Source: a virus. From it: a DNA stretch of 58,222 nucleotides. Made by a program: the position numbers and the translations under genes. The notes under the pieces are model-generated. The model did no database searches, was not told where the DNA came from, and was given only the letters and a program-made list of their open reading frames with translations. This document shows positions 1 to 58,222 of the stretch, piece by piece; positions within the stretch are counted from its first letter, which is position 1, and every line of letters begins with the position of its first letter. The DNA lies in IMG/VR virus record IMGVR_UViG_3300011441_000010, one strand, 5' to 3'.

Positions 1-123
1 CGGAACACATTCGGGGCGTCGGTCTACGTCGATCGGCTCTACTACTTCGACCCCCGGGAGTGAACGTGAACGCCAGCGAACTGGAAACCGCCATCCGCTC
101 CGCCCCGCCGTGGCTCCTCATCA
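1..123. repeat. Terminal direct repeat, copy 1 (identical to 58100-58222). Overlapping or terminally redundant ends of a complete phage genome unit
   Basis: Base-by-base comparison shows 1-123 equals 58100-58222. It covers the last 63 nt of the dnaE ORF plus the first 64 nt of the next ORF. Unit length is 58,099 bp. Confidence 0.95.
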
Positions 124-776
124 CGATCGCCGGACTGTTGGTAATCATGATGATCGCGGCAGGACCGTTCGCCGGGTGGTGCCTGGAGCGGAAGAGGACA
201 GCGCCGGAGCGCGCGTATACCCGAGCCGCCGCAGCGAAGTGGATCGAGACGGGCGAGGTCGACCTGACGGAGCTGCGGGCGGAGGAGCGCGCGAAGCTCA
301 GCCTGAAGCCCCGCAACGTCGAGGGCAAGGGCTCCGGGGTCTATCAGTCGCTCTCCCGGCCGGTCACGGAGGAGACCATCCACGGTATCCGGTTCCACGA
401 CGGAGTCTCGGTATCCCTCCAGCCTGACGACGTCGTGGTCATCGCCGACCGGGGAACCTTCGTCCGTGGCGAGGCACCGAAGATGCAGACCTGGCAGCAG
501 TCGACCTCCGAGTGGGTCATCCAGGAGCCTGCCGCGAACGTGTTCGACGCGGAGATCGTGGAGGAGGGGGACGACGGACTCAGCGAGGCAGAGCGCCAGT
601 TCCTCGCCGACCCGCTGGGCTCCTGGCTGCTGCTGCCGCTCGATGAGTACGACTTCCTGCCGACTGCGGATCAGGCGGTCTCGTTCCTCCTGCGGGCGGA
701 TCTCCTCACCGGCGAGGGCATGGACATCGAAACCGAGTGGGCCGCATGGAACCTCTATGAAGGAGCGAACGCATGA
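60..776 (+). CDS. hypothetical membrane protein (N-terminal TM helix, acidic C-terminus)
   Basis: 238-aa ORF. GTG start overlaps the dnaE stop (GAGTGA). Hydrophobic segment PPWLLITIAGLLVIMMIAAGPFAGW. Confidence 0.6.
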   Translation: MNVNASELETAIRSAPPWLLITIAGLLVIMMIAAGPFAGWCLERKRTAPERAYTRAAAAKWIETGEVDLTELRAEERAKLSLKPRNVEGKGSGVYQSLSRPVTEETIHGIRFHDGVSVSLQPDDVVVIADRGTFVRGEAPKMQTWQQSTSEWVIQEPAANVFDAEIVEEGDDGLSEAERQFLADPLGSWLLLPLDEYDFLPTADQAVSFLLRADLLTGEGMDIETEWAAWNLYEGANA

Positions 777-1258
777 AGCAGCTACGGTACACCTACTCAG
801 TCGCCGAGTGGAACCCTGATGAGGACATCGTGCTGGGGGAGGGCTCCGGTCCCGCCAGCCACGTCATCGCCAACCTGGAGCGGATGATCGAGATCATCAA
901 GGCCGAGGAGGCTGCCCGTACGGCTCCGGCCCGGCCGTCCGCCGTCGAGAAGGGTCAGGAGTTCGGCCGGGAGTTCTTCACCAAGGTGGCCTCGGGCGAG
1001 GAGCGGGCGGAGAACTGGACCCGCTACCTTCTGTCCAAGGCAACCGAGGAGATCCGGGCGGAGAAACCGGGGGTCACGGCTGACGAGATCGCCGAAGCGT
1101 TGGAGGAGCTGAAGCTCACGCCGGAGTTCGGGCTGGCGATCCAGGCCGGTCTCGCGTCCGGCGCGATGATCGAGCAGGCCCGTGAACTCCAGCGTCGCCG
1201 GGTCCAGACGGCCACTCCGGGCGAAGACCCCAACATGCCGGGGACGAGGGCAGTCTGA
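773..1258 (+). CDS. hypothetical protein
   Basis: 161-aa ORF with ATGA stop-start overlap to the upstream gene. Confidence 0.6.
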   Translation: MKQLRYTYSVAEWNPDEDIVLGEGSGPASHVIANLERMIEIIKAEEAARTAPARPSAVEKGQEFGREFFTKVASGEERAENWTRYLLSKATEEIRAEKPGVTADEIAEALEELKLTPEFGLAIQAGLASGAMIEQARELQRRRVQTATPGEDPNMPGTRAV

Positions 1259-1683
1259 TGCGAGACCTCAACGAACTGGCCCAGGAGATCCACGACAACG
1301 CTGTGGCGCACGGCTGGTGGGATAAGGAGTCCCACGAGGTCGAGGTCAACGGCTGCGGCATCGGAGTTTCGACGGAGCCCAGCGACCGCAACCCCTTCGA
1401 GGTGCTGGCGCTGATCCACTCCGAGGTCTCCGAGGTCCTGGAAGACCTCCGCAAGGGATTCGACCCGGCTGACCTCCACTTCGAGGTCAAGGGCGAGCAG
1501 GGTCTCTCCCGGAAGTACGTTCCCGGGGCCAAGCCCTGTGGCGTCCCGTCCGAGATGGCCGACATCATCATCCGCGTGCTCGACGCGTGCGCCGCCTGGG
1601 GGATCGACATCGAGCAGGCGATGGCCCTGAAGATGGAGTACAACATCAACCGCCCCTACCGGCACGGAGACAAGCGAGCATGA
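1258..1683 (+). CDS. MazG-like nucleotide pyrophosphohydrolase
   Basis: 141 aa. All-alpha NTP-PPase-like motifs EIHDNAVAHGWW, LIHSEVSEVLEDLRKG, EMADIIIRVLD. Start overlaps the upstream stop. Confidence 0.65.
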   Translation: MRDLNELAQEIHDNAVAHGWWDKESHEVEVNGCGIGVSTEPSDRNPFEVLALIHSEVSEVLEDLRKGFDPADLHFEVKGEQGLSRKYVPGAKPCGVPSEMADIIIRVLDACAAWGIDIEQAMALKMEYNINRPYRHGDKRA

Positions 1684-2102
1684 AGGCACGCATCCTCCCC
1701 CTCGGGGACATCGCGGAATTCGGCAAGACCGACTCGGCGGTGCTCTCGATCGTCATTACCCCGCACGAGGCGGGCGTGATCCTGGAGACGCTCGCCGACC
1801 CTACTGGTCTGGAGAGCGAGCCGATCCCGGTTCAACTTCTGCTGGGGTACCTCCGGGTCATCGCCGGAGGGGACGTCGGCACCGTCGAGGAGCAGCAGGA
1901 CGCGGTCAACACGGACGGCCGTTCCCTCCGGCGGAGAGCCCACGTCATCGACCCGGTCAACGTCATGATACAGGGCGGTTCCATCAGCACGGTCGGGCAC
2001 GTCAGCCCGAGCGTCATGGCTCGCCGAGTCGCTGAAGAGATGGGGACGCATGTCCAGCGCTGCAACTGCGAGTACCACCGGCTCGCCCGGGGTGGCCGGT
2101 AG
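1680..2102 (+). CDS. hypothetical protein
   Basis: ATG 1680 (MKARILPLGD...) overlaps the MazG-like stop (ATGA). It lies in-frame inside tracked ORF 1587-2102. Confidence 0.55.
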   Translation: MKARILPLGDIAEFGKTDSAVLSIVITPHEAGVILETLADPTGLESEPIPVQLLLGYLRVIAGGDVGTVEEQQDAVNTDGRSLRRRAHVIDPVNVMIQGGSISTVGHVSPSVMARRVAEEMGTHVQRCNCEYHRLARGGR

Positions 2103-2352
2103 GGATCGCGCCTACCCGGTACCGGCCGGACCTTCCATCATCGAGATGATCTGGAGCCGCCTGGTCGAGGAGACCTCCATCCTTCTGGACCTTGATGGCT
2201 GGGGGACGGCCGACGCGGTCAAGTGCCGGCAGATCGGGAAGTGCCTCGGATTGGCGGAGGCGCTCTCCATCCTTCTCAACCCCTACAACCCCAACATAGA
2301 AGAGGTGCGGACGGAAGTCATGCGTCGCATCCGGATCGGAGAGCAGGAATGA
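2092..2352 (+). CDS. hypothetical protein (start uncertain: 2050, 2092 or 2146)
   Basis: Tracked ORF 2050-2352. Its stop overlaps the next start (ATGA at 2349). Confidence 0.45.
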   Translation: MAGRDRAYPVPAGPSIIEMIWSRLVEETSILLDLDGWGTADAVKCRQIGKCLGLAEALSILLNPYNPNIEEVRTEVMRRIRIGEQE

Positions 2353-2717
2353 GCATGGCAGAAGTTGTCAAGGGCGTGGACCTGACCGCGCTGGGCACGC
2401 CGCACGAAACCCTGGGCGGAATGCTGGAGATCCGGTTCACCAACACTGACGGCCACACCGAGGTCTGGATGGTGAAGGCTGAAGACCTCGGGACCCCGGA
2501 CTTCATGCGGGACAACCGTGTTGTCAAGCTGGCCTACCTGGACTCGGGGGTCGACTCACGTGTCGGCCTCCTCCTCCAGCAGAACAGCGCCTTCCGCGAC
2601 CACATCGTTGACCACCACCGTGAACTCGCGGAGCTGGGGGCCGACTGGAGCTGCCATGCAGGCGTTCTCGCCGTTCCGCCCAAGGGGACAACGGCCGATG
2701 CCGAGAAGGCGGGCTGA
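2349..2717 (+). CDS. hypothetical protein
   Basis: ATG 2349 (MSMAEVVKGVD...) in-frame in tracked ORF 2223-2717, translationally coupled. Confidence 0.6.
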   Translation: MSMAEVVKGVDLTALGTPHETLGGMLEIRFTNTDGHTEVWMVKAEDLGTPDFMRDNRVVKLAYLDSGVDSRVGLLLQQNSAFRDHIVDHHRELAELGADWSCHAGVLAVPPKGTTADAEKAG

Positions 2718-2994
2718 TCACCCCTGCGGGACCTATAACGCCTATCAACTCCATATCCGGCGCGGAGAAATCTCCTGCGAACCCTGCCGCGAGGCTAACC
2801 GGGTCTATAACAACGAGCTACGCGCAACGAAGGATCAGCGGGCACAGGAGGCGGCACGAGCCGTCCGGCGGTACAAGGCGCTACTCCGGCTCGCACAGGA
2901 GTACCCGACGCGGTTCCGCGAGATCCTGGTTGAGGAAATGAAGGGGCTGGTATCGCTACCGCCCGAGGACGAGGAGACAGACGATGAGATGTAG
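2698..2994 (+). CDS. small Cys/His-motif protein, possible nucleic-acid binding
   Basis: ATG 2698 (MPRRRADHPCGTYNAYQLHIRRGEISCEPCREA...). Basic helical C-terminal part with an acidic tail. Confidence 0.5.
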   Translation: MPRRRADHPCGTYNAYQLHIRRGEISCEPCREANRVYNNELRATKDQRAQEAARAVRRYKALLRLAQEYPTRFREILVEEMKGLVSLPPEDEETDDEM

Positions 2995-4165
2995 CAGATG
3001 CGGGGCAGACCTCGTGGAGGTCGACAACCCGTTCCGCAAGGAGTTCCGCCACCGCCGTGGCGTCGAGTGCGCGGCGAGCGAGGCAGCGCTGGAGGTGCCC
3101 GAGCCGCACATCATGGCGCCGGACTCAGCAGTCTCGGGCCATGACCACACGGATGGCGCGTACCTTCCGAGTGGACCGGGCAAGGAGGTCTCGCGGTATG
3201 CCGACGCGGCGATGTTCCGGAGCGAACCCATGCCGTACAACGCGGATGGTCGGGTTGTGCCGACCGCCTACCTCCTCAACGCGACGCCGGACCCCCTGGG
3301 TAGCCTGGCGGCTCTGAATGCCATCTACACGGGCGGCGTGTACCGGAGCCTCGCCGACGTCACGGATGACATGCGCCGGGAAGCGCTTGTGGAGGTCCGC
3401 AAGAACAAGCTCCAGGGTCCGCTGGAGGTGATCCAGTTCCACTTCCTTCTGGAGGGCGTCAGCCGGTCGTTCACCCATCAGCTCGTGCGCGGGCGGAGGG
3501 CGTTCTACGCACAGGAGTCGCTCCGGTTTGCGGTCGTGGAGGGCGACCCCTGGACCAACCGGGTCGCCGTTCCGCCCAACTACCAGCTCTGGGCCCAGGA
3601 CCAGCAGGACGCATGGGAGGATGCCACCATCGCATCCCAGAACGCCTATCAGCACCTAGTCAATTCGGGAGTTCCGGCTGAGGACGCGAGGGGGCTCATG
3701 CCCCACGCCATGACGACCCGGGTCCATTGGGTCGTAACGCTCCGAGAGCTGCTGTACGTAGCAGGGGTACGTCTTTGTACCCAAGCACAGTTTGAATGGC
3801 GTACGGCCATGGCTAGCGTGGTCAAATCCATTCGCAACGCGTGCTGGACGCCGGAGGGTCCGGTCACCTCACTCGTCGGCCGGGCGAACGCGGCTCAGTA
3901 CGACTGGCAGTACAAGGCCATCGCCGATCTGCTCCGCCCGATCTGCTACCAGGAGGGCAAGTGCGGCTTCAAGGCGAAGGCCGACCGGTCCTGCTCGATC
4001 CGGGAGCGCGTGGACCAGAACGAGGCAGTCAACCGTCCCTCGTCCGAGTGGGGCGAGCCGATCTGGATCGGTGATCCGGACGTCGTGACGGACTACGGTC
4101 CGCCCTATCGTATCCAGGCAATCCAGCCCGCTGAGTGGCTCGCCGACCCGAAGGCAGCGCGGTAA
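2984..4165 (+). CDS. thyX: FAD-dependent thymidylate synthase (ThyX-like) with ~100-aa N-terminal extension
   Basis: VSRSFTHQLVRGRRAFYAQESLRF matches the ThyX signature RHR-X7-S, read here as RGR-X7-S. The N-terminus carries CSRCG. Confidence 0.75.
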   Translation: MRCSRCGADLVEVDNPFRKEFRHRRGVECAASEAALEVPEPHIMAPDSAVSGHDHTDGAYLPSGPGKEVSRYADAAMFRSEPMPYNADGRVVPTAYLLNATPDPLGSLAALNAIYTGGVYRSLADVTDDMRREALVEVRKNKLQGPLEVIQFHFLLEGVSRSFTHQLVRGRRAFYAQESLRFAVVEGDPWTNRVAVPPNYQLWAQDQQDAWEDATIASQNAYQHLVNSGVPAEDARGLMPHAMTTRVHWVVTLRELLYVAGVRLCTQAQFEWRTAMASVVKSIRNACWTPEGPVTSLVGRANAAQYDWQYKAIADLLRPICYQEGKCGFKAKADRSCSIRERVDQNEAVNRPSSEWGEPIWIGDPDVVTDYGPPYRIQAIQPAEWLADPKAAR

Positions 4166-4167
4166 CT

Positions 4168-4356
4168 GTGCGTAGCAACCGGCGTCTCCGCCGGGGGGAG
4201 GAGCCGGTGGAGTTCCGCCCGCTACCCGGGCAAGAAGGCGACTGGGCAGGTGCCGACTACCTACCCCGAGAGCCGATCTGGCTCTGGCTCGGCATCTACC
4301 CGGTCGCTGGGTACCTAGTACTTCTGTTGGCATACATGGGAATGGCGGCATTATGA
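4168..4356 (+). CDS. small membrane protein (start uncertain: 4135 or 4168)
   Basis: C-terminal hydrophobic helix PIWLWLGIYPVAGYLVLLLAYMGMAAL. The stop overlaps the next start. Confidence 0.4.
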   Translation: MRSNRRLRRGEEPVEFRPLPGQEGDWAGADYLPREPIWLWLGIYPVAGYLVLLLAYMGMAAL

Positions 4357-5042
4357 ACCACGAGGAACTGAGCGCGGCAGTCCAGGGCCTGCTGGGCTTT
4401 CGGATCGAGGAGCGCGTGAACGACGCGGTTCTGGTGCGGGGTGAGGGAACCGCGCACGTCACGGTTCGCCCGGCCACCAACGCTGAGGTGATGATGTACC
4501 TCCGGCTGCTCGGGCTCGTGTCTACCCTCAGCGACCAGACCGCCGCAGGCGAGAAGGCGCGCGAGATCGAGCGCCAGATGGGGGATGCGCTCCAGGCTGC
4601 CGACGCGCGGATCAAGGAGCTGATGATCGCGAACAAGGGTCTGGGGGAGGAGCGGGCGTTCCTCGCGGAGGTCCACCGGGAGCGCATCAACTCCATGCAG
4701 GCCAAGCACGACGCCGGACTCATCGCGGCGGCTGAGCGGATGCAGGAGGAGTGGCTGCGGAGGTTTGACGCTCTGAAGGCCGAGCAGGACAAGCGGGATC
4801 AGGCCTGGGCGAGGCAGATGGAGGACAGCGAGCACGAGATCCGGACGACCCGCTCAATGCTGGAGAACGCGGAGAGCGCTCGCGAGTCTGCTGAGGAGGC
4901 GAAGGAGTCGGCCGAGGAGATGGCCAGCCAGATGCACTCCCAGCTCTCGGACGCCGAGCAGAAGATCGTGGAACTGAAAGCCGAGAACGCTTCGCTCCAG
5001 GAGGAGCTGAAGAAGTTCGAAATGGCGGAGGAGAAGTCATGA
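4353..5042 (+). CDS. coiled-coil protein
   Basis: 229 aa, E/K/R/A-rich heptad-like sequence throughout the C-terminal two thirds. Confidence 0.6.
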   Translation: MNHEELSAAVQGLLGFRIEERVNDAVLVRGEGTAHVTVRPATNAEVMMYLRLLGLVSTLSDQTAAGEKAREIERQMGDALQAADARIKELMIANKGLGEERAFLAEVHRERINSMQAKHDAGLIAAAERMQEEWLRRFDALKAEQDKRDQAWARQMEDSEHEIRTTRSMLENAESARESAEEAKESAEEMASQMHSQLSDAEQKIVELKAENASLQEELKKFEMAEEKS

Positions 5043-5722
5043 GCAACGGACAGTTCAACCTGGGACCGCTGACCCCGGAAGAATTGGGGGCGTATGAGGT
5101 TCACGTCGGCGATGATTTGGCGCCACCGACCGGGAGCGAGGTCACGATGCAGATCAAGGCGGGCGGAGTCTCGCCAGAAGCCTTCATGCTGATCGCGACC
5201 GGGAGCACGCCCGAGGAGTGGGCGAAGGTGGGGCTTCACAAGTGGGAGCACTACCGGAACGTGGTACTCCCCTCGGGTAACCCAATCGCCATGGCGGTCC
5301 ACGAGCACGGGCTGCTGAAGCTGATCCCCTTCCTCATCGGTCGGCCGGACCTGGAGATCACACCCGAGGACGAGGAGCGGATCCACGGCGAGCAGAATCG
5401 GAATCGGCAAGTGGGGATCTCCAAGCAGCACATCTGGCACGGGCCGCACATGGAGAGCCCTAGGCATGAGCTGACGACTGAGGAAGTCGATGCGCTTCAG
5501 TCGGTCCTGAAGGGGGAGAGCATCGAAGGCTGGCATGCGCGCCAGACACAGTACCCGGCCGGGTCGCCGGAGCGTCAGATCCAGGATCTGGACGCGCGTA
5601 ACAACGACGACCCGCACCGGCACGAAGAGGACGCCCGGCCGTACCCCAAGGCTGGCCTGGACTTCGGGCCGCCGCTGGAGCTTCAGCCGGGCGAGGTCCC
5701 GCTGGAGCCGGACTGCGGATGA
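5039..5722 (+). CDS. hypothetical protein
   Basis: 227-aa ORF with ATGA overlaps on both sides. Confidence 0.6.
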   Translation: MSNGQFNLGPLTPEELGAYEVHVGDDLAPPTGSEVTMQIKAGGVSPEAFMLIATGSTPEEWAKVGLHKWEHYRNVVLPSGNPIAMAVHEHGLLKLIPFLIGRPDLEITPEDEERIHGEQNRNRQVGISKQHIWHGPHMESPRHELTTEEVDALQSVLKGESIEGWHARQTQYPAGSPERQIQDLDARNNDDPHRHEEDARPYPKAGLDFGPPLELQPGEVPLEPDCG

Positions 5723-5904
5723 TCGTGCCTATCTCGGTCTACGTCTTCATCATCGGGACCGCCCTGATCATAGCAGCGGTCTGCCTGGGGATCATCGCGG
5801 GCGGACGCTGGCTCTGGGGCCGAGTCGTGGATGCCTGGCGCCGGGCGGAACTCCGACGTCTGGCCCGAAGGTACAACTACCGCAAGGGGAACGGCAAGTC
5901 ATGA
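5719..5904 (+). CDS. small membrane protein
   Basis: 61 aa with N-terminal TM helix IVPISVYVFIIGTALIIAAVCLGIIAGG. Confidence 0.55.
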   Translation: MIVPISVYVFIIGTALIIAAVCLGIIAGGRWLWGRVVDAWRRAELRRLARRYNYRKGNGKS

Positions 5905-6575
5905 CTGAAGATGAGGTCTGGTACGACGGGACCTCGGGCGATCCAACCGTTGTCTGGTATGACGGCGGGGGCACTACCGGGTGGGCGGTCTTCTCCGTCC
6001 ACCCGGACGCGCTAACGGACCCTGAGTGCTTTGTGATGGATAACGTGACGTTCTTCGCGTGTGGGGAGTTCTACGGCAACGAGTTCATGCAGGTGGACCA
6101 GATGATCGCCCTCGCGGAGCTATGGCCCGGGGCGGCTCTCGGTGTAGAGCATTGGATCCTGTACGACACCCAGAAGGACCGCAAGGATGAGAACCTGACC
6201 AGCCTGGTCCGGATCAACGCGGCCTTCCGCTACGGACTCCACTCGCGGGCTATGCTGCGCCAGCACTACGCCGATAAGGGTGGGGCAATGATGCCAACCT
6301 TGCTCGGGGAGGGGGGTGCACCGGTGAAGCGGCCGATCCCCGAGGTCTACCGCCAGACAGCAAAGCTTGGGGTGCATGATATGCCGGAGGCTGCGCTCCA
6401 CTCCGCAACGTACCAGGGGAAGTCCCTCTACATCCTCACGAGGGGGAGCGAGCATGCCCGCGACGCGGCCCGTCACGGGATGACCTTCCTCAAGCGCCTG
6501 AAGGGGAACCCGAAGCTCCGCGCAGAAGCCTTCCCGGCCCTCGCGAGGCTCTCAGAGACCCCTTCAGCGGCGTAG
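5901..6575 (+). CDS. RuvC-like Holliday junction resolvase
   Basis: ATG 5901. VWYDGGGTTGWAVF (catalytic Asp region), ALGVEHW (Glu) and HARDAARH near the C-terminus resemble RuvC-fold resolvase motifs. Confidence 0.6.
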   Translation: MTEDEVWYDGTSGDPTVVWYDGGGTTGWAVFSVHPDALTDPECFVMDNVTFFACGEFYGNEFMQVDQMIALAELWPGAALGVEHWILYDTQKDRKDENLTSLVRINAAFRYGLHSRAMLRQHYADKGGAMMPTLLGEGGAPVKRPIPEVYRQTAKLGVHDMPEAALHSATYQGKSLYILTRGSEHARDAARHGMTFLKRLKGNPKLRAEAFPALARLSETPSAA

Positions 6576-6605
6576 AGTTCAGCCCCCGGAACGCGAGGAG
6601 CCTAC

Positions 6606-9242
6606 ATGAACACACCATATACGGAATCTGCCCGAGCGTACTTTGAGGCTGGCTGGTCGCCGATCCCGCTGCCCTTCGAACAGAAGTCCCCGGTGCCCGA
6701 CCAGTTCCCTGCCGGGACGAAGCAGATGTTTACCGGGGTGGGCGGAGTCTACGTCACCGAGGAGCACCTGAAGGTGTGGCTCTCCGCCAAGGGGAGGGCC
6801 AACGCAGGCAAGCTCTCCTATCCGCCCGGGAACGTGGCGCTCCGGCTACCTCCGGGGGTCATCGGGGTAGACGTGGACGCCTACGGGGACAAGAAGGGCG
6901 CCGAGACCCTCCAGGCTGCCGAACTGGAGTGGGGCGCTCTCCCGCCCACATGGGTGACGACGTCGAAAGACGATGGGGTATCAGGGATTCGGCTCTTCAG
7001 AATCCCTGAGGGTCTGAAGTGGCCGGGCCAACTGCCCCAGGGCGGAGGGGTGGAGCTACTCCGCTGGGACCACCGGTACTGCGTCGTGGGGCCGTCGATC
7101 CACGACAGGACCAAACGAACCTATGGCTGGTTCCGCGAGGTCGAGGAGGGTGACGATGGCGGGTACGTCATGCGGGCATCGCCGGATGAGTTCCCGGATG
7201 CGCCGGGTGACATCCCATGGCTCCCAACAGAATGGGTCGAGGGCCTGACCCAGGGGCAAGAGTTCCGCGCAGATGATGTGGACGAGTCGCTCGACGGGGA
7301 CAGGCTGAGGAAGTGGCTTGGAGAGCGGAACGACCCGGATAGCCCGTGTGCCCATATGCGGAAGATGCAGACGCGCTGGAGCGTCTCGGTGCAGAAGGGG
7401 TCGGATGACGGCGGGGCGCACGATGAGATGCGGGATGCCATCTGGGGCGCGCTGAACGACGCTAAGGCGGGGCACGCCGGAGTCATCAAAGTGTTGGCGC
7501 ACATGAAGAATGTGTTCCTGGAGGCGGTGAAGAACCGGCGCGCGGACGAGGGCGCCGCGAAAAGTGAGTGGGCGAGGGCGGTACTACGCGGTGGCCAGAA
7601 GGTCACGGCGGACGGGAACGAACCGGAGGAGGATGACCCATGCGAAGCGTTGCCGGGGACCAGGAAGGGTCCGGGGTCCAAATCGAGCGGATCGGCTGGT
7701 GGGGGCCGGAGCGGCTCACGAAGCAAGAAAGGTGGTGGAGCTTCGGAGCCGGGTGCCTCGTCCCCCTCGGGTACGCGGTCTGGCTCGCGTGGAACTTCCA
7801 TGGAAGACCCGGGACAGGTTGGGTCCCGCGACGTCGAGGAGTGCAACGAGAAGGGCAACGCTAACCGGCTCGTGCGGGTGATGAACGGCCGGGCGAGGTG
7901 GGTCGAGGCGTACAACAGTTGGTACCTATGGGATGCACGTCGGGGCATCTGGGGCGCTGACGCCGATCGGCAGGTGGACCGGTGGGTCGTGAAGGCGGTC
8001 GATGGGATCACGGAGGAGGTGGCATTACTTCAGGGCGAGGAGGCCGAGAAGCAGATCAAGGCGTTCAAGGCGCACCAGAAGTCCTCCTATAGCCAGTCCA
8101 ACCGGAGCGCCATGAAGGATATGGCGAAGGGGCGGAAGGGCATCATGCTCTCGGCCGACGCGTTGGACCTTGACGCGACACTACTGTGCGTAGGCAACGG
8201 TGTCGTGCGACTCGGCGAGGTGAACGGAGCGGGCGAGATCGCGTTAGGGCCGTACTCCCCGGACCACCACCTTACCATGGCGACCTCGGTGAAGTTCCGC
8301 CCAGGGGTCGGGCGAGGAATGTGGCACGAGTTCCTGGAGCGCTTCCTGCCCGATGTAGAGGTCCGAGAGTGGCTGCAGCGCATCGTCGGCTACTCGCTCC
8401 TGGGTCGGAACCAAGCGCGGCTCCTCGTGGTCCTGAAGGGGAAGACGAGCACGGGCAAGAGCACGTTCGCGGAGGCGATCCGAACGGTGCTCGGGGACTA
8501 CGGGGCGCTGATGACTGCGTCGATGCTCCGGGACAACGCCGATGACAAGCCCCGCCCAGACATCCTGGCGGCTATGCACCGGCGGCTGATCGTGGCGGAG
8601 GAGCTAGGCGCGGCTCAGCATCTCCATGCAGACCAGATCAAGCGGCTCACCGGGGCGACCCCAGTAACGGCGCGCGGTATGCGTAGCAACACGTACGTGA
8701 CCCGCGTACCGGCGTTCACGCCCTGGATCGTGTGCAACGACGTCCCGACGATCGAGGCAGCCGACCCGGCGCTGAAGCGGCGAACGCTTGTGGTGCCATT
8801 CAATGTCCAGATTCAGCAGAAGGATGAAGACATCAACTACTTCACCCGGCTGATCGAGGAGAGCGCCGAAGAGATCCTTGCCTGGGCCCTAGCGGGGCAT
8901 GCGGCCTACCTCGATAGGCCGAATCTGTCCGACCTCCCGGCAGGAGCCCTCGCAGCGGCTACGGAGTTCGCGGAGAGCATGAACGAGTTCTCCGCGTGGC
9001 TCTCCGAGTGTACGGATCGGGGTGAGGAGTTCTATGAATTGCCTTCCCGGCTCTACGAAAGCTATGAGGATTGGTGCCTGCGGAATGGGGTGACCGGGAG
9101 GGACAAACTGACCGGAACGAAGTTCGGAATGCGCCTGAACGCTCTGGAGATCCTGAAGGGTAGGCGGACGCTCGGGGGCAAGCAGCAGCACACGAGAGAG
9201 GGCATCAGGCTCGTCCGCGAGGGGGCTAACGAGTCGGTCTAA
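6606..9242 (+). CDS. bifunctional DNA primase-polymerase / D5-like P-loop helicase
   Basis: 878 aa. N-terminal prim-pol-like region (AGWSPIPLP, GVDVDAYGD), a G/S/R low-complexity linker, and C-terminal Walker A VLKGKTSTGKSTF. Confidence 0.85.
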   Translation: MNTPYTESARAYFEAGWSPIPLPFEQKSPVPDQFPAGTKQMFTGVGGVYVTEEHLKVWLSAKGRANAGKLSYPPGNVALRLPPGVIGVDVDAYGDKKGAETLQAAELEWGALPPTWVTTSKDDGVSGIRLFRIPEGLKWPGQLPQGGGVELLRWDHRYCVVGPSIHDRTKRTYGWFREVEEGDDGGYVMRASPDEFPDAPGDIPWLPTEWVEGLTQGQEFRADDVDESLDGDRLRKWLGERNDPDSPCAHMRKMQTRWSVSVQKGSDDGGAHDEMRDAIWGALNDAKAGHAGVIKVLAHMKNVFLEAVKNRRADEGAAKSEWARAVLRGGQKVTADGNEPEEDDPCEALPGTRKGPGSKSSGSAGGGRSGSRSKKGGGASEPGASSPSGTRSGSRGTSMEDPGQVGSRDVEECNEKGNANRLVRVMNGRARWVEAYNSWYLWDARRGIWGADADRQVDRWVVKAVDGITEEVALLQGEEAEKQIKAFKAHQKSSYSQSNRSAMKDMAKGRKGIMLSADALDLDATLLCVGNGVVRLGEVNGAGEIALGPYSPDHHLTMATSVKFRPGVGRGMWHEFLERFLPDVEVREWLQRIVGYSLLGRNQARLLVVLKGKTSTGKSTFAEAIRTVLGDYGALMTASMLRDNADDKPRPDILAAMHRRLIVAEELGAAQHLHADQIKRLTGATPVTARGMRSNTYVTRVPAFTPWIVCNDVPTIEAADPALKRRTLVVPFNVQIQQKDEDINYFTRLIEESAEEILAWALAGHAAYLDRPNLSDLPAGALAAATEFAESMNEFSAWLSECTDRGEEFYELPSRLYESYEDWCLRNGVTGRDKLTGTKFGMRLNALEILKGRRTLGGKQQHTREGIRLVREGANESV

Positions 9243-9298
9243 AGGTCGGTCTATCAGGGTCGGTCTAGTAGTCCAGGCCAGACCGACCCTAGACCGAC
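9233..9298. repeat. Iteron-like cluster of the motif GGTCGGTCTA: 3 direct plus 2 inverted copies
   Basis: GTCGGTCTA at 9233-9241. GGTCGGTCTA at 9244-9253 and 9258-9267. Inverted AGACCGACC at 9280-9288 and TAGACCGAC at 9290-9298. Confidence 0.75.
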
Positions 9299-9309
9299 TT
9301 GGAAACCGA

Positions 9310-9485
9310 ACCCAGTCTACAGCAAATGCCCTGGTCAAACCTATTACAAGTACTATATTAGTCTGGGTAGACTGGGTATATACCCTACGGGTTCATATCC
9401 GCGAGAATAGGGTTGATGCCCTGGTAGAGCGGTCGGGGGATACGGCTATGCAAGATTTGAATACGAAAAAATGAAACCCAGTCTA
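9310..9485. repeat. Second repeat set, ACCCAGTCTA(C), flanking an AT-rich stretch
   Basis: ACCCAGTCTAC at 9310-9320, its reverse complement GTAGACTGGGT at 9367-9377, and ACCCAGTCTA at 9476-9485. It shares the GTCTA core with the first set. Confidence 0.65.
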
Positions 9486-9857
9486 AGATCGACTAGGAGA
9501 GCGTCTGTGCAACTCGTCCGAATTCGGAGCGGCTGGAATAGACAGGGAAGCAAATGGTATCCGGGTTCTCCGCCTATGGCAGTGCTTATGGATGCGAAGA
9601 GGATCAGTCGGCATAGCGGAGAGAATTCGGTTGCCTCTTGGCTGGACCATTGCTACATGGCCGTGGATGAGGAGACGGGGGAGCAGGTCTGGGTGTCGGA
9701 GCCCTATAGCCTTGGTAATGATTTCCAAGATGATGCGAGTCTCCTCCGGCAGAGTGGATTCCGGGTGGACGTCAGTCCAGAGTTCCTTTCCTGGAGGCAT
9801 TCGAATCGTGCAATCGTGGTCGTTGTTCAGCGGGTAGCGGAGGGTAATGGCAAGTAG
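9471..9857 (+). CDS. hypothetical protein in a lower-GC island (start uncertain: 9471 or 9576)
   Basis: 128-aa ORF, no Shine-Dalgarno seen, composition atypical for the genome. Confidence 0.4.
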   Translation: MKPSLRSTRRASVQLVRIRSGWNRQGSKWYPGSPPMAVLMDAKRISRHSGENSVASWLDHCYMAVDEETGEQVWVSEPYSLGNDFQDDASLLRQSGFRVDVSPEFLSWRHSNRAIVVVVQRVAEGNGK

Positions 9858-9922
9858 GTAGCGTACAGTAATGGTTGCTGAGAGTAACTACAACGACAGT
9901 TCTAGAACTGTGGGGTATTGGT

Positions 9923-10198
9923 ATGGTTTACAGACCATCTGTCGGGGAGACGGAGTTTGGCGGAGTCGCCGGACCGTTCCCAGAGCAGCAGAGATTGGCG
10001 CCCTCGCTACAGCAGGAGATGTGGGCGGACTACGCCACTGATGAGGCGGGAGGGCAGGATGCCGATGGCGGCGACAAGTCCTCGCCGGAGTGGGGTGCGG
10101 ACAACATCGGCCGTCCGCGCGACTCGTTCAGCATCATGAGCCCGGAGCCGGACCTCTCGCAGGTTGCGCCCTGGAACGGTGAGGCGGAGGGCGAGTGA
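9923..10198 (+). CDS. acidic hypothetical protein (start 9875 or 9923)
   Basis: Tracked ORF 9875-10198. The stop overlaps the GTG start of dcd. Confidence 0.4.
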   Translation: MVYRPSVGETEFGGVAGPFPEQQRLAPSLQQEMWADYATDEAGGQDADGGDKSSPEWGADNIGRPRDSFSIMSPEPDLSQVAPWNGEAEGE

Positions 10199-10806
10199 CC
10201 ATACTCACCGACCGGACGCTGCTTATGGCACTGTCGCACAAGGCAATCGGCGTGTCGTCGCTCTCGGGCGGAGAGCGGCCGGGCGGAGTCGTCCAGCCTG
10301 CCTCGATCGACCTACATCTTGGGGAGCACCTGACTGGTTTCCCGCTCGCCGAGACTCCGATGGGCATCGCCGACCCGGAGAACCCTCCCATCATGGAGCC
10401 TCGCGCTTGGCGTCATGATGGGGACTTCGGGGACCACTACCTTCTGAAGTACGGCGAGATGGTGCTGGGGACCACCGAGGAACGCGTCATGATTACGCGC
10501 GGTTACATTGGCCAGATCGAGGGCCGCTCCTCGCTCGGGCGGCTCGGGCTCTTCGTCCACATCACGGCCGGGTACATCGATCCGGGATGGGGCAACCGAC
10601 ACGGACGCCTGGGCGGAGCGCCGATCACGTTGGAGTTGCTGAACATGGGACCCCATCAGATCGTGCTACGCCCGCGTATGCCCATCGCTCAGCTCGTGAT
10701 CCACTCGGGGAGCGCTCCGGCGGCTCTCGCGTACGGGCACGAGCGTCTGCACTCGAAGTACGCCGATTCCGGCGACACCGATGGCCCTATTGGCGCTCGC
10801 GCCTAG
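10195..10806 (+). CDS. dcd: dCTP deaminase (dUTPase-superfamily fold)
   Basis: VQPASIDLHLG, GEMVLGTTEERV, GQIEGRSSLGRLGLFVH and AGYIDPGWG are typical Dcd motifs. Confidence 0.8.
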   Translation: MTILTDRTLLMALSHKAIGVSSLSGGERPGGVVQPASIDLHLGEHLTGFPLAETPMGIADPENPPIMEPRAWRHDGDFGDHYLLKYGEMVLGTTEERVMITRGYIGQIEGRSSLGRLGLFVHITAGYIDPGWGNRHGRLGGAPITLELLNMGPHQIVLRPRMPIAQLVIHSGSAPAALAYGHERLHSKYADSGDTDGPIGARA

Positions 10807-10813
10807 GCTCTAT

Positions 10814-10850
10814 CCTTGGGCTCCGGGTACGCTATGCCTGGAGCCCAAGG
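10814..10850 (+). promoter_or_regulatory. 11-bp-stem hairpin whose 3' arm overlaps the Shine-Dalgarno of the next gene. It could also act as a terminator for the upstream block
   Basis: CCTTGGGCTCC (10814-10824) pairs with GGAGCCCAAGG (10840-10850). The SD AAGGAGGAGG is at 10847-10856 and the ATG at 10863. Confidence 0.55.
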
Positions 10851-10862
10851 AGGAGGCCAGAA

Positions 10863-11627
10863 ATGCCACCACGTAAGCGAGCACTCAAGGCGGTACCCAA
10901 TCCGCCCGAGGAGATCAAGCCCTACAAGCTAGGCAAGAACAAGGCCCACTATGCTGCCCAGCAGGAGCACCACCTGGGGCCGGATATGCCCCCGGGGCTA
11001 TACAAGGATTACCTGCCAACGGCGGCTGAGATCCCACCGAAGCCACGGACCGAACCGCAGATGGCGTTCCCCGGACCCGGCCATAGTCGGAAGGGCAACC
11101 CGGAGTGGCAGCTGTATACCACCTTCGACCCGGGAGATCCGTTCAAGGCCATCTCTCGGGAGTGGCGCGTTCGCTGGGTGCCCCAGGACGACCGACGCTG
11201 CGTAGCGCGGGGGATCGGGAAGACCTCCGCGTGGCAGGGCAACCGATGCACCCAGATGAAGATCAAGGGCGCTAACGTCTGTCGCTTCCACGGCGGAGCG
11301 CTCCCCAACGTCAAGAAGGCCGCGCAGGCTCGTCTAGCGATGGCTGCCCTACCGGCGGCTGAGGAACTCATCAACATCGCCCTGAAGAAGAAGGGCGTCA
11401 GCGACGCGGACCGGATCAAGGCCATCATCCAGATCCTGGACCGCGCAGGGGTCGAGGGCAAGCAGACTATCCAGGTGGAGCTTTCACTGTGGCAGAGGAC
11501 GCTACAGAGCGTCTACGCCCACAACCTGGCTGCTGAGGGCGAGGAACTCCCCGGGCGTGAGCTGGAGGAGGGCGTGGACTACGTGCTGGAGGATGACGAG
11601 GAGGCCGAAGATGGTAGCGGAGAGTAG
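10863..11627 (+). CDS. candidate terminase small subunit / DNA-binding protein with Cys-rich zinc-ribbon-like motif
   Basis: ATG 10863 after a strong SD. CVARG...C...CRFHGG motif, then a helical region AEELINIALKKKGVSDADRIKAIIQILDRAGV like small-terminase C-termini. It lies upstream of TerL. Confidence 0.45.
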   Translation: MPPRKRALKAVPNPPEEIKPYKLGKNKAHYAAQQEHHLGPDMPPGLYKDYLPTAAEIPPKPRTEPQMAFPGPGHSRKGNPEWQLYTTFDPGDPFKAISREWRVRWVPQDDRRCVARGIGKTSAWQGNRCTQMKIKGANVCRFHGGALPNVKKAAQARLAMAALPAAEELINIALKKKGVSDADRIKAIIQILDRAGVEGKQTIQVELSLWQRTLQSVYAHNLAAEGEELPGRELEEGVDYVLEDDEEAEDGSGE

Positions 11628-11943
11628 CGAGTTGCCAGAGGTAGCGGAGCGTAACCAGCCTGGGGGCGAGGCAGAGCTCACCCTGGAGGGCGGAGACTGC
11701 CGCGTTACGGTGCGCGGCCCCGAGCGCGCTAGCGAGGAGCCCAACGAGTGGGCCAAGGCGCTCCTGTCCGCGTACGACGTCTGGCGGCAGATGTACGCCA
11801 CGGTCCACGCCGGTCGCCTGGAGGAGATCCGGGCGGAGCAGAGCGGTCCAGTCGTGTCCGGCTCGGCTGGCTTCATCCAGGAGAGCTCACCCGAGCGCCG
11901 GAACCAATCGCTTCCGGGCGGAACGGGGGCACGGCCGGTATGA
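11611..11943 (+). CDS. hypothetical protein
   Basis: ATG 11611 in-frame in tracked ORF 11557-11943. The stop overlaps the next start. Confidence 0.5.
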   Translation: MVAESSELPEVAERNQPGGEAELTLEGGDCRVTVRGPERASEEPNEWAKALLSAYDVWRQMYATVHAGRLEEIRAEQSGPVVSGSAGFIQESSPERRNQSLPGGTGARPV

Positions 11944-12131
11944 AGGGCGTGGTGGTGGAGATCCCGAATGCCACGATAGAGATGGAGTTCTCTCCGGCCG
12001 AGGATGAGCATGATCGGGATTTGCTCACCTTCCGGTTCCATAACGAGGAGGGGCAGCACTGCTTGGTCCGGATCGCTAGCCCCCGGCTTCTGATCCTCGA
12101 TGACGGCCAAGAGCTGGAATACCCATCATGA
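11940..12131 (+). CDS. hypothetical protein (63 aa)
   Basis: ATG 11940 (MKGVVVEIPN...), ATGA overlaps on both sides. Confidence 0.5.
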   Translation: MKGVVVEIPNATIEMEFSPAEDEHDRDLLTFRFHNEEGQHCLVRIASPRLLILDDGQELEYPS

Positions 12132-13729
12132 CCGCTGCCATTACCGCGCTGGAGGAGGGGTTCCGGCGAGCGCTGAGATGGACGCCCCACCCGGTCCAGG
12201 CGGAGGTGCTCCGATCGAGCGCGCGTAACCGGGTGCTCGCCGGAGGCCGACGTGTCGGGAAGAGTCAGACCGGCGGCCACGTCCTCATCCCGAAGGCATT
12301 CCAGGCGCTAGGCGAGCGCTCCATGCTGGAGGACAAGGGAATGCGACGCCAGTACTGGTGTGTAGGGCCGGAGTACAGCGACGCGGAGAAGGAGTTCCGC
12401 GTGCTCTACAACGGCTTGAAGCGGCTTGGGGTCGACTTCGACAAGCCGGGTACCTACAACAACCCGCACACCGGCGACATGCACATCTCGCTCTGGGGCG
12501 GGCTCTACATGGTGGATGCCCTCTCCGCCAAGTACCCCGACACCCTTGTCGGCGAAGGGCTCTCGGGGGTAGTCCTCTCAGAGGCCGCCAAGCTGAAGCC
12601 CACCGTCTGGCCAAAGTACATCCGGCCGACCCTCGCTGACTACGGAGGGTTCTCCTACATGGGGTCGACTCCGGAGGGTAAGAACTGGTTCTATCGGGCC
12701 TGGCAGGCCGGGCAGGACCCCCTCAAGCCGGACTGGGCCTCATGGCGCGTCCCGAGTTGGGCTAATCCCCATGTATACAAGGACATGCAGGCATTCGGCC
12801 TGGACGCCGACTACGCGATCCGGGCTATGCAGAAGATGGTCCGCTCTCGGGTCCTGCCGGATACGCTCCCGACTACCGACCCCATGGGGAATGCTCTGCG
12901 CTCCTTCGGGGCGGCTCCGGGCCAGGACTGGCAGAGTGTAGGGAAAGCGCTGGGGATCGACCCGGAGGCGGTCTCGCTCATGCTCGACCTCTCGGAGGAG
13001 CTGTTCAACCAGGAGGTAGCGGCCCTCTTCAACGAGTTCGTTGGTCGCGTCTTCAAGGAGTTTGACGAGGAGATCCATGTCACCGACCTCCAGTATGACC
13101 CAACCTGGACCACGTATGCCTGCCTCGACTATGGTTTTACTAACCCATTCGTGTGGCTGCTGGTACAGGTTGACCCACACCGAACCAACATTCGCATCCT
13201 CGCCGAATACTATGAGGTCGGCAAATCTACGGAGGAGGCAGGGGCCGAGATCGTTGCGCGTGGCCTGGCGCCGCAGTCCCTGGTGCGCTTCTTTCCGGAC
13301 CCGGCCGAACCGGATCGATCGGTACAGCTTGCGAATCTGCTACAGGTCCGTAGCGCAGGCGGTACTGGCGGACCTCTTGCAGACCGTCTGGAATGGATCC
13401 GTCGCAAACTCCGGCCCGCAGACGAGGTCGCTCACCTATCGATGGACCACGCGGAGTGGGTGCCGCAGCTCCAGATAGACCGCCGTTGCAAGGACACCAT
13501 CCGCGAGTTCAACGCCTACCGCTACCCGAAGAGCGCGGAGGAGGCTGCCGAGAGCGGTCAGAACATCCCCGAGGCACCGCTGAAGAAGGACGACCATTCT
13601 TGTGAAGCACTCGGCAGGTTCATGGTAGGTATGTTTGGATCTCCATGGGCTCTCGGCGATGCACCCGCGAGGCAGAGCACCGCTCGCGTTGGGCGGAGTG
13701 CCAGGACACGTCGGCCACCAGGCCGGTAG
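12128..13729 (+). CDS. terminase large subunit
   Basis: 533 aa. Walker A-like LAGGRRVGKSQTG, an acidic Walker B region, a C-terminal nuclease-like half, and a position upstream of portal. Confidence 0.85.
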   Translation: MTAAITALEEGFRRALRWTPHPVQAEVLRSSARNRVLAGGRRVGKSQTGGHVLIPKAFQALGERSMLEDKGMRRQYWCVGPEYSDAEKEFRVLYNGLKRLGVDFDKPGTYNNPHTGDMHISLWGGLYMVDALSAKYPDTLVGEGLSGVVLSEAAKLKPTVWPKYIRPTLADYGGFSYMGSTPEGKNWFYRAWQAGQDPLKPDWASWRVPSWANPHVYKDMQAFGLDADYAIRAMQKMVRSRVLPDTLPTTDPMGNALRSFGAAPGQDWQSVGKALGIDPEAVSLMLDLSEELFNQEVAALFNEFVGRVFKEFDEEIHVTDLQYDPTWTTYACLDYGFTNPFVWLLVQVDPHRTNIRILAEYYEVGKSTEEAGAEIVARGLAPQSLVRFFPDPAEPDRSVQLANLLQVRSAGGTGGPLADRLEWIRRKLRPADEVAHLSMDHAEWVPQLQIDRRCKDTIREFNAYRYPKSAEEAAESGQNIPEAPLKKDDHSCEALGRFMVGMFGSPWALGDAPARQSTARVGRSARTRRPPGR

Positions 13730-13766
13730 GCTAGGCCAACATCACGAGGAGGGCGGGAAGCCAGCC

Positions 13767-15320
13767 ATGGCTAGCGATAACAAGTACAACTCCGTGATCG
13801 GATATCTGGGGTCTCCGCTCCCAACATGGGTCACGGAGGCCGACGACCAGAGGCGTGTCGCGGCCTACGATGGCTATGACGCCATGTATAAGAACGTTCC
13901 GGGCACCTTCATCATCCGGAACGGGGTCGACGTCCCCATCTACATCCCGGGCGCTCGCCGAATCGTGGAGGCGACCAACCGATACCTCGGGCGGGGCTGG
14001 ACCTGGGCCGTGCAGAGCGTCAACCCGGACGCCGGTACGGCCGACTCGCAGACGGCGGAGCTTATGTTGGCTCTCAACACGCTGTTCATCCGCGAGGAGT
14101 TCAAGTCCAAGTTCTTCAGCCTGAAGCGCCACATGCTCCAGCGTGGTGACGCGATCTTCCACATCACAGCCAACCTGGGAGCGCTCGCGGGCTCCCGGCT
14201 CGTGATCTCGGAGCCGCATCCCCGGAACTACTTCCAGATCCTGGCAGACGGCTCTGATGACGCGGTCATCGGGTGCTACCTCGCCGACATGATCCTGGCG
14301 GACGACGGCAAGACGTCCGTGGTGCGGCGTATGGAGTACCGGTACGACCCGGCCGGGACCGGCAAGGTGTTCGCCCGCCTGACGTTCTGGGAGCCGGGCG
14401 GCTGGGATGACCGGTTCGTGGACTCGCCCGCCCTCAAGCCCGTCAACACGCCGATCGCCTACACAGGTCCGGCGAACGCCCAGCTGCTCACGGGCTACAT
14501 GCTGCCCGACTCGGTCCGGACGATCCCGGTGTACCTGTTCCGGAATCACCGGGAGGGTGGTGAACCCTTTGGTACGTCCCAGATTGCTGGGGTCGAGACG
14601 CTGATTGGGGCCGTCAACAACACGGTCTCGGACGCTGACATCACCCTGGCGTTGCAGGGCCTGGGGGTCTACGTCACCGACTCGGCGCGGCCGGTCGGCG
14701 ATGACGGGGTGTCGGAGGCGGAGTGGATCGTTGCCCCGGGCACCGTCATCGAGGTCAAGACTGGCGCGAAGTTCGATCGGGTGCAGGGGATCGGCTCTAC
14801 CGCACCGTTCCAGGAGCACCTCGGGTACCTGGACGACTCCATCGAGAAGAGCGCGGGGCTCTCGGCTACGGCCGTTGGCAACGTGGACGCGTCGGTGGCC
14901 GCGTCCGGGGTCGCGCTCCGGCTCGACATGGCGCCGATCCTGGCGCAGAACGAGGAGAAGGAGGTGGAGCTGCTCGGTCGGCTGGACCAGATGTTCTTCG
15001 ACATCGTGACGATGTGGCTCCCGGTCGATGGGACGACGGTGCCGCCCGGCCTAATGGTGACGAACTCCTTCGGCGACCCCCTGCCCAAGGATCGCCAGGG
15101 GGTCATCGCCGAGATGGTGGCGTTGGTCGGTGCCGGGATCGTCTCCAAGGCGTTTGCGGTGGAGTACCTCGGGAAGGAGTTGGGATACCAGTTCCCGGAG
15201 ACGATGCTGGATGAGGCGTTGGCCGAGGCAGCCCTGACCGACCCTGCAGGTGACCGCATTGGCCAGGAGGCGGCTGGAGGGGGTGAAGTCGCCCCTCCGG
15301 GTACCCTCCCGCCCGCATAA
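13767..15320 (+). CDS. portal protein
   Basis: ATG 13767 after GAGGAGGG. ~518 aa, immediately after TerL and before the MuF-like gene. Confidence 0.8.
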   Translation: MASDNKYNSVIGYLGSPLPTWVTEADDQRRVAAYDGYDAMYKNVPGTFIIRNGVDVPIYIPGARRIVEATNRYLGRGWTWAVQSVNPDAGTADSQTAELMLALNTLFIREEFKSKFFSLKRHMLQRGDAIFHITANLGALAGSRLVISEPHPRNYFQILADGSDDAVIGCYLADMILADDGKTSVVRRMEYRYDPAGTGKVFARLTFWEPGGWDDRFVDSPALKPVNTPIAYTGPANAQLLTGYMLPDSVRTIPVYLFRNHREGGEPFGTSQIAGVETLIGAVNNTVSDADITLALQGLGVYVTDSARPVGDDGVSEAEWIVAPGTVIEVKTGAKFDRVQGIGSTAPFQEHLGYLDDSIEKSAGLSATAVGNVDASVAASGVALRLDMAPILAQNEEKEVELLGRLDQMFFDIVTMWLPVDGTTVPPGLMVTNSFGDPLPKDRQGVIAEMVALVGAGIVSKAFAVEYLGKELGYQFPETMLDEALAEAALTDPAGDRIGQEAAGGGEVAPPGTLPPA

Positions 15321-15351
15321 CGCCTTAGAAACCATCTGAGAGGGTTCTCCC

Positions 15352-17271
15352 GTGGCGCTTACCGCCCCGACCCCGCAGGACTGGCGTACCCAGCAGGCGA
15401 TCGTCCTTCAGCAGGCCGACGCAGCGGTCATCCGTCTGCTCAAGCGGGCCCAGCGCGACATCAATGCCCAACTCCGCGAGATCCGGAGCCGTCCGGCCGG
15501 GATCGGGCGGGATGTCCGCGAGGCACAGCTACAGCTCGTCCGGCGGAACCTCTCCGAGCAGCTGGGCAAGACCTGGCGCGAGTTGGGCAACCTCGTGGAG
15601 GCAAGGCGGGCGGAGGCGGTAGCGCGGGCGATCAACTATCAGAAGCAGCTCGACACGTTCAAGCTGTTGGGGGCCAACGTTCCCGGGGGCTCCGACATCG
15701 CGGAGAACATCGCTCGGGCGGAGGCGTTCCAATCCTCGCAGGGGATTGACCGGATGATGGCCCGGACGACCGGTGCGAGCTACGTTCCGCTGAGTCGCCG
15801 GGTCTACAACTCCAACGTAGGCATCAACTCCCAGGTCGACCGGATGATCAACTCCGCGCTCGCTCGGGGATTGTCGGTCGATGAGTTCGCCCGGGAACTC
15901 CAGCCCTTCATAGACCCCAACACCCCCGGGGGCATACGCTACGCAGCGCTACGGCTCGCCCGGAGCGAGATCAACAACGCGGCTCATGCTCAGGCGGTCT
16001 CTTCGGTGCAGGGGCAACCCTGGATCAAGAAGATGAAGTGGAACCGCTCGAAGAGCCACCCTCGACGGGACATCTGCGACACGATCGCGGAGGGTGGGCC
16101 GTACGGGGATGGAACCTATGACAAGACGGCCGTTCCCGTGAAGCCGCATCCGCAGTGCTTCTGCTTCCCAACGGCAGTGGACGAGGAGTCTGACGATGAC
16201 TTCCTAGACTCGCTCGTGGGCGGGGAGTTCGATGACTACCTGGACGCCAACTCTCCGCAGGAAGACGGCTCTCCGCCCAACCCAGTTTCGACCCCCGTAG
16301 CGCCTCCTCCGGCCCCAACGCCGGTTACCCCAACCCAGCCCCCACGTCCGGGGGCTAGCAGGCCTACGCCCACGATCCTGACGGACGAGGAGCGAGCGCG
16401 ACGCAAGCGCGAGCAGATCGATGAGGCCAAGGCCATGATCGCGGCCGGGAAGACCCTCCCGGAGGTCACGGCGGAGTTGAAGCGGAAGCACAAGCTACCG
16501 AACTCTCAGGCGCTGCTCATCTGGCAACAGGCTAACCGGGAGCACAAGGAGGAGCAGGCTCGTAACGCGCTCAGCGCTCGCCCCGCCCGGGTTACCACCA
16601 GTACCGCCCCTACGCCTTGGCCGGAGCAGGATGACCGGTCTATTGCGGCGATCGTCACGCTGCCCCCAAGCGGAGCGCGGGATGAGGTGATGCGCGAGCT
16701 ACGGCGCCAGAATGCCTTGGTTCCCAACACTTTGGCAGAGCTGGTATCTGTCGGTATGGCTACGCATGCCGATCGGGTCCGGGTTCGCTCGATGGATTCG
16801 CTCGCCTGGTACCAGCCCTGGGATCGCCGGATATTCCTGGGCAACGACATCTTCTCGGACCGGTATGAGAACCAGGTCTGGACGATGGAGCGTAACACCA
16901 ACTGGTGCTCGCGAACCGGACACAGCCATTCGGGCGGACAAGCGGTGCTAGCGCACGAGTTTGGCCACCACGTACACAACATGCTCGACCGGATGCCCTA
17001 CGGGGACCGCCGGACGTTCTACCATGCGGTTGCGAATGCGCTTGGAATCCAGCCGCCGGTGGCGATCTCGGATGCGAACCTTGAGGAGTGGATGACCCTA
17101 AACAAGTACGCGATCATCAACCAGGTCTCCAAGTACGGGGCGACGAGCATCCAGGAGATGATGGCTGAGGTCTGGCAGGAGTACAGCACGAGCGGGGATG
17201 GCTCCAGACCGGCTATTCTGGCTATTGGCAAGCTAATGCAGGACCTCGCCGAGAGGGGCGCTGGAAGATGA
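15352..17271 (+). CDS. MuF-like (SPP1 gp7 family) head morphogenesis protein fused to a C-terminal HEXXH metallopeptidase-like domain
   Basis: The MuF core ends with KPHPQCFCF. It is followed by a Pro-rich linker and then a ~300-aa C-terminal region with AHEFGHHVH and a downstream EMMAEVWQEY. Confidence 0.8.
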   Translation: MALTAPTPQDWRTQQAIVLQQADAAVIRLLKRAQRDINAQLREIRSRPAGIGRDVREAQLQLVRRNLSEQLGKTWRELGNLVEARRAEAVARAINYQKQLDTFKLLGANVPGGSDIAENIARAEAFQSSQGIDRMMARTTGASYVPLSRRVYNSNVGINSQVDRMINSALARGLSVDEFARELQPFIDPNTPGGIRYAALRLARSEINNAAHAQAVSSVQGQPWIKKMKWNRSKSHPRRDICDTIAEGGPYGDGTYDKTAVPVKPHPQCFCFPTAVDEESDDDFLDSLVGGEFDDYLDANSPQEDGSPPNPVSTPVAPPPAPTPVTPTQPPRPGASRPTPTILTDEERARRKREQIDEAKAMIAAGKTLPEVTAELKRKHKLPNSQALLIWQQANREHKEEQARNALSARPARVTTSTAPTPWPEQDDRSIAAIVTLPPSGARDEVMRELRRQNALVPNTLAELVSVGMATHADRVRVRSMDSLAWYQPWDRRIFLGNDIFSDRYENQVWTMERNTNWCSRTGHSHSGGQAVLAHEFGHHVHNMLDRMPYGDRRTFYHAVANALGIQPPVAISDANLEEWMTLNKYAIINQVSKYGATSIQEMMAEVWQEYSTSGDGSRPAILAIGKLMQDLAERGAGR

Positions 17272-17480
17272 ACAGCAGGACGCCGAGTATGTGCCGGGCA
17301 TGCGAGCGCTTCTCGGGCGGAGTGTGCCAGGCGTACCCGGATGGGATTCCATCGGCTGTCATCTTCTTCGGCGAGCCGCACGTGGTCCCGCGCGAGGGGG
17401 ATCACGGGCTACAGTTCAAGCAGGGCAACAGCGAAGAGCAAGTCCAGGCGTTCGAAGACTGGCAGACCACCTTCGGATAG
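17268..17480 (+). CDS. small Cys-containing protein
   Basis: 70 aa, MCRACERFSGGVCQAYPDGIP, ATGA overlap with the MuF-like gene. Confidence 0.55.
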   Translation: MNSRTPSMCRACERFSGGVCQAYPDGIPSAVIFFGEPHVVPREGDHGLQFKQGNSEEQVQAFEDWQTTFG

Positions 17481-17516
17481 GCTTGGCGGCGTCAGGTAAC
17501 CTAGCGAGGAGACAGC

Positions 17517-18167
17517 ATGACCCAGCCAGCGGACACCACCGGACAGAGCGCCGGTGCAGGTGGACAGAGCGCCACCGGAACCGAAGGCACCGCAACGGGG
17601 ACAGGGACGACCACCGCGACCGGTCAGAGCACCGGAACGGAGGCCACGGCGACGGCACCAGCGATGGTGACGCAGGCCGAGTTCGATGCCCTGAAGCGTC
17701 AGCTCCAAGCAGCAGACCAGAACAAGGCCAAAGCGGAGGCGGAAGCCAAGGCGCTCAAGGACGCACAGCTGTCCGCCGACGAGAAGGTCAAGCAGGACCT
17801 GAAGGAGGCCCAGGAGACGCTCGCCAAGCGCGAGGCCGATCTGCGGGCCGCCCAGATCCAGAACGCCTTCGTCACCGACAACACCTACCAGTGGCACGAC
17901 CCCAAGGCCGCGCTGAAGCTCGCCGACCTCACCGGCGTCACGATCGAGGGCGAGACCGTCAAGGGTCTCAAGGAAGCGCTGAAGGCAGTCGCCGACGCGT
18001 TCCCCTTCATGGTGAAGCCGAAGGAGGAGACCGCCGGAGCGACCGACACCACGACCGCAGGATCCACCGGAGTCACCGGTCAGGGTTCCGCCGCTAGCCG
18101 GACCGGAGCGACCAACCTGGAGGACTTGAAGAAGCGATTCCCGGCCATGCGCGGGCGGGTCAGCTAA
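17517..18167 (+). CDS. capsid scaffolding protein
   Basis: 216 aa with a T/G/A-rich N-terminus then coiled coil. It lies between the MuF-like and capsid genes. Confidence 0.65.
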   Translation: MTQPADTTGQSAGAGGQSATGTEGTATGTGTTTATGQSTGTEATATAPAMVTQAEFDALKRQLQAADQNKAKAEAEAKALKDAQLSADEKVKQDLKEAQETLAKREADLRAAQIQNAFVTDNTYQWHDPKAALKLADLTGVTIEGETVKGLKEALKAVADAFPFMVKPKEETAGATDTTTAGSTGVTGQGSAASRTGATNLEDLKKRFPAMRGRVS

Positions 18168-18209
18168 CCTTCATACGACACAACAACAACGCCCTGAAGG
18201 GGGTGACTT

Positions 18210-18632
18210 ATGGCACAGACCCAGTTTGGCCGTTTCGACAAGTACGACGGCATGGTGGGTGGCTTCCGGGCTCCCCTCAACGCGGCGTTGAGCGCCACCG
18301 GCGACGACACCGGCAAGATCCAGGCAGTCTGGATCAACACATCCGGCCGAGTCGTGATCGGCGGCTTGACCTCCGAGAATGCCACGATCGGCGTGATCTG
18401 CCCGACGCGAGTCATGGGAGCCAACGAGTCCATCGACGTCATGACGTCCGGCGAGATCGTGGGGGCCGTGAAGACGGCCGGAACCGCGTGGGCCGCTGGC
18501 GACATCGTCACGGCAGCCCTCACCGGAGCCGTCGGCTCCACCGCAGTCGGCGCAGGCTTCAAGGCCGTCGGCAAGATGCTCACGACCACACACATGGTCG
18601 TTCGCTGCCCGATCCCAACGACTTCGATCTGA
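18210..18632 (+). CDS. small head-module protein, possibly a decoration-type (DUF2190-like) protein
   Basis: 140 aa, G/A/V/T-rich beta-type sequence, sited between scaffold and major capsid. Confidence 0.4.
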   Translation: MAQTQFGRFDKYDGMVGGFRAPLNAALSATGDDTGKIQAVWINTSGRVVIGGLTSENATIGVICPTRVMGANESIDVMTSGEIVGAVKTAGTAWAAGDIVTAALTGAVGSTAVGAGFKAVGKMLTTTHMVVRCPIPTTSI

Positions 18633-18649
18633 GTTAGGAGGGAATCCCA

Positions 18650-19762
18650 GTGCCGAACGGCATTCACGCGTCTGGGGACGTCCTGACTCGCACCCGCGAT
18701 GGTCAGGACCTCAACGCAATCTGGAACCAGTACCAGGAGCTGCTCCGGGCCTGGAACGCGACCCGTCAGCCGCTCATCGACCTGCTGTCCTTCAACACGG
18801 ACCAGATCGTGGACGACGTCGCACAGGGCGTGGAAGAGGACTTCGAAGAGGCCACCGAATTCGGCCAGCCGAAGTCCATCCGTCCCAACGTCACCATCCA
18901 GCAGCGCGCGTACGACTTCAAGTGGTACGACGTCGCGACCCGCTTCACGTTCCAGTTCCTCTCGGACGCTTCGGCGGCCCAGATCGAACTGGCGCAGTCG
19001 CAGGTGCTGGAGGCCGACAACCGGCTGATCTTCAAGAAGGTCATGCGGCGGCTCTTCAACAACACCAACAACACCACGATCATCCAGAACACCGCGTACC
19101 AGGCCAAGCCGCTCTACAACGCCGACTCCGAGTTCATCCCGGACTACGCGGGCGTGTCCTTCAACGCCGCAACCCACACGCACTATGTCAAGTCGGGTGC
19201 GGTGACGCTGGACTCCGGCGACTTCGAGACGCTCGTGTCCCTCCTGGAGGAGCACGGCTACAAGCGGGCCACCGGCTACCAGATCGTGGTCATGATCAAC
19301 CCGGCGCAGGCTCCTTCGGTCCGCTCCTGGCGGGCGAACGTGGCGAACCTGAACGGTGCCGTCGCGCAGTACGACTTCGTGCCCCCGCGCGGCGTCAACA
19401 TCATCCTGCCGAGCACGGTCGCGCTCTTCGGCGACCAGCCCGCGCAGACGTTCGCCGGGTTCGATGTCGTCGGCGCATACGGGCCGTACCTCGTCATCAT
19501 GGACTCCAACATCCCGACCGGCTACCTGTTCGCGTTCGCCACCCAGGGGTCGGCGACGTCGACCAACCTGGTCGGTATCCGCGAGCACGCCAACAGCTCG
19601 CTGCGGGGCCTGATCCTCAAGGGCGGTGACCGGAACCAGTACCCGATCATCAACTCCGCGTACATCCACGGTTTCGGCACCGGCATTCGTGCTCGCGGTG
19701 CCGGAGCGGTCATGCAGCTGGCGACCGCCGGAACCTACGACATCCCCGCGCTCTACGCCTGA
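18650..19762 (+). CDS. major capsid protein
   Basis: 370 aa, GTG start after GGAGGGA. The position and size are typical of an HK97-fold capsid gene. Confidence 0.75.
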   Translation: MPNGIHASGDVLTRTRDGQDLNAIWNQYQELLRAWNATRQPLIDLLSFNTDQIVDDVAQGVEEDFEEATEFGQPKSIRPNVTIQQRAYDFKWYDVATRFTFQFLSDASAAQIELAQSQVLEADNRLIFKKVMRRLFNNTNNTTIIQNTAYQAKPLYNADSEFIPDYAGVSFNAATHTHYVKSGAVTLDSGDFETLVSLLEEHGYKRATGYQIVVMINPAQAPSVRSWRANVANLNGAVAQYDFVPPRGVNIILPSTVALFGDQPAQTFAGFDVVGAYGPYLVIMDSNIPTGYLFAFATQGSATSTNLVGIREHANSSLRGLILKGGDRNQYPIINSAYIHGFGTGIRARGAGAVMQLATAGTYDIPALYA

Positions 19763-19776
19763 GGAGGCTGATCCAA

Positions 19777-20076
19777 ATGAGCAAGCAAATCGATTGGGCC
19801 CAGCCGGTCTCGGACGCGGACCGGGCGTGGGCGGAGCAGTTCCCCGCGCTGCACGGCGGGAACCTGGAGGCCAACGCGATCCAGTTCCCGCGTGAGGAGC
19901 TGGAGACGCTGGACGGCACGGACGACGACGACGTGCCGTACACCCAGTGGACCGTGGTGGAGCTGACGACGGAGGTCCGCCGCCGGAACGCGGAGGATGG
20001 CAAGACCCTCCCCGTTCCCAGCAAGAAGCCGGATCTGGTGAAGGTCCTGGAGGACGACGACGAGGCATCCGCCTGA
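19777..20076 (+). CDS. hypothetical protein with SAP/Rho-N-like helix-extension-helix motif
   Basis: WTVVELTTEVRRRNAEDGKTLPVPSKKPDLVKVL, with acidic flanks. Confidence 0.55.
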   Translation: MSKQIDWAQPVSDADRAWAEQFPALHGGNLEANAIQFPREELETLDGTDDDDVPYTQWTVVELTTEVRRRNAEDGKTLPVPSKKPDLVKVLEDDDEASA

Positions 20077-20093
20077 CCGGCGGATCCAGAAGC

Positions 20094-20134
20094 GAGCCGG
20101 ACGCGCGACCTCCCCTTGGGTCCGCGTCCGGCTC
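20094..20134 (+). terminator. hairpin after the capsid block
   Basis: GAGCCGGACGCG (20094-20105) pairs with CGCGTCCGGCTC (20123-20134). 17-nt loop, no clear U tract. Confidence 0.5.
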
Positions 20135-20157
20135 TCTCCAGATTAGGGGGAGGTGGC

Positions 20158-20478
20158 ATGGCAACCGTTGAGCAGGTCGCTCAGCTCCGGCGGATGATCG
20201 CGGAGCCCGACGACACCACATATGACGATGAGATGCTCGGCGCAATCATCGACTCCTATGCGGAGGCAACCCTTCCGCTGGCATCGTCGGCGAGTAACGT
20301 CTGGCTCCAGAAGGCCGCGACATACGCGGAGTTGGTCAACATCTCGGAGGGCGGCTCATCGCGCTCTATGGGGGACCTCCACAAGCGAGCGCTGGAGATG
20401 GCCAAGATCTACCAGGTTCAGGTCGACGGAGCCGTGGACGCCGGACGTAGTACCCGGATCGCAAGGCTGGTGCGCTGA
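20158..20478 (+). CDS. head-tail adaptor/connector-like protein
   Basis: ATG 20158 after GGGGGAGGTGG. ~106 aa, first gene after the capsid block. Confidence 0.5.
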   Translation: MATVEQVAQLRRMIAEPDDTTYDDEMLGAIIDSYAEATLPLASSASNVWLQKAATYAELVNISEGGSSRSMGDLHKRALEMAKIYQVQVDGAVDAGRSTRIARLVR

Positions 20479-20822
20479 TGGCGACCGACGCAGATCTGTT
20501 GGTAGACCAGGGTTCCAGGTGGCAGGCGATCGTTGAGGTGACGGTCGAGTGGCTGACGGACCTCACCGGCTACACGGCGCGCGGGCACGTCAAGGCGTCC
20601 CGCACCCTGGGCGGAGCGCCGGTGCTCTTCGAGTTCGATGCCTACATGAGCGTGGACGTCCTCAACCACCAGGTCCTGATTGACATTCCGGCCGACGTCT
20701 CCGCCGCGTGGGTCTGGACGAAGGGTGTCTATGACCTTGAGCTGTTCGATGGGGACCCTGCCCATGACGTCCGGTTCCTCCAGGGTGACATCAAGGTAGA
20801 CAAGGAAGTGACAGTCCAGTGA
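20478..20822 (+). CDS. hypothetical structural-module protein
   Basis: 114 aa, TGATG overlap upstream. Confidence 0.5.
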   Translation: MATDADLLVDQGSRWQAIVEVTVEWLTDLTGYTARGHVKASRTLGGAPVLFEFDAYMSVDVLNHQVLIDIPADVSAAWVWTKGVYDLELFDGDPAHDVRFLQGDIKVDKEVTVQ

Positions 20823-21448
20823 AGCTCTATCGGAGCGCTCCGGCGAAGTTCCTCAACAAGGAGATCGACTGGGATTCGGATGCTCTCGTCTGGACCCAGC
20901 ACACTTCGACCTACGCGCCGAACCAGGACACCCACGAGTACGTTTCCAGCCTCACCAACGAACTCTCGACGGCCGGTGGCTACACGGCGGGCGGTCTCGC
21001 CATCGCGTCGCCGACCCGGACCTACACGGCAGCCAACTCCTGGGGAACGGCTCGGGCGAACTCCACCGCCTATGCGGTCGGCGACGTCGTGCGGCCTGCG
21101 ACCGGCAACGGGTTCCTCTACATGGCGGTCACGTCGGGCACCTCCCACTCCGCGATCCCAACCTGGGGCACGGACCTGGGCGGACTGACGACTGAGGGTG
21201 GCGGCACGGTCACCTGGGAGAACATCGGCTCCGGTATCACCGTGTTCGGCTGCTCGGACCCGTCGTGGCCTACCGCGACGTTCGGCCCGGCCCGGTACGC
21301 GGTCCTGAGCGACCGGACCCCGGGCACGGCAGCGACTCAGCCGCTCATCGGGTACGTCGACTACGTGACCGACCGGACGGGTGGCGGTCTCGCCTTCACG
21401 GTCAACCTGCACCCGCAGCTCCGCGCGTTCTACGTCGCAGCACCGTAG
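20819..21448 (+). CDS. hypothetical structural protein with carbohydrate-binding-like motif
   Basis: AYAVGDVVRPATGNGFLYMAVTSGTSHSAIPTWGTDLGGLTTEGGGTVTWENIG resembles the Y-x-x-GD...GTSG...P-x-W...W motif of phage fibre/CBM-type domains. Confidence 0.5.
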   Translation: MKLYRSAPAKFLNKEIDWDSDALVWTQHTSTYAPNQDTHEYVSSLTNELSTAGGYTAGGLAIASPTRTYTAANSWGTARANSTAYAVGDVVRPATGNGFLYMAVTSGTSHSAIPTWGTDLGGLTTEGGGTVTWENIGSGITVFGCSDPSWPTATFGPARYAVLSDRTPGTAATQPLIGYVDYVTDRTGGGLAFTVNLHPQLRAFYVAAP

Positions 21449-21462
21449 GGGGGTGAGTCAGG

Positions 21463-22842
21463 GTGGCCTGGGATACCAACGGAAGCAACCAATACGCGCA
21501 GTTTGCTATGTCGGCTGCCCTGAAGGCGGCTGCTGGCGGACCGTTCACGTTCGGCGCGGTCGTCAATCTGGACTCGACGGCGGATGGCGCCCTGATCCAC
21601 ATGATGGACGGCACCTCGGGCCGTCACTTCCTGGAGATCTTCGGCACCTACAACTGGGGCACCTCCGCCGCAGCCAAGGCTGGACCGGCCGGGTCGACCG
21701 GCTCATGGGTCCACATAATCATGTCGAAGGCGACCGGCAATGTCGTGCCGGAGTACACCATCATCCCGCTGTCGACCGGCACGCCCTCCTCGGGGACGTG
21801 CACCGGCGGGAACCTGGGGAACGGCGCGGCTCCTGGCGCATCCGGCGTGATCCAGATCCTGCGGTTCGGGACGTCGGCGAGCGAATGGGTGGACGCGAAG
21901 GTTGCCGGGCTCTGGGTCCATGCCAGCTACATGGACCAGACGGCTCGCGAGGCTCTCCTGACCTGGGCGCTGACGGTCACGGCCGCGTCGGTCTCGACGC
22001 TCGGTTGGGCGGTCCGGCTCGACACGCTCTCCACGATCAACGATGCCACCCCGGGCGGAGGGAACGAGACAGCCCGCTTTGGGACCTCGCCGTTCACGCT
22101 CGTGGCCGACCCGACTGGGGATGCCAACGACTTCTTCGGCGGTGGAGGTACCGCGACCGACGTTCCGGACGCTTCGCCGGGTGGTCACAGGCTCCGCTCC
22201 GCCTACGAGACGGTTTCTACTGGGGTAGCTGTGGCGGACAGCCCACAGGGCGTCCGCTGGAGGTCTCCGGAAGGGTCCGGCGTTCAATTTGGCGTAGCGG
22301 CCACTGACAGCCCCTCCGGGCTCCGGTTCCGGTCTGGCTACGAAACCGTGTCGACCGGGGTGGCCATCTCGGATGCCGTGAACGGACTCCGCTGGCGTTC
22401 CGGCTATGAGGCGCTGACCCTCGGGGTGGCCGTAGGCGATGTCCCCTCGGGTTGGCGGTTCCGCAGCGGTTCCGATGGGGTCACTATCGGTGGCGGAGCC
22501 GTGGCGATCCCGGACCTCAGCCCCGATGGGTTCCGGCTCCGCTCCGTGGGCGGAGAGGCAGTCCTAGGGCACCTGATCGGTGACTCCCCGAATGGTATGC
22601 GGTTCCGGGCGGGAACATCCGGCGTCACGATCGCCTCTGGGATCTCGGACGCCCCGACCGGGTTCCGCTGGAGGTCTGCCTATGAGGAGATCATCGGCGA
22701 CATCCCGATGGATGCTCCGGAGGCGACGATCATCGCAGAGGTCTTCACCGAGCACGTCACGGTGACTGTGCCCCGAGTTAGGTTGACGGCTACCGTAGAG
22801 ACCATCGACATCACGGCGGCAGTCAGGAGGTTCCGCGCATGA
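21463..22842 (+). CDS. LamG/ConA-like jelly-roll domain protein with eight tandem ~22-aa repeats
   Basis: The N-terminal 190 aa follow a LamG-like pattern (FTFGAVV..., GSWVHIIMSKATG, ILRFGTSASEWVDAKVAGLWVH). Residues 236-412 carry a repeated D-x-P-x-G-x-R-[WFL]-R-S-x-Y-E...GVA unit (nt 22168-22698). Confidence 0.6.
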   Translation: MAWDTNGSNQYAQFAMSAALKAAAGGPFTFGAVVNLDSTADGALIHMMDGTSGRHFLEIFGTYNWGTSAAAKAGPAGSTGSWVHIIMSKATGNVVPEYTIIPLSTGTPSSGTCTGGNLGNGAAPGASGVIQILRFGTSASEWVDAKVAGLWVHASYMDQTAREALLTWALTVTAASVSTLGWAVRLDTLSTINDATPGGGNETARFGTSPFTLVADPTGDANDFFGGGGTATDVPDASPGGHRLRSAYETVSTGVAVADSPQGVRWRSPEGSGVQFGVAATDSPSGLRFRSGYETVSTGVAISDAVNGLRWRSGYEALTLGVAVGDVPSGWRFRSGSDGVTIGGGAVAIPDLSPDGFRLRSVGGEAVLGHLIGDSPNGMRFRAGTSGVTIASGISDAPTGFRWRSAYEEIIGDIPMDAPEATIIAEVFTEHVTVTVPRVRLTATVETIDITAAVRRFRA

Positions 22843-23219
22843 GCATTGAAACCGAACTCCGGATCAACCGGCGCAACACGTTGGCGTTCATCGCGGCACG
22901 GCCGACAGTCATCACGCTCATCCCGGTCGAGAAGGTCAAGACTCCGTCCGGCGGTACGCGCCTTCAGGACCTCCCCCCGCGTACTGCGCAGACCCTCCGG
23001 GTAATAGACCAGAACTCCCACACCGGCAACGTCCCCGGGCTCCTTACGTCGACTGACGGACGTCAGCTCAAGGCGGTGTTTCAGCTTCTCGGGCCGTACG
23101 ATGCGGTCATGGCTGTAGGCGACCACTGGGCGGGCGAGGGCAAGGAGCGCTTCGAGATCGCGGAGATGTTGCCCTTCAACGGTTATGAGCGTCGGGGCGG
23201 GGTGGTCCGTCTTGCCTAA
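22839..23219 (+). CDS. head-closure/head-tail joining protein
   Basis: 126 aa, ATGA overlap, position in the connector module. Confidence 0.5.
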   Translation: MSIETELRINRRNTLAFIAARPTVITLIPVEKVKTPSGGTRLQDLPPRTAQTLRVIDQNSHTGNVPGLLTSTDGRQLKAVFQLLGPYDAVMAVGDHWAGEGKERFEIAEMLPFNGYERRGGVVRLA

Positions 23220-23580
23220 CAGGAGCGGGCTGGATTGGGACTCCGGCGACATTCAGCGTCAGTTGGCACTCCTCAACCCTCGCGTGAACCAGTACATCCA
23301 GGCCATCATCGACCGATCCGCCCCGCGAGCAGAGGCGTGGATGAAGGTCAATGCGCCGTGGACCGACCGGACATCGGTTGCCCGTAACACTTTGCGGGCG
23401 TTCCGGCAGAGCGACGGTGACAACCATGAGCTCATCCTTGTGGGCGGAGCGCCATATCAGATCTACCTGGAGACGCGTTGGGCCGGTCGCTACGCGATCA
23501 TCCAGCCCGCGATGCTTCACTGGGGCGCGATTATCATGGGCCAGATGAATGGCCTTATGGATAGGCTGGGGAGACGATGA
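23185..23580 (+). CDS. HK97 gp10-like neck/tail-joining protein (start 23185 or a later TTG)
   Basis: AEAWMKVNAPWTDRTSVARNTLRAF...LVGGAPYQIYLE fits the gp10-family pattern. Confidence 0.55.
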   Translation: MSVGAGWSVLPNRSGLDWDSGDIQRQLALLNPRVNQYIQAIIDRSAPRAEAWMKVNAPWTDRTSVARNTLRAFRQSDGDNHELILVGGAPYQIYLETRWAGRYAIIQPAMLHWGAIIMGQMNGLMDRLGRR

Positions 23581-23987
23581 CGGTCCGGGAAACCATGTAC
23601 GGCATCCTTTCCAGCGACTCCGCGCTAGCAGGGCTCGGGTACGGAGAGGAAAACGTCTATGCGAATGGCGCACCGGACTCTCCGCCCGAGGTCGGCGACG
23701 TCTGGCTGGTCCTGAACTGGGGGGAAGAGGCTCCGGGGCTCCGGGGTCAGCGCGGCCGGACACGCGCAGGCGTCTGGGCGCTCACGATCTGGTTCTATGA
23801 CAGGCAACGGGATTACGGCACCATCAACTCAGCCATCAAGCGGACTCGGGACGTCATGGACGCGATCGAGCAATCAGGCTCCGTCCTCTGCACATCATGG
23901 CAGGGTGATGGGGTCGACGGGTTCGATGACGTGTACCAGGCAGCGTTCCGTACCTCCACGTATACGATCGTAGCCAACGGAGACTGA
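23577..23987 (+). CDS. tail completion/terminator-like protein
   Basis: 136 aa, ATGA overlap, position upstream of the major tail gene. Confidence 0.5.
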   Translation: MTVRETMYGILSSDSALAGLGYGEENVYANGAPDSPPEVGDVWLVLNWGEEAPGLRGQRGRTRAGVWALTIWFYDRQRDYGTINSAIKRTRDVMDAIEQSGSVLCTSWQGDGVDGFDDVYQAAFRTSTYTIVANGD

Positions 23988-23999
23988 GGAGGATCGAGC

Positions 24000-24305
24000 A
24001 TGCCAGGAACCAGAAGGGTTGAGCTGCCCGAGGATGACGCGCCGCAGGAGCTGCCCACCGTGACGGTGGAGTTCGTGGGCATGCCGCCCTACGGCCGGGA
24101 GTTCGTCACATCCCACACCATCGAGCGGTCCAGCGGGAAGATCGGCACCGCATCGGAGCGCAAGAGCTTCGCCGGTCAGGGGATCGAGGTGCCCCAGGAT
24201 CTGGTGTGGGACGCCTCCAACGGCTACAAGGTCAAGGTCGACGCCAGCCTGGTCGACCTGATCGAAGGGCTCCGCTCGCAGGAGTTCCTGAAGGTCCACG
24301 AGTAA
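24000..24305 (+). CDS. hypothetical protein
   Basis: 101-aa ORF after GAGGAGGA. Confidence 0.5.
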   Translation: MPGTRRVELPEDDAPQELPTVTVEFVGMPPYGREFVTSHTIERSSGKIGTASERKSFAGQGIEVPQDLVWDASNGYKVKVDASLVDLIEGLRSQEFLKVHE

Positions 24306-24308
24306 GCA

Positions 24309-24524
24309 ATGAAGGAGATCCGGTGCCCCGAGGGAATCCTGTTCGGCCTCCTGCCCGCTGATACGGTGCTAGAGGTCAAGTGCAGGAGCCGTCGGTGTGG
24401 TGCCGGACCTGGAGTTGTTGTCCTGCACCGATTCGCGATCCCGGGCGGGGCGCTCATTGAGACTCGGCGCTACCGAGACCCAGAGCAGAGAGAGAAGGTG
24501 AAAGACCAAGATGGCACTGAATGA
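24309..24524 (+). CDS. small Cys-containing protein
   Basis: 71 aa, MKEIRCPEG...LEVKCRSRRCG, immediately upstream of the major tail gene. Confidence 0.45.
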   Translation: MKEIRCPEGILFGLLPADTVLEVKCRSRRCGAGPGVVVLHRFAIPGGALIETRRYRDPEQREKVKDQDGTE

Positions 24525-25053
24525 CAACCGACTCCCGTACGGGCTCCGGGATATCAAGGTGGCGACGCTCAGCAACACCGGCGTCAAGGGCACCCTGGTG
24601 GACCTCCCCGCAGCGCAGACGCTGGAGTTCACCGAGACCACCACGGAGCAGGAGCTTCGCGGTGACGACGTCATCAAGGCGAATCGCACCACCGTGGAAG
24701 CGGTCGAGTGGACCATGGACGCGGGTGGCATCAACTTCGCCGCCATGACGGTCATCGCGGGCGGAACCGTCAGCTCCTCGGGTACGACGCCAAACGTCGT
24801 TTCCAAGTGGCGGCGGCTGGAAGGCGAGGCATACCCGGACTTCTACATGGAGGGCCAGGCGCTCTCCGAGTCCGGCGGTGACCACCACACGGTCATCCAC
24901 CGTGCGAAGGCCAGCCAGATCTCCGGCACGCACCAGGACCAGGAGTTCTGGGTCAGCCACGCCGAAGGCACCGGTATCGGCACCCTCACCGCCGCGAACG
25001 TCGGCGCTGTCTGGGACATGGTGGCGAACGAGACCACCACCGCAATCGCGTAA
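24511..25053 (+). CDS. major tail (tube) protein
   Basis: 180 aa, located just upstream of the G/T chaperone pair and tape measure. Confidence 0.65.
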   Translation: MALNDNRLPYGLRDIKVATLSNTGVKGTLVDLPAAQTLEFTETTTEQELRGDDVIKANRTTVEAVEWTMDAGGINFAAMTVIAGGTVSSSGTTPNVVSKWRRLEGEAYPDFYMEGQALSESGGDHHTVIHRAKASQISGTHQDQEFWVSHAEGTGIGTLTAANVGAVWDMVANETTTAIA

Positions 25054-25095
25054 CAACTGTTGTAGCACAACAACTTCAAGGCGAGGATCACAGAG

Positions 25096-25560
25096 ATGAC
25101 AAGCCCCGAAACGACCACCGCCGACCGCTACGCCCCGACCGCGTGGGGGGGCACCGCCGACGAGGAGGTGCCGATGCCCTCCGGCCAGCTCTGCCGGGTT
25201 CGCAAGCTGGACTTCGCCGACGTCATGGCGTCGGGCCTCCTCGACAAGCTCAACACGCTGCAGGGCGTGGTTGACAAGCAGATCCGCAAGGGTGAAGGCC
25301 AGCCGCCGATGGACCCGATGAAGATGATGCGGGACCGCCGGACGGCCGTCCAGTTCTCCGACATCCTCAACCAGGTCGTGGTCCTCTGCGTCGTGGTGCC
25401 GAAGGTCGAGATGCCGCCGGAGGACAACGACGATCGCCTGCTGGGGGTCGTCTACGCGGACACGGTCGGCATGATGGACAAGATGGAGATCTTCTCCTAC
25501 GCCATGGCCGACATGGGGGCGATGGAGTCCTTTCGTGGCGGTACCAACAAATCTGCTTAA
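25096..25560 (+). CDS. tail assembly chaperone (G-like)
   Basis: 154 aa, acidic, directly upstream of the tape measure with an overlapping out-of-frame ORF. Confidence 0.7.
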   Translation: MTSPETTTADRYAPTAWGGTADEEVPMPSGQLCRVRKLDFADVMASGLLDKLNTLQGVVDKQIRKGEGQPPMDPMKMMRDRRTAVQFSDILNQVVVLCVVVPKVEMPPEDNDDRLLGVVYADTVGMMDKMEIFSYAMADMGAMESFRGGTNKSA

Positions 25561-25816
25561 CGCCTGGCGCATGTCGAAGGCTATGGCCCAGCGACCGAGT
25601 GATGTGTACCGGGTCGAGGAGCGGCACGGCAACTGGGTTGCCTACTGCTTCGACGCGGCGGTGATCGCCTGGGGCACAGCCTTCGACGCGGCTCTTGAGG
25701 GGGCTGCGAACGGCGCTAAGACGGCGGATGCTGGGAAGCTAGCACAGCGTCGCGTCCTTCGAGCCTGGCTAGGCGCTGAGGCGACTGGCGGGTATCGAGA
25801 CCCCTCAAAGAGTTAG
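25535..25816 (+). CDS. tail assembly chaperone frameshift extension (T-like), probably expressed as a G-T fusion
   Basis: This frame is open from 25475 in the +1 frame relative to G and overlaps the G 3' end. It has no SD of its own. Confidence 0.6.
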   Translation: MAVPTNLLNAWRMSKAMAQRPSDVYRVEERHGNWVAYCFDAAVIAWGTAFDAALEGAANGAKTADAGKLAQRRVLRAWLGAEATGGYRDPSKS

Positions 25817-25831
25817 GAGGCAACCGACAGC

Positions 25832-28201
25832 ATGGCCTACAGTCTAGGGTTCGCGCACGGCCGGATCACGCTGACCTACAACGGTGGGCCTGCTGCGGCT
25901 CAGCTCCGCGCTGACCTCGCTCGCATCATCGCGCTCGCCGGAGCCGCGCACTCCTCCATCCAGCGCTTCGGCAAGCAGATGGATAAGATGGGGGATGGGC
26001 TTCTCACTGCCGCCAAGTTCGCCGGTAAGGCGGCTCTGGGGGTCACGGGGCTAGTCCACGCAATCGGTGCGGTCGCTGTGGTAGCCCAGAACCTTGCCCC
26101 GGTTCTGGCTGCCGCGTTCGCTCTCCTACCGGGCATCATCCTCGGTGGCGTCGTGGCGATGGGGGTCTTCAAGATCGCCACGAAGGGCGTCGGCGACGCC
26201 TTGAAGGCCGCTGGTGGTGACGCGAAGGCATTCGAGGAGGCCATCAAGGGTCTGTCCCCGCAGGCCCAGAAGTTCGCGCGGGCCTGGAGGGACGCGGGTA
26301 AGGCGCTCGCCCCGATCCAGAAGCAGATGCAGGACGCCTTCTTCAAGAACACCGGCCCGCAGGTCACGAAGATCGCCAAGGCTGTCGGGACGCTGAAGGC
26401 GGAGGCAGTAGGCGCGGCCGGAGGTTTCAACCAGGTTTTCCTACGGGTGCTGGAGTTCGGCTCCTCGGGGACCGCCATCAACACCATCCGGTCGCTCCTG
26501 AAGGGCGTCCGGGAGTTCCTCCTCAACATCGATGGGGCTATCAAGCCTCTGCTCACCGGGTTCTTCAACCTGGCGCGTCAGGCGGGCGAGTTCGGCGGAG
26601 CGCTGGGGAATGCTCTCGCCGGACCGCTCGTTGCGTTCGGCAACTTCCTCAACAACGTTAAGTTGGAGGATGTTCTCAGCGGAGCCATGGATGTGCTCCG
26701 CCCGCTAGGCGCCCTACTGGCGTCGCTGGGGTCGATCATCAGTTCGGTCTTCACCGGGCTCTCCGTGGACGGCGGGGTGTCCCTCGGGGTCATCGGCGAA
26801 CTGGTCTCTAAGCTCGCTGAGTTCCTGAAGACGGCGGAGGGTCAGGCGGGGCTACAGGCCATCGGACAGGCCATGTCGGTCATTGCAGGGGCGACGGGAG
26901 AGGTGTTCCTGACGCTCCTCAAGGAGCTGACGCCGGTCATCATCGCGCTCGCCCCGGGACTCGGGGAGTTGGCGCTGGCCATCGCCGACGTTCTGGTGCC
27001 TGCAATGGAGTTGCTCGGCCCGGTCCTAGTTGAGGTCGCGAAGTTCGCCAGTGCCAACATGGACTGGATCGCCCCGCTCATCATCGGCATCTACGGGCTC
27101 GCCGCAGCGATGAAGGCATATGCCGCCATTGCGAGAGTCGTTGCAGCCGTCCAGGCCGTGCTGAACTCGGCGCTCCTGGCCTCCTTCATCGCCTGGGTCC
27201 GGACTACTGCCGCGACGATCGCTGCCAGTGCAGCCCTTGTCTGGCACCGGATCGTGACGCTTGCCAGTGCGGCCGCTACTGCGATCGCGTCGGCCGCTAC
27301 TGCGATCTGGGGCGTCATCACGCTGATCGCGACCTCGCCGATCACGCTGATCATCCTGGCAATCCTGATCCTCATCGGCGTTATCGTCCTTATTGCGACG
27401 AAGACCACTTGGTTCCAGGATGCCTGGAAGTGGGCCTGGACTGGGATTAAGGCCGCAGCGGAGGCGGTCTGGAACTGGATCAAGGGCACACTCTGGCCGG
27501 GTATCCGGATGGTCTGGGACTGGCTCTTCAACTTCATCAAGCAGAACGTCCTGGGCATCATCGCCATCTTCAACAGCATCTGGGGTGCAATCCAGTCGGT
27601 GATTGGGTTCTTCCAGCGGCTCCGGGATTCCGTTCTGGGAAAGCTGGGTGAGCTGCTGAGCTTCATCCGGTCGCTCCCCGGGATGATCGGCGACGCCCTG
27701 GGCAGTCTCGGGAACCTGTTGTGGAGCAAGGGTAAGGAGCTTGTCCAGGGATTCATCAACGGCATCAAGTCCATGTTCGGGTCGGTCCGCAACACCGCCT
27801 CTAACCTGATCGGTATGGTGACGGACTTCCTGCCCGGGTCGCCCGCGAAGGATGGCCCGCTGAGCGGGAAGGGATGGACGCCCTTCCGGGGCAAGAGTCT
27901 CGTGGGCGGTCTCATGACCGGTATGGAGAGCCAGCTCACAGCGCTCCAGCGTGTAGCCGATCAGGTTGCGTCGACTGCGGTGCCGCTCCTCCCCACCCTG
28001 GGCGGAGAGGCAGGCATGGGGCTATCCACCATTCCGGTCGCTCCTCCGGCTCCGGTCGAGTCGCACGCGGAGCCAATCGTCATCCAATCGTTGACTATCA
28101 ACGTTCAGGGCGTTCTGGACATGTCTGACCCGCAGGCCGCCCGGAAGATCGCAGTGGCCGTCAACGAGGCCATCGAGAATGTGAAGAGGGAGTACCGCTG
28201 A
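25832..28201 (+). CDS. tape measure protein
   Basis: 789 aa, A/G/L-rich with several hydrophobic segments, canonical position. Confidence 0.85.
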   Translation: MAYSLGFAHGRITLTYNGGPAAAQLRADLARIIALAGAAHSSIQRFGKQMDKMGDGLLTAAKFAGKAALGVTGLVHAIGAVAVVAQNLAPVLAAAFALLPGIILGGVVAMGVFKIATKGVGDALKAAGGDAKAFEEAIKGLSPQAQKFARAWRDAGKALAPIQKQMQDAFFKNTGPQVTKIAKAVGTLKAEAVGAAGGFNQVFLRVLEFGSSGTAINTIRSLLKGVREFLLNIDGAIKPLLTGFFNLARQAGEFGGALGNALAGPLVAFGNFLNNVKLEDVLSGAMDVLRPLGALLASLGSIISSVFTGLSVDGGVSLGVIGELVSKLAEFLKTAEGQAGLQAIGQAMSVIAGATGEVFLTLLKELTPVIIALAPGLGELALAIADVLVPAMELLGPVLVEVAKFASANMDWIAPLIIGIYGLAAAMKAYAAIARVVAAVQAVLNSALLASFIAWVRTTAATIAASAALVWHRIVTLASAAATAIASAATAIWGVITLIATSPITLIILAILILIGVIVLIATKTTWFQDAWKWAWTGIKAAAEAVWNWIKGTLWPGIRMVWDWLFNFIKQNVLGIIAIFNSIWGAIQSVIGFFQRLRDSVLGKLGELLSFIRSLPGMIGDALGSLGNLLWSKGKELVQGFINGIKSMFGSVRNTASNLIGMVTDFLPGSPAKDGPLSGKGWTPFRGKSLVGGLMTGMESQLTALQRVADQVASTAVPLLPTLGGEAGMGLSTIPVAPPAPVESHAEPIVIQSLTINVQGVLDMSDPQAARKIAVAVNEAIENVKREYR

Positions 28202-29409
28202 TGGCCTGGGGGACGATCACGATTGGCGCCCTAACGCTCAAGGAGACCGACATCCTGGAGGACGTAACCAACGCGAACTCCGGGGAGCGCTCCGTCAAGC
28301 TGGAGGGTGCGGAGACGGTACCGGGCATCACCCTCGCGCAGGTTGAGGCCAAGCAGGAAGACATCATGGGGCTGATTGACCGGATCATCCCGGTCACATT
28401 CTCCCGGAAGTCCACCTATGATGGGTACTACTTCGTCAACGACACCAATACCCAGTATGAGAAGTGGGTCGAGGGTCCGGCGCAGGTTCGCTGGTCGCTC
28501 TCGCTCATCCTCGTGGGTGGGCAGGACGCGGTAGACATCGAGGCCCAGTTGGCAAACGTGGTGCGGGCCAACGACTTTGCCCAGGCGGGTGAGCGCTGGC
28601 ATGCACCCAACATCGGGCACTACGGGTATCAGGTTGGGACCTCCGTTCCGGCGATTGTCGCCCGGACGTCGGCCGACGGGGTCATCAACGTATATCGGAG
28701 CGTTCCTGCGGCCACGACGCCCCGCTGGGGCTCTCCGGTCGCCTCCTTCGCTCTCGGACGCGCGCGCATCCTGCAAAACGCGATCGAGCGGACTGGAGTC
28801 GGGACATCCCTCACGCCCGCCTTGTGGGAGCTGAACAACGGGCTCGTGCGGGTTCTCCCGGGGACCGGCACCACGACCCTGTTCGTGAGCTGCTGGGACT
28901 CCGGCGCGTGGGCATCAAAGTCGTGGGATCTCCGGATCGGTGGCACCACGATCCTCCCGGCCGACATGCGCTCGGTAACCGTGCTCCGCAACGACTTCGA
29001 GATGGTGTCTATCCGGATCATCGTTCAGATGCCCACGGATAGCTCGCGCCACATCGTGGATCTCAGCCTCCGGCGGGGTTCCCGGTTCATGGAGGGCTAC
29101 ATCCAGCGTCCTGCTTCCGGGACGCTCACGGTAACTGCGGACACGGTCGAGGCGGGGACCTCGGTGACCGGGCTCATCCGCGCGACAGCGAACGACGCGG
29201 CCGGGAACCGGTACGTTGTCGGCTCCGCCCGGAGCTTCACCGGCGACACCACAAACGGTGGATTCACCAAGTCGGCTACCACCACGCTAGACTTCTACAT
29301 TGGCGTGGAGCTCAATGGAAGCAGTGCCGTCTCAGGAGACGCAGCCGCCGACCTCCAGGCTCAGTACATCGCAGCGATGGCGGAGAAGGTGGGGGTGGTC
29401 CGGCGGTGA
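28201..29409 (+). CDS. minor tail protein (distal-tail-like)
   Basis: 402 aa, TGATG overlap with the tape measure. Confidence 0.55.
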   Translation: MAWGTITIGALTLKETDILEDVTNANSGERSVKLEGAETVPGITLAQVEAKQEDIMGLIDRIIPVTFSRKSTYDGYYFVNDTNTQYEKWVEGPAQVRWSLSLILVGGQDAVDIEAQLANVVRANDFAQAGERWHAPNIGHYGYQVGTSVPAIVARTSADGVINVYRSVPAATTPRWGSPVASFALGRARILQNAIERTGVGTSLTPALWELNNGLVRVLPGTGTTTLFVSCWDSGAWASKSWDLRIGGTTILPADMRSVTVLRNDFEMVSIRIIVQMPTDSSRHIVDLSLRRGSRFMEGYIQRPASGTLTVTADTVEAGTSVTGLIRATANDAAGNRYVVGSARSFTGDTTNGGFTKSATTTLDFYIGVELNGSSAVSGDAAADLQAQYIAAMAEKVGVVRR

Positions 29410-32192
29410 GTATCACCGAAATCAAGCAGGCGATCGGCGGATGGGAGGTCCGGCTCCGCCGAGACACGCCCCGGGATGTCCTGGACGCGCTGTCGTTCTT
29501 CGGCCACATCGCGGTCGTGCCGGGTCGTGTGGATCCCAAGCAGTACGGGGATAACCTTCTCACGACGGCTCGCTACGTCGGCGTGTACCGGGGTCGCGAC
29601 TCGCAGGACTCCTTCACCCTCAAGGGCTCCGGCATGGAGTTCTGGCTTGGGGACGAGGATGACAAGGGCGACGTCTTCGAGACCGCCGTGGTATTCAACG
29701 CTGTCACCTTTGCGACGGCCATGGCCGGACTCCTGCCTGCGGGCGGATCGATCACGGCCGGAACCATCAACTCCGTCGCCGGGACCTACACCGGCTCGCA
29801 TCAGTGGGAGACGCCCCGATCCGCCCTGACGTACGTCGCCGATACCTTCAACGCCGAGTGGCGCGTGAACGGTGATGGCACGCTGGATGCTGGTACGGTG
29901 GCACAGTTGTACGTCACGACGCCACGTGCCCTGTTGGTCCGTAAGGGTGTTGGTGCTGACCTGCTGCGAAAGGCGTTGGCTGGCAACCTTTCCATGGGCG
30001 TCGACATCGAGGACACGACGACCCGTGTGGTCCTCCTCGCGGAGGGCGAAGGAGAGAACATCGCGACGGGTGACGCTGACGCATCGCCGACGCCCTACAA
30101 GGACATCCACGGCAACGCCATCAAGGTGACTCGGCTGGTCTCGGAGAGCGAGACCTCCACGGCCAACGCGGACGTCCGGGCCCAGCTGATGCTGAACCGG
30201 TTCCTCAACCCGCGTCGCTCGGTGAACCTGTCCACCGATGAGTTCGATGTCAAGGGCACTTTCAAGGTCGGCGACTACATCGACGTCTTCGACCCCATCA
30301 ATGGGTTCTACGACAACGCTCGTGAGGCGCCGTGGGAGGGCGATCGGATCAACCCGATGGCGCTCCGGTGCGTCGAGATGAGCTGGCCGGTGATCGCCGG
30401 TTGGACGGTGGCATTCCGGGACATCAACGGGGTCTGGATCGACCTCTCCGCGTACTACATCCCGGAGGGCGGACAGACCACGCTGGTCGTCGGCGACTTG
30501 GCACGCGGGCTCTCGTCCGTGGGCGGAGAGCCGATCGGCATTCGGCCGAACCTCCCGTCCACCGGTCCAGACTCTACGATCCCTGCAGCGCCAGTCTTTG
30601 GGGACTTTAGCACCGGCTCATACCAGCCTGAGAACGGGGAGTGGACGAAGGCCGCCATTCTGGCGACCTGGGCCCAGCCGCTGAACGGGGACTCCTCGAC
30701 CATCACCGATGGCGGGCACTATGAGATCCGCTACCGGGTCAACGCCTTCATCGGGTACGGAGTCCGCTGGGGTCAGATGACACCCTACCGGTGGGGAACG
30801 CTGACCGGCAACCGTTGGGGTGCACCGATCACAGACCCGATCTCCTCGGGTGAGTGGAACATCGTCTATGTCCCCTGGGGCCAGACGCAGATCCTGATCC
30901 AGGAGCTGACGCCCGGGGTGGAGTATGAGTTCCAGATCCGGGCGCTGGACTCGGCGAATCCGCCCCATCAGGGGCCATGGTCCGGCTCGGAGTTCGTTCT
31001 GGCGTCGGGTGACCTCTTCGCCCCGTCAGAGCCTGCCGTTCCTGTGATTGCCTCCTCCCGCTTGGCGATTCAGGTGACCCACAACCTTGGCCGTGCCTCG
31101 GGCGGAACGTTCAACCTGGAGCCGGACCTCGCCTACCTCTCGATCCATGTTGGCAATGAGCCAGCGTTCGCTCCGGTCGATTCCAACCGGGTCGGCAAGC
31201 TACTAGCCAACTCCGGCATGATCACGGCGAATGTTCCGGCGGTCGGCACGTTCCAGGTCGAGTCGACCGAAAACATCTGGGTCAAGGTCATCGCGGTCGA
31301 CCGATCTGGCAATCAGTCTCCGCCCTCCGCTTCGGTGCAGTCGTCGGCGACGCTCATCGACTCCGCCCACATCTCGGACCTCACCGTCTCCAAGCTGACA
31401 GCCGGGACGCTGACCGCTGCGGTGATCCTGGCTGGTTCGATTAAGACTGCTACATCCGGGGCTCGTGTGGAGCAGGATGCTGCAGGCATGCGGGCCTACA
31501 ACGCCTCTGGGGTCCAGACCTTTGAGGTGGATGCTACGACCGGGGATGTCGACATCATCGGCCGCTTCGAAGCGCGGAGCGCGGTCGGCGCCTCGATCGC
31601 CCTGGAGCCCGTTGTGGGTGTTGATGATCCACAGATCCGGATCGTCTCTGCCAACGTAGTCTCCAACCGGGGCAACATTTCTGCCTTTTCCTTTGGCGCT
31701 ACGGATACCCTGGAGTTGTCCTCCAAGGACATCGCGACCGATGTCGTGGACGGCGCCTACATGTGGATGACACAGAGCGGTGCCAACATCAGCCTGAAGC
31801 GGATCGGTGACGCCAATGACTTGGCAAAGGTGGCGCTGAACACTGACGGTGTCATTATCTCCTCGCGTCCCTCTGGCGGGACGGAGATCTACCTTGGAGT
31901 TGGGTGGCCGTACCCTGGTGTGTTCTATGCCCGAGGTCAGCTGGCGGGCGGGGCGCAGCACTCGGATGCCATGTTCTTTGGTGGTCAGGGCACTGTCGGA
32001 GCTGGGTTCGGGGCAATTGCGATTGGCTATGGGCTTACCATTTCAGGGCCGCGTGTTACGCCGGTGTACTCAATCTCGGGGGCAGGAGCAACCTTCAATC
32101 ACTGCATGACAGCATTCAGCCTGACAGGGTTTACCATTGCCTGGAGTGATGCCCTGTCACACTCGTACTTCTGGCGTGCGGTAAGGGACTGA
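29406..32192 (+). CDS. minor tail protein (tail-tip/Tal-like, with FN3-like segment)
   Basis: 928 aa, GTGA overlap. YEIRYRV...GVEYEFQIRALD is a fibronectin-III-like pattern. Confidence 0.6.
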   Translation: MSITEIKQAIGGWEVRLRRDTPRDVLDALSFFGHIAVVPGRVDPKQYGDNLLTTARYVGVYRGRDSQDSFTLKGSGMEFWLGDEDDKGDVFETAVVFNAVTFATAMAGLLPAGGSITAGTINSVAGTYTGSHQWETPRSALTYVADTFNAEWRVNGDGTLDAGTVAQLYVTTPRALLVRKGVGADLLRKALAGNLSMGVDIEDTTTRVVLLAEGEGENIATGDADASPTPYKDIHGNAIKVTRLVSESETSTANADVRAQLMLNRFLNPRRSVNLSTDEFDVKGTFKVGDYIDVFDPINGFYDNAREAPWEGDRINPMALRCVEMSWPVIAGWTVAFRDINGVWIDLSAYYIPEGGQTTLVVGDLARGLSSVGGEPIGIRPNLPSTGPDSTIPAAPVFGDFSTGSYQPENGEWTKAAILATWAQPLNGDSSTITDGGHYEIRYRVNAFIGYGVRWGQMTPYRWGTLTGNRWGAPITDPISSGEWNIVYVPWGQTQILIQELTPGVEYEFQIRALDSANPPHQGPWSGSEFVLASGDLFAPSEPAVPVIASSRLAIQVTHNLGRASGGTFNLEPDLAYLSIHVGNEPAFAPVDSNRVGKLLANSGMITANVPAVGTFQVESTENIWVKVIAVDRSGNQSPPSASVQSSATLIDSAHISDLTVSKLTAGTLTAAVILAGSIKTATSGARVEQDAAGMRAYNASGVQTFEVDATTGDVDIIGRFEARSAVGASIALEPVVGVDDPQIRIVSANVVSNRGNISAFSFGATDTLELSSKDIATDVVDGAYMWMTQSGANISLKRIGDANDLAKVALNTDGVIISSRPSGGTEIYLGVGWPYPGVFYARGQLAGGAQHSDAMFFGGQGTVGAGFGAIAIGYGLTISGPRVTPVYSISGAGATFNHCMTAFSLTGFTIAWSDALSHSYFWRAVRD

Positions 32193-32193
32193 T

Positions 32194-32775
32194 ATGTATC
32201 TGGATCTGATTGACGTTGCATCGCATGGTGACGATCAAATCCTGGCAACTGTGGATGTCACGGATGATGAGGGGAAGACCGTTCGAACAGCCTACATATT
32301 CCCGAAGGACACTATGGAGTGGAGGGTGGCCGAATACGGGATTGACCCCGCCGACACCCAGACGCTCCTCGATATCATCCTGTTCGAGCCCCACGTCCAG
32401 ATCGACCCGGACTGGCATCTCTACAGCGCTCCTACCGTTGATGACGCCCGTGATCACCTCCTCGATAGGGTCCAGGAGCGCAAGGCCGAGAGCGACCGTA
32501 TGAAGCCGGTAAAAAGTCAGGCTCTCCGGAAGGGGGAGCGTCCAGTTCACGATCGGCTGGTGGACCTCTGTCATATGGGCCCGGAGGTCATTGCTGTCAA
32601 GCAGGAGCTGGTGGGAGTCCAGCGTCAGCAGGCGCTTCAAGTCCGGCGCCGGGATCAAGCCGTAACCCCTCGGGCCGCAAAGTTCCAGGGAATCCTGAAG
32701 GAGATGAAGAATGCCATTGACACCAACAACGCGGCTCGGGCTAGTGAAGCCCGATCCGGACCCGGTCACCGGTGA
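32194..32775 (+). CDS. hypothetical protein, visibly lower GC than its neighbours
   Basis: 193-aa ORF. Its 3' end overlaps the next gene by 65 nt. Confidence 0.45.
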   Translation: MYLDLIDVASHGDDQILATVDVTDDEGKTVRTAYIFPKDTMEWRVAEYGIDPADTQTLLDIILFEPHVQIDPDWHLYSAPTVDDARDHLLDRVQERKAESDRMKPVKSQALRKGERPVHDRLVDLCHMGPEVIAVKQELVGVQRQQALQVRRRDQAVTPRAAKFQGILKEMKNAIDTNNAARASEARSGPGHR

Positions 32776-33670
32776 CTTTGTTGACGTCACCGTTATCAAC
32801 TCCAACATGGCGAAGGTGGATGACGCGGTCGGTGCCTTTGTTTGCACCTCTGTCACCCGGCCGTCCTCGCCCTGGGATGGGCAGATCATCCGCGAGGCCG
32901 ACACAACGCGTCTCGCGGTCTGGAGTAGCGGCCTGTCCGCGTGGCAGACTATCAACGCTCCGGACACCGCGACGTCCAGCGCTCGCCCCGGAGCGCCGTA
33001 CATCAACAACCTGGTTCGGGAGAGCGATACCCGCAAGCTGATCATCTGGAACAACCCGGTGGGCGTGTGGGACTACGTCGGCGACGGCCTGACCATCTGC
33101 ACCTCCAGCACCCGTCCGGCCAACCCGTACTTCGGTCAGCTCATCCGCGAGACCAACACCAAGCGGATCTACGTCTGGACTCCTTCGGGGGCGTGGGAGC
33201 TGGTATCCGATCCGGACCTCAGCGCTGCTCAGTTGCAGGTTCGGCTGGACTCCTGCCGGTTGACGGGTATCGGCGCGTACCAGACCACGTCCACCGACCC
33301 CAGCGAGATCGTCAAGATTCGCAGTGCCTCGCTGAACCTGGTGAACGGGAAGTCCTACCGGTTCAGCGGCCAGATGATGTACGTCACGCCGACCGACGGC
33401 TGGACCATGGAGATCCACAAGGACTCAACCGCCGGAACGATGGTGGGCGGATGGCGCCTGGATCTCAGCACGATCGGTGCCACGGTCGCCTGGGATGTGA
33501 CGTGGCCCTGTACCGCCAACGAGAGCGGCGTGCAGTTCTACTACGTCGCCAACCGGCTGTCAGGCACCGGAACGCTGACATGCTACAACAACCAGGATGG
33601 GTTCAACAGCACGTATGCGAACATCGACATCGTGGGCTCCAGCTCCGGCGTCCAGCGCGACGTGGCTTAA
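32711..33670 (+). CDS. tail fibre / receptor-binding minor tail protein
   Basis: N-terminus MPLTPTTRLGLVKPDPD, then three copies of T-S-x-x-RP-x-x-P-x-x-G-Q-x-IRE-x-D-T-x-R-x-x-VW, typical of actinophage fibres. Confidence 0.7.
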   Translation: MPLTPTTRLGLVKPDPDPVTGDFVDVTVINSNMAKVDDAVGAFVCTSVTRPSSPWDGQIIREADTTRLAVWSSGLSAWQTINAPDTATSSARPGAPYINNLVRESDTRKLIIWNNPVGVWDYVGDGLTICTSSTRPANPYFGQLIRETNTKRIYVWTPSGAWELVSDPDLSAAQLQVRLDSCRLTGIGAYQTTSTDPSEIVKIRSASLNLVNGKSYRFSGQMMYVTPTDGWTMEIHKDSTAGTMVGGWRLDLSTIGATVAWDVTWPCTANESGVQFYYVANRLSGTGTLTCYNNQDGFNSTYANIDIVGSSSGVQRDVA

Positions 33671-33699
33671 CCTAGGGGGATCAGGGAAGGGAGACGTAC

Positions 33700-34569
33700 A
33701 TGGTTCTGACCACTCCGGACTTCGCTCTGCCGAGTCCGAACCCCAGGCGGGACAACACGACCGACGCGGTGTGGTGGCTTCGCTGCCAGCTCCTCGCGCT
33801 CCAGGCCGGGACTCAGGATGGCGGCACCTACGCCAACAAGAAGGGCTTCCACAACAAGGGGAAGCAGTGCAAGGACTTGGGAGCTTACAACTCCGGCACC
33901 GACTACTCGATCCGGCAGGCGATCAACCGCGCCGGATCGTGGTGGAGGGACTTCTCCTCCGCCCATGACTGGACGTTCACCAACGCCCAGGGTGGCAACT
34001 ACAGCACCATCGCGCTGTACACCAAGCGTCTCATGGACGCGGCGCTCGATTCGAGCGACCCGCGACTGGACGCGCTGTACGAGTTCTACGGGCAGGCCGA
34101 CACCGACAGCCACGTGGAGGGCTGGAACGAGTGGGAGGAGCGGGACGTCACATCCGACTCCTCGCACCTCTGGCACATCCACACGTCGTTCCTCCGCAAG
34201 TTCTGCGGGGACTTCTGGCAGATGTGGGCGATCTACACGGTTCTCTCCGGCCAGACCAAGGCGCACTGGCTCTCGACGCTCCCCGGAGCGGGCGGACCGC
34301 CGGTAGAGACTCCTCCTCCGCCGATCCAGGTGCCGTCCGGTCTTCCGGTCCATGCGCCAGGCTCGCGTACCCTACGGAACGTCACGCCGGACACAAAGGG
34401 CACAGACGTCCTGTTCCTCCAGAAGTTCATTGGCCCCACGCGCTGTGGCCCGGCCGATGGCGGCTACGGGAACAAGACTGAGTCCGGGGTCCGTTGGTAC
34501 CAGGGGATTCGCGGCATCAAGGTCGATGGCATCGCCGGTCCCCAGGTCTGGCGCAACATCGGGGTGTGA
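33700..34569 (+). CDS. endolysin (catalytic N-domain plus C-terminal PG_binding_1-like domain)
   Basis: The C-terminus GTDVLFLQKFIG...DGGYGNKTESGVRWYQGIRGIKVDGIAGPQVW is a peptidoglycan-binding repeat pattern. HLWHIHTSF may be a metal site. Confidence 0.75.
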   Translation: MVLTTPDFALPSPNPRRDNTTDAVWWLRCQLLALQAGTQDGGTYANKKGFHNKGKQCKDLGAYNSGTDYSIRQAINRAGSWWRDFSSAHDWTFTNAQGGNYSTIALYTKRLMDAALDSSDPRLDALYEFYGQADTDSHVEGWNEWEERDVTSDSSHLWHIHTSFLRKFCGDFWQMWAIYTVLSGQTKAHWLSTLPGAGGPPVETPPPPIQVPSGLPVHAPGSRTLRNVTPDTKGTDVLFLQKFIGPTRCGPADGGYGNKTESGVRWYQGIRGIKVDGIAGPQVWRNIGV

Positions 34570-34616
34570 GGCACGGGGATCGTCTTGATCGCCAACGAGA
34601 GGAACGGGAAACGTGA

Positions 34617-34889
34617 GTGAAGTGGTCGGCTTTCCTGACGGGGCTGCGGGACGTGGTGACTATGGCCTTGGGGTCATACACCATCGTGAGCCAGGTTCAG
34701 ATCGCACGGGACCATCCAGCATCGGTGAACTTCTTCCTCATCGCGGCCGGGGTGGGTCTCCTGGGGGCTCCGGGGGTCATCGGCGTGTTCCAAGTCCGTC
34801 GTGGCAACGAGCTAACCCCCGCTACTCCCGAGCCGTCATCTATACCTCCGGGTGCGCCGCAGCCGGAGCCATCGCCGCAGCAACGGTGA
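34617..34889 (+). CDS. holin-like membrane protein
   Basis: 90 aa, two predicted TM helices, Pro-rich tail, downstream of the lysin. Confidence 0.5.
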   Translation: MKWSAFLTGLRDVVTMALGSYTIVSQVQIARDHPASVNFFLIAAGVGLLGAPGVIGVFQVRRGNELTPATPEPSSIPPGAPQPEPSPQQR

Positions 34890-34914
34890 TATACCTGAAG
34901 GTGTCGGGCCTGGC

Positions 34915-35205
34915 ATGACCAACGGGGAGGCACGGAAGGCCGCGACGCTCGCGGAGGCGGGGCGAAGGGTGGAGGCTCGCCGCGTTCGCGTCTGGTACGT
35001 GGTCCTGATGGGCTTCCTGGGCATGACGCTGGGGCTATCCCTTGCGTTTGCCTACATCTCGCAGACCGGGCGAGAGGCACGGAAGGCTACCTGCGCTGTC
35101 GTCGATGCCAACCAGGAGGTGTACCGCGAGACTCCGCCCACGACCGAGACCGGGCGGAATGCCGCTGAGGCTTGGAATAACCTCGCCAAAGCACTTGGAT
35201 GCTGA
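34915..35205 (+). CDS. single-pass membrane protein (lysis-module accessory?)
   Basis: ATG 34915. Basic N-terminus, then WYVVLMGFLGMTLGLSLAFAYI. Confidence 0.5.
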   Translation: MTNGEARKAATLAEAGRRVEARRVRVWYVVLMGFLGMTLGLSLAFAYISQTGREARKATCAVVDANQEVYRETPPTTETGRNAAEAWNNLAKALGC

Positions 35206-35217
35206 GAGGAAACCGTT

Positions 35218-35571
35218 ATGCCGCTTGAGATGAACACCCGAGGACTCGTGGCGCTTGCGCTGCAGTTCCTCCTCCCGTTGCTCGTCGGCCTGCTGACGAA
35301 GCAGAGCTGGACGCCGGGGCTGAAGGCTGTGCTGCTCCTCGCGCTGACCGCCGTGACGCAATTCCTGGTGCAGCTACAGGACTTCCTGACCGGGCCGGAC
35401 GGCTCGCGCTTCGACTGGCAGAGCGTCGCCTACGCGGTGCTGATCGGGTTCGTGGTATCCGTCGCCACGCACTTCGGGCTCTGGAAGCCGACCGGAGCCG
35501 CTGCGACCGCGCAGATGAGCTTGGTGAACGACGGCCACTCGGACGACTACCCGGCAAGTCGCCGACGCTGA
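35218..35571 (+). CDS. multi-pass membrane protein (holin-like)
   Basis: 117 aa with 3 hydrophobic helices. Last gene before a strong terminator. Confidence 0.55.
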   Translation: MPLEMNTRGLVALALQFLLPLLVGLLTKQSWTPGLKAVLLLALTAVTQFLVQLQDFLTGPDGSRFDWQSVAYAVLIGFVVSVATHFGLWKPTGAAATAQMSLVNDGHSDDYPASRRR

Positions 35572-35584
35572 TCGTTCGCCCTCC

Positions 35585-35622
35585 GCAGAGCCCCCGGTAC
35601 CCTCCTCGGCCGGGGGCTCTGC
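35585..35622 (+). terminator. intrinsic terminator ending the structural/lysis transcription unit
   Basis: GCAGAGCCCCCGG (35585-35597) pairs with CCGGGGGCTCTGC (35610-35622), followed by CATGTTTG. Confidence 0.8.
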
Positions 35623-35648
35623 CATGTTTGCGCTGGTAGTTTGTGGCA

Positions 35649-35664
35649 TCCTAGGACGCTAGGA
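35649..35664. promoter_or_regulatory. 16-bp palindromic operator-like site TCCTAG-GACG-CTAGGA
   Basis: Perfect 6-bp inverted half-sites with a 4-bp spacer, preceded by CA. Same architecture as 39736-39751 and 43670-43685. Confidence 0.55.
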
Positions 35665-35718
35665 CAATGCAAAAGATCTTAGAAATTTGTTGCTCTGCAT
35701 GGGGTTTCGGTTTCGGGG

Positions 35719-35775
35719 TAGACGCGGCACCAACCGTAGGCTAGAGTTGTACTTGTGAGGGAGTGAAGTTCTCCC
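35719..35775 (+). promoter_or_regulatory. promoter-like TAGACG-N17-TAGAGT plus leader hairpin GGGAG-TGAAGTT-CTCCC
   Basis: -35-like 35719-35724, -10-like 35742-35747, hairpin 35759-35775, ATG at 35800. Confidence 0.55.
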
Positions 35776-35799
35776 GGCCAAGCGAACAAGGGGATTCAG

Positions 35800-36354
35800 A
35801 TGAACCAGGTCAGCATCGTCAAGGGAATCGTCCGGGGCTACTTCGCCGGAGCGCTCGCCCTCTCCGCCACCCACACGATCCACTCTTTCGAGAAGCTCGG
35901 GCTGGACACCGGCGAGCAGTACGTCACCCCGCTCGCCATCGACGGAATCGCCATCCTCGGGCTCATCATGCGGGGCGAGAAGTGGTCCACCGATACCCGC
36001 AAGATCGGCCTCCGCATCCAGATCGGGGCAGGCGCCCTCCAGCTCGCAGCGAACGTCTACGCCGCCAGCAGCACGGGCGGGATGATCCTCGGGGTGCTCG
36101 TCGTAGCGCTCTACCTCCTCGCCGAGTGGCTCTCGGGCCGGATGGTTACCCGGGACAGCGAACTCGCAGCGGAGGCGCTCGCGGAGGCGCTCTCGATCGC
36201 TCGGGCAGAAGAGGCTCGGGTCCAGGCCGAGAAGGACGCTCGGAACGAGGCAGCGCGGGTCCGCCGCCAGGCCGCCCGGACCGCCAAGCACAGCGCGGAG
36301 GTCTCGGAGGCTCGCCGGATCGGCCGGGCCAAGAGGAACCTCCAGACCGCCTAG
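35800..36354 (+). CDS. DUF2637-like membrane protein with basic coiled-coil tail
   Basis: 184 aa with 4 hydrophobic helices. The PLAIDGIAILG pattern recalls actinobacterial DUF2637 proteins. Confidence 0.55.
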   Translation: MNQVSIVKGIVRGYFAGALALSATHTIHSFEKLGLDTGEQYVTPLAIDGIAILGLIMRGEKWSTDTRKIGLRIQIGAGALQLAANVYAASSTGGMILGVLVVALYLLAEWLSGRMVTRDSELAAEALAEALSIARAEEARVQAEKDARNEAARVRRQAARTAKHSAEVSEARRIGRAKRNLQTA

Positions 36355-36365
36355 GAGCTACCGAG

Positions 36366-36389
36366 AAGCCCCCTCTTCGGAGGGGGCTT
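36366..36389 (+). terminator. intrinsic terminator
   Basis: AAGCCCCCTC-TTCG-GAGGGGGCTT followed by TCTC. Confidence 0.8.
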
Positions 36390-36445
36390 TCTCGCGTCCG
36401 GGATACTTAGCGCAGCCCTCTCAGAGCCCCTCTAAGGAGATCCGC

Positions 36446-36898
36446 ATGCGCTTCCTACCTCGCCCCTCCGGTCCGGCCGAAGAGGGTTCTGCAGCCATCT
36501 GGGAGCGTCTAGTCCACGTCGAGAGCATGGCCCAGGAGCGCGACCTTAGGTACCAGCAGCGATTCGACGCGCAGAACACCGCGCTCGATGCGGCCCGGGT
36601 GGCGGCGAAGGAGGGCGTTACCACCGCGCTCATCGCGGCAGAGAAAGCCGTGGACAAGGCCAACATCGCCAACGAGAAGCGTTTTGAGGGGGTCAACGAG
36701 TTCCGCCAGACGCTCGCCGATCAAGCGCGCGACCTCATGCCCCGGGCAGAGTGCGAGCAGCGGCTAACCCAGCTATCGACCCAGATCGCAGCGCTTACGG
36801 GCTCCTCGCGAGCCGGAGCTACGGCGCTCTTCGGTTGGATCGTCGGGGCGGTCGGATTGGTCGCGACCCTTCTTGCGGTTACCGGAGTTCTCGGCTAG
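36446..36898 (+). CDS. coiled-coil protein with C-terminal TM anchor
   Basis: 150 aa, SD AAGGAGA, C-terminus ALFGWIVGAVGLVATLLAVTGVLG. Confidence 0.6.
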   Translation: MRFLPRPSGPAEEGSAAIWERLVHVESMAQERDLRYQQRFDAQNTALDAARVAAKEGVTTALIAAEKAVDKANIANEKRFEGVNEFRQTLADQARDLMPRAECEQRLTQLSTQIAALTGSSRAGATALFGWIVGAVGLVATLLAVTGVLG

Positions 36899-36947
36899 CG
36901 ATTTGGGCCGAAGAGGGTAGAGTTGCTCTTAGGCGGGAAGTTCCGCC
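36896..36947 (+). promoter_or_regulatory. promoter-like TAGCGA-N16-TAGAGT plus leader hairpin GGCGG-GAAGTT-CCGCC
   Basis: -35-like 36896-36901 (overlaps the upstream stop), -10-like 36918-36923, hairpin 36932-36947, ATG at 36968. Confidence 0.55.
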
Positions 36948-36967
36948 CCGGAGCGAGGAGAGCGAAG

Positions 36968-37333
36968 ATGGCGAAAACCGAGACCCACCGCTGCGTTGGC
37001 GACGAGAAGGAGTGCGAGTACCCGGCCGTCTGCGGGGATTGCGGGCGGAGCGCGACCCCGGAGAACCCGGTTCTGGTGACCTTTACCCCCGGGCCGGACC
37101 CGGAGGGGAGCGAGTTCGTTTGCGAGTATTGCCGGAGCTACGCGGGCGACTCGGACGCGATCGACGCCCGCAAGATCCTCCCGCACGGTCCGGCCCGGTA
37201 CGTCGAGAATCCGGAGACGGGAGAGGGCGCCTACGCCGCTACCACGGAGGACGGGTGCCCGGTCCTCGCGTCCGGCGCGATCGAGGGCTGCTCGTGCGGC
37301 GAATGCGAGGGGCGGGAGGACTTCGCCGAGTAG
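36968..37333 (+). CDS. Cys-rich hypothetical protein
   Basis: ATG 36968 after GAGGAGAG. Carries CVGDEKECEYPAVCGDCG and later CEYC / CSCGEC pairs. Confidence 0.6.
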   Translation: MAKTETHRCVGDEKECEYPAVCGDCGRSATPENPVLVTFTPGPDPEGSEFVCEYCRSYAGDSDAIDARKILPHGPARYVENPETGEGAYAATTEDGCPVLASGAIEGCSCGECEGREDFAE

Positions 37334-37339
37334 AAAGTT

Positions 37340-37365
37340 GGCCCCGGGGGTAGCGCCCCGGGGCC
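37340..37365 (+). terminator. GC-rich hairpin
   Basis: GGCCCCGGGG (37340-37349) pairs with CCCCGGGGCC (37356-37365). It overlaps the next promoter-like motif. Confidence 0.55.
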
Positions 37366-37405
37366 CACCCGCGTATAGTGGTAGTTGAGGGGCTGAAGTT
37401 GCCCC
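37351..37405 (+). promoter_or_regulatory. promoter-like TAGCGC-N17-TATAGT plus leader hairpin GGGGC-TGAAGTT-GCCCC
   Basis: -35-like 37351-37356, -10-like 37374-37379, hairpin 37389-37405, ATG at 37425. Confidence 0.55.
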
Positions 37406-37424
37406 CGGAGCGAAGGAGCCAGAG

Positions 37425-38390
37425 ATGTTCAAGCACCCCTACTGCGGCGGACAGCACGAGACCGTAGGCCAGGCCCGGAACTGCGAGGCCGCGAACACCC
37501 CCGAGGTAGCCGCAGGCGCGCGGGCAATCCGCGAGTCGCAGAGCGTCGAGGAGGTCTGGCCGTGGGCAACCGACGCCAAGACGGAGCGCCCCGCCCAGAA
37601 GCGCTTCGAAGACCGAAACCGGACGAAGGGCGACGCCAAGAAGTACGCTCGCCCGTTCACGATGGGCATCGCCTACGCGCAGGCTCTCCGGGACGGTACC
37701 GCTCCGGCTCCGGTCGAGGAGCCCGCTTTCGTCGCCCCGCCGCAGAACCACTTCCAGGCCGCCATCGCCAGCGAGTGGGACGCCCCCACCACCCCCTCTT
37801 GCTCCGGGCGGAACTCCGAGGGCACCCGACGCGGCTACGGCCAGGCGACGGAGGGGATGGAGCGGTTCGTTCGCATCCTTCTCGAAGAGCGCGACTGGGA
37901 GCACGCGATCGACCCGCAGAGCGCGAACGGCGAGGCCATCTCGGACCTCGGGAACGGTCTCCCCATCTCCTTCCCGGCAGCCCGCCTCCTCATCGAACTC
38001 CTCAAGACCCTCCCCAAGCACGGCGCCCAGGCCGCTCCGGCGACCTCCGCCCCGAAGAACGTCCAGCCGTGGAAGACCCTTTCGGAGAAGGTTCCGGCCG
38101 GGTACTACGGGCTCCAGGACCAGGACGGCAAGAACCACTTCTATCGCGTCTCGGTCGGCCGGAACGGGTTCTTCAAGATCCAGGAGCAGGCATCGAGCGA
38201 CCTCTACTTCATCCCGATCCTCCGCTACGCCGTCATCCTGGAGGCGATCCTCGCCTACGGGCTCGACAAGGCGGGCAAGTTCTACGCCACCGAGACCTCG
38301 CGCTGCCGGAAGTGCAACCGGGTTCTCACCGACAACACCGGAAACCCGTACTTCGAGATGGGATACGGCCCGGACTGCGGAGGCAAGTAG
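37425..38390 (+). CDS. hypothetical protein with C-terminal C-x2-C...GYGPDCGG zinc-ribbon-like (DUF6011-like) motif
   Basis: 321 aa, C-terminus SRCRKCNRVLTDNTGNPYFEMGYGPDCGGK. Confidence 0.6.
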   Translation: MFKHPYCGGQHETVGQARNCEAANTPEVAAGARAIRESQSVEEVWPWATDAKTERPAQKRFEDRNRTKGDAKKYARPFTMGIAYAQALRDGTAPAPVEEPAFVAPPQNHFQAAIASEWDAPTTPSCSGRNSEGTRRGYGQATEGMERFVRILLEERDWEHAIDPQSANGEAISDLGNGLPISFPAARLLIELLKTLPKHGAQAAPATSAPKNVQPWKTLSEKVPAGYYGLQDQDGKNHFYRVSVGRNGFFKIQEQASSDLYFIPILRYAVILEAILAYGLDKAGKFYATETSRCRKCNRVLTDNTGNPYFEMGYGPDCGGK

Positions 38391-38397
38391 CGCTCCG

Positions 38398-38423
38398 GCG
38401 GGCGGGGCTCCGGCTCCGCCCGC
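38398..38423 (+). terminator. intrinsic terminator
   Basis: GCGGGCGGGGC-TCCG-GCTCCGCCCGC followed by TTTACTT. Confidence 0.7.
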
Positions 38424-38477
38424 TTTACTTCCGACCAACCGACGCGTAGGATGTACCTAGGTCGCTGAAGTTGCGGC
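38424..38477 (+). promoter_or_regulatory. promoter-like TTTACT-N17-TAGGAT plus leader hairpin GTCGC-TGAAGTT-GCGGC
   Basis: -35-like 38424-38429, -10-like 38447-38452, hairpin 38461-38477 (one G-U pair), ATG at 38498. Confidence 0.55.
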
Positions 38478-38497
38478 CACGACAAGGGGAGCAAACC

Positions 38498-39559
38498 ATG
38501 ACCGCCGAGACCTCCATCCCGAGCAACACGAGCCTCGACAACGCGATGCGGAAGATCGCAGCGCTTCTGGAGACCGCCGAGAGCTACGCCCGAGACCCCA
38601 AGACGGCCGAGACCGCAGCGACGTACCGCGCGAAGGCCGAGAGCCTCATTCGGGACTACCGGGTCAAGGAGGAGAACCTCCTTCGGACCCAGGTCAGCGC
38701 GTCGCTCCCGATCTCCCGGGACATCCCGATCGGGATGCGGATGTGGGAGACCCACCTAAGCGCCATCCTCCAGGACATCGTCTCCCACGTCGGCGCACGG
38801 ATTGCAATCCGGTGGGAGGGCGGCTCGGTCGGGTACGCCGGAGTGGTCGTCGGCTATGACATGGATATCCGGCTCGCGGAGATGATCTTCAGCGCCGCCA
38901 AGCTCGCGTTCCTCGCGACCCTGGACCCGACGTACGACGCCAGCCTCAGCGACACGGAGAACATCTACCGGCTCCGTTCCTCCGGGATGGACCGCCAGGC
39001 TATCGCGGAGAAGGTTTTCGGCCAGCGCGGCCACTCCCAGGGCATCCGAGTCGGCAGGATCTACGCCGAGCAGTGTGCTCTCCGGGGCGAAGAGGCCACC
39101 GCGTCCGGGCGGGGCTTCTCCCGCGACGTCTACCGGGAGGCATTCGCTCGGGAGTTCGTGTGGGCGATCGACGTTCGGCTCCAGCGCGCTCGCGACGCAG
39201 CCGACTCCGTGGGCGGGGCACTCGTCCTCCCGGAGCGCAAGGCGCGCGTCGATGAGGCGTTCTACGCGCTGTTCCCGAACTTCCGCCCGCCCACCGAGGA
39301 GGAGAAGGCCGCGCGGAAGGCCGCGCGTGAGGCGGAGGAGGCAGAGGCAGCTCTCAACCCGCAGCCCGCCCCGAAGGTCAAGCCGATGACGGCGGCTCGC
39401 CGCAGGGAACTCAACCGCAAGTACGGCTCGCGGTCGGCGACCGCAGCGAGCCGGGCAGCGGAGGCAGCCGCCGGACGGGTAGACCTCGCTCGGGCACCGC
39501 AGGCGGACCGGATCGAGGACAACGGGGCGAGCGGCACCGCCGGAGCGATCGGGGGCTAG
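38498..39559 (+). CDS. hypothetical protein with DUF2786-like N-terminal helical motif
   Basis: ATG 38498 after AAGGGGAG. MRKIAALLETAESYARDPKTAETAATYRAKAESLIRDY pattern. Confidence 0.6.
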   Translation: MTAETSIPSNTSLDNAMRKIAALLETAESYARDPKTAETAATYRAKAESLIRDYRVKEENLLRTQVSASLPISRDIPIGMRMWETHLSAILQDIVSHVGARIAIRWEGGSVGYAGVVVGYDMDIRLAEMIFSAAKLAFLATLDPTYDASLSDTENIYRLRSSGMDRQAIAEKVFGQRGHSQGIRVGRIYAEQCALRGEEATASGRGFSRDVYREAFAREFVWAIDVRLQRARDAADSVGGALVLPERKARVDEAFYALFPNFRPPTEEEKAARKAAREAEEAEAALNPQPAPKVKPMTAARRRELNRKYGSRSATAASRAAEAAAGRVDLARAPQADRIEDNGASGTAGAIGG

Positions 39560-39575
39560 CCGGTAGGATCGGCAC

Positions 39576-39617
39576 GGGGAGGGGCGACGTCCGGAGCGGG
39601 ACGGGTCGCCCCTCCCC
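39576..39617 (+). terminator. intrinsic terminator
   Basis: GGGGAGGGGCGAC (39576-39588) pairs with GTCGCCCCTCCCC (39605-39617), followed by TGTTTGC. Confidence 0.75.
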
Positions 39618-39710
39618 TGTTTGCTAGGGGTGCCGTTTGAGTGGTCTCATTTGGCCAGAGACTGGCCGGACCCCAGTTTTGGACCTCGGGTATGGGTAGG
39701 AGCATTTCAG

Positions 39711-39731
39711 CCATTTTACCTGGTAAAATGG
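39711..39731. repeat. AT-rich perfect palindrome CCATTTTACC-T-GGTAAAATGG
   Basis: 10-bp arms read directly. It sits 5 bp upstream of the operator-like site. Confidence 0.7.
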
Positions 39732-39735
39732 GGCA

Positions 39736-39751
39736 TCCTAGGGCGCTAGGA
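39736..39751. promoter_or_regulatory. 16-bp palindromic operator-like site TCCTAG-GGCG-CTAGGA
   Basis: Same half-sites and spacing as 35649-35664, preceded by CA and followed by AGCAACT. Confidence 0.55.
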
Positions 39752-39769
39752 AGCAACTCCGGCGCTCCA

Positions 39770-39777
39770 TCCTAGGA
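39770..39777. promoter_or_regulatory. collapsed operator-like palindrome TCCTAGGA (no spacer)
   Basis: CATCCTAGGAAGCAACT repeats the flanks of the 39736 site (CTAGGAAGCAACT at 39746-39758 and 39772-39784). Confidence 0.4.
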
Positions 39778-39817
39778 AGCAACTGCAAACAATCTTGAAC
39801 AAAGTTTGGGAAACCCC

Positions 39818-39865
39818 TTCCCATCCTGGGAGTCGACGCGTAGCTTTATTGGTGTAAGGTTCACC
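39818..39865 (+). promoter_or_regulatory. promoter-like TTCCCA-N17-TAGCTT plus leader hairpin GGTG-TAAGGTT-CACC
   Basis: -10-like 39841-39846, hairpin 39851-39865 (loop variant), ATG at 39890. Confidence 0.45.
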
Positions 39866-39889
39866 CGGAACGAGGCCAAGGAGCCCGAG

Positions 39890-40486
39890 ATGTCGAAGAA
39901 CCTCTGCCAGGATGGTCAGAACTGCCAGCGTCCGATCGGCTCCGGCCCGGGGAACGACGCGGTTTACGCCAAGTCGGTCAAGATGTGTAACCCGCACGCG
40001 ACGGAGGCGGGCTACGAAAACGAGCACAGCGACTACGGCCACGAGACCTTCGAGACCCTCACGGTTCGCAAGTCCTCCTTCAAGACCAAGGCCGAACTCG
40101 ACGCGTACAAGGCCCAGCTTCGCGAGGAGACCGCCCGCTGCTGGATCTGCCACCCGGAGCTCAACGAGGCCACCAAGCCCTACACGACCCGCCAGGGCAC
40201 GAGCCGCGCCGGAATCGTCATCCACGTCACGATCCGGGCAGCGGGCGAGACGAAGGCAGCCGAGACCCAGGCCCAGATCGAGGCCATCGGCGGAGAGGGC
40301 GAGTTCAAGTTCAAGATCGCCACCGCCAAGAAGACGGGCGAGGTCGCCTTCACCGCGACCGGGGGCAAGCAGGAGTTCATCCTCTTCTGGGACGCCCGGG
40401 GCCGGTTCATCGGCGGCTCGGTTCGGGAAAACGGCAAGACCCGCAAGGTCCGTAACGTCGCCGAAGTCCTCCGCATCGCCTCCTAG
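39890..40486 (+). CDS. hypothetical protein
   Basis: ATG 39890 after AAGGAG. 198 aa, in-frame in tracked ORF 39806-40486. Confidence 0.6.
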   Translation: MSKNLCQDGQNCQRPIGSGPGNDAVYAKSVKMCNPHATEAGYENEHSDYGHETFETLTVRKSSFKTKAELDAYKAQLREETARCWICHPELNEATKPYTTRQGTSRAGIVIHVTIRAAGETKAAETQAQIEAIGGEGEFKFKIATAKKTGEVAFTATGGKQEFILFWDARGRFIGGSVRENGKTRKVRNVAEVLRIAS

Positions 40487-40497
40487 GTCCGGAGGGC

Positions 40498-40519
40498 GGG
40501 GCTCCTCCTCGGAGGAGCC
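40498..40519 (+). terminator. hairpin GGGCTCCTC...GAGGAGCCC
   Basis: Near-perfect palindrome read directly, no U tract. Confidence 0.45.
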
Positions 40520-40554
40520 CGGCCCAGGACGCCTAGTAGGACAAGGGGATCACG

Positions 40555-40725
40555 ATGGAACAGGAACTCTACCACGCGCTCAAGGCGATCGAGTCTCGCG
40601 ACCCGGACGGCGGAGAGCGGGAGCCTACGGAGGCCGCGTACCTCTACCACGAGAAGTGGGCGGTCGAGACCTTCGGCCGGGAGGTCTGGGAGCGGTACGC
40701 GGCAGGGAGTTGGGAGCCCCAGTAG
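40555..40725 (+). CDS. small hypothetical protein (56 aa, below the ORF-track cutoff)
   Basis: ATG 40555 after ACAAGGGGA, the same SD context as neighbouring genes. Hand translation MEQELYHALKAIESRDPDGG...AAGSWEPQ, stop at 40723-40725. Confidence 0.45.
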   Translation: MEQELYHALKAIESRDPDGGEREPTEAAYLYHEKWAVETFGREVWERYAAGSWEPQ

Positions 40726-40736
40726 AACGGCCAGAC

Positions 40737-40752
40737 AGCCCCCTCGGGGGCT
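40737..40752 (+). terminator. short hairpin AGCCCC-CTCG-GGGGCT
   Basis: Read directly, followed by CTTCCC. Confidence 0.5.
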
Positions 40753-40811
40753 CTTCCCATACCCGAGGTACCCCCGGGCGATCCGGCCCGGCAGAAGCCA
40801 CTACAAAGGGC

Positions 40812-40866
40812 TAGCCATATTCGCCATCCTCGCGTAGAGTTGGCCTTAGCGCCGGGAAGTACCGGC
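40812..40866 (+). promoter_or_regulatory. promoter-like TAGCCA-N17-TAGAGT plus leader hairpin GCCGG-GAAGTA-CCGGC
   Basis: -35-like 40812-40817, -10-like 40835-40840, hairpin 40851-40866, ATG at 40886. Confidence 0.55.
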
Positions 40867-40885
40867 CGAGACCCGAGGAGCCGAA

Positions 40886-41401
40886 ATGCTTTCCAAGACC
40901 TCCAGCAGCCGCAAGATCCGGGCCATCGAGATCCGTACCAACCCGGCGACCGGGAAGCGCTTCACCAAGGCGGAGTTCATCGCCATCCTAGCGAAGAACG
41001 CCAGCGCGCTCTACGCTCGCCAGCTTACCCGCTACACGCTCGCTGACCTCCAGCAGAAGGTCGACCAGCGGATCAAGTACGACACGACCCGCTACGCGGT
41101 CCAGAAGGTCGCTACCGGCTCGATTCACTCCTTCGACTTCCAGGCCGACATCTTCGAAGGCCAGTTCGAAATCGTCGGCTACGACACCGCGACCGGGGAC
41201 TACACCGCCGCGTACCTCGCCCCGAACGACCGGGTCATCGAGGCCATCATCGCATCCGCCGAAAACGGCTCCTACTACGCCGCTCCGGGCGAAGACCGGT
41301 GGGAGCGGGCGGAGCGGGAGATCCAGGAGCGGACCGCCCAGGCCGGGAAGACCTTCAAGATCCGGTTCGTTTCGGCCGCAGCGTACGCCGAGTATTTCTA
41401 G
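40886..41401 (+). CDS. hypothetical protein
   Basis: 171-aa ORF after GAGGAG. Confidence 0.6.
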   Translation: MLSKTSSSRKIRAIEIRTNPATGKRFTKAEFIAILAKNASALYARQLTRYTLADLQQKVDQRIKYDTTRYAVQKVATGSIHSFDFQADIFEGQFEIVGYDTATGDYTAAYLAPNDRVIEAIIASAENGSYYAAPGEDRWERAEREIQERTAQAGKTFKIRFVSAAAYAEYF

Positions 41402-41409
41402 CCGGACCA

Positions 41410-41432
41410 GGGGCGGGAGGGAATCCCGCCCC
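41410..41432 (+). terminator. intrinsic terminator
   Basis: GGGGCGGG-AGGGAAT-CCCGCCCC followed by ATCCGTTTAC. Confidence 0.7.
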
Positions 41433-41446
41433 ATCCGTTTACTCCT

Positions 41447-41500
41447 GCGCAGTTCTACCGTAGATTAGCAGCAGGCCGGGAAGTTACCGGCCACTAGGCA
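41447..41500 (+). promoter_or_regulatory. promoter-like TTTACT-N17-TAGATT plus leader hairpin GCCGG-GAAGTTA-CCGGC
   Basis: -35-like 41447-41452, -10-like 41470-41475, hairpin 41484-41500, ATG at 41512. Confidence 0.55.
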
Positions 41501-41511
41501 AGGGGACCGAA

Positions 41512-42597
41512 ATGCCGAACGTCAAGAAGGGCGCCGGACGGCCAGCAGCTGCAGCGCGCACTGCCAAGGCCGCGCAGACCGAACTGCCACCCATCGCGTC
41601 GGAAAAGATCGACCAGTACGCGAAGACCCACCACCTCAGTCCGGAAGCCACAGCGGCAGCCGAGGTCTCCCCCGGCGCTGAGAGCCCGATCGTGATCGAC
41701 GGAATGGAGCTGCGGGGACAGCAGCGCCGGTACGGCGTGATGATCGTCGCGGAACTCCGTACGGTCGCGAAGGGCCTTGGCGTCAACGGTTATTCGCGGA
41801 TGAAGCGCGGAGAGTTGCTGAACGCCATCCTGGAGTGGGAGCGAGCCGCCGTTACCGTCGCCGACCGCCCGGTCACCTTCCCGGAGCCCTCCCCGGTCGA
41901 CGTCGCGCTGGACGAGGCGCTCCCGACCGTGGAGCAGATTCTCTCTACTCCGCCCAAGATGGTCGGGGACCTCCCGACGCACGTCGGTTGGGAATCCCTC
42001 AAGAAGGCCAAGAGCTACTCCAAGGCGCAGGCCTTCATCGACGCAGCGAACGCGCTCGAATGGGGCGCAGCTCCGACCCAGGCGGATGCCGAGACCGACC
42101 GGATCATGGTGGTCGCTCGCCGGGGTGACCACGAGGTCATCGAGATCGAGTGGTTGGGCGGAGTCTTCCAGGGGGACACATGCTACTACTCGCACTCGGG
42201 GCGGAGCGCGATTAAGCTCCGAAACGCCAGCCACGCGAAGAAGGTCATGGCCATCCCGCCCGCTACGGCTGACCAGGAGGCCGCGAAGGTGTCCGCCCAC
42301 AAACTAACCCGTCCGAGCCGTAAAAGCGTCGCAGAAGCCACTACAGCCCGCCGCAAGGCCCTTCCCTTCGACCCGGAGACCGCGACGGACGAGCAGGTTC
42401 TGGAATTCGTGGCCCACGGGTCGGTCCTGACTTGGACCAATGAGATCTCCGGCGAGATCGACTCGGCTCGTGTCTCCCGCCCCAGCCCCTCGGGGAGGGT
42501 CGGCATCAAGCACGGCACCTCCGGGCGGAGTGTCGAGTTCCTCGGGGAGACTGGGTTCCGGTCGGTGCGGGTCTCCTCGATCGTCTCCGTTCGGTGA
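41512..42597 (+). CDS. hypothetical protein with Rho-N/SAP-like motif
   Basis: 361 aa. MIVAELRTVAKGLGVNGYSRMKRGELLNAIL matches the Rho N-terminal helix-extension-helix pattern. Confidence 0.6.
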   Translation: MPNVKKGAGRPAAAARTAKAAQTELPPIASEKIDQYAKTHHLSPEATAAAEVSPGAESPIVIDGMELRGQQRRYGVMIVAELRTVAKGLGVNGYSRMKRGELLNAILEWERAAVTVADRPVTFPEPSPVDVALDEALPTVEQILSTPPKMVGDLPTHVGWESLKKAKSYSKAQAFIDAANALEWGAAPTQADAETDRIMVVARRGDHEVIEIEWLGGVFQGDTCYYSHSGRSAIKLRNASHAKKVMAIPPATADQEAAKVSAHKLTRPSRKSVAEATTARRKALPFDPETATDEQVLEFVAHGSVLTWTNEISGEIDSARVSRPSPSGRVGIKHGTSGRSVEFLGETGFRSVRVSSIVSVR

Positions 42598-42620
42598 GCG
42601 ATCTCTGGAGGGCTCTGGGG

Positions 42621-42689
42621 ATGGTGGCTTCGGCTGCCGTTCTCGGGGGTCTCCTCCTCGTTATCGCCATCATGCTCGGCCTCATCTAG
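42621..42689 (+). CDS. possible 22-aa hydrophobic micro-protein (or 31 aa from GTG 42594)
   Basis: GGAGGG SD 8 nt upstream. Hand translation MVASAAVLGGLLLVIAIMLGLI. Confidence 0.3.
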   Translation: MVASAAVLGGLLLVIAIMLGLI

Positions 42690-42713
42690 ACCCCGGACCC
42701 CATGGAGGGCAAC

Positions 42714-43232
42714 ATGTTGAGCAAGCCAATCGGAACCATCGTCGCCGGACTTCTCGGCCTCGTGTTCCTGGGTGGAGCGGACAGCTGCAAGGGCGACGGA
42801 AACTCCGGCGACCCGAAGGACACCAACTATAACAAGGAAGTCACGAAGGCCGCTCCGGCGTCTCCGGGCGAGGAGTGCGCGAAGTTCCCGGATGCCGCCG
42901 TTCCGCCGAACCTCCAGCAGAAGCGGTACATCACGATCTGGACCTGCCTGGAGACCGCGTACGGTCCGTACACGGTGTACTACCACGCGACGGACATCAA
43001 CGGCAATACGCTCGCCTCCACCGAGGAGGCGGTGGTGGAGGTCGCCAAGCCGTTCAACCGGATCATCGGCTACGACACCGGCCAGAAGGTCTCCATCTCG
43101 ATCCAGATCCGTCCGGCTCGCCCGGGGGCTAAGAACGGCTACATCTACGCGAAGGATGGTCCTGCGAACATCAAGTCCGGCCGGATCGACGGCGCATTCC
43201 AGATCCGCATCGACATCAACGCGGCTCGATAA
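42714..43232 (+). CDS. secreted or lipoprotein-like protein (start 42702 or 42714)
   Basis: Signal-like N-terminus MLSKPIGTIVAGLLGLVFLGGADSC with a Cys after the hydrophobic core. Confidence 0.55.
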   Translation: MLSKPIGTIVAGLLGLVFLGGADSCKGDGNSGDPKDTNYNKEVTKAAPASPGEECAKFPDAAVPPNLQQKRYITIWTCLETAYGPYTVYYHATDINGNTLASTEEAVVEVAKPFNRIIGYDTGQKVSISIQIRPARPGAKNGYIYAKDGPANIKSGRIDGAFQIRIDINAAR

Positions 43233-43239
43233 GCAGTCG

Positions 43240-43279
43240 CCCTACCGGGGTAGCGCCAGGATAGGCTGCCCCGGTAGGG
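43240..43279 (+). terminator. intrinsic terminator
   Basis: CCCTACCGGGG (43240-43250) pairs with CCCCGGTAGGG (43269-43279), followed by TTTGCTTT. Confidence 0.7.
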
Positions 43280-43280
43280 T
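43251..43280 (+). promoter_or_regulatory. promoter-like TAGCGC-N18-TAGGGT upstream of tRNA-like gene 1
   Basis: Same -35-like hexamer as the 37351 and 50771 copies. The -10-like ends 12 nt before 43293. Confidence 0.4.
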
Positions 43281-43292
43281 TTGCTTTAGCAA

Positions 43293-43367
43293 GCCCCGGC
43301 AGCTCTACGGGAGCACCGCATTAGATCTCGGGTGCGGATGGGCGCGGTTCGAATCCGTGCCGGGGCA
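43293..43367 (+). tRNA. tRNA-like gene 1 with non-canonical anticodon arm (12-nt loop, or 7-bp stem plus 8-nt loop). Isotype undetermined
   Basis: Hand fold: acceptor GCCCCGG/CCGGGGC, D stem GCTC/GAGC, T arm CGCGG-TTCGAAT-CCGTG, discriminator A. The anticodon stem CCGCA/TGCGG encloses TTAGATCTCGGG. Confidence 0.5.
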
Positions 43368-43533
43368 CGGCAGGTAGGGGAACAGAGGGTCCGAGGCACC
43401 GAGACCGAACCACCCGGCAAGAACGGGTAGGCGGGCGGAGTGGTTTACGGAGACAGCGGGAGTAGCGCTCCCCGCCTTGGCTGTATGTGGCCCGGAGGGC
43501 TGTGGCCAGACAAAACCCCCTACCGCTCAACAA

Positions 43534-43606
43534 GTCTCGGTAGCTCAACGGCAGAGCACCCCCGGATAAGGGGGAAGCGCTGCGGGTTCGAATCCCGCCC
43601 GGGGCA
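43534..43606 (+). tRNA. tRNA-like gene 2 with non-canonical anticodon loop (GAU/Ile-like, but a 6- or 8-nt loop and no U33)
   Basis: Hand fold: acceptor GTCTCGG/CCGGGGC (2 G-U pairs), D arm GCTC-AACGGCA-GAGC, T arm GCGGG-TTCGAAT-CCCGC. The anticodon arm is CCCCC-GGATAA-GGGGG. Confidence 0.55.
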
Positions 43607-43669
43607 CACGATGGCGGTCTACCCGAACCCCTGACTGCCGGGGGCACGTCAGTAGGCGGGAGACCGCCA

Positions 43670-43685
43670 TCCTAGCGTCCTAGGA
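43670..43685. promoter_or_regulatory. 16-bp palindromic operator-like site TCCTAG-CGTC-CTAGGA
   Basis: Third copy of the same architecture, preceded by CA. It overlaps the SD region 8 nt upstream of ATG 43694. Confidence 0.5.
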
Positions 43686-43693
43686 AGGTCCAG

Positions 43694-45751
43694 ATGCACG
43701 CCAAGATCGAGATCATGGGTCAGCGAATGGAACTCGCCACCTCGCACCCGTTCGCGGGTCTGGATGCCGAGATCCCAGGCGCGTACTACTCCGCCCGCAA
43801 GCGCCGGTGGAGTCTCCCCCTCGGGATGGCCGTGTGCCGTAACGTCCGGGAGGTCTTCGGACCGGACTTGGAGATCGGCCCCAAGCTCACCGCGTGGGCT
43901 CGCATGGAGATCGAGCGGGAGCAGTCCCAGCGGGCTCTCGGACGGACCCTTGCGGCCGTGCCGCTACCGGGGGTAGAGGCTAGGTCCCCTAGGCTCGCGC
44001 AGGCGCTCCTGAGCCGCCCCTACCAGACCTCCGGCGCTCGCTTCGTGGCGGACGGCCGATGGACCCTCATCGCCGACACCCCGGGTCTCGGGAAGACCAC
44101 GGAGGCCATCGCGGGCGTCGTGGAGTCCGGCGTCTCCGGCCCGTTCCTCGTGGCTGCTCCGGTGGCGGCGATGAACGACGCGTGGGAGCGGGAGATCATC
44201 GCCCGTCTCGGCGACTCCGCCCGCGTGGCTGTCATCACCGGCTCCAAGACGCAGCGGGAAGCCAAGCTGCACAGGGCTTTCCACGGGGGCTCCCGGGAGA
44301 ACCTGTGGGTCATCACCAACATCGAGATGCTGCGGACGAAGATCTGGTGGGTCTGCCCGGAGTGCGAGCAGAAGTGGGTCGCCTCCGATAAGCCGAAGTC
44401 CACCGTAGTCGACTGCGGTCATAACCCCAACAAGGTGAAGGTCGAGAAGGACCACCAGTTCCCCATCCTGTTCGACGTCCAGTGGGGCGCACTCATCATG
44501 GACGAGTGCCAGCGGATTCTGTTGCGGAACACCGGTAGTAGCACGCAGACCCGGAAGGGCGCGATGCTCCTGGAGATGCTCCCAGAGGGGCTGCGGGTGG
44601 CGCTCTCCGGTACGCCGATGCGCGGTAAGCCGCAACGCCTCTGGGGCGTGCTGAACTGGCTCCGGCCCGACATCTTCAAGGGGTACTGGTCATGGGTCGA
44701 GAGGGCCTGGGACGTCAGCCAGACTGGCTACGGCGGAGCGCGGGTCATCGGTAGGTTTCGCGAGGAGCGCCGGGCAGCCTTCGAGGCAGACCTGGATCGG
44801 TACATGCTCCGCCGGACGAAGCAGGAAGTCTCCCCCGGGCTACCGCCCAAGGCGTACATGGGGACTCCGCTAGAACCGTTGAACCCCAACAGTCCCGTGG
44901 CGGTCTGGCTCCCTATGGAGGACAAGCAGGCTCGGGCGTACCGCGAGATGCTGATGCTATCCGCCACCCAGCTTGACGAGGGTCATCTCAACGCGGTCGG
45001 CATTCTGGCGCAGATAACCCGGATGAAGCAGTTCTCCTCCACGTACGGCCGGATGGAGACGGTGCGTCGCCGGATCACCGGCGAACGCGAGGCATCCCAG
45101 CGCGCCTACCGGAGGGCTCGCGGAGCGCCAGACCTCCCGGATGAACTGTGGGAGGACATCGAGGTCTTCCGGCCGGAGTTCCCCAGCAACAAGTGGGACT
45201 GGCTGGAGCAGTGGCTCCGAGAGCGAAACCTGCTCGGCGAGGATGACGCCGATGAGATGCCCGACACCAAGGTGGTCATAGTCTCGCACTTCACCTCCAT
45301 CCTGAAGCTGATCTCGGATCGGCTCGTGGAGCTGAAGTCCAAGCATGCCATGGTGACCGGCGAGGTTACCGGGGTCGGCCGACAGAGCCGGATCGACAAG
45401 TTCAACGACCCCATCTCGGGCATCAACATCATGCTGCTCAACACAATCGCGGGCGGAGTGGCGCTCACGCTCGATGCGGCCGACGACATGGTGTTCCTGG
45501 ATGAGACGCACGTCCCAGACGATCAGGAGCAGGCTGAGGGGCGGATCGACAACCGGCGTCCCGAGGACAAGATTGTCCAGCGTCGGTACTGGTACCTGAA
45601 GTCCATTGGGTCGATCGATGAGGCGATTGCCCGGAAGAACATGGAGAAGGACGCAGACCAGAAACAGCATCTCGATGGCCGTCGTGGAGTGGAGTACGCT
45701 CGGGAAGTCTTCGCAACCATGCGGGAGTTGGCCGAGAGGGGGAACAAGTGA
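43694..45751 (+). CDS. SNF2-family (SWI2/SNF2) helicase/ATPase with inserted zinc-ribbon
   Basis: Motif I DTPGLGKT, motif II IMDECQRI, an insert CPECEQKW...DCGH, and C-terminal helicase motifs. Confidence 0.85.
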   Translation: MHAKIEIMGQRMELATSHPFAGLDAEIPGAYYSARKRRWSLPLGMAVCRNVREVFGPDLEIGPKLTAWARMEIEREQSQRALGRTLAAVPLPGVEARSPRLAQALLSRPYQTSGARFVADGRWTLIADTPGLGKTTEAIAGVVESGVSGPFLVAAPVAAMNDAWEREIIARLGDSARVAVITGSKTQREAKLHRAFHGGSRENLWVITNIEMLRTKIWWVCPECEQKWVASDKPKSTVVDCGHNPNKVKVEKDHQFPILFDVQWGALIMDECQRILLRNTGSSTQTRKGAMLLEMLPEGLRVALSGTPMRGKPQRLWGVLNWLRPDIFKGYWSWVERAWDVSQTGYGGARVIGRFREERRAAFEADLDRYMLRRTKQEVSPGLPPKAYMGTPLEPLNPNSPVAVWLPMEDKQARAYREMLMLSATQLDEGHLNAVGILAQITRMKQFSSTYGRMETVRRRITGEREASQRAYRRARGAPDLPDELWEDIEVFRPEFPSNKWDWLEQWLRERNLLGEDDADEMPDTKVVIVSHFTSILKLISDRLVELKSKHAMVTGEVTGVGRQSRIDKFNDPISGINIMLLNTIAGGVALTLDAADDMVFLDETHVPDDQEQAEGRIDNRRPEDKIVQRRYWYLKSIGSIDEAIARKNMEKDADQKQHLDGRRGVEYAREVFATMRELAERGNK

Positions 45752-45885
45752 GACGGGAACTGATCGCTCTGGCGGGGCTTCTGCTGGCCCTTGCCGTGAT
45801 GATTCTGGCAGGGGCACTCTCGGATAGCCAGACGCCCTCAACGCCGCCCTCTGTGGCTCCTAGGCCACCTGCAGTAGGCCGGTAG
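45748..45885 (+). CDS. possible 45-aa membrane micro-protein
   Basis: GTG overlaps the helicase stop (GTGA). Hand translation VRRELIALAGLLLALAVMILAGAL... Confidence 0.35.
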   Translation: MRRELIALAGLLLALAVMILAGALSDSQTPSTPPSVAPRPPAVGR

Positions 45886-46097
45886 TGCTCACGGTCTTTG
45901 GGCTCGCTTGCCTGGGCGGAGCGCTCGCCCTCGCGTGGTTGCTAGGAGCGTATGACGGCCGGGAGAGAGAGCGTCGCCGAATCGCAGCCGGGCAGTTCTC
46001 CCGGTGGGAGGCAGAACTTATGCGCTCCCAACGGGTACGGGTCCACCCCAATCCGGAAGCAGCCGGAAGGGCAAGCCGGGCAAGGTTTTCCCGGTAG
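45885..46097 (+). CDS. small membrane protein
   Basis: 70 aa, N-terminus LTVFGLACLGGALALAWLLGA. The start overlaps the upstream TAG (TAGTG). Confidence 0.4.
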   Translation: MLTVFGLACLGGALALAWLLGAYDGRERERRRIAAGQFSRWEAELMRSQRVRVHPNPEAAGRASRARFSR

Positions 46098-46122
46098 AAA
46101 GTGAAAAGAAAGTTCACAGAAG

Positions 46123-46151
46123 TAGCTCCACCTCCGGACCTACGGTAGAGT
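46123..46151 (+). promoter_or_regulatory. promoter-like TAGCTC-N17-TAGAGT (no GAAGTT hairpin)
   Basis: -35-like 46123-46128, -10-like 46146-46151, ATG at 46181. Confidence 0.45.
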
Positions 46152-46180
46152 TCGGAGCGAGACGAGGAGGAACGGAAGAC

Positions 46181-46642
46181 ATGGCGAAACCCCCGAGCAC
46201 GGCAGCCGCGAACTACGAAGAGCCGGACTTCAAGCACTACGTCGAGAAGCCCGCCACCGCGACCCAGGAGCACTTCCACGACTGGGTTCTGGACAAGACC
46301 GGCTACGACCCGGCGACGGCGAAGACGAAGGCTGCGGCCTTCGAGGCGGGCATCAGGATCGGCACCAGCCTCCGGGGGCTGCACCAGGCGTCGCCGGAGA
46401 ACCAGGAGCGGCTCGCCGAGCAGCGTGCCGCGTCGGCTGACGCCAAGGCCGCGAAGGAGGCGGAGGCCGCCAACGCTGCCGCTGCCCCGGCGAAGGCCGC
46501 GCCTGCCAAGGCGACGAAGGCTACGAAGGCTGCGGCTCCGGTCGTTCCGCCGGTGGAGACTGCCCCGCCGGTCAAGCGTGCCCCCGCCAAGAAGACCGGT
46601 GGCCGCCGTGCCGCCGCGACGGACGCCCCGGCTCCGTTCTAA
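46181..46642 (+). CDS. DNA-binding-like protein with A/K/P-rich histone-H1-like C-terminal tail
   Basis: ATG 46181 after GAGGAGGAA. The C-terminal 70 aa is AAKEAEAANAAAAPAKAAPAKATKATKAAAP...KRAPAKKTGGRRAAA. Confidence 0.55.
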   Translation: MAKPPSTAAANYEEPDFKHYVEKPATATQEHFHDWVLDKTGYDPATAKTKAAAFEAGIRIGTSLRGLHQASPENQERLAEQRAASADAKAAKEAEAANAAAAPAKAAPAKATKATKAAAPVVPPVETAPPVKRAPAKKTGGRRAAATDAPAPF

Positions 46643-46662
46643 AGCACTACCGCACCGGTGAA

Positions 46663-46696
46663 GGGGAGCCCGCGTCAGGCGGGGTGCGGGCTCCCC
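46663..46696 (+). terminator. intrinsic terminator
   Basis: GGGGAGCCCGC (46663-46673) pairs with GCGGGCTCCCC (46686-46696). Confidence 0.7.
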
Positions 46697-46723
46697 TGCC
46701 AGAAGTCCTTGTGTAGCTTGGAG

Positions 46724-46779
46724 TCTGCCGGGGTTGAGCTCTCGTGCTTCCCCCTTGTCGCGGAGTCTCCCCCGGCAGA
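46724..46779 (+). promoter_or_regulatory. 10-bp inverted repeat in the long leader of the winged-helix gene
   Basis: TCTGCCGGGG (46724-46733) and CCCCGGCAGA (46770-46779). A TAGCTT -10-like lies at 46714-46719, and GGAGTCT is repeated directly. Confidence 0.45.
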
Positions 46780-46813
46780 CCCCTAGCCCCGCAAAGAGTC
46801 CAAGGAGACCAGC

Positions 46814-47155
46814 ATGGGCGGTACAGCAGGCCGGAGGATCATCCGGCCGAGACTGATCGAGTTCCTGGTGAAGTCGCCGGGATCACAGCACTTCGTCGCC
46901 GATCTGGCAGCGGGATTCGATGTCAGCGAGAAGCAGATGCAGGAGTGCATCTCTGGCATCCTCCGCGAGGACCAGTTGCCGGGTCTGGAGGTGAAGATCG
47001 CGGGTAGGTCTTGGATCTACCGGCCGTCAGCATCCAAGGCCAAGGAGGCAGCCGCTACGCGTCGGGTCTTCGAGGAGTTGGCGACGGCGAAGGGCGGAGA
47101 CCTGATCATCCAGGACCAGGACGGGAACCTCTACCGGGCGAAGGAGTTGGAGTAG
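46814..47155 (+). CDS. winged-helix DNA-binding protein, candidate transcription regulator
   Basis: 113 aa. IIRPRLIEFLVKSPGSQHFVADLAAGFDVSEKQMQECISGILRE...WIYRP fits a wHTH layout. Confidence 0.55.
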   Translation: MGGTAGRRIIRPRLIEFLVKSPGSQHFVADLAAGFDVSEKQMQECISGILREDQLPGLEVKIAGRSWIYRPSASKAKEAAATRRVFEELATAKGGDLIIQDQDGNLYRAKELE

Positions 47156-48336
47156 TGCCGAAACGCCCCGCCCGTACGCCCCTCGGGCTACCCATCATCC
47201 GGACGTCGGAACGTCGGGACTTCCTTCAGTGCTGGTGGAAGTGGTACCACGCCTGGAGAATGGGACTCAAGCCGCTAGGGCAGGAGGCTACGCCGCTGCT
47301 CTTCGGGACCTGGGTCCACATAGCCCTCGCGGAGTACTACCTGCCCGGCCTGAAGCGCGGTCCGCACCCTGCGGAGACCTTCGAGCGGGTAGCGGAGGCG
47401 GAGCTGATGTTCATCCGCACCGAAGCTCGCTCGCGTGGGATCTCAGCCCCGGGCGGAACGGAGTTCCTGATTGAGGAGAAGTTGGTTCCTGCCAAGGAAC
47501 TGGGCCTCATCATGCTGGATGGGTACGTCAAGCACTGGGGTGACGACCGACGCTGGAACGTGATCGAACCGGAGCGGTCCGGGCAGGTCGACATCCCGGA
47601 CCCTCGCGACCCCGACAAGATCATCGCAATCTACGCCTTCACCTATGACCTCGTGTACCGCGACGAGGAGGACGGTTTCGTCAAGCTGGGCGAGCACAAG
47701 ACCGCCAAATCCCTTGTGCTAGACCATCTCCCGCTGGACCCGCAGGCGGGCTCCTACTGGGCCGTGGCGGAACCGCACCTCCGCAAGGAGGGTCTCATGG
47801 GGCCGAAGGAGCGCCTGCATGGGATTGAGTACAACTTCCTGATCAAGCGCCTGCCGGACGAGCGACCGAAGACCCGCGAGGGATACGCGACCAACCTTCC
47901 CAAGAAGGAACACTACATCGCAGCCCTCGCAGACCACTCGATCTATGAGGTCATCCATCGGGAGAAGACTGTTCCGGCCGAGAAGGCCACCATGGAGACT
48001 CTGGCCAACGTGGCCAACAACCTGAACCTCACGGTGCTCGGCGAGATCTCCGCCAACCAGCCCAAGCCCTTGTTCCATCGGGAGTTCGTGGACCGGACGA
48101 TCGGGGAGCGCCAATCCCAGATCAAGCGCATCCAGGATGAGGCGCTGATCATGGATCTGTTGCGGCGCAAGGAGATTCCGCTCACGAAGTCCACCGATCG
48201 GTTCTGCTCCTGGTGCAACTTCAACGCCCTCTGCACCCTGGACGAGCAGAACCGCGACACGACCGACCTCCGGGAAGCGCTGTTCAGGCAGCAGGACCCC
48301 TACGCGGCGCACAGAAAAAGCACGGAGGAGGAGTAG
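47155..48336 (+). CDS. Cas4/RecB-family PD-(D/E)XK exonuclease
   Basis: GTG 47155 overlaps the upstream TAG. D...EHKTAK nuclease motif, one N-terminal Cys plus C-terminal CSWCNFNALC (Fe-S cluster pattern). Confidence 0.75.
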   Translation: MPKRPARTPLGLPIIRTSERRDFLQCWWKWYHAWRMGLKPLGQEATPLLFGTWVHIALAEYYLPGLKRGPHPAETFERVAEAELMFIRTEARSRGISAPGGTEFLIEEKLVPAKELGLIMLDGYVKHWGDDRRWNVIEPERSGQVDIPDPRDPDKIIAIYAFTYDLVYRDEEDGFVKLGEHKTAKSLVLDHLPLDPQAGSYWAVAEPHLRKEGLMGPKERLHGIEYNFLIKRLPDERPKTREGYATNLPKKEHYIAALADHSIYEVIHREKTVPAEKATMETLANVANNLNLTVLGEISANQPKPLFHREFVDRTIGERQSQIKRIQDEALIMDLLRRKEIPLTKSTDRFCSWCNFNALCTLDEQNRDTTDLREALFRQQDPYAAHRKSTEEE

Positions 48337-48656
48337 TGCCAAGGGGCATCTATCCGAGAAGGACCGGAACGAGCTACAACGCCAAGCATATCCGTGTTCG
48401 GAAGGCTCGCGGTCTCGCCCGGAATCAGGTCTGCGAAAGCTGCCCCGACAAAGCAGCCGAGTGGGCAACCATCAAGGGTCGAGACGGTATGAACCCCGAG
48501 GACTACATGCCGCTCTGCCGCTCCTGCCACCAGAAGTACGACTTCAAGCCCGAGAACATTCAGGACGCGACAGCTGCGAAGATCGGCAGGCCGAGACCTG
48601 ACACGGCTGCTATGAATCGCGCTCGCGCCCACCGCAAGTCCACCGAGGAGGACTAA
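48336..48656 (+). CDS. HNH homing-type endonuclease 1
   Basis: GTG 48336 (TAGTG overlap). CESCPDKAAEW...DYMPLCRSCHQKYD is an HNH pattern. Confidence 0.8.
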   Translation: MPRGIYPRRTGTSYNAKHIRVRKARGLARNQVCESCPDKAAEWATIKGRDGMNPEDYMPLCRSCHQKYDFKPENIQDATAAKIGRPRPDTAAMNRARAHRKSTEED

Positions 48657-49159
48657 TGCCTAGCATCACGATCCCGCGCCAGGCCCGAGGGACGACCGGG
48701 ACCAAGCGTCAGAGCCATGACAACAAGCGCGCCATCAGCCAGATCCGGTCCGCCGGTAAGGCGTGGCGGGCGGAGGAGCGCAAGCGCCGGAGCTACCGCG
48801 ACGCGGGCAGCGTCTCGGTGCCGACCGCGCGTCTGATCATCGAGACGCTCCCGACGTCGCAGAAGCCCTCCTTGGTCTCCGTGTTCGGACAGCTGGGGGT
48901 CGGCGAGACCGCTACGATGCCCGCTCACCGCCTGTCGCCGCGTCAGGGTAGGCGACTGCGGCGCCGTGGGGTCCAGGTCGTGCAGCAGGCCGTCAACGTT
49001 CTGAAGGCCGAGCAGGCACGGCTCGCCAAGGCGGCTCGGGACGAGGAGAGCCGTCAGCTCAAGCTGGGCGTCAAGACCCGGTGCAACGCCCGGACCAAGC
49101 TGGGCCTCCAGTGCCGCAAGTCGGCCGTGGCGGACGGCTACTGCGCGACGCACGGGTAA
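48656..49159 (+). CDS. basic protein with Arg-rich N-terminal part and C-terminal Cys3-His zinc-ribbon-like motif
   Basis: 167 aa. AGKAWRAEERKRRSYRD, and C-terminus CNARTKLGLQCRKSAVADGYCATHG. Confidence 0.55.
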   Translation: MPSITIPRQARGTTGTKRQSHDNKRAISQIRSAGKAWRAEERKRRSYRDAGSVSVPTARLIIETLPTSQKPSLVSVFGQLGVGETATMPAHRLSPRQGRRLRRRGVQVVQQAVNVLKAEQARLAKAARDEESRQLKLGVKTRCNARTKLGLQCRKSAVADGYCATHG

Positions 49160-49162
49160 GCC

Positions 49163-49354
49163 GTGCAGAGCATGAAGGTCCGGGGATTCCAGGACGCGGA
49201 GGGGTTGCGCCTGCGGGCGATGAAGCTCCGGGCGCTCGGGCGGATCTCCGGCGAGGACGAGAGGTTCATCACCACGAGGGCTGAGGAGATCATGGCCAGG
49301 ATCGTGGCTATGGAAGAGGTCGGCCCATCCGGCGACCCGATCGAGGAGGCGTAA
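49163..49354 (+). CDS. small hypothetical protein (start 49163 GTG or 49172 ATG)
   Basis: 63-aa ORF. The stop overlaps the next ATG (TAATG). Confidence 0.45.
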   Translation: MQSMKVRGFQDAEGLRLRAMKLRALGRISGEDERFITTRAEEIMARIVAMEEVGPSGDPIEEA

Positions 49355-50217
49355 TGGCCGAGAGGTCCAAGCTTGAGGTGGACCTGGAGGGCTTCCAGGA
49401 GTCCAAGAACATCATGGTGCACTCGTGGCCGGGGCAGGGAAAGACGGTGTGGGCGACTGGCGCTCCGAACTGCTCCCTGTTCTCGGCGGAGCCGGGTGCG
49501 ATCTCGGCGAAGCTCTACGGGCGGAAGGGCGTCGGTCTGGTCCGCATCAAGGAGTGGGCCGACATGGTCGCCGTTCGGCAGGAAATGGAGCGCGGTCGAT
49601 TCGACCACCGAACGTGGCTTATCATCGACACTATCTCCAGCCTGCAGAACAAGAACCAGAACTCAGTGCTGGACAAGGCAGTCGCGGATAACCCCAAGCG
49701 CGACCCCGACATCCCGGCGATCCAGGACTACCAGAAGCAGCAGAACTCCCTGAAGCGGCTCGTGGAGTACATCGTGGACTACCCGATCAACACGATCTGG
49801 CTGGCCCACACGCTGCGGATCGAAGACCAGGACGGCGGAGCGATGTTCATCCCCACCATCCTGGGCGGAGCCGACAAGGGCTATCCGGTCGCCAACTACG
49901 TCATGGGCCTCATGAACGCGGTGGGGTACATGGAGATGCGCGGGAAGACCGTCACCGAGGGGGAGGTCAAGAAGCGTACGATGGTACGGCGCATCCTCTG
50001 GCAGCCGTACCACGACGAGGAGAAGGACACCCGGTACGTCGCCAAGGATCACTTCGGGGCGTTCGGCCGGTTCACCGATGACCTGGACTTCGCGGGGCAC
50101 ATGGCGTTGATCGCCGAGAAGCAGCGCGTAGCCGACGAAGAGGCAGAGCCGGAGCCGACCGCTCCGCCCGCCGCAAAGAAGGCTCCGGCACGTCGCCGGG
50201 CCGCAGCGAACGCATAG
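49354..50217 (+). CDS. RecA-like/Sak4-like AAA ATPase
   Basis: Walker A SWPGQGKTV and Walker B WLIIDTIS. A basic tail follows an acidic linker. Confidence 0.7.
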   Translation: MAERSKLEVDLEGFQESKNIMVHSWPGQGKTVWATGAPNCSLFSAEPGAISAKLYGRKGVGLVRIKEWADMVAVRQEMERGRFDHRTWLIIDTISSLQNKNQNSVLDKAVADNPKRDPDIPAIQDYQKQQNSLKRLVEYIVDYPINTIWLAHTLRIEDQDGGAMFIPTILGGADKGYPVANYVMGLMNAVGYMEMRGKTVTEGEVKKRTMVRRILWQPYHDEEKDTRYVAKDHFGAFGRFTDDLDFAGHMALIAEKQRVADEEAEPEPTAPPAAKKAPARRRAAANA

Positions 50218-50232
50218 CGAGGAGAGACCGAC

Positions 50233-50766
50233 ATGGGCAAGATCAAGTGGAACACCAAGGGCGCCGAAGTCGACGCTGTCGAGCCGAAGGAGCAGGGGGA
50301 AACCTTCGAGCCGTATGACGGTCCGGTGCCCCCCAACAACTCCGTGCTCATCTGCGACGTGAAGTGGGCCCGGGTCACGGAGTTCGCCTCCGGCAACGGC
50401 GGTCTCAAGCTCCTGCTGATCGTGAACGAGCCGGAGGTCTCGCCGAAGAAGCGTTACAACGGCTGCCCCCTCTTCGAGAACCTGGTGGACATCGACACCC
50501 AGGACTGGAAGATTCGCCAGTGGATGGACGCGATCGGCGGCACCGGCAAGGACTGGGACAACTGCGTCACCGAGAAGGACGACCAGGACAACGACGTCAT
50601 CGTCAAGTTCGGCAAGGTGAAGGCCGACGGTCTGAAGGTCCGGATCCAGACGCAGCAGGAGACCTACGACGGCGAGAAGCGTGCGAAGGTGCGCAGCTAC
50701 CTCTCGAAGGCGTCCGCGTCGGCGAGCGCCAGCAGCACCGCAGACGGCGATGAGCCGCCGTTCTAG
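50233..50766 (+). CDS. DUF669-like putative ssDNA-binding protein
   Basis: ETFEPYDGPVPPNNSVLICDVKW...GGLKLLLIVNEP pattern, an acidic C-terminal tip DGDEPPF, and synteny with the Sak4-like ATPase. Confidence 0.5.
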   Translation: MGKIKWNTKGAEVDAVEPKEQGETFEPYDGPVPPNNSVLICDVKWARVTEFASGNGGLKLLLIVNEPEVSPKKRYNGCPLFENLVDIDTQDWKIRQWMDAIGGTGKDWDNCVTEKDDQDNDVIVKFGKVKADGLKVRIQTQQETYDGEKRAKVRSYLSKASASASASSTADGDEPPF

Positions 50767-50770
50767 GGGG

Positions 50771-50800
50771 TAGCGCCAACCCTTAGACGACGGATAGACT
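50771..50800 (+). promoter_or_regulatory. promoter-like TAGCGC-N18-TAGACT
   Basis: GGGGTAGCGCC context is shared with 37347 and 43247. The -10-like is at 50795-50800. Confidence 0.4.
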
Positions 50801-50807
50801 GAAGTCA

Positions 50808-50841
50808 GTGGGGCTGCTCGGCCGGACCCGAGTGGCCCCAC
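50808..50841 (+). terminator. two-tier hairpin with T-rich tail (terminator or leader structure)
   Basis: GTGGGGC-TG-CTCGG-CCGGAC-CCGAG-TG-GCCCCAC followed by ATTTCTCTT. Confidence 0.55.
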
Positions 50842-50854
50842 ATTTCTCTTCCGG

Positions 50855-51058
50855 ATGGTGAGTATGCACGTGCGGCCGACGTTCTTGATGAGTCCGGGGG
50901 ACTTCGTCTCCCACATGGTTCTCCGCCACAATCAGGAGGGCGAACTAGGCGGCCAGACGACGATCAGCGAGCGCTCCGCCCGGGGCGACCGCAAGGCATG
51001 GGAGGCGTATCATGAACGCCTCCACAACACGAAGGAGTACGGCCATGACCACGAGTAA
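50855..51058 (+). CDS. small hypothetical protein (start 50855 or 50864)
   Basis: 67-aa ORF, His-rich C-terminus. Confidence 0.4.
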   Translation: MVSMHVRPTFLMSPGDFVSHMVLRHNQEGELGGQTTISERSARGDRKAWEAYHERLHNTKEYGHDHE

Positions 51059-51344
51059 GCACACCGGGGCCTGGGAAGACCCGATTGAGAACCGCACCCC
51101 GGAGCAGCGCCGCCTACGGGCGGAGCACGCCGGAGAGATCATGGCGGAACCGTTGCCCCTCAACAAGTCTTCCAGTCGTGTCCTGGCGCAGCAGTTCTAC
51201 TCCGTTCCGGACGGGAAGGCCCCCAAGCCGGGTCCGGTCGGTCGGTGGTTCGGCTACGTCCTCGGGACCGTCGTGGCGGGCGGAGTCGTGACCCTCGTCG
51301 CCATCCTGATCGGCAAGGCCATCGTCTGGGCGTGGAACCTGTGA
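51045..51344 (+). CDS. membrane-anchored hypothetical protein
   Basis: ATG 51045 after AAGGAG. C-terminal TM helix WFGYVLGTVVAGGVVTLVAILIGKAIVWAW. Confidence 0.5.
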   Translation: MTTSKHTGAWEDPIENRTPEQRRLRAEHAGEIMAEPLPLNKSSSRVLAQQFYSVPDGKAPKPGPVGRWFGYVLGTVVAGGVVTLVAILIGKAIVWAWNL

Positions 51345-52174
51345 GCCTCTTCTCCAGGAAACCCAAGCGCATCTTCATTCTCGGGTGTGGTCCGGCGGGG
51401 CTCTTCGCCGCGCAAGCCGCCGCTGAGATGGGGTGCTCGGCCGTCATCATCTCGAAGCTCCGCCGGAGCGAGATGTATGGGGCGCAGTACCTCCACTCCG
51501 AGATTCCCGGACTGACGGACGGGTCCAACCCGTTCAAGGTGGAGTACCGGCTGGAGGGAACGCTGGACTCCTACCTCACGAAGGTCTACGGGGATGTCAT
51601 CCCGGATAGATCCGCGATCACCGTCGAGTCCCTCGTGGGGACGTACGACGCATGGGACATCCGGTACGCGTACCACGCGGCCTTCACCAAGTTCATGCTC
51701 TCCATCAACGATGACCTCATCACCCCGCAGACCATGTACGACATCCTCTCCGCCCATCAGCCGGACCTGCTGATCTCGACCATTCCTGCCCCGACTCTAT
51801 GCACGATTCCGGACCAGCACGCCTTCGACGTCCGGCGGATCTGGGCGGTCGGCGATGCGCCGGAGCGCGGGGTGTTCGCTCCCAACCTGATCCAGGAGCC
51901 GAACCTCATTCAATACAACGGGGACCGGGACACCGGCTGGTACCGCGCCTCCTCGATCGCCGGGTATAAGGCGGTCGAGTGGCCTGGTCGTCGGCGACCC
52001 CCGATCTCCAACGTGGTGGCCGTCGACAAGCCGGTCAGCACGACCTGTGACTGCTGGCTCAACGCCAAGCGCACCAAGGTCATCCGGCTCGGGCGGTACG
52101 GAGCCTGGAACCGAACCGGTCACACCCACCAGGCATACTGGCGGACTCTCGACGCCATCAAGGAGATTTCATGA
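51341..52174 (+). CDS. FAD/NAD(P)-binding Rossmann-fold protein (flavin oxidoreductase/mutase-like)
   Basis: GTG 51341 (GTGA overlap). Dinucleotide-binding fingerprint RIFILGCGPAGLFAAQAAAEMG. The C-terminus VIRLGRYGAWNRTGHTHQAY resembles the closing motif of two-domain flavoproteins. Confidence 0.6.
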   Translation: MSLFSRKPKRIFILGCGPAGLFAAQAAAEMGCSAVIISKLRRSEMYGAQYLHSEIPGLTDGSNPFKVEYRLEGTLDSYLTKVYGDVIPDRSAITVESLVGTYDAWDIRYAYHAAFTKFMLSINDDLITPQTMYDILSAHQPDLLISTIPAPTLCTIPDQHAFDVRRIWAVGDAPERGVFAPNLIQEPNLIQYNGDRDTGWYRASSIAGYKAVEWPGRRRPPISNVVAVDKPVSTTCDCWLNAKRTKVIRLGRYGAWNRTGHTHQAYWRTLDAIKEIS

Positions 52175-52965
52175 ACGGTCACAAGTTCATCCCGCCGGAG
52201 CCAGTGAATGCGTGCGCCTACGTCGTGGATCTGCCCGGGAACGAGGTAGCCTGCCGTCTCCCGCTTTCCCACCCTGCTCACAAGAGCCACATCCCGCCTG
52301 CCATCCTCCATTCGGGACGGGTCGAGGCATCTACCCTCCAGCAGCTGAACGACCTTCAGCGCGAGCGCCTGGACGTGATGGGAATCATGCTGGGGGCTCT
52401 CCCGGCCGGACTTCAGCACCTCCGGGACGGCACTATGGGCAACATCGTCCGGTACTACGTCGATGAGGCTCGGAAGGTCCGGCGGCTCCAGGACGACAAC
52501 AACGACAAGAACGATCAGATCAGCCGGATGAACCGCCAGGGTGAGGCTGCCCTGAAGTACCAGAATGATCTCCAGCGACGTCTGGCCGACGCGGAGCGGT
52601 CCCTCACGGAGCTGAAGCGGTACGCCGAAGATCGTCTCAGCCCGCCCGTAGGAATGGCAGAGACGGACGATGAGGGGCATGAGGTCACCGACGTACCGGA
52701 CGCCTTCATTCAGCTCTCTATGGCAGCCCTGGAGCGGTTTGCGGAGGGCTACGCCGAGTATGGGGAGGGCGCTGCCGACGCTCTGGGGCTCGCCGGGCAG
52801 TGGGGCGACCTCCACCGCAAGGTCATGAAGCTGAAGCGATCGATGTGGCACGGAAAGGGCAACCTGACCCGGGAAACCGAGGAGGATGTGCTCCAGGACA
52901 TCATCGGGCACTGCTACCTCGCGCTGGAGATGTACTCCCGGGACTTCACCGGCGGGCGGGACTAG
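52171..52965 (+). CDS. coiled-coil protein with C-terminal DUF1599-like (nucleotide-modification-associated domain 1 / MazG-fold-like) domain
   Basis: The C-terminus YAEYGEGAADALGLAGQWGDLHRKVMKLKRSMWHG...EEDVLQDIIGHCYLALEMY follows the YG...G..G...R...K..RL...E..D...D...Y pattern. Confidence 0.5.
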   Translation: MNGHKFIPPEPVNACAYVVDLPGNEVACRLPLSHPAHKSHIPPAILHSGRVEASTLQQLNDLQRERLDVMGIMLGALPAGLQHLRDGTMGNIVRYYVDEARKVRRLQDDNNDKNDQISRMNRQGEAALKYQNDLQRRLADAERSLTELKRYAEDRLSPPVGMAETDDEGHEVTDVPDAFIQLSMAALERFAEGYAEYGEGAADALGLAGQWGDLHRKVMKLKRSMWHGKGNLTRETEEDVLQDIIGHCYLALEMYSRDFTGGRD

Positions 52966-52967
52966 TC

Positions 52968-53072
52968 ATGTTGGAGTCCCGCTGGGGTGCCGCGCTCTGG
53001 GCCGCCTGCTACGTCATTCCGGCGGGGCTCCTCACCCTCTGGACGGCATGGACTGCGATGGGAGTGTACTGA
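52968..53072 (+). CDS. possible 34-aa membrane micro-protein
   Basis: ATG 52968. MLESRWGAALWAACYVIPAGLLTLWTAWTAMGVY. The stop overlaps the next ATG (TGATG). Confidence 0.3.
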   Translation: MLESRWGAALWAACYVIPAGLLTLWTAWTAMGVY

Positions 53073-53788
53073 TGGAACCGCAAGGGGAACAAGCAGACTT
53101 CGAGCTGCGACACTGGGACGGGTCGGACGAGGATGACGCGGAGGATGAAGTGGAGTCTCCAGACAACGAGATCGTGGGGGTGGAGCAGGACAAGTGGATG
53201 AAACTCCTTGACCTGTATGGGGAAATCGATGATGAGCCTAAGTGGAGCTACCTCCGGGGACCGGGGATCAGGCTCATCAAGGGCGACGGCGAGGAGACCG
53301 CCGAGACTGCGCGGGTGATGATCGTCGGCGAGGGACCGGGGGCGGTCGACAACGGCGCAGGCAAGCCGTTCGCGGGCGGGAACGGGGAACTCCTGGAGTC
53401 CTGTCTGGAGGTCGCCGGGCTCCGGCGTGACCAGTGTTTCGTGACCAACGTGATCAAGTACCGGAGCCGGGACGGCCGACCCCCGGGCGTCGGCGAGTCG
53501 CTCATGGCACAGGATGCGATGCGACGGGAGTGGAAGATCATCAGCCCCGTCCTGACCATCGCGATCGGGGCGACTGCCCACTACATTCTGAACCCCACCC
53601 TGCTTGCCCTGACGAACTTCCACCACGGCGAGCTATGGACCTACCCAAACCGTGACGATCTCTTCGTGACCTCCATGATCCCTCCGGCTCTCGGTCTTCG
53701 CCGACCGCGCTACCGCGAGTCCATCGAGGAGTCATGGGAGACCCTGGGCAAGATGATCAATGATGTTGGTATCCGGGAGGAGATCTAG
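53072..53788 (+). CDS. uracil-DNA glycosylase superfamily (family-4-like) protein
   Basis: ATG 53072. IVGEGPGAVDNGAGKPFAGGNGELL and FVTNVIKYR motifs. Confidence 0.7.
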   Translation: MEPQGEQADFELRHWDGSDEDDAEDEVESPDNEIVGVEQDKWMKLLDLYGEIDDEPKWSYLRGPGIRLIKGDGEETAETARVMIVGEGPGAVDNGAGKPFAGGNGELLESCLEVAGLRRDQCFVTNVIKYRSRDGRPPGVGESLMAQDAMRREWKIISPVLTIAIGATAHYILNPTLLALTNFHHGELWTYPNRDDLFVTSMIPPALGLRRPRYRESIEESWETLGKMINDVGIREEI

Positions 53789-53790
53789 CC

Positions 53791-54162
53791 ATGTGGCCGT
53801 TCAGCAGACGGACGCAGAATGACACGATTGACCCTGCGGTCGTGGAGGCAATCAACGCACTCCGGTCGAAGGGGGACAAGGGCGCAATCCTCAACCGCTG
53901 CCCTAACGACGTCGCGCGGAGGTCCCTCTGCCTCCAGTGGGCGGGCGAAGCGCGGGACGCGTACTACGAAGGTCGCCGGGTCGCGATCGAGGACATGCTG
54001 CTGTCGAAGGACAGGCGCTATCGTCACATGAGCGTCGAGGTCCGCATGAAGATCGGCGAGATGAAGTGGTCCAAGTCCTTGACCTGCAAGGAGATCGTGG
54101 ACTTGGAGCAGATGTACGGGCGTTGGGCATCCATGTACTCCGGCGGACCGGGAGCGAGCTAG
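53791..54162 (+). CDS. hypothetical protein
   Basis: 123-aa ORF. Confidence 0.55.
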   Translation: MWPFSRRTQNDTIDPAVVEAINALRSKGDKGAILNRCPNDVARRSLCLQWAGEARDAYYEGRRVAIEDMLLSKDRRYRHMSVEVRMKIGEMKWSKSLTCKEIVDLEQMYGRWASMYSGGPGAS

Positions 54163-54465
54163 ATGGCATTCAAGGCCAAACGAGACGGCGAACCGTGTCC
54201 CAAGTGCAAGATCGGCATCGGAGAGGGCGAGCTGGTCCAGTGGGCCGATGCCGATCGGAAGGTCACGGAGCACGTTGATTGCCAGTCCACCGAGGAGCCG
54301 ACCGGGGAGGAGTTCGTTCGATGGGAGAATGTGACGGAGGATACCCTGGAGCGGACGGAGCGGGCAGAGCTGGAGCTGCTTCAGGTCGCTCCCCTCGGGC
54401 CGCAGGGCGTGTGCCCGAAGTGTCGGTTGGAGCTGCCCAAGTCGAAGATCTGCGGGACCTGCTGA
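54163..54465 (+). CDS. zinc-ribbon protein
   Basis: CPKCKIG...and CPKCRLELPKSKICGTC pairs. Confidence 0.55.
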   Translation: MAFKAKRDGEPCPKCKIGIGEGELVQWADADRKVTEHVDCQSTEEPTGEEFVRWENVTEDTLERTERAELELLQVAPLGPQGVCPKCRLELPKSKICGTC

Positions 54466-54569
54466 TGTTCTACTTCGGATGCGCCGTGGGGGCGATCGTC
54501 GGCTACGTCGTAGGCGGGTACTTCCTGCTGGCCTGGATCGCCAACCTTCTCGGGAACGCGGAGCTGTAG
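54465..54569 (+). CDS. possible 34-aa membrane micro-protein
   Basis: ATG 54465 (TGATG overlap). MFYFGCAVGAIVGYVVGGYFLLAWIANLLGNAEL. Confidence 0.3.
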   Translation: MFYFGCAVGAIVGYVVGGYFLLAWIANLLGNAEL

Positions 54570-54594
54570 CTGCATCATCAGCTAGTATTCACCC

Positions 54595-54996
54595 GTGGCT
54601 ACGAATGACGCGAAGTATCAGGCAGACCACAAGAGGGTCCGCGAGATGAGGGGAAAGGTTGCGGAGTATCTTTGCTCCTGCGGGGAGCAGGCTCGGGACT
54701 GGGCTCACCGGCACGAGACTGATCCTGCTATCCCGGCCAACTACGATCCCATGTGCAGGTCTTGCCATAAGGCATATGACCTTCTCGGATGGCTGAAGGA
54801 GGAGCGACAGCTGGAGCGGGATCGGATCGAATCCGGACGCTCGTTCAAGGGATGGTCTCCTGAGCGTCGTGAGGCGCAACGCCAACGGATGCTTGAGAAA
54901 TGGGGCTCTCCAGAAGAGCGAGCCAAGCAGGCGGAGCGCGCAAAACGCGATCAGCCCTGGAGGGGTCGCAGACCCCGAGGAGGTGATGCCAGGTGA
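54595..54996 (+). CDS. HNH homing-type endonuclease 2
   Basis: CSCGEQARDWAHRHETDP...YDPMCRSCHKAYD, a paralogous pattern to HNH 1. It lies immediately upstream of dnaE. Confidence 0.75.
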   Translation: MATNDAKYQADHKRVREMRGKVAEYLCSCGEQARDWAHRHETDPAIPANYDPMCRSCHKAYDLLGWLKEERQLERDRIESGRSFKGWSPERREAQRQRMLEKWGSPEERAKQAERAKRDQPWRGRRPRGGDAR

Positions 54997-54998
54997 GT

Positions 54999-55031
54999 AT
55001 GCAATTCGTTAGTCTACATCACCACACTTAA
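54999..55031 (+). CDS. dnaE: 10-codon ORF MQFVSLHHHT-stop encoding the missing N-terminal PHP H-x-H motif of DnaE (candidate recoded 5' exon of dnaE)
   Basis: ATG 54999 follows AGGTGAG. The frame is -1 relative to the main dnaE ORF, and TAA is at 55029-55031. Confidence 0.45.
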   Translation: MQFVSLHHHT

Positions 55032-55045
55032 CTACCTTCAGTTTT

Positions 55046-58000
55046 ATGGACGGTTTTGGTAGTCCCGAGGCACACTTCATGCGGGCAGCCGATCTGGGAA
55101 TCCCCGCTATCGCCGTTACCGAGCACGGCAACGTCTCTAGCCACGTCCAGGCGGAGAAGGCCGCCAAGAAGACCGGCGTGAAGGTGATCCTGGGGTTGGA
55201 GGCGTACACGGCTCTCGGCGACAAGGAGCGCCGGAAGTTTCACCTCACACTGCTGGCTATGGATGAAGCCGGGTATGCGAACCTCATGCGCATCGTCACG
55301 CGCTCCTGGGCGGAGGGGTTCTATCAGTGGCCTACGGTCTCGGGCCGGATGCTCGCCGACCACAACGAGGGGATCATCGTTCTCAGCGGCTGCAGCGATT
55401 CCCTGCTGTCGTGCTCGCTCCTGGGCGGAAAGTCGATCGACGTCGCCGACGCGTCCTGGGAGCGGGCGAAGCGAACCGCCTTGCGGTTCAAGGAATTGCT
55501 GGGGGACCGATACTATCTAGAGTGCCAGATGTTCCCCGAACTCGACCGAACTCGACAGCTCAATGCAGCTTGGGAAAGACTCAGTGAAGAGACCGGCATT
55601 CCTCTCGTCGCGACCGCAGACGTCCACTACCCCGACCCCAACGACAACGAAATGCAAGTCATCCTCCACGCTGCCGGACGGGGTGCGGGATCTGTGGCCG
55701 CCCAGGAAGCAGGCTGGGAGTACGGCATTCGACTCACGCACCCAAGCTCTGATGTCGTTGCGTATCAACGGATGTCGGCCAGCGGGCTCTCCCCTCGGGG
55801 CGCGGTGCAGGCACTGCGGAATACTGCCGTCATCGCGGATCGTTGTAACGTGGTCCTACCCAAAGCAGACCGTCTTCGCTTCCCGCTACCCGAGGGTGAG
55901 ACGGACGCTCATCGCTATATCTGGCAACAACTTCGGGAAGGGTGGGCGTATCGGGTCGCACAGGGCGCGTCGTTCCTCGTATCCAACAAGCAGCGATGCG
56001 TTGACGCAGTCAACCACGAGATGGAACAGATCACGGCAAAGGGATTCGTCGACTACTTCCTGATGATGTCGGATCTGATCATCTACGCCAAGGAGAATGG
56101 TGTAGCGGTCGGTCCCGGCCGTGGGTCGTCGGCCTCCTCCTTCGTGTGCTACCTCCTCCGGATCACCGAGGTGAACCCGCTGGAGCACCCGCTCATGCTG
56201 TTCGAGCGCTTCATGGCTCCGGACCGGTATGACCTTCCGGACATCGACACCGACTTTGACGATGAGCGACGCTCCATCGTGAAGGACTACGCGATTCGGA
56301 AGTACGGGCAGGACAAGGTCGGCAACATCAGCAACTACACCAAATACCGGGGGAAGAGCGCCCTCACAGACGTCGGCCGGGTCTTCCCGCACATCCCCAA
56401 GCATGCCATCGATACGGCCGGTAGTCTGGTGATCGAGCGGAGCGGCGGTGACTCGCGGGCGGACGCCGGACTCATGGATACCGTCGCCATGTTCCCGGTC
56501 GTCGGCGAGATCTTCGACAAGTACCCGGATCTCTGGAAGGCTGTCCGGCTCGAAGGTAACTACCGGGGCATGGGAGTGCATGCGGCTGGACTCGTGATAA
56601 CAGAGCGACCGATCGCGGAGGTCTGCGCCCAGTACACCCGGACGAAGAAGGGCGCCAACGGAGGGCCGGATGTCACCACCACCGTCGTCTCGGTCGACAA
56701 GAAGGATGGCGAGTATCTGGGCCTGATGAAGGCTGACCTCCTCGGACTCTCAACGATGGGGCTGATCCGGATCGCCATCGAGATGGCGGGTATCCCGCTC
56801 GCCCGCCTGTACGCGATGACGCTGGATGACCCGAAGACCATGAAAGCCTTTCGCGACAACGATGTTGTTGGCATCTTCCAGTTCGAAGGTCGCGCTACCC
56901 GGCTCGTGGGGCGGGAGGTCCGGCCGGATACCTTCGGCGAGATGGTGGACATCAACGGGCTCTCCCGCCCCGGGCCGCTGTTCTCCGGTACCACGGCCGA
57001 CTACATCGACATCAAGCACGGCAAGAAGCAGCTCCAGAAGGTCCACCCGCTCTGGGATGCGATCACGCTCGCGACGAAGGGGCAGGTGATCTATCAGGAG
57101 CAAGTTCTCAATGCCCTGAAGAACATCGGCATGATCCCGGTGACCCGGGTCGGCGAGATCCGCCGCATCATCTCCCAGAAGCTGGGAGAGGCTCAGTTCA
57201 ACGAGTCGGCCGGAGACTTCGTACGGGGTGCCGCGACCCACGGGATTGACGAGGAGACTGCCCTATACATGTGGGGTCGCCTAGTGACGTCGGCTACGTA
57301 CAGCTTCGTGTACGCCCACTCAGCGGCATACGCGATCATCGGGTACTGGTCGATGTGGCTCAAGATGCACCACCCCTTCGAGTTCTACGCGGCAGCGCTC
57401 CGGAAGTCCGATGAGGACAACTGGGCCAAGCTCATCAAAGACGCGGAGCGGCATGGGGTTCCCGTCCTAGGACCGCACCCGGGGCTCTCCGATCTCGACT
57501 GGACGGTTGTGGACGGATCGGTCCGAGCCGGGATTACCCAGATCAAGGGCATCGGCGGAGCGAAGGCCAACGCGCTCCTGGACTACCGGCGGAGGTACGT
57601 CGAGGAGGGCGGAGACCTCGCCGAGATGACTGTGGATGATCTCATCAACGTCAAGGGCATCGGTCCTGCCATTATGGGGAAGATCAAGGAGATTGACCCC
57701 GGAGACCCATTCGGTCTCCTGCGGATTGGGAGGATTCTGCGCAGGGTCCGGGAAGCCATAGACGTAGGGGAACTCCCGCTCAGACGCCCTACGCATACGA
57801 GCGATGAGGTACTAGACGCAGGACCCGGAGAGCGAGTAGTCTTCGTTGGTCTGGTCCGGATGAAGGAGTTCAAGGACTTCATCGAGGACGAGCGAGCGCG
57901 GACTGGCGATGACTTGGAAGCCATCAAGGCCCGCATGAAATCCCCCGACAAACCAACGGGGTGCGTCCTGCACTGCTACGACGACGGAGACGAAGACGTC

Positions 58001-58162
58001 TACATCCGGATCCACCGGACGCTCTACCCCAAGTTCAAGCGGGACTTGGAGGACATCCAGCCGGATCACCACGTGATTCTGGCCGTAGGCAAGAAGTCCC
58101 GGAACACATTCGGGGCGTCGGTCTACGTCGATCGGCTCTACTACTTCGACCCCCGGGAGTGA
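55046..58162 (+). CDS. dnaE: DNA polymerase III alpha subunit (DnaE-type). The N-terminus as tracked appears truncated
   Basis: 1038 aa. PHP domain (AIAVTEHGN...), polymerase core, and HhH region (GIGPAIMGKI). The 3' end lies in the terminal repeat. Confidence 0.9.
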   Translation: MDGFGSPEAHFMRAADLGIPAIAVTEHGNVSSHVQAEKAAKKTGVKVILGLEAYTALGDKERRKFHLTLLAMDEAGYANLMRIVTRSWAEGFYQWPTVSGRMLADHNEGIIVLSGCSDSLLSCSLLGGKSIDVADASWERAKRTALRFKELLGDRYYLECQMFPELDRTRQLNAAWERLSEETGIPLVATADVHYPDPNDNEMQVILHAAGRGAGSVAAQEAGWEYGIRLTHPSSDVVAYQRMSASGLSPRGAVQALRNTAVIADRCNVVLPKADRLRFPLPEGETDAHRYIWQQLREGWAYRVAQGASFLVSNKQRCVDAVNHEMEQITAKGFVDYFLMMSDLIIYAKENGVAVGPGRGSSASSFVCYLLRITEVNPLEHPLMLFERFMAPDRYDLPDIDTDFDDERRSIVKDYAIRKYGQDKVGNISNYTKYRGKSALTDVGRVFPHIPKHAIDTAGSLVIERSGGDSRADAGLMDTVAMFPVVGEIFDKYPDLWKAVRLEGNYRGMGVHAAGLVITERPIAEVCAQYTRTKKGANGGPDVTTTVVSVDKKDGEYLGLMKADLLGLSTMGLIRIAIEMAGIPLARLYAMTLDDPKTMKAFRDNDVVGIFQFEGRATRLVGREVRPDTFGEMVDINGLSRPGPLFSGTTADYIDIKHGKKQLQKVHPLWDAITLATKGQVIYQEQVLNALKNIGMIPVTRVGEIRRIISQKLGEAQFNESAGDFVRGAATHGIDEETALYMWGRLVTSATYSFVYAHSAAYAIIGYWSMWLKMHHPFEFYAAALRKSDEDNWAKLIKDAERHGVPVLGPHPGLSDLDWTVVDGSVRAGITQIKGIGGAKANALLDYRRRYVEEGGDLAEMTVDDLINVKGIGPAIMGKIKEIDPGDPFGLLRIGRILRRVREAIDVGELPLRRPTHTSDEVLDAGPGERVVFVGLVRMKEFKDFIEDERARTGDDLEAIKARMKSPDKPTGCVLHCYDDGDEDVYIRIHRTLYPKFKRDLEDIQPDHHVILAVGKKSRNTFGASVYVDRLYYFDPRE

Positions 58163-58222
58163 ACGTGAACGCCAGCGAACTGGAAACCGCCATCCGCTCC
58201 GCCCCGCCGTGGCTCCTCATCA
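58100..58222. repeat. Terminal direct repeat, copy 2 (identical to 1-123)
   Basis: Same comparison as copy 1. Confidence 0.95.

Follow-up and report, generated by a model that had tools for sequence, protein, structure and literature searches.

Why does a short hairpin with nearly the same loop recur at the head of one early gene after another, and at which level does it act? The window (the whole stretch of DNA analysed, 58,222 nt of an uncultured actinobacterial phage) carries seven promoter-proximal hairpins between 35.7 and 41.5 kb, with GC-rich stems of 4-6 bp and loops of the form (N)GAAGUN. A sequence-only reading had described them as a family of leader hairpins with covarying stems and a kept loop, and had likened them to the boxB element of lambdoid phages.

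Layout of the early gene units

All seven hairpins were located in the sequence (Table 1). The last had been placed at 41484-41500; its true position is about 9 nt to the left. The distance from the -10 hexamer to the hairpin had been given as 4-11 nt, which agrees with the measured 11, 8, 9, 7, 4, 10 and 7 nt. The hairpins had also been assigned to seven consecutive early genes. Seven genes do carry one, but the ORFs at 36446-36898 and 40555-40725 have neither a promoter nor a hairpin of their own and lie behind terminator-like hairpins. The weakest of the seven is s5, which is absent from the MFE fold of its own leader. Other folds compete in the MFE predictions of the s5 and s6 leaders. Thermodynamic z-scores of the leaders were not significant.

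Table 1. Promoters, stem-loops and terminator-like hairpins of the early region (positions in the window)
Feature	Position	Strand	Sequence	Remarks
Promoter P1	35719-35747	+	-35 TAGACG, 17-nt spacer, -10 TAGAGT	putative
Hairpin s1	35759-35775	+	GGGAG-UGAAGUU-CUCCC	24 nt before ATG 35800; part of MFE fold
Terminator-like hairpin T1	36368-36393	+	GCCCCCUC-UUCG-GAGGGGGC + UUUCUC	ends unit 1; read from sequence
Promoter P2	36895-36923	+	-35 CTAGCG, 17 nt, -10 TAGAGT	
Hairpin s2	36932-36947	+	GGCGG-GAAGUU-CCGCC	20 nt before ATG 36968; in MFE fold
Promoter P3	37351-37379	+	-35 TAGCGC, 17 nt, -10 TATAGT	
Hairpin s3	37389-37405	+	GGGGC-UGAAGUU-GCCCC	19 nt before ATG 37425; in MFE fold; covariance model 30.4 bits
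Terminator-like hairpin T3	38398-38429	+	11 bp + UUUACU	ends unit 3; tail is -35 of P4
Promoter P4	38424-38452	+	-35 TTTACT, 17 nt, -10 TAGGAT	
Hairpin s4	38460-38478	+	GGUCGC-UGAAGUU-GCGGCC	6 bp including one internal U.G; 19 nt before ATG 38498; in MFE fold
Terminator-like hairpin	39576-39625	+	13-bp arms + UGUUUGC	ends unit 4
Promoter P5	39818-39846	+	-35 TTCCCA, 17 nt, -10 TAGCTT	operator-like palindromes upstream
Hairpin s5	39851-39865	+	GGUG-UAAGGUU-CACC	4 bp; deviant loop; only 4 nt past -10
Promoter P6	40812-40840	+	-35 TAGCCA, 17 nt, -10 TAGAGT	
Hairpin s6	40851-40866	+	GCCGG-GAAGUA-CCGGC	19 nt before ATG 40886
Promoter P7	41438-41466	+	-35 TTTACT, 17 nt, -10 TAGATT	
Hairpin s7	41474-41492	+	GGCCGG-GAAGUUA-CCGGCC	19 nt before ATG 41512 (Rho_N-domain protein); in MFE fold

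Each hairpin site has its own promoter, and the units end in terminator-like hairpins. Every -10 hexamer is of actinobacterial type (TAGAGT-like) and has the form TAnnnT: it is TAGAGT at three sites and TATAGT, TAGGAT, TAGCTT or TAGATT at the others, with a -35-like hexamer exactly 17 nt upstream in all seven. P1 resembles the actinobacterial-type promoter consensus, and its layout is kept in the relatives L001, L002, L004, L005 and L009. The -35 of P3 sits in the loop of the preceding hairpin GGCCCCGGGG/CCCCGGGGCC, and that of P4 doubles as the T-tail of the upstream terminator. A generic sigma-70 scan based on the E. coli consensus called no promoter at these early sites, P1 included. T1 was missed by the T-run rule of a generic terminator scan. 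Elsewhere in the window, other TAGAGT promoters (6573 and 46146) are found without a hairpin, and a promoter leads directly into a terminator-like hairpin at 50767-50860. The window also has a separate classical palindrome, TCCTAG-N4-CTAGGA, that could serve control at the DNA level.

When +1 is assumed to lie 7-8 nt past the -10 hexamer, the unpaired 5' overhang is predicted to be 1-5 nt. At s1 the same geometry gives 4-5 nt, which would be at the limit of what protects mRNA in E. coli. Promoter geometry supports a position of the hairpin on the predicted 5' terminus of the transcript or a few nucleotides from it. From the end of the hairpin it is 19-24 nt to the ATG and 5-13 nt to the SD, and GAAGT lies 13-17 nt from the -10 hexamer. 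The loop shifts by 4-5 nt relative to the -10 and likewise relative to the ATG, which indicates an independent module and not one piece of a rigid DNA site.

Covariation and loop conservation in related genomes

Six GAAGT-loop hairpins, all intergenic, fall within 5.7 kb. In 300 first-order Markov simulations, such hairpins (stem of at least 5) occurred 1.09 times per strand per 58 kb, with a maximum of 3 per 6 kb. A covariance model of the 7-nt-loop class, run on both strands of the window, returned no further site above 20 bits, and all copies of the motif in the window lie in the early arm, within its first ~6 kb. An Rfam scan of the whole window brought only a tRNA to the gathering score; a permissive scan of 35500-41800 gave three irrelevant sub-threshold matches and no family for the hairpins.

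The window was compared with six metagenomic relatives (L001, L002, L003, L004, L005 and L009; 43-73% protein identity). A search of related phages had been proposed by the sequence-only reading, and it recovered the motif in all six at the same gene positions, adding 32 sites for a total of 39 in seven genomes. The covariation of the stems around a kept loop, already present within the window, became much stronger with this set. Among the 7-nt-loop sites, 91% of cells pair, double-sided changes occur in six of six pairs, and the covariation score is 0.83 compared with 0.20 after shuffling (0 of 500 shuffles reached the observed value); slid controls pair at 40-60%. The 6-nt-loop class is 85.7% paired, with double-sided changes in five of six pairs and a score of 0.47 against 0.10 for shuffled alignments (0 of 500). 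Within the loop core, A, G and T do not vary, and conservation of the first G is at least 90%. GAAG is followed by U in 37 of the 39 sites and then by a variable base (A, U, C or G).

Individual sites follow the same pattern. Orthologues of s1 have the stems GGGAG/CUCCC or GGAGC/GCUCC with an identical loop, s2 is conserved in L001 and L005, and s3 has the counterparts UGGGGC/GCCCCG (L002) and UGCCCG/CGGGCG (L003). In the alignment of orthologous s4 sites (A6), the -10 TA...T, GAAGT and the SD are invariant around the stems UCGC, CCGC, GCGC and CCCG. Leaders orthologous to that of s7 (L001, L003, L004, L005 and L009) carry GAAGUA, GAAGUC or GAAGUG loops on differing stems. Even the variant loop of s5 is found again in L003, at the corresponding orthologue (UGGUG-UAAGGUU-CACCG). 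L002 and L004 have exactly the s6 hairpin in front of genes that are not homologous, and GCCGG-GAAGUA-CCGGC also stands before a different gene in L005; identical promoter-hairpin cassettes before non-homologous genes suggest that the cassette is mobile. The distant relatives L007 and L008 retain an early promoter, a variable-stem hairpin and the SD, with other loops or flanks.

Does the element act as DNA or as RNA? Its overlap with about +2 to +20 of the promoters, a frequent zone of repressor binding, would suit a cruciform, a downstream promoter element or the operator of a DNA-binding protein. We nevertheless regard a DNA-level element as highly improbable. Variable arms around a conserved centre are the reverse of protein-bound palindromes, and the conserved arms, tolerant centre and lack of orientation bias of a palindrome bound by a dimeric protein were not found over the 39 sites. 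All 39 lie in the sense orientation, the GAAGT to -10 distance is not fixed, and the separate TCCTAG-N4-CTAGGA palindrome is already available for such control. Wobble pairs are also tolerated: the distinct stems contain eight (seven U.G and one G.U), two of them internal. The stems were delimited by allowed pairs, so that A.C pairs are not countable, and no A.C interrupts a stem. Covarying stems, sense-only sites and tolerated wobble pairs support the earlier proposal that the hairpins are a selected single-strand (RNA) structure whose loop is itself under sequence selection.

Possible roles at the 5' end of early messages

What could such a structure do? The reading that we favour, tentatively and at a little under even chances, is that the 5' stem-loop blocks 5'-end-dependent decay of monocistronic immediate-early mRNAs and that its loop is a handle for a putative trans-acting factor. 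Each of the seven immediate-early genes would be a self-contained cassette in which a host-type (SigA/HrdB-like) promoter is followed by a GC-rich stem-loop of 5-6 bp, a short linker, the SD and ATG, the gene and a terminator hairpin. Beginning at about +2 to +6, the stem-loop would form at the very 5' end of the mRNA and leave no single-stranded end for pyrophosphohydrolases of the RppH type, for the 5' sensor of RNase E or for RNase J acting as a 5' exonuclease. Together with the 3' terminator hairpin, it would produce monocistronic messages capped against exonucleases. The (N)GAAGUN loop would be the sequence-specific handle for one factor, encoded by the phage or the host, that handles all early messages as one regulon. 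This factor could, for instance, add to the protection at first, or later switch the early genes off by cutting or unmasking the hairpin. We infer the start sites, the stabilising effect, and both that a loop-binding factor exists and what it is.

5'-terminal stem-loops have been shown to stabilise bacterial mRNAs, RppH requires at least 2-3 unpaired 5' nucleotides, and mycobacteria possess RNase E as well as RNase J (PMC3997798). A stabiliser should have about 0-4 unpaired 5' nucleotides and be selected for pairing and not for stem sequence; it should also prolong the half-life of the mRNA and lose this effect once a single-stranded extension is put in front of it. Covariation and the ortholog alignment show such selection on pairing, and the overhang predicted from promoter geometry is 1-5 nt. 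The promoter-adjacent position of hairpins with other loops in L007, L008 and the cultured Mycobacterium phage Onyinye fits a general role at the 5' end combined with a lineage-specific reader. Several points speak against this explanation: a plain stabiliser needs no conserved loop, the z-scores of the leaders are not significant, other folds compete at s5 and s6, the generic scan calls no promoter at these sites, the TAGAGT promoters at 6573 and 46146 do not have a hairpin, and the overhang predicted at s1 is at the protective limit. Pfam, PHROG and PDB comparisons among the phage proteins identified no candidate loop-binding protein.

Could the stem-loop be purely structural and have no partner, with a loop that is kept because the cassette spread recently or because it folds preferentially by itself? 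The identical cassettes before non-homologous genes in the window, L002, L004 and L005 would fit this, as would the unrelated loops of the distant relatives. At orthologous sites whose proteins are 43-55% identical, however, the stems have turned over fully and GAAGU is invariant. Descent alone would keep stems at least as well as loops, and GAAGUN is, to our knowledge, not among the known extra-stable loop classes; both points make this reading unlikely.

A conserved loop on variable stems is also the signature of a protein-RNA operator, and the loops differ among lineages. A translational operator or enhancer, at which a repressor or the 30S subunit binds the loop and sets early translation with no role in decay, would suit the distances to the SD and ATG, which place the hairpin within the extended 30S footprint and leave the SD free. 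T4 RegA and gp43, the MS2 coat protein and ThrRS are examples of such repressors. Still, the tight coupling to the -10 hexamer (7-11 nt, except at s5) would be unneeded, as an operator could occupy any leader position; known phage operators mostly overlap the SD or AUG, and no candidate repressor was found. We give translational control by itself a low probability.

The boxB analogy leads to another possibility, in which a phage protein is recruited by the nascent hairpin, or the hairpin itself acts on RNA polymerase in a put-like manner, so that early terminators are read through. The short GC-rich stems, the purine-rich GAAG-containing loop and the closeness to early promoters recall lambda, and one site in L002/L004, GCGCU-GAAGU-AGCGC, resembles the boxB of lambda nutL, GCCCU-GAAGA-AGGGC. 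Loops of boxB may be penta- or hexaloops, each read by its cognate N peptide (PMC12550061). The terminator-like hairpins after every unit, the two promoterless ORFs behind such hairpins and the promoter with its terminator-like hairpin at 50767-50860 would also fit readthrough. Against this, each gene has its own promoter, which makes readthrough largely needless. A boxA could not be transcribed, with just 1-5 nt predicted 5' of the hairpin: no CGCUCUUA-like boxA transcribed a few nucleotides 5' of the hairpin was found at the seven sites, where the hairpin follows the -10 after only 4-11 nt, and the TGCTCTTA of s2 falls between the -10 and +1 (-6 to +1 region). The fifth loop base is U and not the A needed for the sheared G.A pair of boxB. 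The extra 3' base may be A, U, C or G. The GNRA-like penta- or hexaloop of boxB has a sheared G...A pair and an extruded base; of the loops here, G(..)A would in principle be open to those with GAAGUA alone.

Searches of Pfam, PHROG and PDB found no match to N-like proteins, and no small N-like ARM protein is conserved. The Arg-rich protein at 48656-49159, once suggested as a partner, has homologues only in L003 and L005 (two of the six motif-bearing relatives). The fetched DNA covers the syntenic position in five relatives (L001 ends before it), and other genes stand there in L002, L004 and L009. Arg-rich stretches are common, scattered and unspecific in this GC-rich genome. With no transcribed boxA, one hairpin per gene instead of one per operon and a U where the boxB fold needs A, the analogy was not established and membership in the lambda N/nut system was not supported; processive antitermination of any such kind seems quite unlikely. 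Two of the other roles raised by the sequence-only reading, 5' stabiliser and operator, fit the anatomy better than lambda N/nut.

Comparison with known systems

The targets of ANTAR proteins are also mini-hairpins with short stems and hexaloops. The ANTAR protein reads hexaloop positions 1 and 4 (A and G), and its sites are dual hairpins 5-12 nt apart, the second of which competes with a terminator (PMC3369931). The hexaloop here is G/A-A-A-G-U-N, with an invariant G4 and mostly G at position 1 where ANTAR targets have A1. Each leader here has a single hairpin and no terminator overlap, unlike an ANTAR site. Phage translational operators (the MS2/R17 coat hairpin, T4 gp43 and RegA) are small leader sites through which a phage protein exerts post-transcriptional control. 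They overlap the SD or AUG, and all but RegA serve single genes, whereas the hairpin here is upstream of the SD, at the predicted 5' end.

Repeats of actinobacteriophages (the Cluster O palindrome, Cluster A stoperators and Cluster K start-associated sequences) are multi-copy and intergenic, and some associate with SigA-like promoters, as here. These repeats are, however, conserved DNA words with invariant arms or asymmetric 13-mers, whereas here the arms covary and the loop alone is conserved. The 17-bp repeat of Cluster O has invariant arms, a variable centre and no orientation preference (PMC4351075). Onyinye, a distant relative, has at least five early intergenic regions in which the conserved promoter-like word AGAGTTGCTGGTG is directly followed by a hairpin, and no published description of these early-promoter hairpins was found in the literature. 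Their stems differ from site to site, as here; their flanks are conserved (GGTG ... (G/T)ATCCAAGAGCGTT) and their loops are not, the opposite of the loops here.

Lambdoid boxB shares the 5-bp GC-rich stem, the purine-rich loop of GAAG/GAAA type and the place on early transcripts near promoters. It is read through its loop, with lineage-specific loops and cognate readers, in which it can be likened to the loops here. The present element differs in being 5'-terminal, in lacking boxA and an identified N-like protein, in its seven copies per genome and (N)GAAGUN loop, and in its host, a high-GC actinobacterium. Stabilisation by a 5'-terminal stem-loop is also known from the phage T7 gene 10 leader and B. 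subtilis aprE. In the E. coli ompA and papA leaders, as here, the stem may take any sequence that pairs, and the stem-loop caps the message together with a 3' terminator hairpin (PMC3997798), as is proposed here. The loops of known 5' stabilisers are not constrained in sequence, whereas GAAGU is invariant here over about 50% protein divergence, and unlike them the hairpin recurs within each genome, on 5-7 separate early transcripts. Such a multi-copy RNA signal with a conserved loop is probably new, and would combine the protection of messages with their tagging for a factor.

The hairpin block and its promoters

The window (58.2 kb, 64% G+C) carries essentially all of its genes on the + strand. 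Its replication genes include those for a Rho_N-domain protein, an SNF2 helicase, a PD-(D/E)XK nuclease, an AAA_24 ATPase, UDG, Pol III alpha and ThyX. The seven hairpins lie in the first 6 kb past the lysis cassette, among small genes of unknown function. No near-identical DNA was found among 50,697 cultured phage records, and the nearest cultured relatives, at about 27-37% protein identity, are actinobacteriophages (Onyinye, Leopard, Nocardia phage P3.1 and Gordonia phages). The window was thus assigned to an uncultured actinophage lineage. With the DUF2786-like protein as homologue query, at least ~55 protein clusters were recovered, many on metagenomic contigs of 55-58 kb. IMG/VR gave no match by protein or by the exact word of site 1, and GTDB genomes, queried with the helicase, gave none and thus yielded no prophage and no host.

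Positions of the features discussed (window coordinates unless a relative is named)
Feature	Window	Relatives	Remark
Structural and lysis genes	about 12-35.5 kb		
Replication genes	about 41.5-58 kb and 1-9 kb		
ORFs without a hairpin of their own	36446-36898; 40555-40725		
Terminator-like hairpins	36368-36393; 38398-38429; 39576-39625		
DUF2786-like protein	38498-39559		
Site 6 cassette	40851-40866	L002 11949; L004 9037; L005 11944	identical in all four
Gene behind site 6	40886-41401		
Site 7	41474-41492		
Rho_N-domain protein	41512-42597		
Arg-rich protein	48656-49159		
TAGAGT promoters without a hairpin	6573-6608; 46146-46183		before an 878-aa gene; before gene 46181
Palindrome TCCTAG-N4-CTAGGA	35649-35664; 39736-39751; 43670-43685		upstream of P1; upstream of P5; just 5' of the SNF2 helicase start
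Palindrome half-site with repeated CTAGGAAGCAACT	39746-39784		
-35 in a hairpin loop	37341-37366; 43249-43257; 50769-50777	L003; L004	
tRNA genes	43268-43368; 43534-43607		
Conserved small unit	50767-50860	L002 20150-20265; L003 11815-11920; L004 20445-20535	past gene 50233-50766
Iteron-like repeats	9232-9500		inside non-coding 9243-10195
Onyinye hairpin family		MN813687.1 40.0-45.3 kb	

All seven hairpins claimed in the sequence-only reading are present in the window, one of them (site 7) away from the 41484-41500 given there. The genes behind them had been called consecutive; a hairpin does precede seven genes, and two ORFs have none of their own. The stem of site 4 has 6 bp including one U.G pair, and site 5 (GGUG-UAAGGUU-CACC) is the weakest member. 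Each hairpin follows a TAnnnT hexamer (TAGAGT three times, TATAGT, TAGGAT, TAGCTT, TAGATT), itself preceded at exactly 17 nt by a -35-like hexamer (TAGACG, TTTACT, TAGCGC and others). These putative promoters, P1-P7, fit the Streptomyces/mycobacterial type TTGACN-17-TAGRRT, and they are kept in relatives. A generic sigma-70 and terminator scan called none of them and no + strand terminator, a blank ascribed to an E. coli consensus and T-run rule unsuited to a GC-rich phage.

The hairpin begins 7-11 nt after the -10 hexamer (4 nt at site 5) and ends 19-24 nt before the ATG, with a Shine-Dalgarno sequence (AAGGGGA or GGAG) in between, which the hairpin leaves free in every leader. Both distances vary by 4-5 nt, and at no site does the hairpin lie further than 11 nt from the -10. 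It was therefore regarded as a self-contained module whose sole positional constraint is the start of the transcript. A hairpin acting only as a translational operator would account for the conserved loop but leaves the tight link to the -10 unexplained, and is unlikely. Each unit consists of a promoter, a hairpin at predicted position about +2 to +6, a Shine-Dalgarno sequence, a gene and a terminator-like hairpin. By this layout, the early genes are a predicted series of insulated monocistronic units.

Chance was excluded as the source of the family by simulation and by a covariance-model scan of both strands. In a Markov simulation the expected number of GAAGT-loop hairpins on one strand of 58 kb was 1.09, with at most three in any 6 kb; six were observed in 5.7 kb. 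The covariance model, built on sites with 7-nt loops, exceeded 20 bits at known sites only; sites with 6-nt loops scored weakly with it (9-13 bits), and no new site emerged. Thermodynamic z-scores of the leaders were uninformative. Two further TAGAGT promoters have short leaders (TAGAGTTC...GAGGAG) without a 5' hairpin, which indicates that the hairpin is specific to the first early block and not to all TAGAGT promoters.

Conservation and covariation in relatives

The early regions of nine related metagenomic contigs (L001-L009) were compared with the window. As the sequence-only reading would have it, the motif is conserved: in six of the nine (L001-L005 and L009, whose DUF2786 protein shows 43-73% identity) the same genes are preceded by the cassette. 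They add 32 sites to make 39. In each of these relatives the sites are confined to the initial ~5 kb of the early arm, the last one at the Rho_N-protein gene. At orthologous positions the stem is replaced and the loop is kept. Before the DUF2786 gene, for instance, the stems are GGUCGC/GCGGCC, UCCGC/GCGGA, GGCGC/GCGCC, GCCCG/CGGGC and UGCCCG/CGGGCG. The invariant columns of this intergenic alignment include the -10 core TA...T, GAAGT and CAAGGGGA; the few others belong to the terminator/-35 segment upstream or are isolated stem columns. The loop follows the formula (U/A)?-GAAGU-N, with the core A, G and U invariant and the first G at least 90% conserved. A purely structural hairpin whose loop is kept by descent is improbable, given complete stem turnover around an invariant loop at orthologous sites.

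The two loop classes were analysed apart, because MAFFT put them out of register when all 39 sites were aligned at once. The covariation first noticed within the window extends to both. In the 7-nt-loop class 91% of cells are paired, double-sided changes occur in 6/6 pairs, and the covariation score is 0.83 versus 0.20 in shuffles (0/500). The 6-nt-loop class is 85.7% paired, with double-sided changes in five of six pairs and a score of 0.47 versus 0.10 (0/500). Slid controls were 27-60% paired. The stems contain eight wobble pairs (seven U.G, one G.U), two of them stem-internal, and no internal A.C mismatch; all 39 sites lie in sense orientation. Uniform orientation and wobble pairs point to an RNA structure of the sense strand rather than a site in double-stranded DNA. 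Variable arms around a conserved centre also speak against a DNA-level site, which is highly unlikely.

The genes behind the site 6 cassette (TAGAGT/TAGACT ... CTTAGC-GCCGG-GAAGTA-CCGGC) differ among the four genomes and are not homologous; for the one in the window, none of the fetched relatives has a homologue. This pattern suggests that genes may be swapped in and out behind a conserved promoter-hairpin cassette.

Further from the window, L007 and L008 (37-40% identity) still have a hairpin about 8-10 nt after the -10 and a Shine-Dalgarno sequence behind it, but with other loops (AUCGGA twice, GAACG and GGUAC in L007; GCUCG, AACGU and AAGU in L008). This layout is absent from L006. Mycobacterium phage Onyinye (L010) has a hairpin family in at least five early intergenic regions, about 60-70 nt upstream of the start codon, in the order AGAGTTGCTGGTG (or CTAGGTG), directly the hairpin, then (G/T)ATCCAAGAGCGTT (or TATCTAGGGCATA). 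Here stem and loop are site-specific and the flanking words conserved. From the other loops of the distant relatives, the hairpin right after early promoters is judged the older feature and the GAAGU loop a lineage-specific addition. As a cultured phage with an analogous family and M. smegmatis as a host, Onyinye is a possible experimental model.

Neighbouring elements and the search for a partner

The three perfect copies of the palindrome TCCTAG-N4-CTAGGA are all intergenic, with about 0.01 expected by chance. It looks like an operator of a dimeric DNA-binding regulator, to judge by its form, and CCTAGG-containing words occur in early intergenic regions of L008 and L009. At several junctions a long GC-rich hairpin 3' of the upstream gene has the -35 (GGTAGCGCC or GCTAGCGC) in its loop, as in window GGCCCCGGGG-GTAGCG-CCCCGGGGCC and L003 GGGGAGGGG-GTAGCG-CCCCTCCCC. 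In other units the T-tail of the upstream terminator doubles as the -35 (TTTACT). At such junctions the terminator is physically merged with the promoter that follows it. The -35-like word GGTAGCGCC also lies at 43249, ahead of two tRNA genes between early genes: a tRNA-Ile(GAU) called by ARAGORN and Rfam, and an unusually long tRNA-Arg(ACG) of 101 nt called by ARAGORN only. A conserved small unit has the order -35 GGTAGCGCC, -10 TAGACT, a long covarying T-run hairpin (terminator-like) and a conserved TTCTCTTCCGGATGGT immediately ahead of the next gene. This unit may act as a transcription attenuator or leader, or give a small RNA some 50 nt long. Elsewhere, iteron-like repeats lie in a 55% G+C non-coding stretch, with three direct and two to three inverted copies of GGTCGGTCTA within 70 nt and three occurrences of AACCCAGTCTA/TAGACTGGGT. 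The repeat stretch is AT-richer, has high GC skew and adjoins the small/large terminase region on the upstream side; an origin or a packaging (cos/pac) site may lie here.

The Arg-rich protein proposed as a partner of the hairpins did not hold up. It has homologues in L003 and L005 only, and hairpin-bearing L002, L004 and L009 have unrelated small genes at that position (L001 ends short of it). Arg-rich stretches occur in seven window proteins. Nine early and 20 other proteins, searched by sequence against Pfam, PHROGs and PDB, gave no RNA-binding or antiterminator domain. The Rho_N-domain protein is encoded by the last hairpin-preceded gene in every relative. A profile search matched it to M. 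tuberculosis Rho residues 54-136 (E=1.7e-4; Rho N-terminal, HeH motif), and its AlphaFold model (pLDDT 79) has the HeH motif and two small, confidently modelled beta-barrels. Foldseek against PDB returned nothing better than E=0.13; likenesses to Tudor, Sm, Hfq, Rof and WYL folds were weak and given no evidential value. Genes 35218, 35800, 36968 and 49205 are restricted to the GAAGU lineage by presence/absence profiling, and nothing ties them to RNA. Pairing of the loop with UUUACUUC terminator tails or a conserved UCUCUUCCGG leader (about 50845), and with the 16S rRNA 3' end or helix 45, gave 4-5 nt matches at only some sites and was rejected as chance.

Antitermination of the N/boxB or put type would fit the GAAG loop, the terminators, the two promoter-less ORFs behind hairpins and the promoter-terminator leader at 50767-50860. 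It is nevertheless distinctly unlikely, since no boxA is predicted to be transcribed, seven sites each have their own promoter, boxB needs A where these loops have U, and a conserved N-like protein was not found.

A proposed protective hairpin with a loop handle

Two features led to the reading we tentatively prefer, at slightly less than even confidence: the predicted 5'-terminal placement, and an invariant loop that a stabiliser alone leaves unexplained. The hairpin at the predicted 5' end would protect early mRNA from 5'-end-dependent decay. RppH needs at least 2-3 unpaired 5' nucleotides, and mycobacteria possess RNase E and RNase J alike (PMC3997798). The invariance of the loop points to sequence-specific recognition by one factor seeing all early messages, and GAAGU may serve as a handle for their coordinate control. 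The start sites, the stabilisation and the reader are what we infer in this two-part account.

A bolder and rather unlikely proposal is that the hairpins are the cis half of an undescribed RNA-guided control system of actinobacterial phages, in which a dedicated loop-reading protein or RNA polymerase itself engages each immediate-early transcript once ~20 nt of it are out and brings about terminator resistance or timed destruction of early messages. In the first case it would be an N/boxB analogue of high-GC Gram-positive phages with multiple nut-like sites; in the second, 5' protection would be stripped and all early messages destroyed at the early-to-middle transition. On this view, the lineage-specific loops (GAAGU; AUCGGA in L007; others in L008) would work as specificity codes that evolve in step with the readers.

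A loop reader, if there is one, would imply a multi-target post-transcriptional or antitermination regulon in actinophages, whose early gene control is poorly understood. If the hairpin is a stabiliser only, the mechanism is ordinary and its deployment unusually regular. In a lineage with no cultured member, an entire temporal class of phage genes is labelled by one compact RNA motif that covariation supports. The cassette (promoter, 5' hairpin, Shine-Dalgarno sequence, gene, terminator) is a natural insulated expression unit that might be adopted for high-GC hosts such as Streptomyces or Mycobacterium.

The motif had no match in Rfam, and no description of it was found in the literature searched. 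Its kind, a 5'-leader hairpin or RNA operator, is already known; its form is new. A genome has five to seven copies, each predicted to open a separate early transcript, and their stems covary around a GAAGU loop that stays the same. The Cluster O palindrome is the reverse of these hairpins, whose arms vary and whose centre is conserved. ANTAR targets share the mini-hairpin, the hexaloop and the G4 read-out, but are dual hairpins overlapping terminators. Placement at the transcript start, the hallmark of 5'-terminal stem-loops that block 5'-end-dependent decay, is predicted for the GAAGU hairpins.

What the first reader, a model, noticed from the sequence alone, without database searches (positions are those of the whole stretch)
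43293..43606. Two promoter-equipped tRNA-like genes whose anticodon loops are both non-canonical
Both elements fold into good cloverleaves by hand: 7-bp acceptor stems, D arms, perfect GTTCGAATC T-loops, discriminator A, and the shared 3' end CCGGGGCA. Neither has a 7-nt anticodon loop.

Element 1 (43293-43367) has stem CCGCA/TGCGG around a 12-nt loop TTAGATCTCGGG, which is canonical length plus 5. It can also be drawn as a 7-bp stem with an 8-nt loop. Removing AGATC or GATCT would leave an Arg-type loop (UCG or ACG).

Element 2 (43534-43606) has CCCCC-GGATAA-GGGGG. This looks like an Ile (GAU) loop CUGAUAA with U33 missing or replaced, giving a 6- or 8-nt loop.

A promoter-like motif precedes element 1, so they are probably expressed. 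Possible explanations include anticodon-nuclease-resistant or decoy tRNAs, since phage tRNAs with altered anticodon loops that evade host tRNA-targeting defences have been described. Others are frameshift-prone tRNAs, processing substrates, or decaying pseudogenes.
Basis: partly seen in the sequence, partly recalled or inferred. Interest (0 to 1): 0.65.

Follow-up and report, generated by a model that had tools for sequence, protein, structure and literature searches.

The report
Two non-decoding tRNA-shaped phage RNAs
Two tRNA-shaped genes sit in the leader of a soil phage's DNA-replication operon, keep the tRNA body but never a normal anticodon loop, and belong to a wider, unannotated set of such elements in actinobacterial phages, so they probably act as processing signals or small RNAs, not as decoders.

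Summary
E1 (43293-43367) and E2 (43534-43606) fold as cloverleaves with a 7-bp acceptor stem, a TTCGAAT T-loop, discriminator A and no encoded CCA. Their "anticodon" loops are 12 nt (or 8 nt) and 6 nt. ARAGORN reaches 7-nt loops only through poor folds.

They are not decaying pseudogenes.
- **Orthologues.** Related metagenomic phages (helicase 56-68% identical) carry them at the same spot.
- **Conservation.** E1's scaffold is 96% identical to its L098 orthologue; the adjacent helicase gene is 77%. Its anticodon arm differs at 13 of 22 positions, yet the loop stays 12 nt.
- **E2.** Its arm is identical in L017, and all four acceptor changes preserve pairing.
- **Pairing.** Across 18 elements, 98% of stem cells pair and 14 of 21 stem positions show compensated changes. 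No loop is 7 nt.

The set includes phiC31, phiBT1 and relatives, where the elements are unannotated. Some relatives keep only the acceptor and T arms, and some have no element.

All lie on the gene strand, between a conserved promoter-like motif and the helicase gene. My best reading is non-decoding tRNA-like RNAs cut out by RNase P and RNase Z, as processing or stability signals or as small RNAs. That step is inferred, not shown.

E1 and the phiC31-type loops carry a 6-nt palindrome at loop positions 3-8, which hints at RNA dimerisation.

The parts
43249..43280 (+). Conserved promoter-like motif GGTAGCGCCA-N18-TAGGGT. It overlaps an inverted repeat, CCCTACCGGGG/CCCCGGTAGGG, at 43241-43280.
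   Evidence: The pattern TAGCGCC-N15-19-TAGGGT occurs once in the window against 0 expected. A second, looser copy lies at 50769-50800. The motif is conserved upstream of the same locus in L014, L015, L017 and L095-L102. Promoter function is inferred.
43293..43367 (+). E1, a type-A tRNA-like element. Acceptor 43293-99 / 43360-66. D arm 43302-14. Anticodon-arm stem 43316-20 / 43333-37. 12-nt loop 43321-32. T arm 43343-59. Discriminator A at 43367. No encoded CCA.
   Evidence: Sequence and fold. Family model score 65.4 bits. No Rfam tRNA hit and no ARAGORN call on the element alone. Orthologues at L098 1338-1412 and L099 1328-1402 have the same scaffold and a different 12-nt loop.
43323..43328 (+). 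AGATCT, a 6-nt palindrome at loop positions 3-8 of E1.
   Evidence: The offset is the same as for the palindromes CCCGGG, TCCGGA and CCTAGG in the phiC31-type elements. The palindrome is absent from the E1 orthologues, so its significance for E1 is uncertain.
43368..43533 (+). Conserved structured spacer module between E1 and E2.
   Evidence: Most aligned columns are identical to a module downstream of the tRNA-like element in L096. It folds into three hairpins with two compensated pairs. No Rfam family matches.
43534..43606 (+). E2, a type-B tRNA-like element. Acceptor 43534-40 / 43599-605. D arm 43543-57. Stem CCCCC/GGGGG 43559-63 / 43570-74. 6-nt loop GGATAA 43564-69. 7-nt variable region. 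T arm 43582-98. Discriminator A at 43606. No CCA.
   Evidence: Rfam tRNA score 45.5 bits with a 6-nt loop. Clean cloverleaf as the minimum-energy fold. ARAGORN calls Ile(gat) with G33 and an A.G pair. The orthologue L017 409-481 (identical to L113) has the same anticodon arm and pair-preserving acceptor changes.
43610..43671 (+). Conserved leader hairpin (GATGGCGGTCT ... AGACCGCCATC) enclosing a second hairpin.
   Evidence: Conserved in L098, L099 and L100, with one compensated pair.
43672..43696 (+). Small CCTAG/CTAGG hairpin, Shine-Dalgarno-like AGGAAGG (43682-88) and the ATG of the SNF2 helicase gene (43694-45751).

Best explanation
E1 and E2 are non-decoding, tRNA-shaped RNAs transcribed as part of the 5' leader of the phage's replication operon (SNF2 helicase onward).

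**What selection keeps.** It keeps the parts that tRNA-processing enzymes read: the 7-bp acceptor stem, the T arm, discriminator A and the absence of an encoded CCA. It usually keeps the D and 'anticodon' stems as well. The anticodon loop has been given up as a decoding device.

**How it most likely works (inferred).**
1. Host RNase P cuts at the 5' end of each element.
2. RNase Z cuts after the discriminator, and CCA may then be added.
3. This splits the leader, sets the 5' end of the helicase mRNA, and releases stable tRNA-like small RNAs.

In that respect the elements would resemble plant mitochondrial 't-elements' or mascRNA.

**The variable arm.** It may be a free or display arm. In E1 and the phiC31-type relatives it carries a self-complementary hexamer.

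**Shown versus inferred.** Shown: the structure, its conservation, the covariation, the genomic placement, the absence of 7-nt loops and the family distribution. Inferred: transcription, RNase P/Z cleavage and any downstream role.
For: **Structure.** Cloverleaf folds with loops of 6 nt and 8 or 12 nt.

**Selection.**
- E1 and L098 differ at 2 of 53 scaffold positions but at 13 of 22 anticodon-arm positions; the adjacent helicase genes are 77% identical.
- E2 and L017 differ at 6 of 73 positions. The four acceptor changes all preserve pairing.
- In 18 parsed elements, 362 of 368 stem cells pair and 14 of 21 stem positions show double-sided changes. The discriminator is A in 18 of 18. Loops are 6, 9, 11, 12, 17 or 24 nt, never 7.

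**Conserved core.**
- L014 retains only the acceptor and T arms, with compensated T-stem changes.
- L095 and L102 have a single body hairpin.
- L100 and L103 lack the element.

**Placement.**
- In the window's relatives the elements lie on the gene strand, between the conserved promoter-like motif and the first long gene.
- No hit better than 14.5 bits occurs elsewhere in the window.

**No decoding need.** ATC makes up 702 of 790 Ile codons.

**3' ends.** Every element whose 3' flank was read lacks an encoded CCA. From general knowledge of bacterial tRNA maturation, that is the substrate form for RNase Z.
Against: - There is no expression or cleavage data of any kind.
- A pure processing signal does not explain why loop length stays constant within a type, or why the E2 arm is identical in two diverged phages. 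With only 16 nt that identity could be chance (about 0.13).
- A processing signal also does not explain the strictly maintained palindromes in the phiC31-type loops. These point to an additional, loop-dependent function.
- Two relatives manage without any element, so the element is not essential for expressing the operon.
- E1 deviates from the tRNA core (C8, tiny D loop), which might weaken recognition by some tRNA enzymes.
Confidence: 0.5

Rival explanations
1. Decoys or sponges. The excised tRNA-like RNAs titrate a host factor that reads the tRNA body rather than the anticodon. Candidates are acceptor-end-modifying abortive-infection toxins of the MenT or CapRel type, or tRNA-processing or tRNA-modifying enzymes.
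For: The acceptor, T arm and discriminator are the invariant parts, while the anticodon loop is free to vary. Several independent types occupy the same locus, and the same phage lineage carries further copies elsewhere: L152 has 5- and 6-nt loops. That pattern would fit an arms-race module. That such toxins exist in Actinobacteria is from memory.
Against: No defence or anti-defence gene is linked to the elements. A decoy for anticodon nucleases is unlikely, because the loops no longer resemble any host anticodon loop. A stoichiometric decoy would need very high expression. Two relatives lack the element.
Confidence: 0.15
2. Unusual decoders. E2 is a tRNA-Ile(GAU) that lacks one of the two loop nucleotides 5' of the anticodon (position 32 or 33). 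E1 is an 8-nt-loop tRNA. Both would still be charged and would promote frameshifting or other recoding.
For: E2 keeps G34-A35-U36-A37-A38, a complete tRNA core (U8, A14, GG, TTCGAAT) and A73. Anticodon-loop variants with fewer or more than seven nucleotides have been linked to frameshifting. PMC5009743 covers the enlarged loops; doublet decoding by 6-nt loops is from memory.
Against: Equivalent elements have loops of 5, 6, 9, 11, 12, 17 and 24 nt, and some have no anticodon arm at all. E1's orthologues share no anticodon-like triplet with it. Neither the U33 turn nor a 7-nt loop is present in any member. The phage's codon usage gives no reason for an extra tRNA-Ile.
Confidence: 0.08
3. Decaying tRNA pseudogenes left over from captured host or phage tRNA genes.
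For: Some relatives show deletions of the D and anticodon arms (L014) or loss of the element (L100, L103). E1-type T stems carry a 49:65 mismatch in L098 and L099. E1 fails the Rfam tRNA model.
Against: 98% of stem cells pair and 14 of 21 stem positions have compensated changes. The scaffold is 96% identical where the helicase gene is 77%. Loop length is conserved within types (12/12/12, 6/6, 24 in eight elements). Palindromes are maintained through double substitutions.
Confidence: 0.1
4. A DNA-level element. The locus would work as DNA: a recombination hotspot, an origin, or a protein-binding site with the palindrome as operator. The tRNA shape would then be incidental or historical.
For: The locus is mosaic: five or more element types, the spacer module and the leader module are shuffled among relatives. 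It sits at the head of the replication module. A palindrome can equally be a dimeric-protein site.
Against: Compensated changes preserve RNA helices, including G.U pairs that have no meaning in duplex DNA. E2's 2:71 and 4:69 pairs are examples. The strand is always the gene strand. AGATCT is neither enriched nor avoided in the window: 15 copies against 12.9 expected.
Confidence: 0.07

Closest known systems
Canonical phage-encoded tRNAs, including the anticodon-nuclease-evading variants of PMC10264068
   Same: They are carried by a phage. They share the cloverleaf, the T-loop TTCGAAT, discriminator A and the lack of CCA. E2 scores above the Rfam tRNA gathering threshold.
   Different: There is no 7-nt loop and no U33. 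The loops differ in length and sequence between types. The published evasion cases are point substitutions in canonical tRNAs called by ARAGORN and tRNAscan-SE.
tRNA-like processing signals: plant mitochondrial t-elements, the MALAT1 mascRNA, and the tRNA-like parts of murine gammaherpesvirus 68 tRNA-miRNA-encoded RNAs (TMERs). All from memory; the weak Rfam mascRNA hits are.
   Same: The acceptor stem and T arm are retained while the anticodon or D arm is degenerate or lost. The element is embedded in a longer transcript next to another functional RNA or mRNA. Processing by RNase P and RNase Z is expected.
   Different: None of these is from a phage of bacteria. Most members here keep a full four-arm cloverleaf with a well-paired 'anticodon' stem. 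No sequence homology exists: mascRNA model scores are 15.8-17.2 bits against a threshold of 42.5.
Phage P1/P7 C4 antisense RNA and the T4 stable 'species 1 and 2' RNAs (from memory)
   Same: These are small, stable phage RNAs with tRNA-like acceptor/T-arm features. They are matured by RNase P from a longer transcript. For C4, exposed loops carry out the function.
   Different: No conserved complementarity was found between the loops and nearby mRNA. The phage lineages are unrelated and there is no sequence similarity.
The tRNA-like element of Streptomyces phages phiC31, phiBT1, Vash, Heather and relatives
   Same: E2 is 77-81% identical to these elements over 95-100% of its length. The acceptor/D/T scaffold is the same. 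The anticodon loop is non-canonical (9, 17 or 24 nt). A palindrome sits at loop positions 3-8, as in E1.
   Different: The phiC31-type insert is a conserved domain: RA + 6-nt palindrome + a 3-bp hairpin with a GNRA tetraloop + YGCAC. E1 and E2 lack it. The genomic context also differs: these are temperate 41-kb phages and the element lies between gp13 and gp14. None of the four GenBank/RefSeq records whose full feature tables I opened (phiBT1, Heather, Vash, phiC31) annotates the element.
Frameshift-suppressor tRNAs with enlarged anticodon loops
   Same: The anticodon loop is not 7 nt (8 nt in one fold of E1).
   Different: Suppressors carry one extra base next to a recognisable anticodon and remain chargeable decoders. 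Here the orthologues share no anticodon.

Membership tests
Canonical elongator tRNA | 7-nt anticodon loop with U33 closed by a 5-bp stem | tested here: not met
   E1 has a 12-nt loop (or 8 nt) and E2 a 6-nt loop. ARAGORN's 7-nt versions need G33 plus an A.G pair for E2, or borrowed upstream sequence with mismatched stems for E1.
Canonical elongator tRNA | 7-bp acceptor stem, 5-bp T stem with a T-psi-C-type loop, and a discriminator base | tested here: met
Canonical elongator tRNA | Core tertiary nucleotides (U8, A14, G18G19, a D loop of 7 nt or more) and a score above the tRNA covariance-model threshold | tested here: inconclusive
   E2 meets this: U8, D loop AACGGCA, 45.5 bits against a threshold of 29. 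E1 does not: C8, D loop TACGG, and no hit at E<=10.
Canonical elongator tRNA | Aminoacylation and ribosomal decoding | not testable with these tools
   This needs acid-gel northern blots or tRNA-seq on infected cells.
Decaying tRNA pseudogene | Uncompensated mutations accumulating in stems, and conservation no better than neutral flanks | tested here: not met
   362 of 368 stem cells pair and 14 of 21 stem positions are compensated. The scaffold is 96% identical against 77% for the adjacent gene.
tRNA-like processing element (t-element / mascRNA type) | Acceptor stem and T arm conserved while the anticodon or D region is degenerate or dispensable | tested here: met
   Examples are the L014 acceptor/T-arm minihelix, the reduced bodies in L095 and L102, and the variable loops.
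tRNA-like processing element (t-element / mascRNA type) | Embedded in a longer transcript, on the same strand, at an mRNA boundary | tested here: inconclusive
   The position between a conserved promoter-like motif and the helicase start codon, on the gene strand, fits. Transcription itself has not been shown.
tRNA-like processing element (t-element / mascRNA type) | Cleavage by RNase P (5') and RNase Z (3') | not testable with these tools
   The lack of an encoded CCA is compatible. No assay was possible.
Anticodon-nuclease-evading phage tRNA (PMC10264068) | A decoding-competent tRNA with substitutions at the nuclease recognition or cleavage site within the anticodon loop | tested here: not met
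   Loop lengths are 6 and 12 nt. The paper describes substitutions in canonical tRNAs only.
Frameshift-suppressor-type tRNA | One extra loop nucleotide beside a conserved anticodon, shared by orthologues | tested here: not met
   The E1 loop and the L098/L099 loops are unrelated. E2 is shorter than 7 nt, not longer.
Y-RNA-like YrlA / tmRNA / other Rfam families | A score at or above the family's gathering threshold | tested here: not met
   YrlA scores 16.8 bits against 69. No other family matches.
attP-type tRNA fragment of a temperate phage | The 3' part of a host tRNA next to an integrase gene | tested here: not met
   Full cloverleaves are present. No integrase was found among the ORFs checked. 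No species-representative genome in the collection carries the E1 3' half.

The most novel reading that the evidence does not exclude
The tRNA body is a scaffold, and the former anticodon loop has been turned into a display loop. In the phiC31-type elements that loop is a self-complementary hexamer, and possibly in E1 too (UU-AGAUCU-CGGG).

The palindrome is kept by paired substitutions (CCCGGG, TCCGGA, CCTAGG), including at the adjacent central positions. Adjacent bases cannot pair within one molecule. So the RNA would form kissing-loop dimers, as at the HIV-1 dimerisation site, or would pair with identical sites elsewhere.

This would be an undescribed class of dimerising tRNA-mimic RNAs in actinobacterial phages. 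They could have a regulatory or anti-defence role.
Probability: 0.15. Interest if true: 0.8.

Novelty: new variant of a known kind. Interest (0 to 1): 0.6.

Why it matters
**Annotation.** Phage tRNA genes are usually read as codon supplements or, more recently, as nuclease-proof replacements. Here a whole set of phage tRNA-shaped genes has abandoned the 7-nt anticodon loop while staying under clear structural selection. Annotation pipelines either skip them or mislabel them as Ile, Arg, Gly, Thr or Gln tRNAs.

**A new processing route.** If RNase P and RNase Z cut these elements, phage operon leaders would join the few known cases of tRNA-like punctuation of mRNAs.

**A new RNA type.** If the loop is a display or dimerisation device, this would be a new kind of phage small RNA.

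**Testability.** The family includes phiC31, a genetically tractable laboratory phage, so these ideas can be tested directly.

Tried and rejected
**Close relatives in IMG/VR.** The helicase peptide scan and the E1 3' pattern found nothing. The E1 D-arm pattern gave only spurious coding hits. The E2-arm pattern recovered only a duplicate of L017.

**Host origin of E1.** No species-representative genome in the collection contains its T-arm/acceptor 3' half.

**Cis-antisense idea (P1 C4-like).** E1's loop has an 8-nt complement inside the helicase ORF at 43767, matched or beaten in 11 of 300 shuffles. The orthologues and E2 have nothing above chance, so I rejected the idea.

**Restriction-site idea for AGATCT.** There are 15 copies against 12.9 expected, so it is neither avoided nor enriched.

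**Other Rfam families.** None matched in the window or in relatives.

**Sigma-70 promoter and intrinsic terminator scans.** None was found in 43100-43800.

**Integrase or attP reading.** No integrase was found among the 19 distinct ORFs checked.

**ARAGORN's 101-nt Arg fold for E1.** I rejected it. It uses promoter sequence and has mismatched stems, and ARAGORN found no tRNA in L098 or in the isolated L098 and L099 elements.

**Literature.** Five full-text searches found no description of phage tRNA-like genes with expanded or contracted anticodon loops. The phiC31 genome paper is not held.

**Not available.** tRNAscan-SE is not installed here, and RNAcofold cannot model kissing loops.
Full report
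**What the window is.** It is a complete-looking 58,222-nt, 64% GC contig from a JGI soil metagenome (Ga0137465_1000137).
- The likely genes I identified (51 long, high-GC3 ORFs) all lie on the + strand.
- It encodes a primase-polymerase, an SNF2 helicase, a PD-(D/E)XK nuclease and a DNA polymerase III alpha subunit.
- The best matches among isolated phages are actinobacteriophages, at only about 37% helicase identity.
- A sister sample holds an identical copy.

**Checking the observation.**
- E2 folds as a clean cloverleaf with a 6-nt loop. That is both its minimum-energy and its centroid structure.
- E1 folds as a cloverleaf with a 7-bp stem and an 8-nt loop. It can also be drawn with a 5-bp stem and a 12-nt loop.

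Standard tools do not produce ordinary tRNAs.
- ARAGORN's Ile(gat) call for E2 needs an A.G-topped stem and G33.
- ARAGORN's 101-nt Arg(acg) call for E1 borrows GCCCCGG from the upstream promoter/hairpin and has mismatched stems.
- On E1 alone, and on its orthologues, ARAGORN finds nothing.
- Rfam's tRNA model gives E2 45.5 bits, treating the loop as a 6-nt insertion. It does not report E1 even at E<=10.
- E1 also departs from the tRNA core, with C8 and a D loop of 3-5 nt.

**Relatives of the window phage.** A helicase search found a large clade of metagenomic phage contigs of about 55-58 kb. I fetched the region upstream of the helicase gene for about 13 relatives at 56-68% identity.

Their common layout, in order:
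1. The stop codon of the upstream gene.
2. A conserved promoter-like motif, GGTAGCGCCA-N17/18-TAGGGT.
3. In most relatives, a tiny Trp-rich leader ORF followed by a strong GC-rich hairpin.
4. Zero, one or two tRNA-like elements on the gene strand.
5. A structured leader and the ribosome-binding site.
6. The helicase gene, sometimes preceded by a methyltransferase gene.

The promoter-like motif occurs twice in the window, both times intergenic and on the + strand. E1 starts 13 nt after TAGGGT. The window lacks the leader ORF and its hairpin.

**Types of element at this locus.**

| Type | Members | Loop or body |
|---|---|---|
| A | E1, L098, L099 | 12-nt loops |
| B | E2, L017 (= L113) | 6-nt loop GGATAA |
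| C | L097 first element, L101 | 11- and 12-nt loops; G3:U70 with A73 |
| D | L095, L102 | about 65 nt; acceptor, T arm and one hairpin |
| E | L096, L097 second element | about 100 nt |
| Acceptor/T-arm minihelix only | L014 | D and anticodon arms absent |
| Degenerate A-like | L015 | odd middle section |
| None | L100, L103 | no element |

- None of these tRNA-like elements has a canonical anticodon loop.
- The phage of L095 carries two more tRNA-like genes elsewhere, with 6-nt and 5-nt loops.

**Selection.**
- Outside the anticodon arm, E1 and L098 differ at 2 of 53 positions (96% identity). The adjacent helicase genes are 77% identical.
- The anticodon arm differs at 13 of 22 positions, yet the stem stays paired (CCGCA/TGCGG against CCCCC/GGGGG) and the loop stays 12 nt.
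- E2 and L017 differ at 6 of 73 positions. Four of these are in the acceptor stem and all preserve pairing: 3:70 changes from C-G to U-A, and 2:71 and 4:69 change from C-G to U.G.
- I parsed 18 elements by hand (types A-C and the phiC31 group). In these, 362 of 368 stem cells pair and 14 of 21 stem positions show double-sided changes.
- In the same set, the discriminator is A in 18 of 18. Loop lengths are 6, 9, 11, 12, 17 and 24 nt, never 7.
- A covariance model built from these elements finds only E1 and E2 in the window (65 and 75 bits; both were in the model's training alignment). The next best hit scores 14.5 bits.
- In the relatives the same model finds hits on the gene strand.

This pattern rules out neutral decay.

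**The wider family.** E2 is 77-81% identical over nearly its full length to unannotated sequences in Streptomyces phages phiBT1 and Heather. RemusLoopin, Sebastisaurus and Vash give weaker matches of about 71-73%.
- In these phages and in phiC31 itself, the same scaffold carries a 9-nt loop (phiBT1) or a 24-nt insert. No tRNA is annotated there in the records.
- The 24-nt insert has the form RA + hexamer + R + a 3-bp hairpin with a GNRA tetraloop + YGCAC.
- The 4-bp stem covaries: CCGC/GCGG, CCAC/GTGG, CCCC/GGGG and TCCC/GGGA. The inner hairpin covaries too: CGC-GAAA-GCG against CCC-GYAA-GGG.
- Rfam's tRNA model scores these elements at 49-56 bits, with the insert treated as a local insertion.

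**The hexamer is always a palindrome.**
- It is CCCGGG, TCCGGA or CCTAGG. The variants are related by paired substitutions at positions 1/6 and at positions 3/4.
- Positions 3 and 4 are adjacent, so they cannot pair within one molecule.
- I scanned 185,579 species-representative genomes with the hexamer left free. The scan gave three genuine tRNA-like hits, all in Streptomyces and all palindromic.
- The same scan gave 39 spurious hits, which serve as a control. Only one of them was palindromic.
- Other IMG/VR members with the same D arm have loops containing GCTTAAGC, GCGCGC or UGCA. L012 and L140 share one 17-nt loop on different acceptor and T stems.
- E1's loop, UU-AGAUCU-CGGG, has a palindrome at the same offset. 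The chance of that at a fixed position is about 0.02. Its orthologues L098 and L099 have no palindrome, so this remains a lead for E1, not a result.

**Mechanism.** The invariant parts are the ones that RNase P, RNase Z and the CCA-adding enzyme read. This rests on general knowledge of tRNA maturation.
- Those parts are the acceptor stem, the T arm, discriminator A and a 3' flank without CCA.
- The elements sit inside an operon leader on the coding strand.
- The D and anticodon arms can be lost, as in L014 and L095.

The best-supported reading is therefore a tRNA-like processing module. It would be excised from the leader and would yield a stable, non-decoding tRNA-shaped RNA. I compare it with plant mitochondrial t-elements, mascRNA, the tRNA-like parts of murine gammaherpesvirus 68 tRNA-miRNA-encoded RNAs (TMERs), phage P1 C4 RNA and phage T4 species 1 and 2 RNAs; all of these are recalled from memory. 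The conserved loop lengths and the palindromes suggest that the loop has a second function. That function could be dimerisation or display, or acting as a decoy for factors that bind the tRNA body.

**Readings that fit less well.**
- **Decoding.** No member has a 7-nt loop or U33. E1's orthologues share no anticodon with it. ATC makes up 702 of 790 Ile codons, so an extra tRNA-Ile(GAU) has no obvious use.
- **Nuclease evasion.** The published mechanism concerns substitutions in canonical tRNAs (PMC10264068).
- **Cis-antisense.** The loops show no conserved complementarity to nearby mRNA.
- **attP fragment.** I found no integrase and no host tRNA match.

**Other modules in the same intergenic region.**
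- The 166-nt spacer between E1 and E2 closely matches a module in L096 and folds into three hairpins.
- The 60-nt hairpin after E2 is conserved in L098, L099 and L100.
- The region is a mosaic of RNA modules that are shuffled among relatives.

**Novelty.** I found no description of this pattern in five full-text searches. The four public phage records whose full feature tables I opened leave the elements unannotated. I rate it a new variant of a known kind, namely tRNA-like RNAs. The function is unproven, and the family includes the tractable phage phiC31.

Noticed in passing
L098 ~1277-1305, L099, L096, L095, L100, L014, L015, L101 (upstream of the tRNA-like elements); absent from the window: A tiny conserved Trp-rich leader ORF ends in ...K-D-W-x-W-x-stop (MRKSWDWN*, VKGWDWS*, MKDFDWS*, MKDWAWT* and others). 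A strong GC hairpin without a U tail follows it directly. It looks like a leader-peptide attenuator or arrest module placed between the promoter-like motif and the tRNA-like element.
   Followed up: partly
window 50769-50800: A second copy of the promoter-like motif, GGTAGCGCCA-N16-TAGACT. It is also intergenic and on the + strand, and is followed by a hairpin (GTGGGGC...GCCCCAC). No tRNA-like element sits there.
   Followed up: partly
window 43368-43533 and L096 1317-1462: A conserved non-coding module of about 150 nt, predicted to form three hairpins, lies between E1 and E2. In L096 the same module lies between a different tRNA-like element and the helicase gene. No Rfam family matches it.
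   Followed up: partly
phiC31 L094 925-1011; phiBT1 L001 1508-1581; Vash L005 297-383; Heather L002 1501-1587; L010-L013, L140, L203, L232, L240, L247: An unannotated tRNA-like gene occurs in phiC31-like Streptomyces phages and prophages. Its anticodon loop is replaced by RA + a 6-nt palindrome (CCCGGG, TCCGGA or CCTAGG, kept by paired substitutions) + a GNRA hairpin + YGCAC. ARAGORN mislabels some of these as Gly, Thr or '???', and misses others.
   Followed up: partly
L097 35-109 and L101 1412-1487: The type-C elements keep G3:U70 together with A73, the classic alanine identity set, while other acceptor pairs covary. They might be charged with alanine whatever their 11- or 12-nt loop.
   Followed up: no
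L152 (IMG/VR contig of 56,774 nt, apparently the phage of L095), minus strand 557-626 and 353-420: Two further tRNA-like genes lie in another intergenic region of a relative, with a 6-nt loop (UUCAGG) and a 5-nt loop (GCGUA). Rfam tRNA scores are 37.3 and 27.6 bits.
   Followed up: partly
Gordonia phage Morgana L007 (86-159, 603-646, 992-1035, 1900-1962); Streptomyces phage Samy L006 1452-1526; L077 5584-5649; L091 85-153: Reduced, unannotated tRNA-like elements (acceptor stem, T arm and one hairpin, 44-75 nt) occur in other actinophage genomes. This suggests the phenomenon is widespread.
   Followed up: no
IMG/VR loci L117, L120, L124, L128 and others, several of them labelled as giant-virus metagenome-assembled genomes (GVMAG contigs): A large group of tRNA genes with a CTTATAA or CTCATAA anticodon loop (anticodon TAT or CAT) carries a conserved 55-65-nt insert between the D arm and the anticodon arm. 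It is unrelated to this finding and is probably an intron-like feature.
   Followed up: no
window 43241-43280: An 11-bp inverted repeat, CCCTACCGGGG/CCCCGGTAGGG, overlaps the promoter-like motif. It occurs in the window only, and its 3' arm supplies the false acceptor stem in ARAGORN's 101-nt call.
   Followed up: yes

What the first reader, a model, noticed from the sequence alone, without database searches (positions are those of the whole stretch)
54999..55048. dnaE N-terminal PHP motif is split by ACT-TA-ACT across a TAA stop: candidate +5 ribosomal hop
The main dnaE ORF starts at ATG 55046 with MDGFGSPEAH. That is the middle of the conserved Pol III alpha N-terminal motif H-x-H-[ST]-x-[FY]-S-x-x-D-G, and it has no Shine-Dalgarno.

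Forty-seven nt upstream, ATG 54999 (preceded by AGGTGAG) opens MQFVSLHHHT and then hits TAA (55029-55031). The junction reads CAC ACT TAA CTA CC, which is ACT (55026-55028), TA, ACT (55031-55033).

If peptidyl-tRNA-Thr detaches from the first ACT and re-pairs with the second (+5 nt, across the stop), translation continues ACC TTC AGT TTT ATG GAC GGT. The product is MQFVSLHHHTTFSFMDGFGS, which restores the canonical motif with exact spacing.

Matched take-off and landing codons flanking a stop are the classical layout for short ribosomal hops and gene-60-type bypassing. The alternatives are a genuine 5-nt indel or assembly error, or a DnaE that really lacks the H-x-H motif.
Basis: partly seen in the sequence, partly recalled or inferred. 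Interest (0 to 1): 0.8.

Follow-up and report, generated by a model that had tools for sequence, protein, structure and literature searches.

The report
Five-base gap in phage polymerase gene
A soil phage's DNA polymerase gene is broken ten codons in by a real five-base insert (a stop codon plus two bases) next to a mobile nuclease gene, and relatives including three lab-grown mycobacteriophages suggest ribosomes hop over it, a rare way of reading a gene.

Summary
ATG 54999 opens MQFVSLHHHT, then TAA. Skipping TAACT (55029-55033) restores the canonical DnaE N-terminus exactly. The same sequence is found in separate assemblies from at least four other samples.

It is not an isolated mutation. 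The ORF just upstream (54595-54996) is an HNH-like endonuclease. Homologues sit directly before dnaE in other actinophages. In six of these phages dnaE is frame-broken within codons 10-14, and in a seventh it carries an in-frame 6-nt insert (11 anomalous loci in all).

The clearest case is three cultured M. smegmatis phages:
- Onyinye has no HNH gene and an intact dnaE.
- Leopard has the same HNH family and TCT[TAGCC]ACT after codon 10.
- Aikoy has a different HNH gene and TAT[TGAAC]GGC after codon 14.

In Leopard and Aikoy the codons before the gap differ from Onyinye by silent changes only (7 and 10 codons). The sequence after the gap is identical. No start codon follows for 10-14 codons.

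Best reading: the gap is the edge of a homing-endonuclease cassette, and a +5 stop-hop (ACU to ACU) makes full-length DnaE.

Main rival: reinitiation at AUG 55046, giving a truncated enzyme. No experiment has tested either reading.

The parts
54570..54580 (+). Possible remnant of an older dnaE leader (CTG CAT CAT CA, reading L-H-H-H) 15 nt upstream of the HNH-like ORF
   Evidence: The pattern YTNCAYCAYCA occurs only twice on the + strand of the 58-kb genome, here and in the real leader at 55014. Relatives L080, L079, L081, P0128 and P0130 show clearer leader copies upstream of, or fused to, the HNH ORF. Weak on its own.
54595..54996 (+). HNH-like (His-Me finger) endonuclease ORF, 133 aa, GTG start. 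Its last codons (GGA GGT GAT GCC AGG TGA) contain the Shine-Dalgarno sequence for the dnaE leader.
   Evidence: No Pfam hit. PHROG 4160, function unknown, E 9e-13. Family alignment A1 has an invariant CxC..DWA..H..Y.P.CR..H motif. AlphaFold model pLDDT 68 with a beta-beta-alpha core. Top Foldseek PDB hits are HNH domains, but weak (prob 0.97, E 0.06). Sub-threshold Pfam HNH hit in family member P0131. Some GenBank homologues are annotated as HNH endonuclease. Homologues lie directly upstream of dnaE in L079, L080, L081 and Leopard.
54979..54986 (+). Strong Shine-Dalgarno GGAGGTGA for the leader; a second AGGTGAG lies at 54991-54997
   Evidence: GGAGGTG[AG][GT] lies within 45 nt upstream of the leader start in all 8 anomalous metagenomic loci and in 0 of 28 intact loci. 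Fisher p = 3e-8.
54999..55028 (+). dnaE leader, codons 1-10 (MQFVSLHHHT). Encodes PHP-domain strand beta-1 with the H-x-H metal ligands.
   Evidence: The amino-acid sequence lies within family variation.
55026..55028 (+). Proposed take-off codon ACT (Thr). A rare codon, 8% of Thr codons in this genome.
55029..55033 (+). 5-nt coding gap TAACT: stop codon TAA (55029-31) plus CT. The landing triplet ACT (55031-33) overlaps it.
   Evidence: Leopard (TAGCC) and Aikoy (TGAAC) have the same 'stop + 2 nt' format.
55034..58162 (+). dnaE body from the resume codon ACC (Thr11) to the stop. The ORF as called by software starts at ATG 55046 (Met15 of the restored protein) or later.
   Evidence: Codons 11-14 (ACC TTC AGT TTT, reading TFSF) keep the family motif upstream of the first start codon.
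54981..55068 (+). Lowest-GC stretch of the whole genome (0.38-0.39 against 0.64), caused by A/T-ending synonymous codons around the gap
   Evidence: GC3 of the first 24 codons is 0.46 against 0.75 for codons 25-300. The offset of -0.29 compares with +0.02 (sd 0.10) in 27 intact relatives.

Best explanation
The TAACT at 55029-55033 is a genuine, fixed, untranslated 5-nt gap at the right-hand edge of a mobile HNH-like endonuclease cassette. The cassette has inserted directly in front of dnaE.

What the cassette carries:
- the endonuclease ORF (54595-54996);
- a strong Shine-Dalgarno sequence embedded in that ORF's last codons;
- its own synonymously recoded copy of the first ten dnaE codons.

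The recoded leader plus the gap probably destroys the endonuclease's recognition site in the conserved H-H-H-T-T coding DNA. That would make the carrier phage immune to its own enzyme (inferred by analogy with T4 MobA/gene 60).

Proposed route to full-length DnaE:
1. Ribosomes start at AUG 54999.
2. They pause with peptidyl-tRNA-Thr on ACU (55026-28) and the stop UAA in the A site.
3. The tRNA unpairs and re-pairs with the identical ACU 5 nt downstream (55031-33).
4. Decoding resumes at ACC 55034.
The product is MQFVSLHHHTTFSFMDG..., with an intact PHP metal site.

Shown: the gap is real; it belongs to a recurrent, cassette-linked class of dnaE gaps; in sister systems the two frames must be joined by some non-standard event.
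Inferred: the hop itself, its efficiency, and the immunity function.

Sub-confidences: gap real 0.97; cassette origin 0.8; hop as the route to functional DnaE in this phage 0.6.
For: **1. The gap is real and fixed.** The junction is identical in the four other contigs read, each from a different sample.

**2. The hop restores the protein exactly.** Skipping 5 nt gives the family N-terminus with the right spacing.
- A -1 shift (or any route that reads the gap in the dnaE frame) would add two residues and a +2 shift one; no slippery site exists.
- A perfect ACU/ACU pair plus an A-site stop is expected in about 0.1% of random 5-nt insertions.

**3. There is a cassette.**
- Homologues of the upstream ORF lie immediately 5' of dnaE in L079, L080, L081 and Mycobacterium phage Leopard.
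- Several of these ORFs begin with dnaE leader codons: MRYVSL.., MRAVSLH.., P0128 MGKFVSLHH.., P0130 MEWVSLHHHST...
- HNH and DnaE identities disagree. L079-L080 are 55% (HNH) against 83% (DnaE); window-L079 are 61% against 52%.
- All 8 anomalous metagenomic loci, and none of 28 intact ones, carry the cassette's GGAGGTG[AG][GT] end (p = 3e-8).

**4. Gaps recur at the same place.**
| Locus | Gap | After codon |
|---|---|---|
| L021 | +2 | 10 |
| L053 | +2 | 10 |
| L079 | +2 | 10 |
| L081 | +2 | 10 |
| Leopard | +5 | 10 |
| L057 | +8 | 13 |
| Aikoy | +5 | 14 |
| L078 | +5 | 14 |
| L080 | in-frame CAU-UUA-CAU | 8 |

. The 0-frame codon after the take-off codon is a stop (UAA, UAG, UGA, UAG) or a codon rare in this GC-rich window (UUA x3, CUA, CAA) in all but L078.

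**5. A natural experiment in cultured, plaque-forming phages.**
- Leopard against gap-free Onyinye: 7 synonymous and 0 non-synonymous codon changes in codons 2-10, then 0 differences in codons 11-40.
- Aikoy against Onyinye: 10 synonymous and 0 non-synonymous in codons 2-14, then 0 differences.
- The first in-frame ATG/GTG/TTG after the gap is 15 codons (Leopard) or 11 codons (Aikoy) downstream, past the GDG metal ligand.
- So the leader's amino acids are under selection, and they can only matter if joined to the body.

**6. Landing triplets fit the P-site tRNA.** Window ACU is 3/3 and L053 UCU is 3/3. Leopard and L057 GCC for tRNA-Ser, and Aikoy AAC for tRNA-Tyr, match at positions 2-3.

**7. 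There is precedent.**
- Synthetic +5/+6 stop-hops and the gene 60/MobA cassette (PMC5009743; bioRxiv 2022.08.31.505936).
- 7-10-nt gaps in Streptomyces phage Hau3 terminase, with mass-spectrometry support (PMC10732093).
Against: - No protein or reporter data exist for any of these genes.
- In this window an AUG (55046) lies 14 nt after the stop in an unstructured, AT-rich stretch. Termination-reinitiation is therefore physically plausible.
- Two relatives look built for reinitiation. L078 has a TGATG stop/start overlap. L057's insert creates AGGTG 5 nt before its AUG.
- Synthetic stop-hops are described as non-programmed events (PMC5009743). By my own recollection, not checked here, their efficiency is around a percent. 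Only 10 residues have been made at take-off, so no nascent-peptide anchor of the gene-60 kind can act.
- No significant RNA structure flanks the site.
- L079/L081 (UCU UU ACG) offer only poor re-pairing (UUU), so the mechanism may not be uniform across the family.
- The endonuclease assignment rests on weak evidence: no Pfam hit and Foldseek E 0.06.
- All contigs of the window's own phage are near-clonal. Persistence of this particular gap over time is therefore not shown directly.
Confidence: 0.6

Rival explanations
1. Termination-reinitiation. Ribosomes translate the 10-codon leader and terminate at UAA 55029. A fraction then slide 14 nt and reinitiate at AUG 55046. The working polymerase would be a DnaE lacking its first 14 residues (strand beta-1 and the H-x-H ligands). 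It would therefore have an inactive or absent PHP proofreading site. The leader peptide might be dispensable or might act in trans.
For: - AUG 55046 is the first start codon in the dnaE frame and lies close to the stop in an unstructured, AT-rich stretch.
- L078 has a classic TGATG stop/start overlap. L057's insert creates AGGTG 5 nt upstream of its AUG.
- Related phages tolerate dnaE split into separately translated pieces at about residue 299, joined by overlapping stop/start codons.
- 70S sliding and reinitiation at gene junctions is established (PMC11194080).
Against: - There is no Shine-Dalgarno sequence before 55046.
- The model gives no reason for the exact ACU/ACU match.
- It gives no reason for keeping codons 11-14 (TFSF) in the dnaE frame.
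- It cannot work in Leopard, Aikoy, L079 or L081, which have the same architecture but no nearby restart codon.
- It does not explain why leaders diverge only by silent changes.
- In L021 the AUG is buried in a 10-bp hairpin.
- In M. tuberculosis DnaE1, mutating single PHP metal ligands abolishes exonuclease activity, lowers stability and reduces polymerase activity; one such mutant was not expressed (PMC5636811).
Confidence: 0.27
2. A frameshift that reads through the gap rather than hopping over it. A -1 event at or before the stop would give DnaE two extra residues (HHHT-LT-TFSF); a +2 event at the third His codon would replace the first Thr by Leu and add one residue (HHH-LT-TFSF).
For: - The two frames differ by +2, which equals -1.
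- All 9 frame-breaking gaps found are congruent to 2 mod 3.
- L079/L081 (UCU UUA CG) lack a good landing triplet.
Against: - There is no X XXY YYZ-type slippery sequence.
- tRNA-Thr cannot re-pair at -1 (CAC) or +2 (UUA).
- The product would carry an insertion between the H-x-H and D metal ligands, whose spacing is invariant in every intact relative read.
- Gap lengths of 2, 5 and 8 nt would give differently sized insertions across the family.
Confidence: 0.05
3. A tolerated or recent loss-of-function lesion. The gap is simply a scar of cassette insertion or break repair. DnaE is crippled, and the phage replicates poorly, as a mutator, or with host polymerase.
For: - The contigs of this phage that were read are near-clonal, so the allele could be young.
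- The gap sits exactly at the boundary of cassette-derived DNA in the sister systems, as a recombination scar would.
Against: - The allele is the consensus in complete 58-kb genomes assembled from several samples.
- Equivalent gaps exist in cultured, plaque-forming phages.
- They also exist in cassettes whose HNH proteins are only 48-61% identical.
- The rest of the 1038-codon ORF is intact.
- Leaders are under purifying selection.
Confidence: 0.06
4. Sequencing or assembly artefact.
For: It is a metagenomic contig.
Against: The 5 nt are identical in JGI and ENA assemblies of different samples. The same class of gap occurs in finished genomes of isolated phages.
Confidence: 0.01

Closest known systems
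Phage T4 gene 60 bypass plus the MobA homing-endonuclease cassette (Huang 1988; Bonocora 2011; Manning & Atkins, bioRxiv 2022.08.31.505936; PMC5009743)
   Same: - A free-standing endonuclease gene has inserted at an essential, highly conserved replication-type gene.
- The cassette carries a recoded copy of the target's flanking codons.
- An untranslated insert lies in the conserved coding sequence close to the endonuclease gene.
- The take-off codon is followed by a stop (or a rare codon in some relatives), with matched take-off and landing codons.
- Distribution among close relatives is sporadic.
- Some relatives have lost the endonuclease but kept the gap (L021, L057, L078).
   Different: - The gap is 5 nt (2-8 nt across the family), not 50 nt.
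- There is no take-off stem-loop and no Shine-Dalgarno element inside the gap.
- Take-off is at codon 10, so the long nascent-peptide signal of gene 60 cannot exist.
- The target is dnaE of actinophages, not a topoisomerase of T4-like phages.
- Sequence relation of the HNH-like protein to MobA was not tested.
- Bypassing and immunity are experimentally shown for T4 and only inferred here.
UUA-linked short coding gaps in the large terminase of Streptomyces phage Hau3 and two prophages (Smith 2013; Antonov et al. 2023, PMC10732093)
   Same: - Actinophage, essential gene.
- A 7-10-nt non-coding insert sits inside an invariant protein motif.
- It is rare (3 of 100 genes).
- A slow A-site codon is involved, and the argument that a frameshift would add residues to a conserved junction applies equally.
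- Relatives L079, L080 and L081 have UUA in the A site.
   Different: - Here the A-site codon is a UAA stop, not UUA.
- The gene is dnaE.
- The gap is linked to an endonuclease cassette, an association I did not see mentioned in the parts of the Hau3 paper read here.
- Hau3 has reporter and mass-spectrometry support; this case has none.
Synthetic 'stop-hops' in E. coli (Weiss, Dunn, Atkins, Gesteland 1987: +5 and +6 hops; reviewed in PMC5009743)
   Same: [quoted passage not shown]
   Different: Those were engineered constructs and non-programmed events. PMC5009743 states that no natural use of in-frame stop-hopping is known and describes natural bypassing as rare. This would be a natural, selected case.
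Translationally coupled split genes created by homing endonucleases (T4 gene 39/60; nrdA of phage Aeh1; split dnaE of Microbacterium, Onyinye-like and L079-type phages)
   Same: An endonuclease-associated interruption of a replication gene. Overlapping stop/start codons are seen at the second dnaE split (about residue 299) in relatives and at the L078 leader.
   Different: The upstream piece here is only 10 residues. In most family members the downstream piece has no start codon.

Membership tests
Translational bypassing / stop-hop | Two ORFs in different frames whose junction at the gap recreates a conserved protein with no residue added or lost | tested here: met
   Skipping 55029-55033 gives MQFVSLHHHTTFSFMDG. 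This equals the family N-terminus and aligns with the T. aquaticus Pol III alpha PHP start.
Translational bypassing / stop-hop | Landing triplet cognate to the peptidyl-tRNA on the take-off codon | tested here: met
   ACT 55026-28 and ACT 55031-33 are identical. The chance for a random insert is 2-3%. Relatives match at 3/3 (L053, L021) or 2/3 (Leopard, Aikoy, L057, L078); L079/L081 match poorly.
Translational bypassing / stop-hop | Slow-to-decode codon in the A site at take-off | tested here: met
   UAA follows the take-off codon. Relatives have UAG, UGA, UUA, CUA or CAA, judged rare from the codon usage of this window.
Translational bypassing / stop-hop | Gap maintained by selection across related genomes | tested here: met
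   Ten further dnaE loci have gaps after codons 8-14. Leaders diverge by silent changes only (7/0 and 10/0 synonymous/non-synonymous) in Leopard and Aikoy. This particular TAACT gap is seen only in one near-clonal population.
Translational bypassing / stop-hop | Trans-frame product demonstrated (junction peptide or reporter) | not testable with these tools
   Needs mass spectrometry or reporter assays.
T4 gene 60-type programmed bypass element | Take-off stem-loop and 5' stem-loop in the mRNA | tested here: not met
   Folding of 54975-55110 and 54999-55064 gives z = -1.1 and +0.55. Only a weak hairpin starts at the landing codon. No Rfam match.
T4 gene 60-type programmed bypass element | Nascent-peptide signal in the exit tunnel and a roughly 50-nt gap with an internal Shine-Dalgarno element | tested here: not met
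   Only 10 residues are made before take-off, and the gap is 5 nt. The strong Shine-Dalgarno sequence lies upstream of the leader start, not in the gap.
T4 gene 60-type programmed bypass element | Travels with a homing endonuclease gene as one cassette | tested here: met
   The HNH-like ORF ends 2 nt before the leader. The same family sits before dnaE in L079, L080, L081 and Leopard. The cassette edge coincides with the gap.
Hau3-type UUA-triggered short bypass | Rare UUA codon opens a short non-coding insert in a conserved motif | tested here: not met
   The window has UAA, not UUA, in the 0 frame. UUA does open the gap in L079 and L081 and is the flanked codon in L080.
HNH (His-Me finger) homing endonuclease | Beta-beta-alpha-metal fold with catalytic His and Cys pairs | tested here: inconclusive
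   No Pfam hit for the window protein. Conserved CxC...H...C..CH motif. Model pLDDT 68 with a beta-beta-alpha core. Best Foldseek hits are HNH domains at E 0.06-0.2. Sub-threshold Pfam HNH hit in P0131.
HNH (His-Me finger) homing endonuclease | Present or absent among otherwise near-identical genomes, with an altered target site beside it | tested here: met
   Onyinye (absent) against Leopard (present), 98% identical in dnaE. Silent recoding plus the gap lies only beside the HNH gene. Window relatives at 81-84% DnaE identity lack both.
HNH (His-Me finger) homing endonuclease | Cleaves the cassette-free allele but not its own | not testable with these tools
   Needs an enzyme assay.
Termination-reinitiation (rival) | Restart codon with a ribosome-binding signal near the stop | tested here: inconclusive
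   AUG lies 14 nt downstream but has no Shine-Dalgarno sequence. Good signals in L078 and L057. No restart codon in Leopard, Aikoy, L079 or L081.

The most novel reading that the evidence does not exclude
Actinophage dnaE genes host a second natural family of 'homing endonuclease plus bypass' cassettes, after T4 MobA/gene 60.
- At least two unrelated HNH genes each bring a silently recoded dnaE leader ending in a minimal 'stop codon + 2 nt' gap.
- Ribosomes hop this gap only 10-14 codons after initiation, without a long nascent peptide or a stem-loop.
- The gap serves to destroy the endonuclease target in an invariant metal-binding motif without changing the protein.

This would be the shortest natural programmed bypass known. 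The trio Onyinye/Leopard/Aikoy in M. smegmatis would make it directly testable.
Probability: 0.5. Interest if true: 0.9.

Novelty: new variant of a known kind. Interest (0 to 1): 0.8.

Why it matters
Natural translational bypassing is known from very few systems: T4 gene 60 and its relatives, yeast mitochondrial byps, and the proposed Hau3 terminase gaps. Specialists have long expected shorter counterparts with matched take-off and landing codons (PMC5009743), but, as far as that review and my searches show, few or none have been established.

If the hop is real, this finding would do several things:
- It gives a minimal natural stop-hop in a replicative polymerase.
- It shows that coupling an endonuclease cassette with a bypassed gap arose more than once.
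- It explains why annotators of cultured mycobacteriophages were forced to give DnaE implausible start sites. Leopard gp82 starts 15 codons after the gap. Aikoy gp83 starts inside the HNH gene in the wrong frame.
- It supplies an isogenic, culturable test set (Onyinye, Leopard, Aikoy).

Two practical points hold even if the hop is wrong. Gene callers truncate these polymerases, and a conserved H-x-H strand encoded out of frame should not be read as a pseudogene.

Tried and rejected
- **Near-identical DNA in GenBank phages:** none. The exact degenerate junction pattern in IMG/VR: none. The window's phage is not in either collection.
- **Homologues whose called protein starts at 'MDG' or later.** I first took these as recurrent truncation. 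Of 12 checked at the DNA level, 9 were gene-caller mis-starts with intact GTG/TTG/ATG leaders: P0002, P0004, P0006, P0012, P0022, P0107, P0109, P0119. Only P0001 (the window), P0029 and P0114 are truly interrupted.
- **IMG/VR pattern scans** with CACCAY...ATGGAYGGNTWYGG:

| Spacing scanned | Result |
|---|---|
| 16-17 | L053 only |
| 19-20 | chance hits only |
| 22-23 | chance hits only |
| 13-14 (deletions) | chance hits only |

 So no deletion-type interruption was seen. The anchors bias these scans towards MDG[FY]G genes.
- **Close relatives of L053 in IMG/VR:** none.
- **Low GC3 around the gap as a general signature:** it holds for the window and L021 but not for L053 or L057.
- **RNA structure as a stimulator:** nothing significant in the window. 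L021 has a strong hairpin. No Rfam family matched.
- **Suppressor or special tRNAs:** only tRNA-Arg(ACG) and tRNA-Ile(GAT).
- **Promoter or terminator near the junction:** none.
- **-1/+2 frameshifting:** no slippery site, and it would add one or two residues.
- **An endonuclease gene always next to a gap:** not so. L021, L057 and L078 keep only the cassette's 3' end, and L030 has a classical HNH gene with an intact but synonymously shifted dnaE start.
- **Codon-rarity rank of the leader among all genes:** not exceptional with my crude gene calls.

Full report
**1. What is in the window**

- The upstream ORF ends with GGA GGT GAT GCC AGG TGA at 54996.
- Two bases later, ATG 54999 opens ATG CAA TTC GTT AGT CTA CAT CAC CAC ACT TAA.
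- The stop at 55029-31 is followed by CT, then ACC TTC AGT TTT ATG GAC GGT....
- The long ORF 55046-58162 (1038 aa) is in the +2 frame relative to 54999. Upstream of 55046 that frame has no ATG, GTG or TTG back to its own stop at 55010-12.
- Pfam finds PHP, DNA_pol3_alpha and finger domains. The PHP match starts at profile position 11.
- Skipping 55029-55033 gives MQFVSLHHHTTFSFMDGFG. This aligns from residue 2 with residue 6 of T. aquaticus Pol III alpha (KFAHLHQHTQFSLLDG).
- It has the same length and motif as every intact relative read at the DNA level, for example Streptomyces phage Rooney, MKYVSLHHHTTYSYMDG.

**2. The gap is real**

The window is the whole of JGI contig Ga0137465_1000137. 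It has a terminal overlap of about 123 nt, so it is a complete genome.
- Nine contigs carry the same DnaE. The four others whose DNA I read all have the identical junction: ENA ERZ27267742, ERZ27267709, ERZ27267720 and JGI Ga0137448.
- These contigs differ from the window by at most 1 SNP in 23 kb. This is one successful but near-clonal population.
- The nearest other phages (76-84% DnaE identity: L013-L018, L031, L058) have intact leaders.

**3. Chance**

I simulated random 5-nt insertions into codons 2-15.
- A matched codon pair that restores the protein arises in 2-3% of trials.
- That pair plus a stop in the A site arises in about 0.1% of trials.

ACT is a rare Thr codon here (8%). No -1 or +2 re-pairing is possible for tRNA-Thr or tRNA-His at this site.

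**4. A false lead**

Many database homologues start at 'MDG'. This looked like recurrent truncation.
- Nine of the 12 I checked at the DNA level were gene-caller mis-starts on intact GTG/TTG leaders.
- Three were genuine: the window, L057 (P0029) and L078 (P0114).

**5. Gaps recur at the same place**

| Locus | Junction | Gap | After codon |
|---|---|---|---|
| L021 | CAC CAC TCT [CA] ACC | +2 | 10 |
| L053 | CAC CAC TCT [CT] ACC | +2 | 10 |
| L057 | TTT TCC [TAGGTGCC] TAC ATG | +8 | 13 |
| L078 | TCT TTC [CATTG] ATG | +5 | 14 |

- These DnaE proteins are only 54-64% identical to the window's and to each other. Closer intact relatives lie between them.
- All are insertions, and all are congruent to 2 mod 3.
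- All keep the canonical residues on both sides.
- A scan for deletion-type spacing found none.

**6. The upstream ORF is the key**

ORF 54595-54996 has no Pfam hit. It does have homologues with an invariant CxC...DWA..H...Y.P.CR..H motif.
- The AlphaFold model (pLDDT 68) has a beta-beta-alpha core.
- The best PDB matches are HNH domains, but weakly (prob 0.97, E 0.06).
- A family member gives sub-threshold Pfam HNH hits.
- Some GenBank homologues are annotated as HNH endonuclease.
- I therefore call it HNH-like, with moderate confidence.

Two homologues begin with dnaE leader residues: P0128 MGKFVSLHH... and P0130 MEWVSLHHHST.... Another, P0132, ends ...MEYVSLHHHS followed by a stop.

In IMG/VR the family sits immediately 5' of dnaE in three contigs:
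- L079 and L081 have CAC CAC TCT [TT] ACG. That is +2 after codon 10, with the rare UUA as the next 0-frame codon. There is no start codon in the dnaE frame for more than 30 codons.
- L080 has an in-frame CAT CAT TTA CAT CAT, that is, matched CAU codons flanking UUA. It also has an old leader copy (VRYVSLHHHS...) upstream of the HNH gene.

The window itself has a probable leader remnant (CTG CAT CAT CA) 15 nt before the HNH start. That pattern occurs only there and in the true leader on that strand.

Other support for a mobile cassette:
- HNH and DnaE similarities are discordant, as expected for a mobile gene.
- All eight anomalous metagenomic loci carry the cassette's 3' end, GGAGGTG[AG][GT]. 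This encodes the ...GG(D/E/G)AR C-terminus and doubles as a perfect Shine-Dalgarno sequence. It lies just upstream of the leader start.
- None of 28 intact loci has it (Fisher p = 3e-8).
- L021, L057 and L078 have therefore lost the nuclease gene but kept its end, the leader and the gap.
- The alignment suggests the window's gap (ACT T-AAC-T ACC) is an L081-type +2 gap plus three bases.

**7. A natural experiment in cultured phages**

The best GenBank homologue of the window's HNH-like protein is gp81 of Mycobacterium phage Leopard (52% identity). It lies directly before 'DnaE-like DNA polymerase III alpha'.
- **Leopard** reads ATG GAG TAT GTT AGT TTG CAC CAT CAC TCT [TAGCC] ACT TTC AGC TAC GGC GAT GGC.
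- **Onyinye**, its sister phage (98% identical in dnaE), has no HNH gene and an uninterrupted ATG GAA TAC GTT AGC CTC CAC CAC CAT TCG ACT TTC....
- **Aikoy** carries a different, annotated HNH endonuclease and reads ...AGC ACG TTC TCC TAT [TGAAC] GGC GAT GGC.

Comparison with Onyinye:

| Phage | Codons before the gap | Changes (syn / non-syn) | Codons after the gap, up to codon 40 |
|---|---|---|---|
| Leopard | 2-10 | 7 / 0 | 0 differences |
| Aikoy | 2-14 | 10 / 0 (including two Ser codon-family switches) | 0 differences |

- The gap is therefore the exact right-hand edge of cassette-borne DNA.
- The leader's amino-acid sequence is under strong selection.
- The first in-frame ATG/GTG/TTG after the gap is 15 codons (Leopard) or 11 codons (Aikoy) downstream, beyond the GDG metal ligand.
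- The depositors had to annotate DnaE from that GTG (Leopard), or from a GTG inside the HNH gene that reads the leader out of frame (Aikoy).
- These are viable, plaque-purified phages.
- Window, Leopard and Aikoy share one gap format, 'stop codon + 2 nt' (TAA CT, TAG CC, TGA AC).
- In each case positions 2-3 of the landing triplet suit the P-site tRNA. In the window all three positions match.

**8. Mechanism**

The evidence fits the T4 MobA/gene 60 logic. There, an endonuclease cassette carries a diverged copy of the target's flanking codons, plus an untranslated insert that blocks self-cleavage and is bypassed by ribosomes (PMC5009743; bioRxiv 2022.08.31.505936).

It also fits the short gaps of Streptomyces phage Hau3 terminase. 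A junction peptide was found there by mass spectrometry with a UAA variant in E. coli (PMC10732093).

For the window I infer the following:
1. Strong initiation at AUG 54999.
2. A pause with ACU in the P site and UAA in the A site. By general knowledge, not tested here, a C after the stop is a weak termination context.
3. Re-pairing of peptidyl-tRNA-Thr to ACU at +5.
4. Resumption at ACC.

The unusually strong Shine-Dalgarno sequence, and the AT-rich, unstructured surroundings (the lowest GC in the genome), could compensate for a modest hop efficiency. That last point is speculation.

**9. What remains open**

- Nothing has been measured.
- The window, unlike Leopard, Aikoy, L079 and L081, has an AUG 14 nt after the stop.
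- L078 (TGATG) and L057 (AGGTG 5 nt before AUG) look suited to termination-reinitiation.
- These phages tolerate dnaE split at about residue 299.
- A DnaE starting at Met15 is therefore a live rival, or a co-product.
- Against this rival: single PHP metal-ligand mutations in M. tuberculosis DnaE1 abolish exonuclease activity and destabilise the enzyme (PMC5636811). The ACU/ACU match and the retained TFSF codons would also be unexplained.
- L079/L081 offer only poor re-pairing, so the family may use more than one trick.
- The nuclease activity, its target and the immunity role are all inferred.

**10. Verdict**

- The hop hypothesis is the best-supported reading (about 0.6), now with a reason for the gap to exist and with culturable sister systems.
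- Reinitiation stands at about 0.27.
- I found no paper describing this in dnaE.
- It is a new variant of a known kind of system.

Noticed in passing
window 1-123 and 58100-58222: The contig ends repeat each other over about 123 nt. The window is therefore a complete, circularly permuted or terminally redundant genome of about 58.1 kb. dnaE is followed directly by the genes at the window start.
   Followed up: partly
window 9297-9934: Apart from the dnaE leader, this is the only region with 66-nt windows at or below 42% GC in a 64% GC genome. It lies after the 878-aa Prim-Pol/D5_N gene. It could be an origin, a promoter cluster or foreign DNA.
   Followed up: no
window 43268-43368 and 43534-43607: Two tRNA genes, Arg(ACG) and Ile(GAT). 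The Arg call is 101 nt long, which is unusual and could mean an intron or a miscall.
   Followed up: no
L083 (Leopard) 3903-3980; L085 (Aikoy) 1170-1260: The GenBank annotations of DnaE in these cultured phages start at implausible sites. Leopard gp82 starts at a GTG 15 codons after the gap. Aikoy gp83 starts at a GTG inside the HNH gene and reads the leader out of frame. Neither record notes the interrupted leader.
   Followed up: yes
L002 (Microbacterium phage Hager) 2496-2513; L079 about 4309-4321; L080 and L081 at the same position; L084 (Onyinye) 2155-2462: dnaE is also split at about residue 299-350 in several actinophage lineages. The pieces are joined by overlapping or adjacent stop/start codons, sometimes with an extra small ORF or a roughly 630-nt insert between the halves. 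This looks like a second hotspot for mobile-element invasion.
   Followed up: partly
L053 2628-6548: This DnaE (1306 aa) carries an intein-like insert of about 280 residues (CTGDTVVE...SHNN) with an HNH-type motif, in addition to the +2 gap in its leader.
   Followed up: no
L001 (Arthrobacter phage Wollypog) 2373-3114: dnaE is interrupted by a hypothetical gene and an annotated HNH endonuclease gene lying between two DnaE ORFs.
   Followed up: no
L030 1438-1959 and the dnaE start at 1956: A classical Pfam HNH endonuclease gene overlaps the start of an intact dnaE. That dnaE's first 24 codons have the lowest GC3 offset (-0.15) of all intact relatives. It may be a cassette that protects its target by silent changes alone.
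   Followed up: partly
P0132 (contig not fetched): An HNH-family ORF that runs in frame into ...MEYVSLHHHS and then stops. This is another leader terminated by a stop right after codon 10.
   Followed up: no
Protein database entries P0002, P0004, P0006, P0012, P0022, P0107, P0109, P0119: Automatic gene calls for this DnaE family often start at an internal Met because the true start is GTG or TTG with a weak ribosome-binding site. N-terminal truncation in the protein databases is therefore mostly artefactual.
   Followed up: yes
L084 (Onyinye) 1138-1204: In the cassette-free phage, dnaE is translationally coupled (TGATG) to a 21-codon ORF (MAGRKGKGYRLPKKFNGIKCF). In Leopard the HNH gene starts at the same ATG GCG, so the cassette's left edge lies inside that small ORF.
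   Followed up: partly
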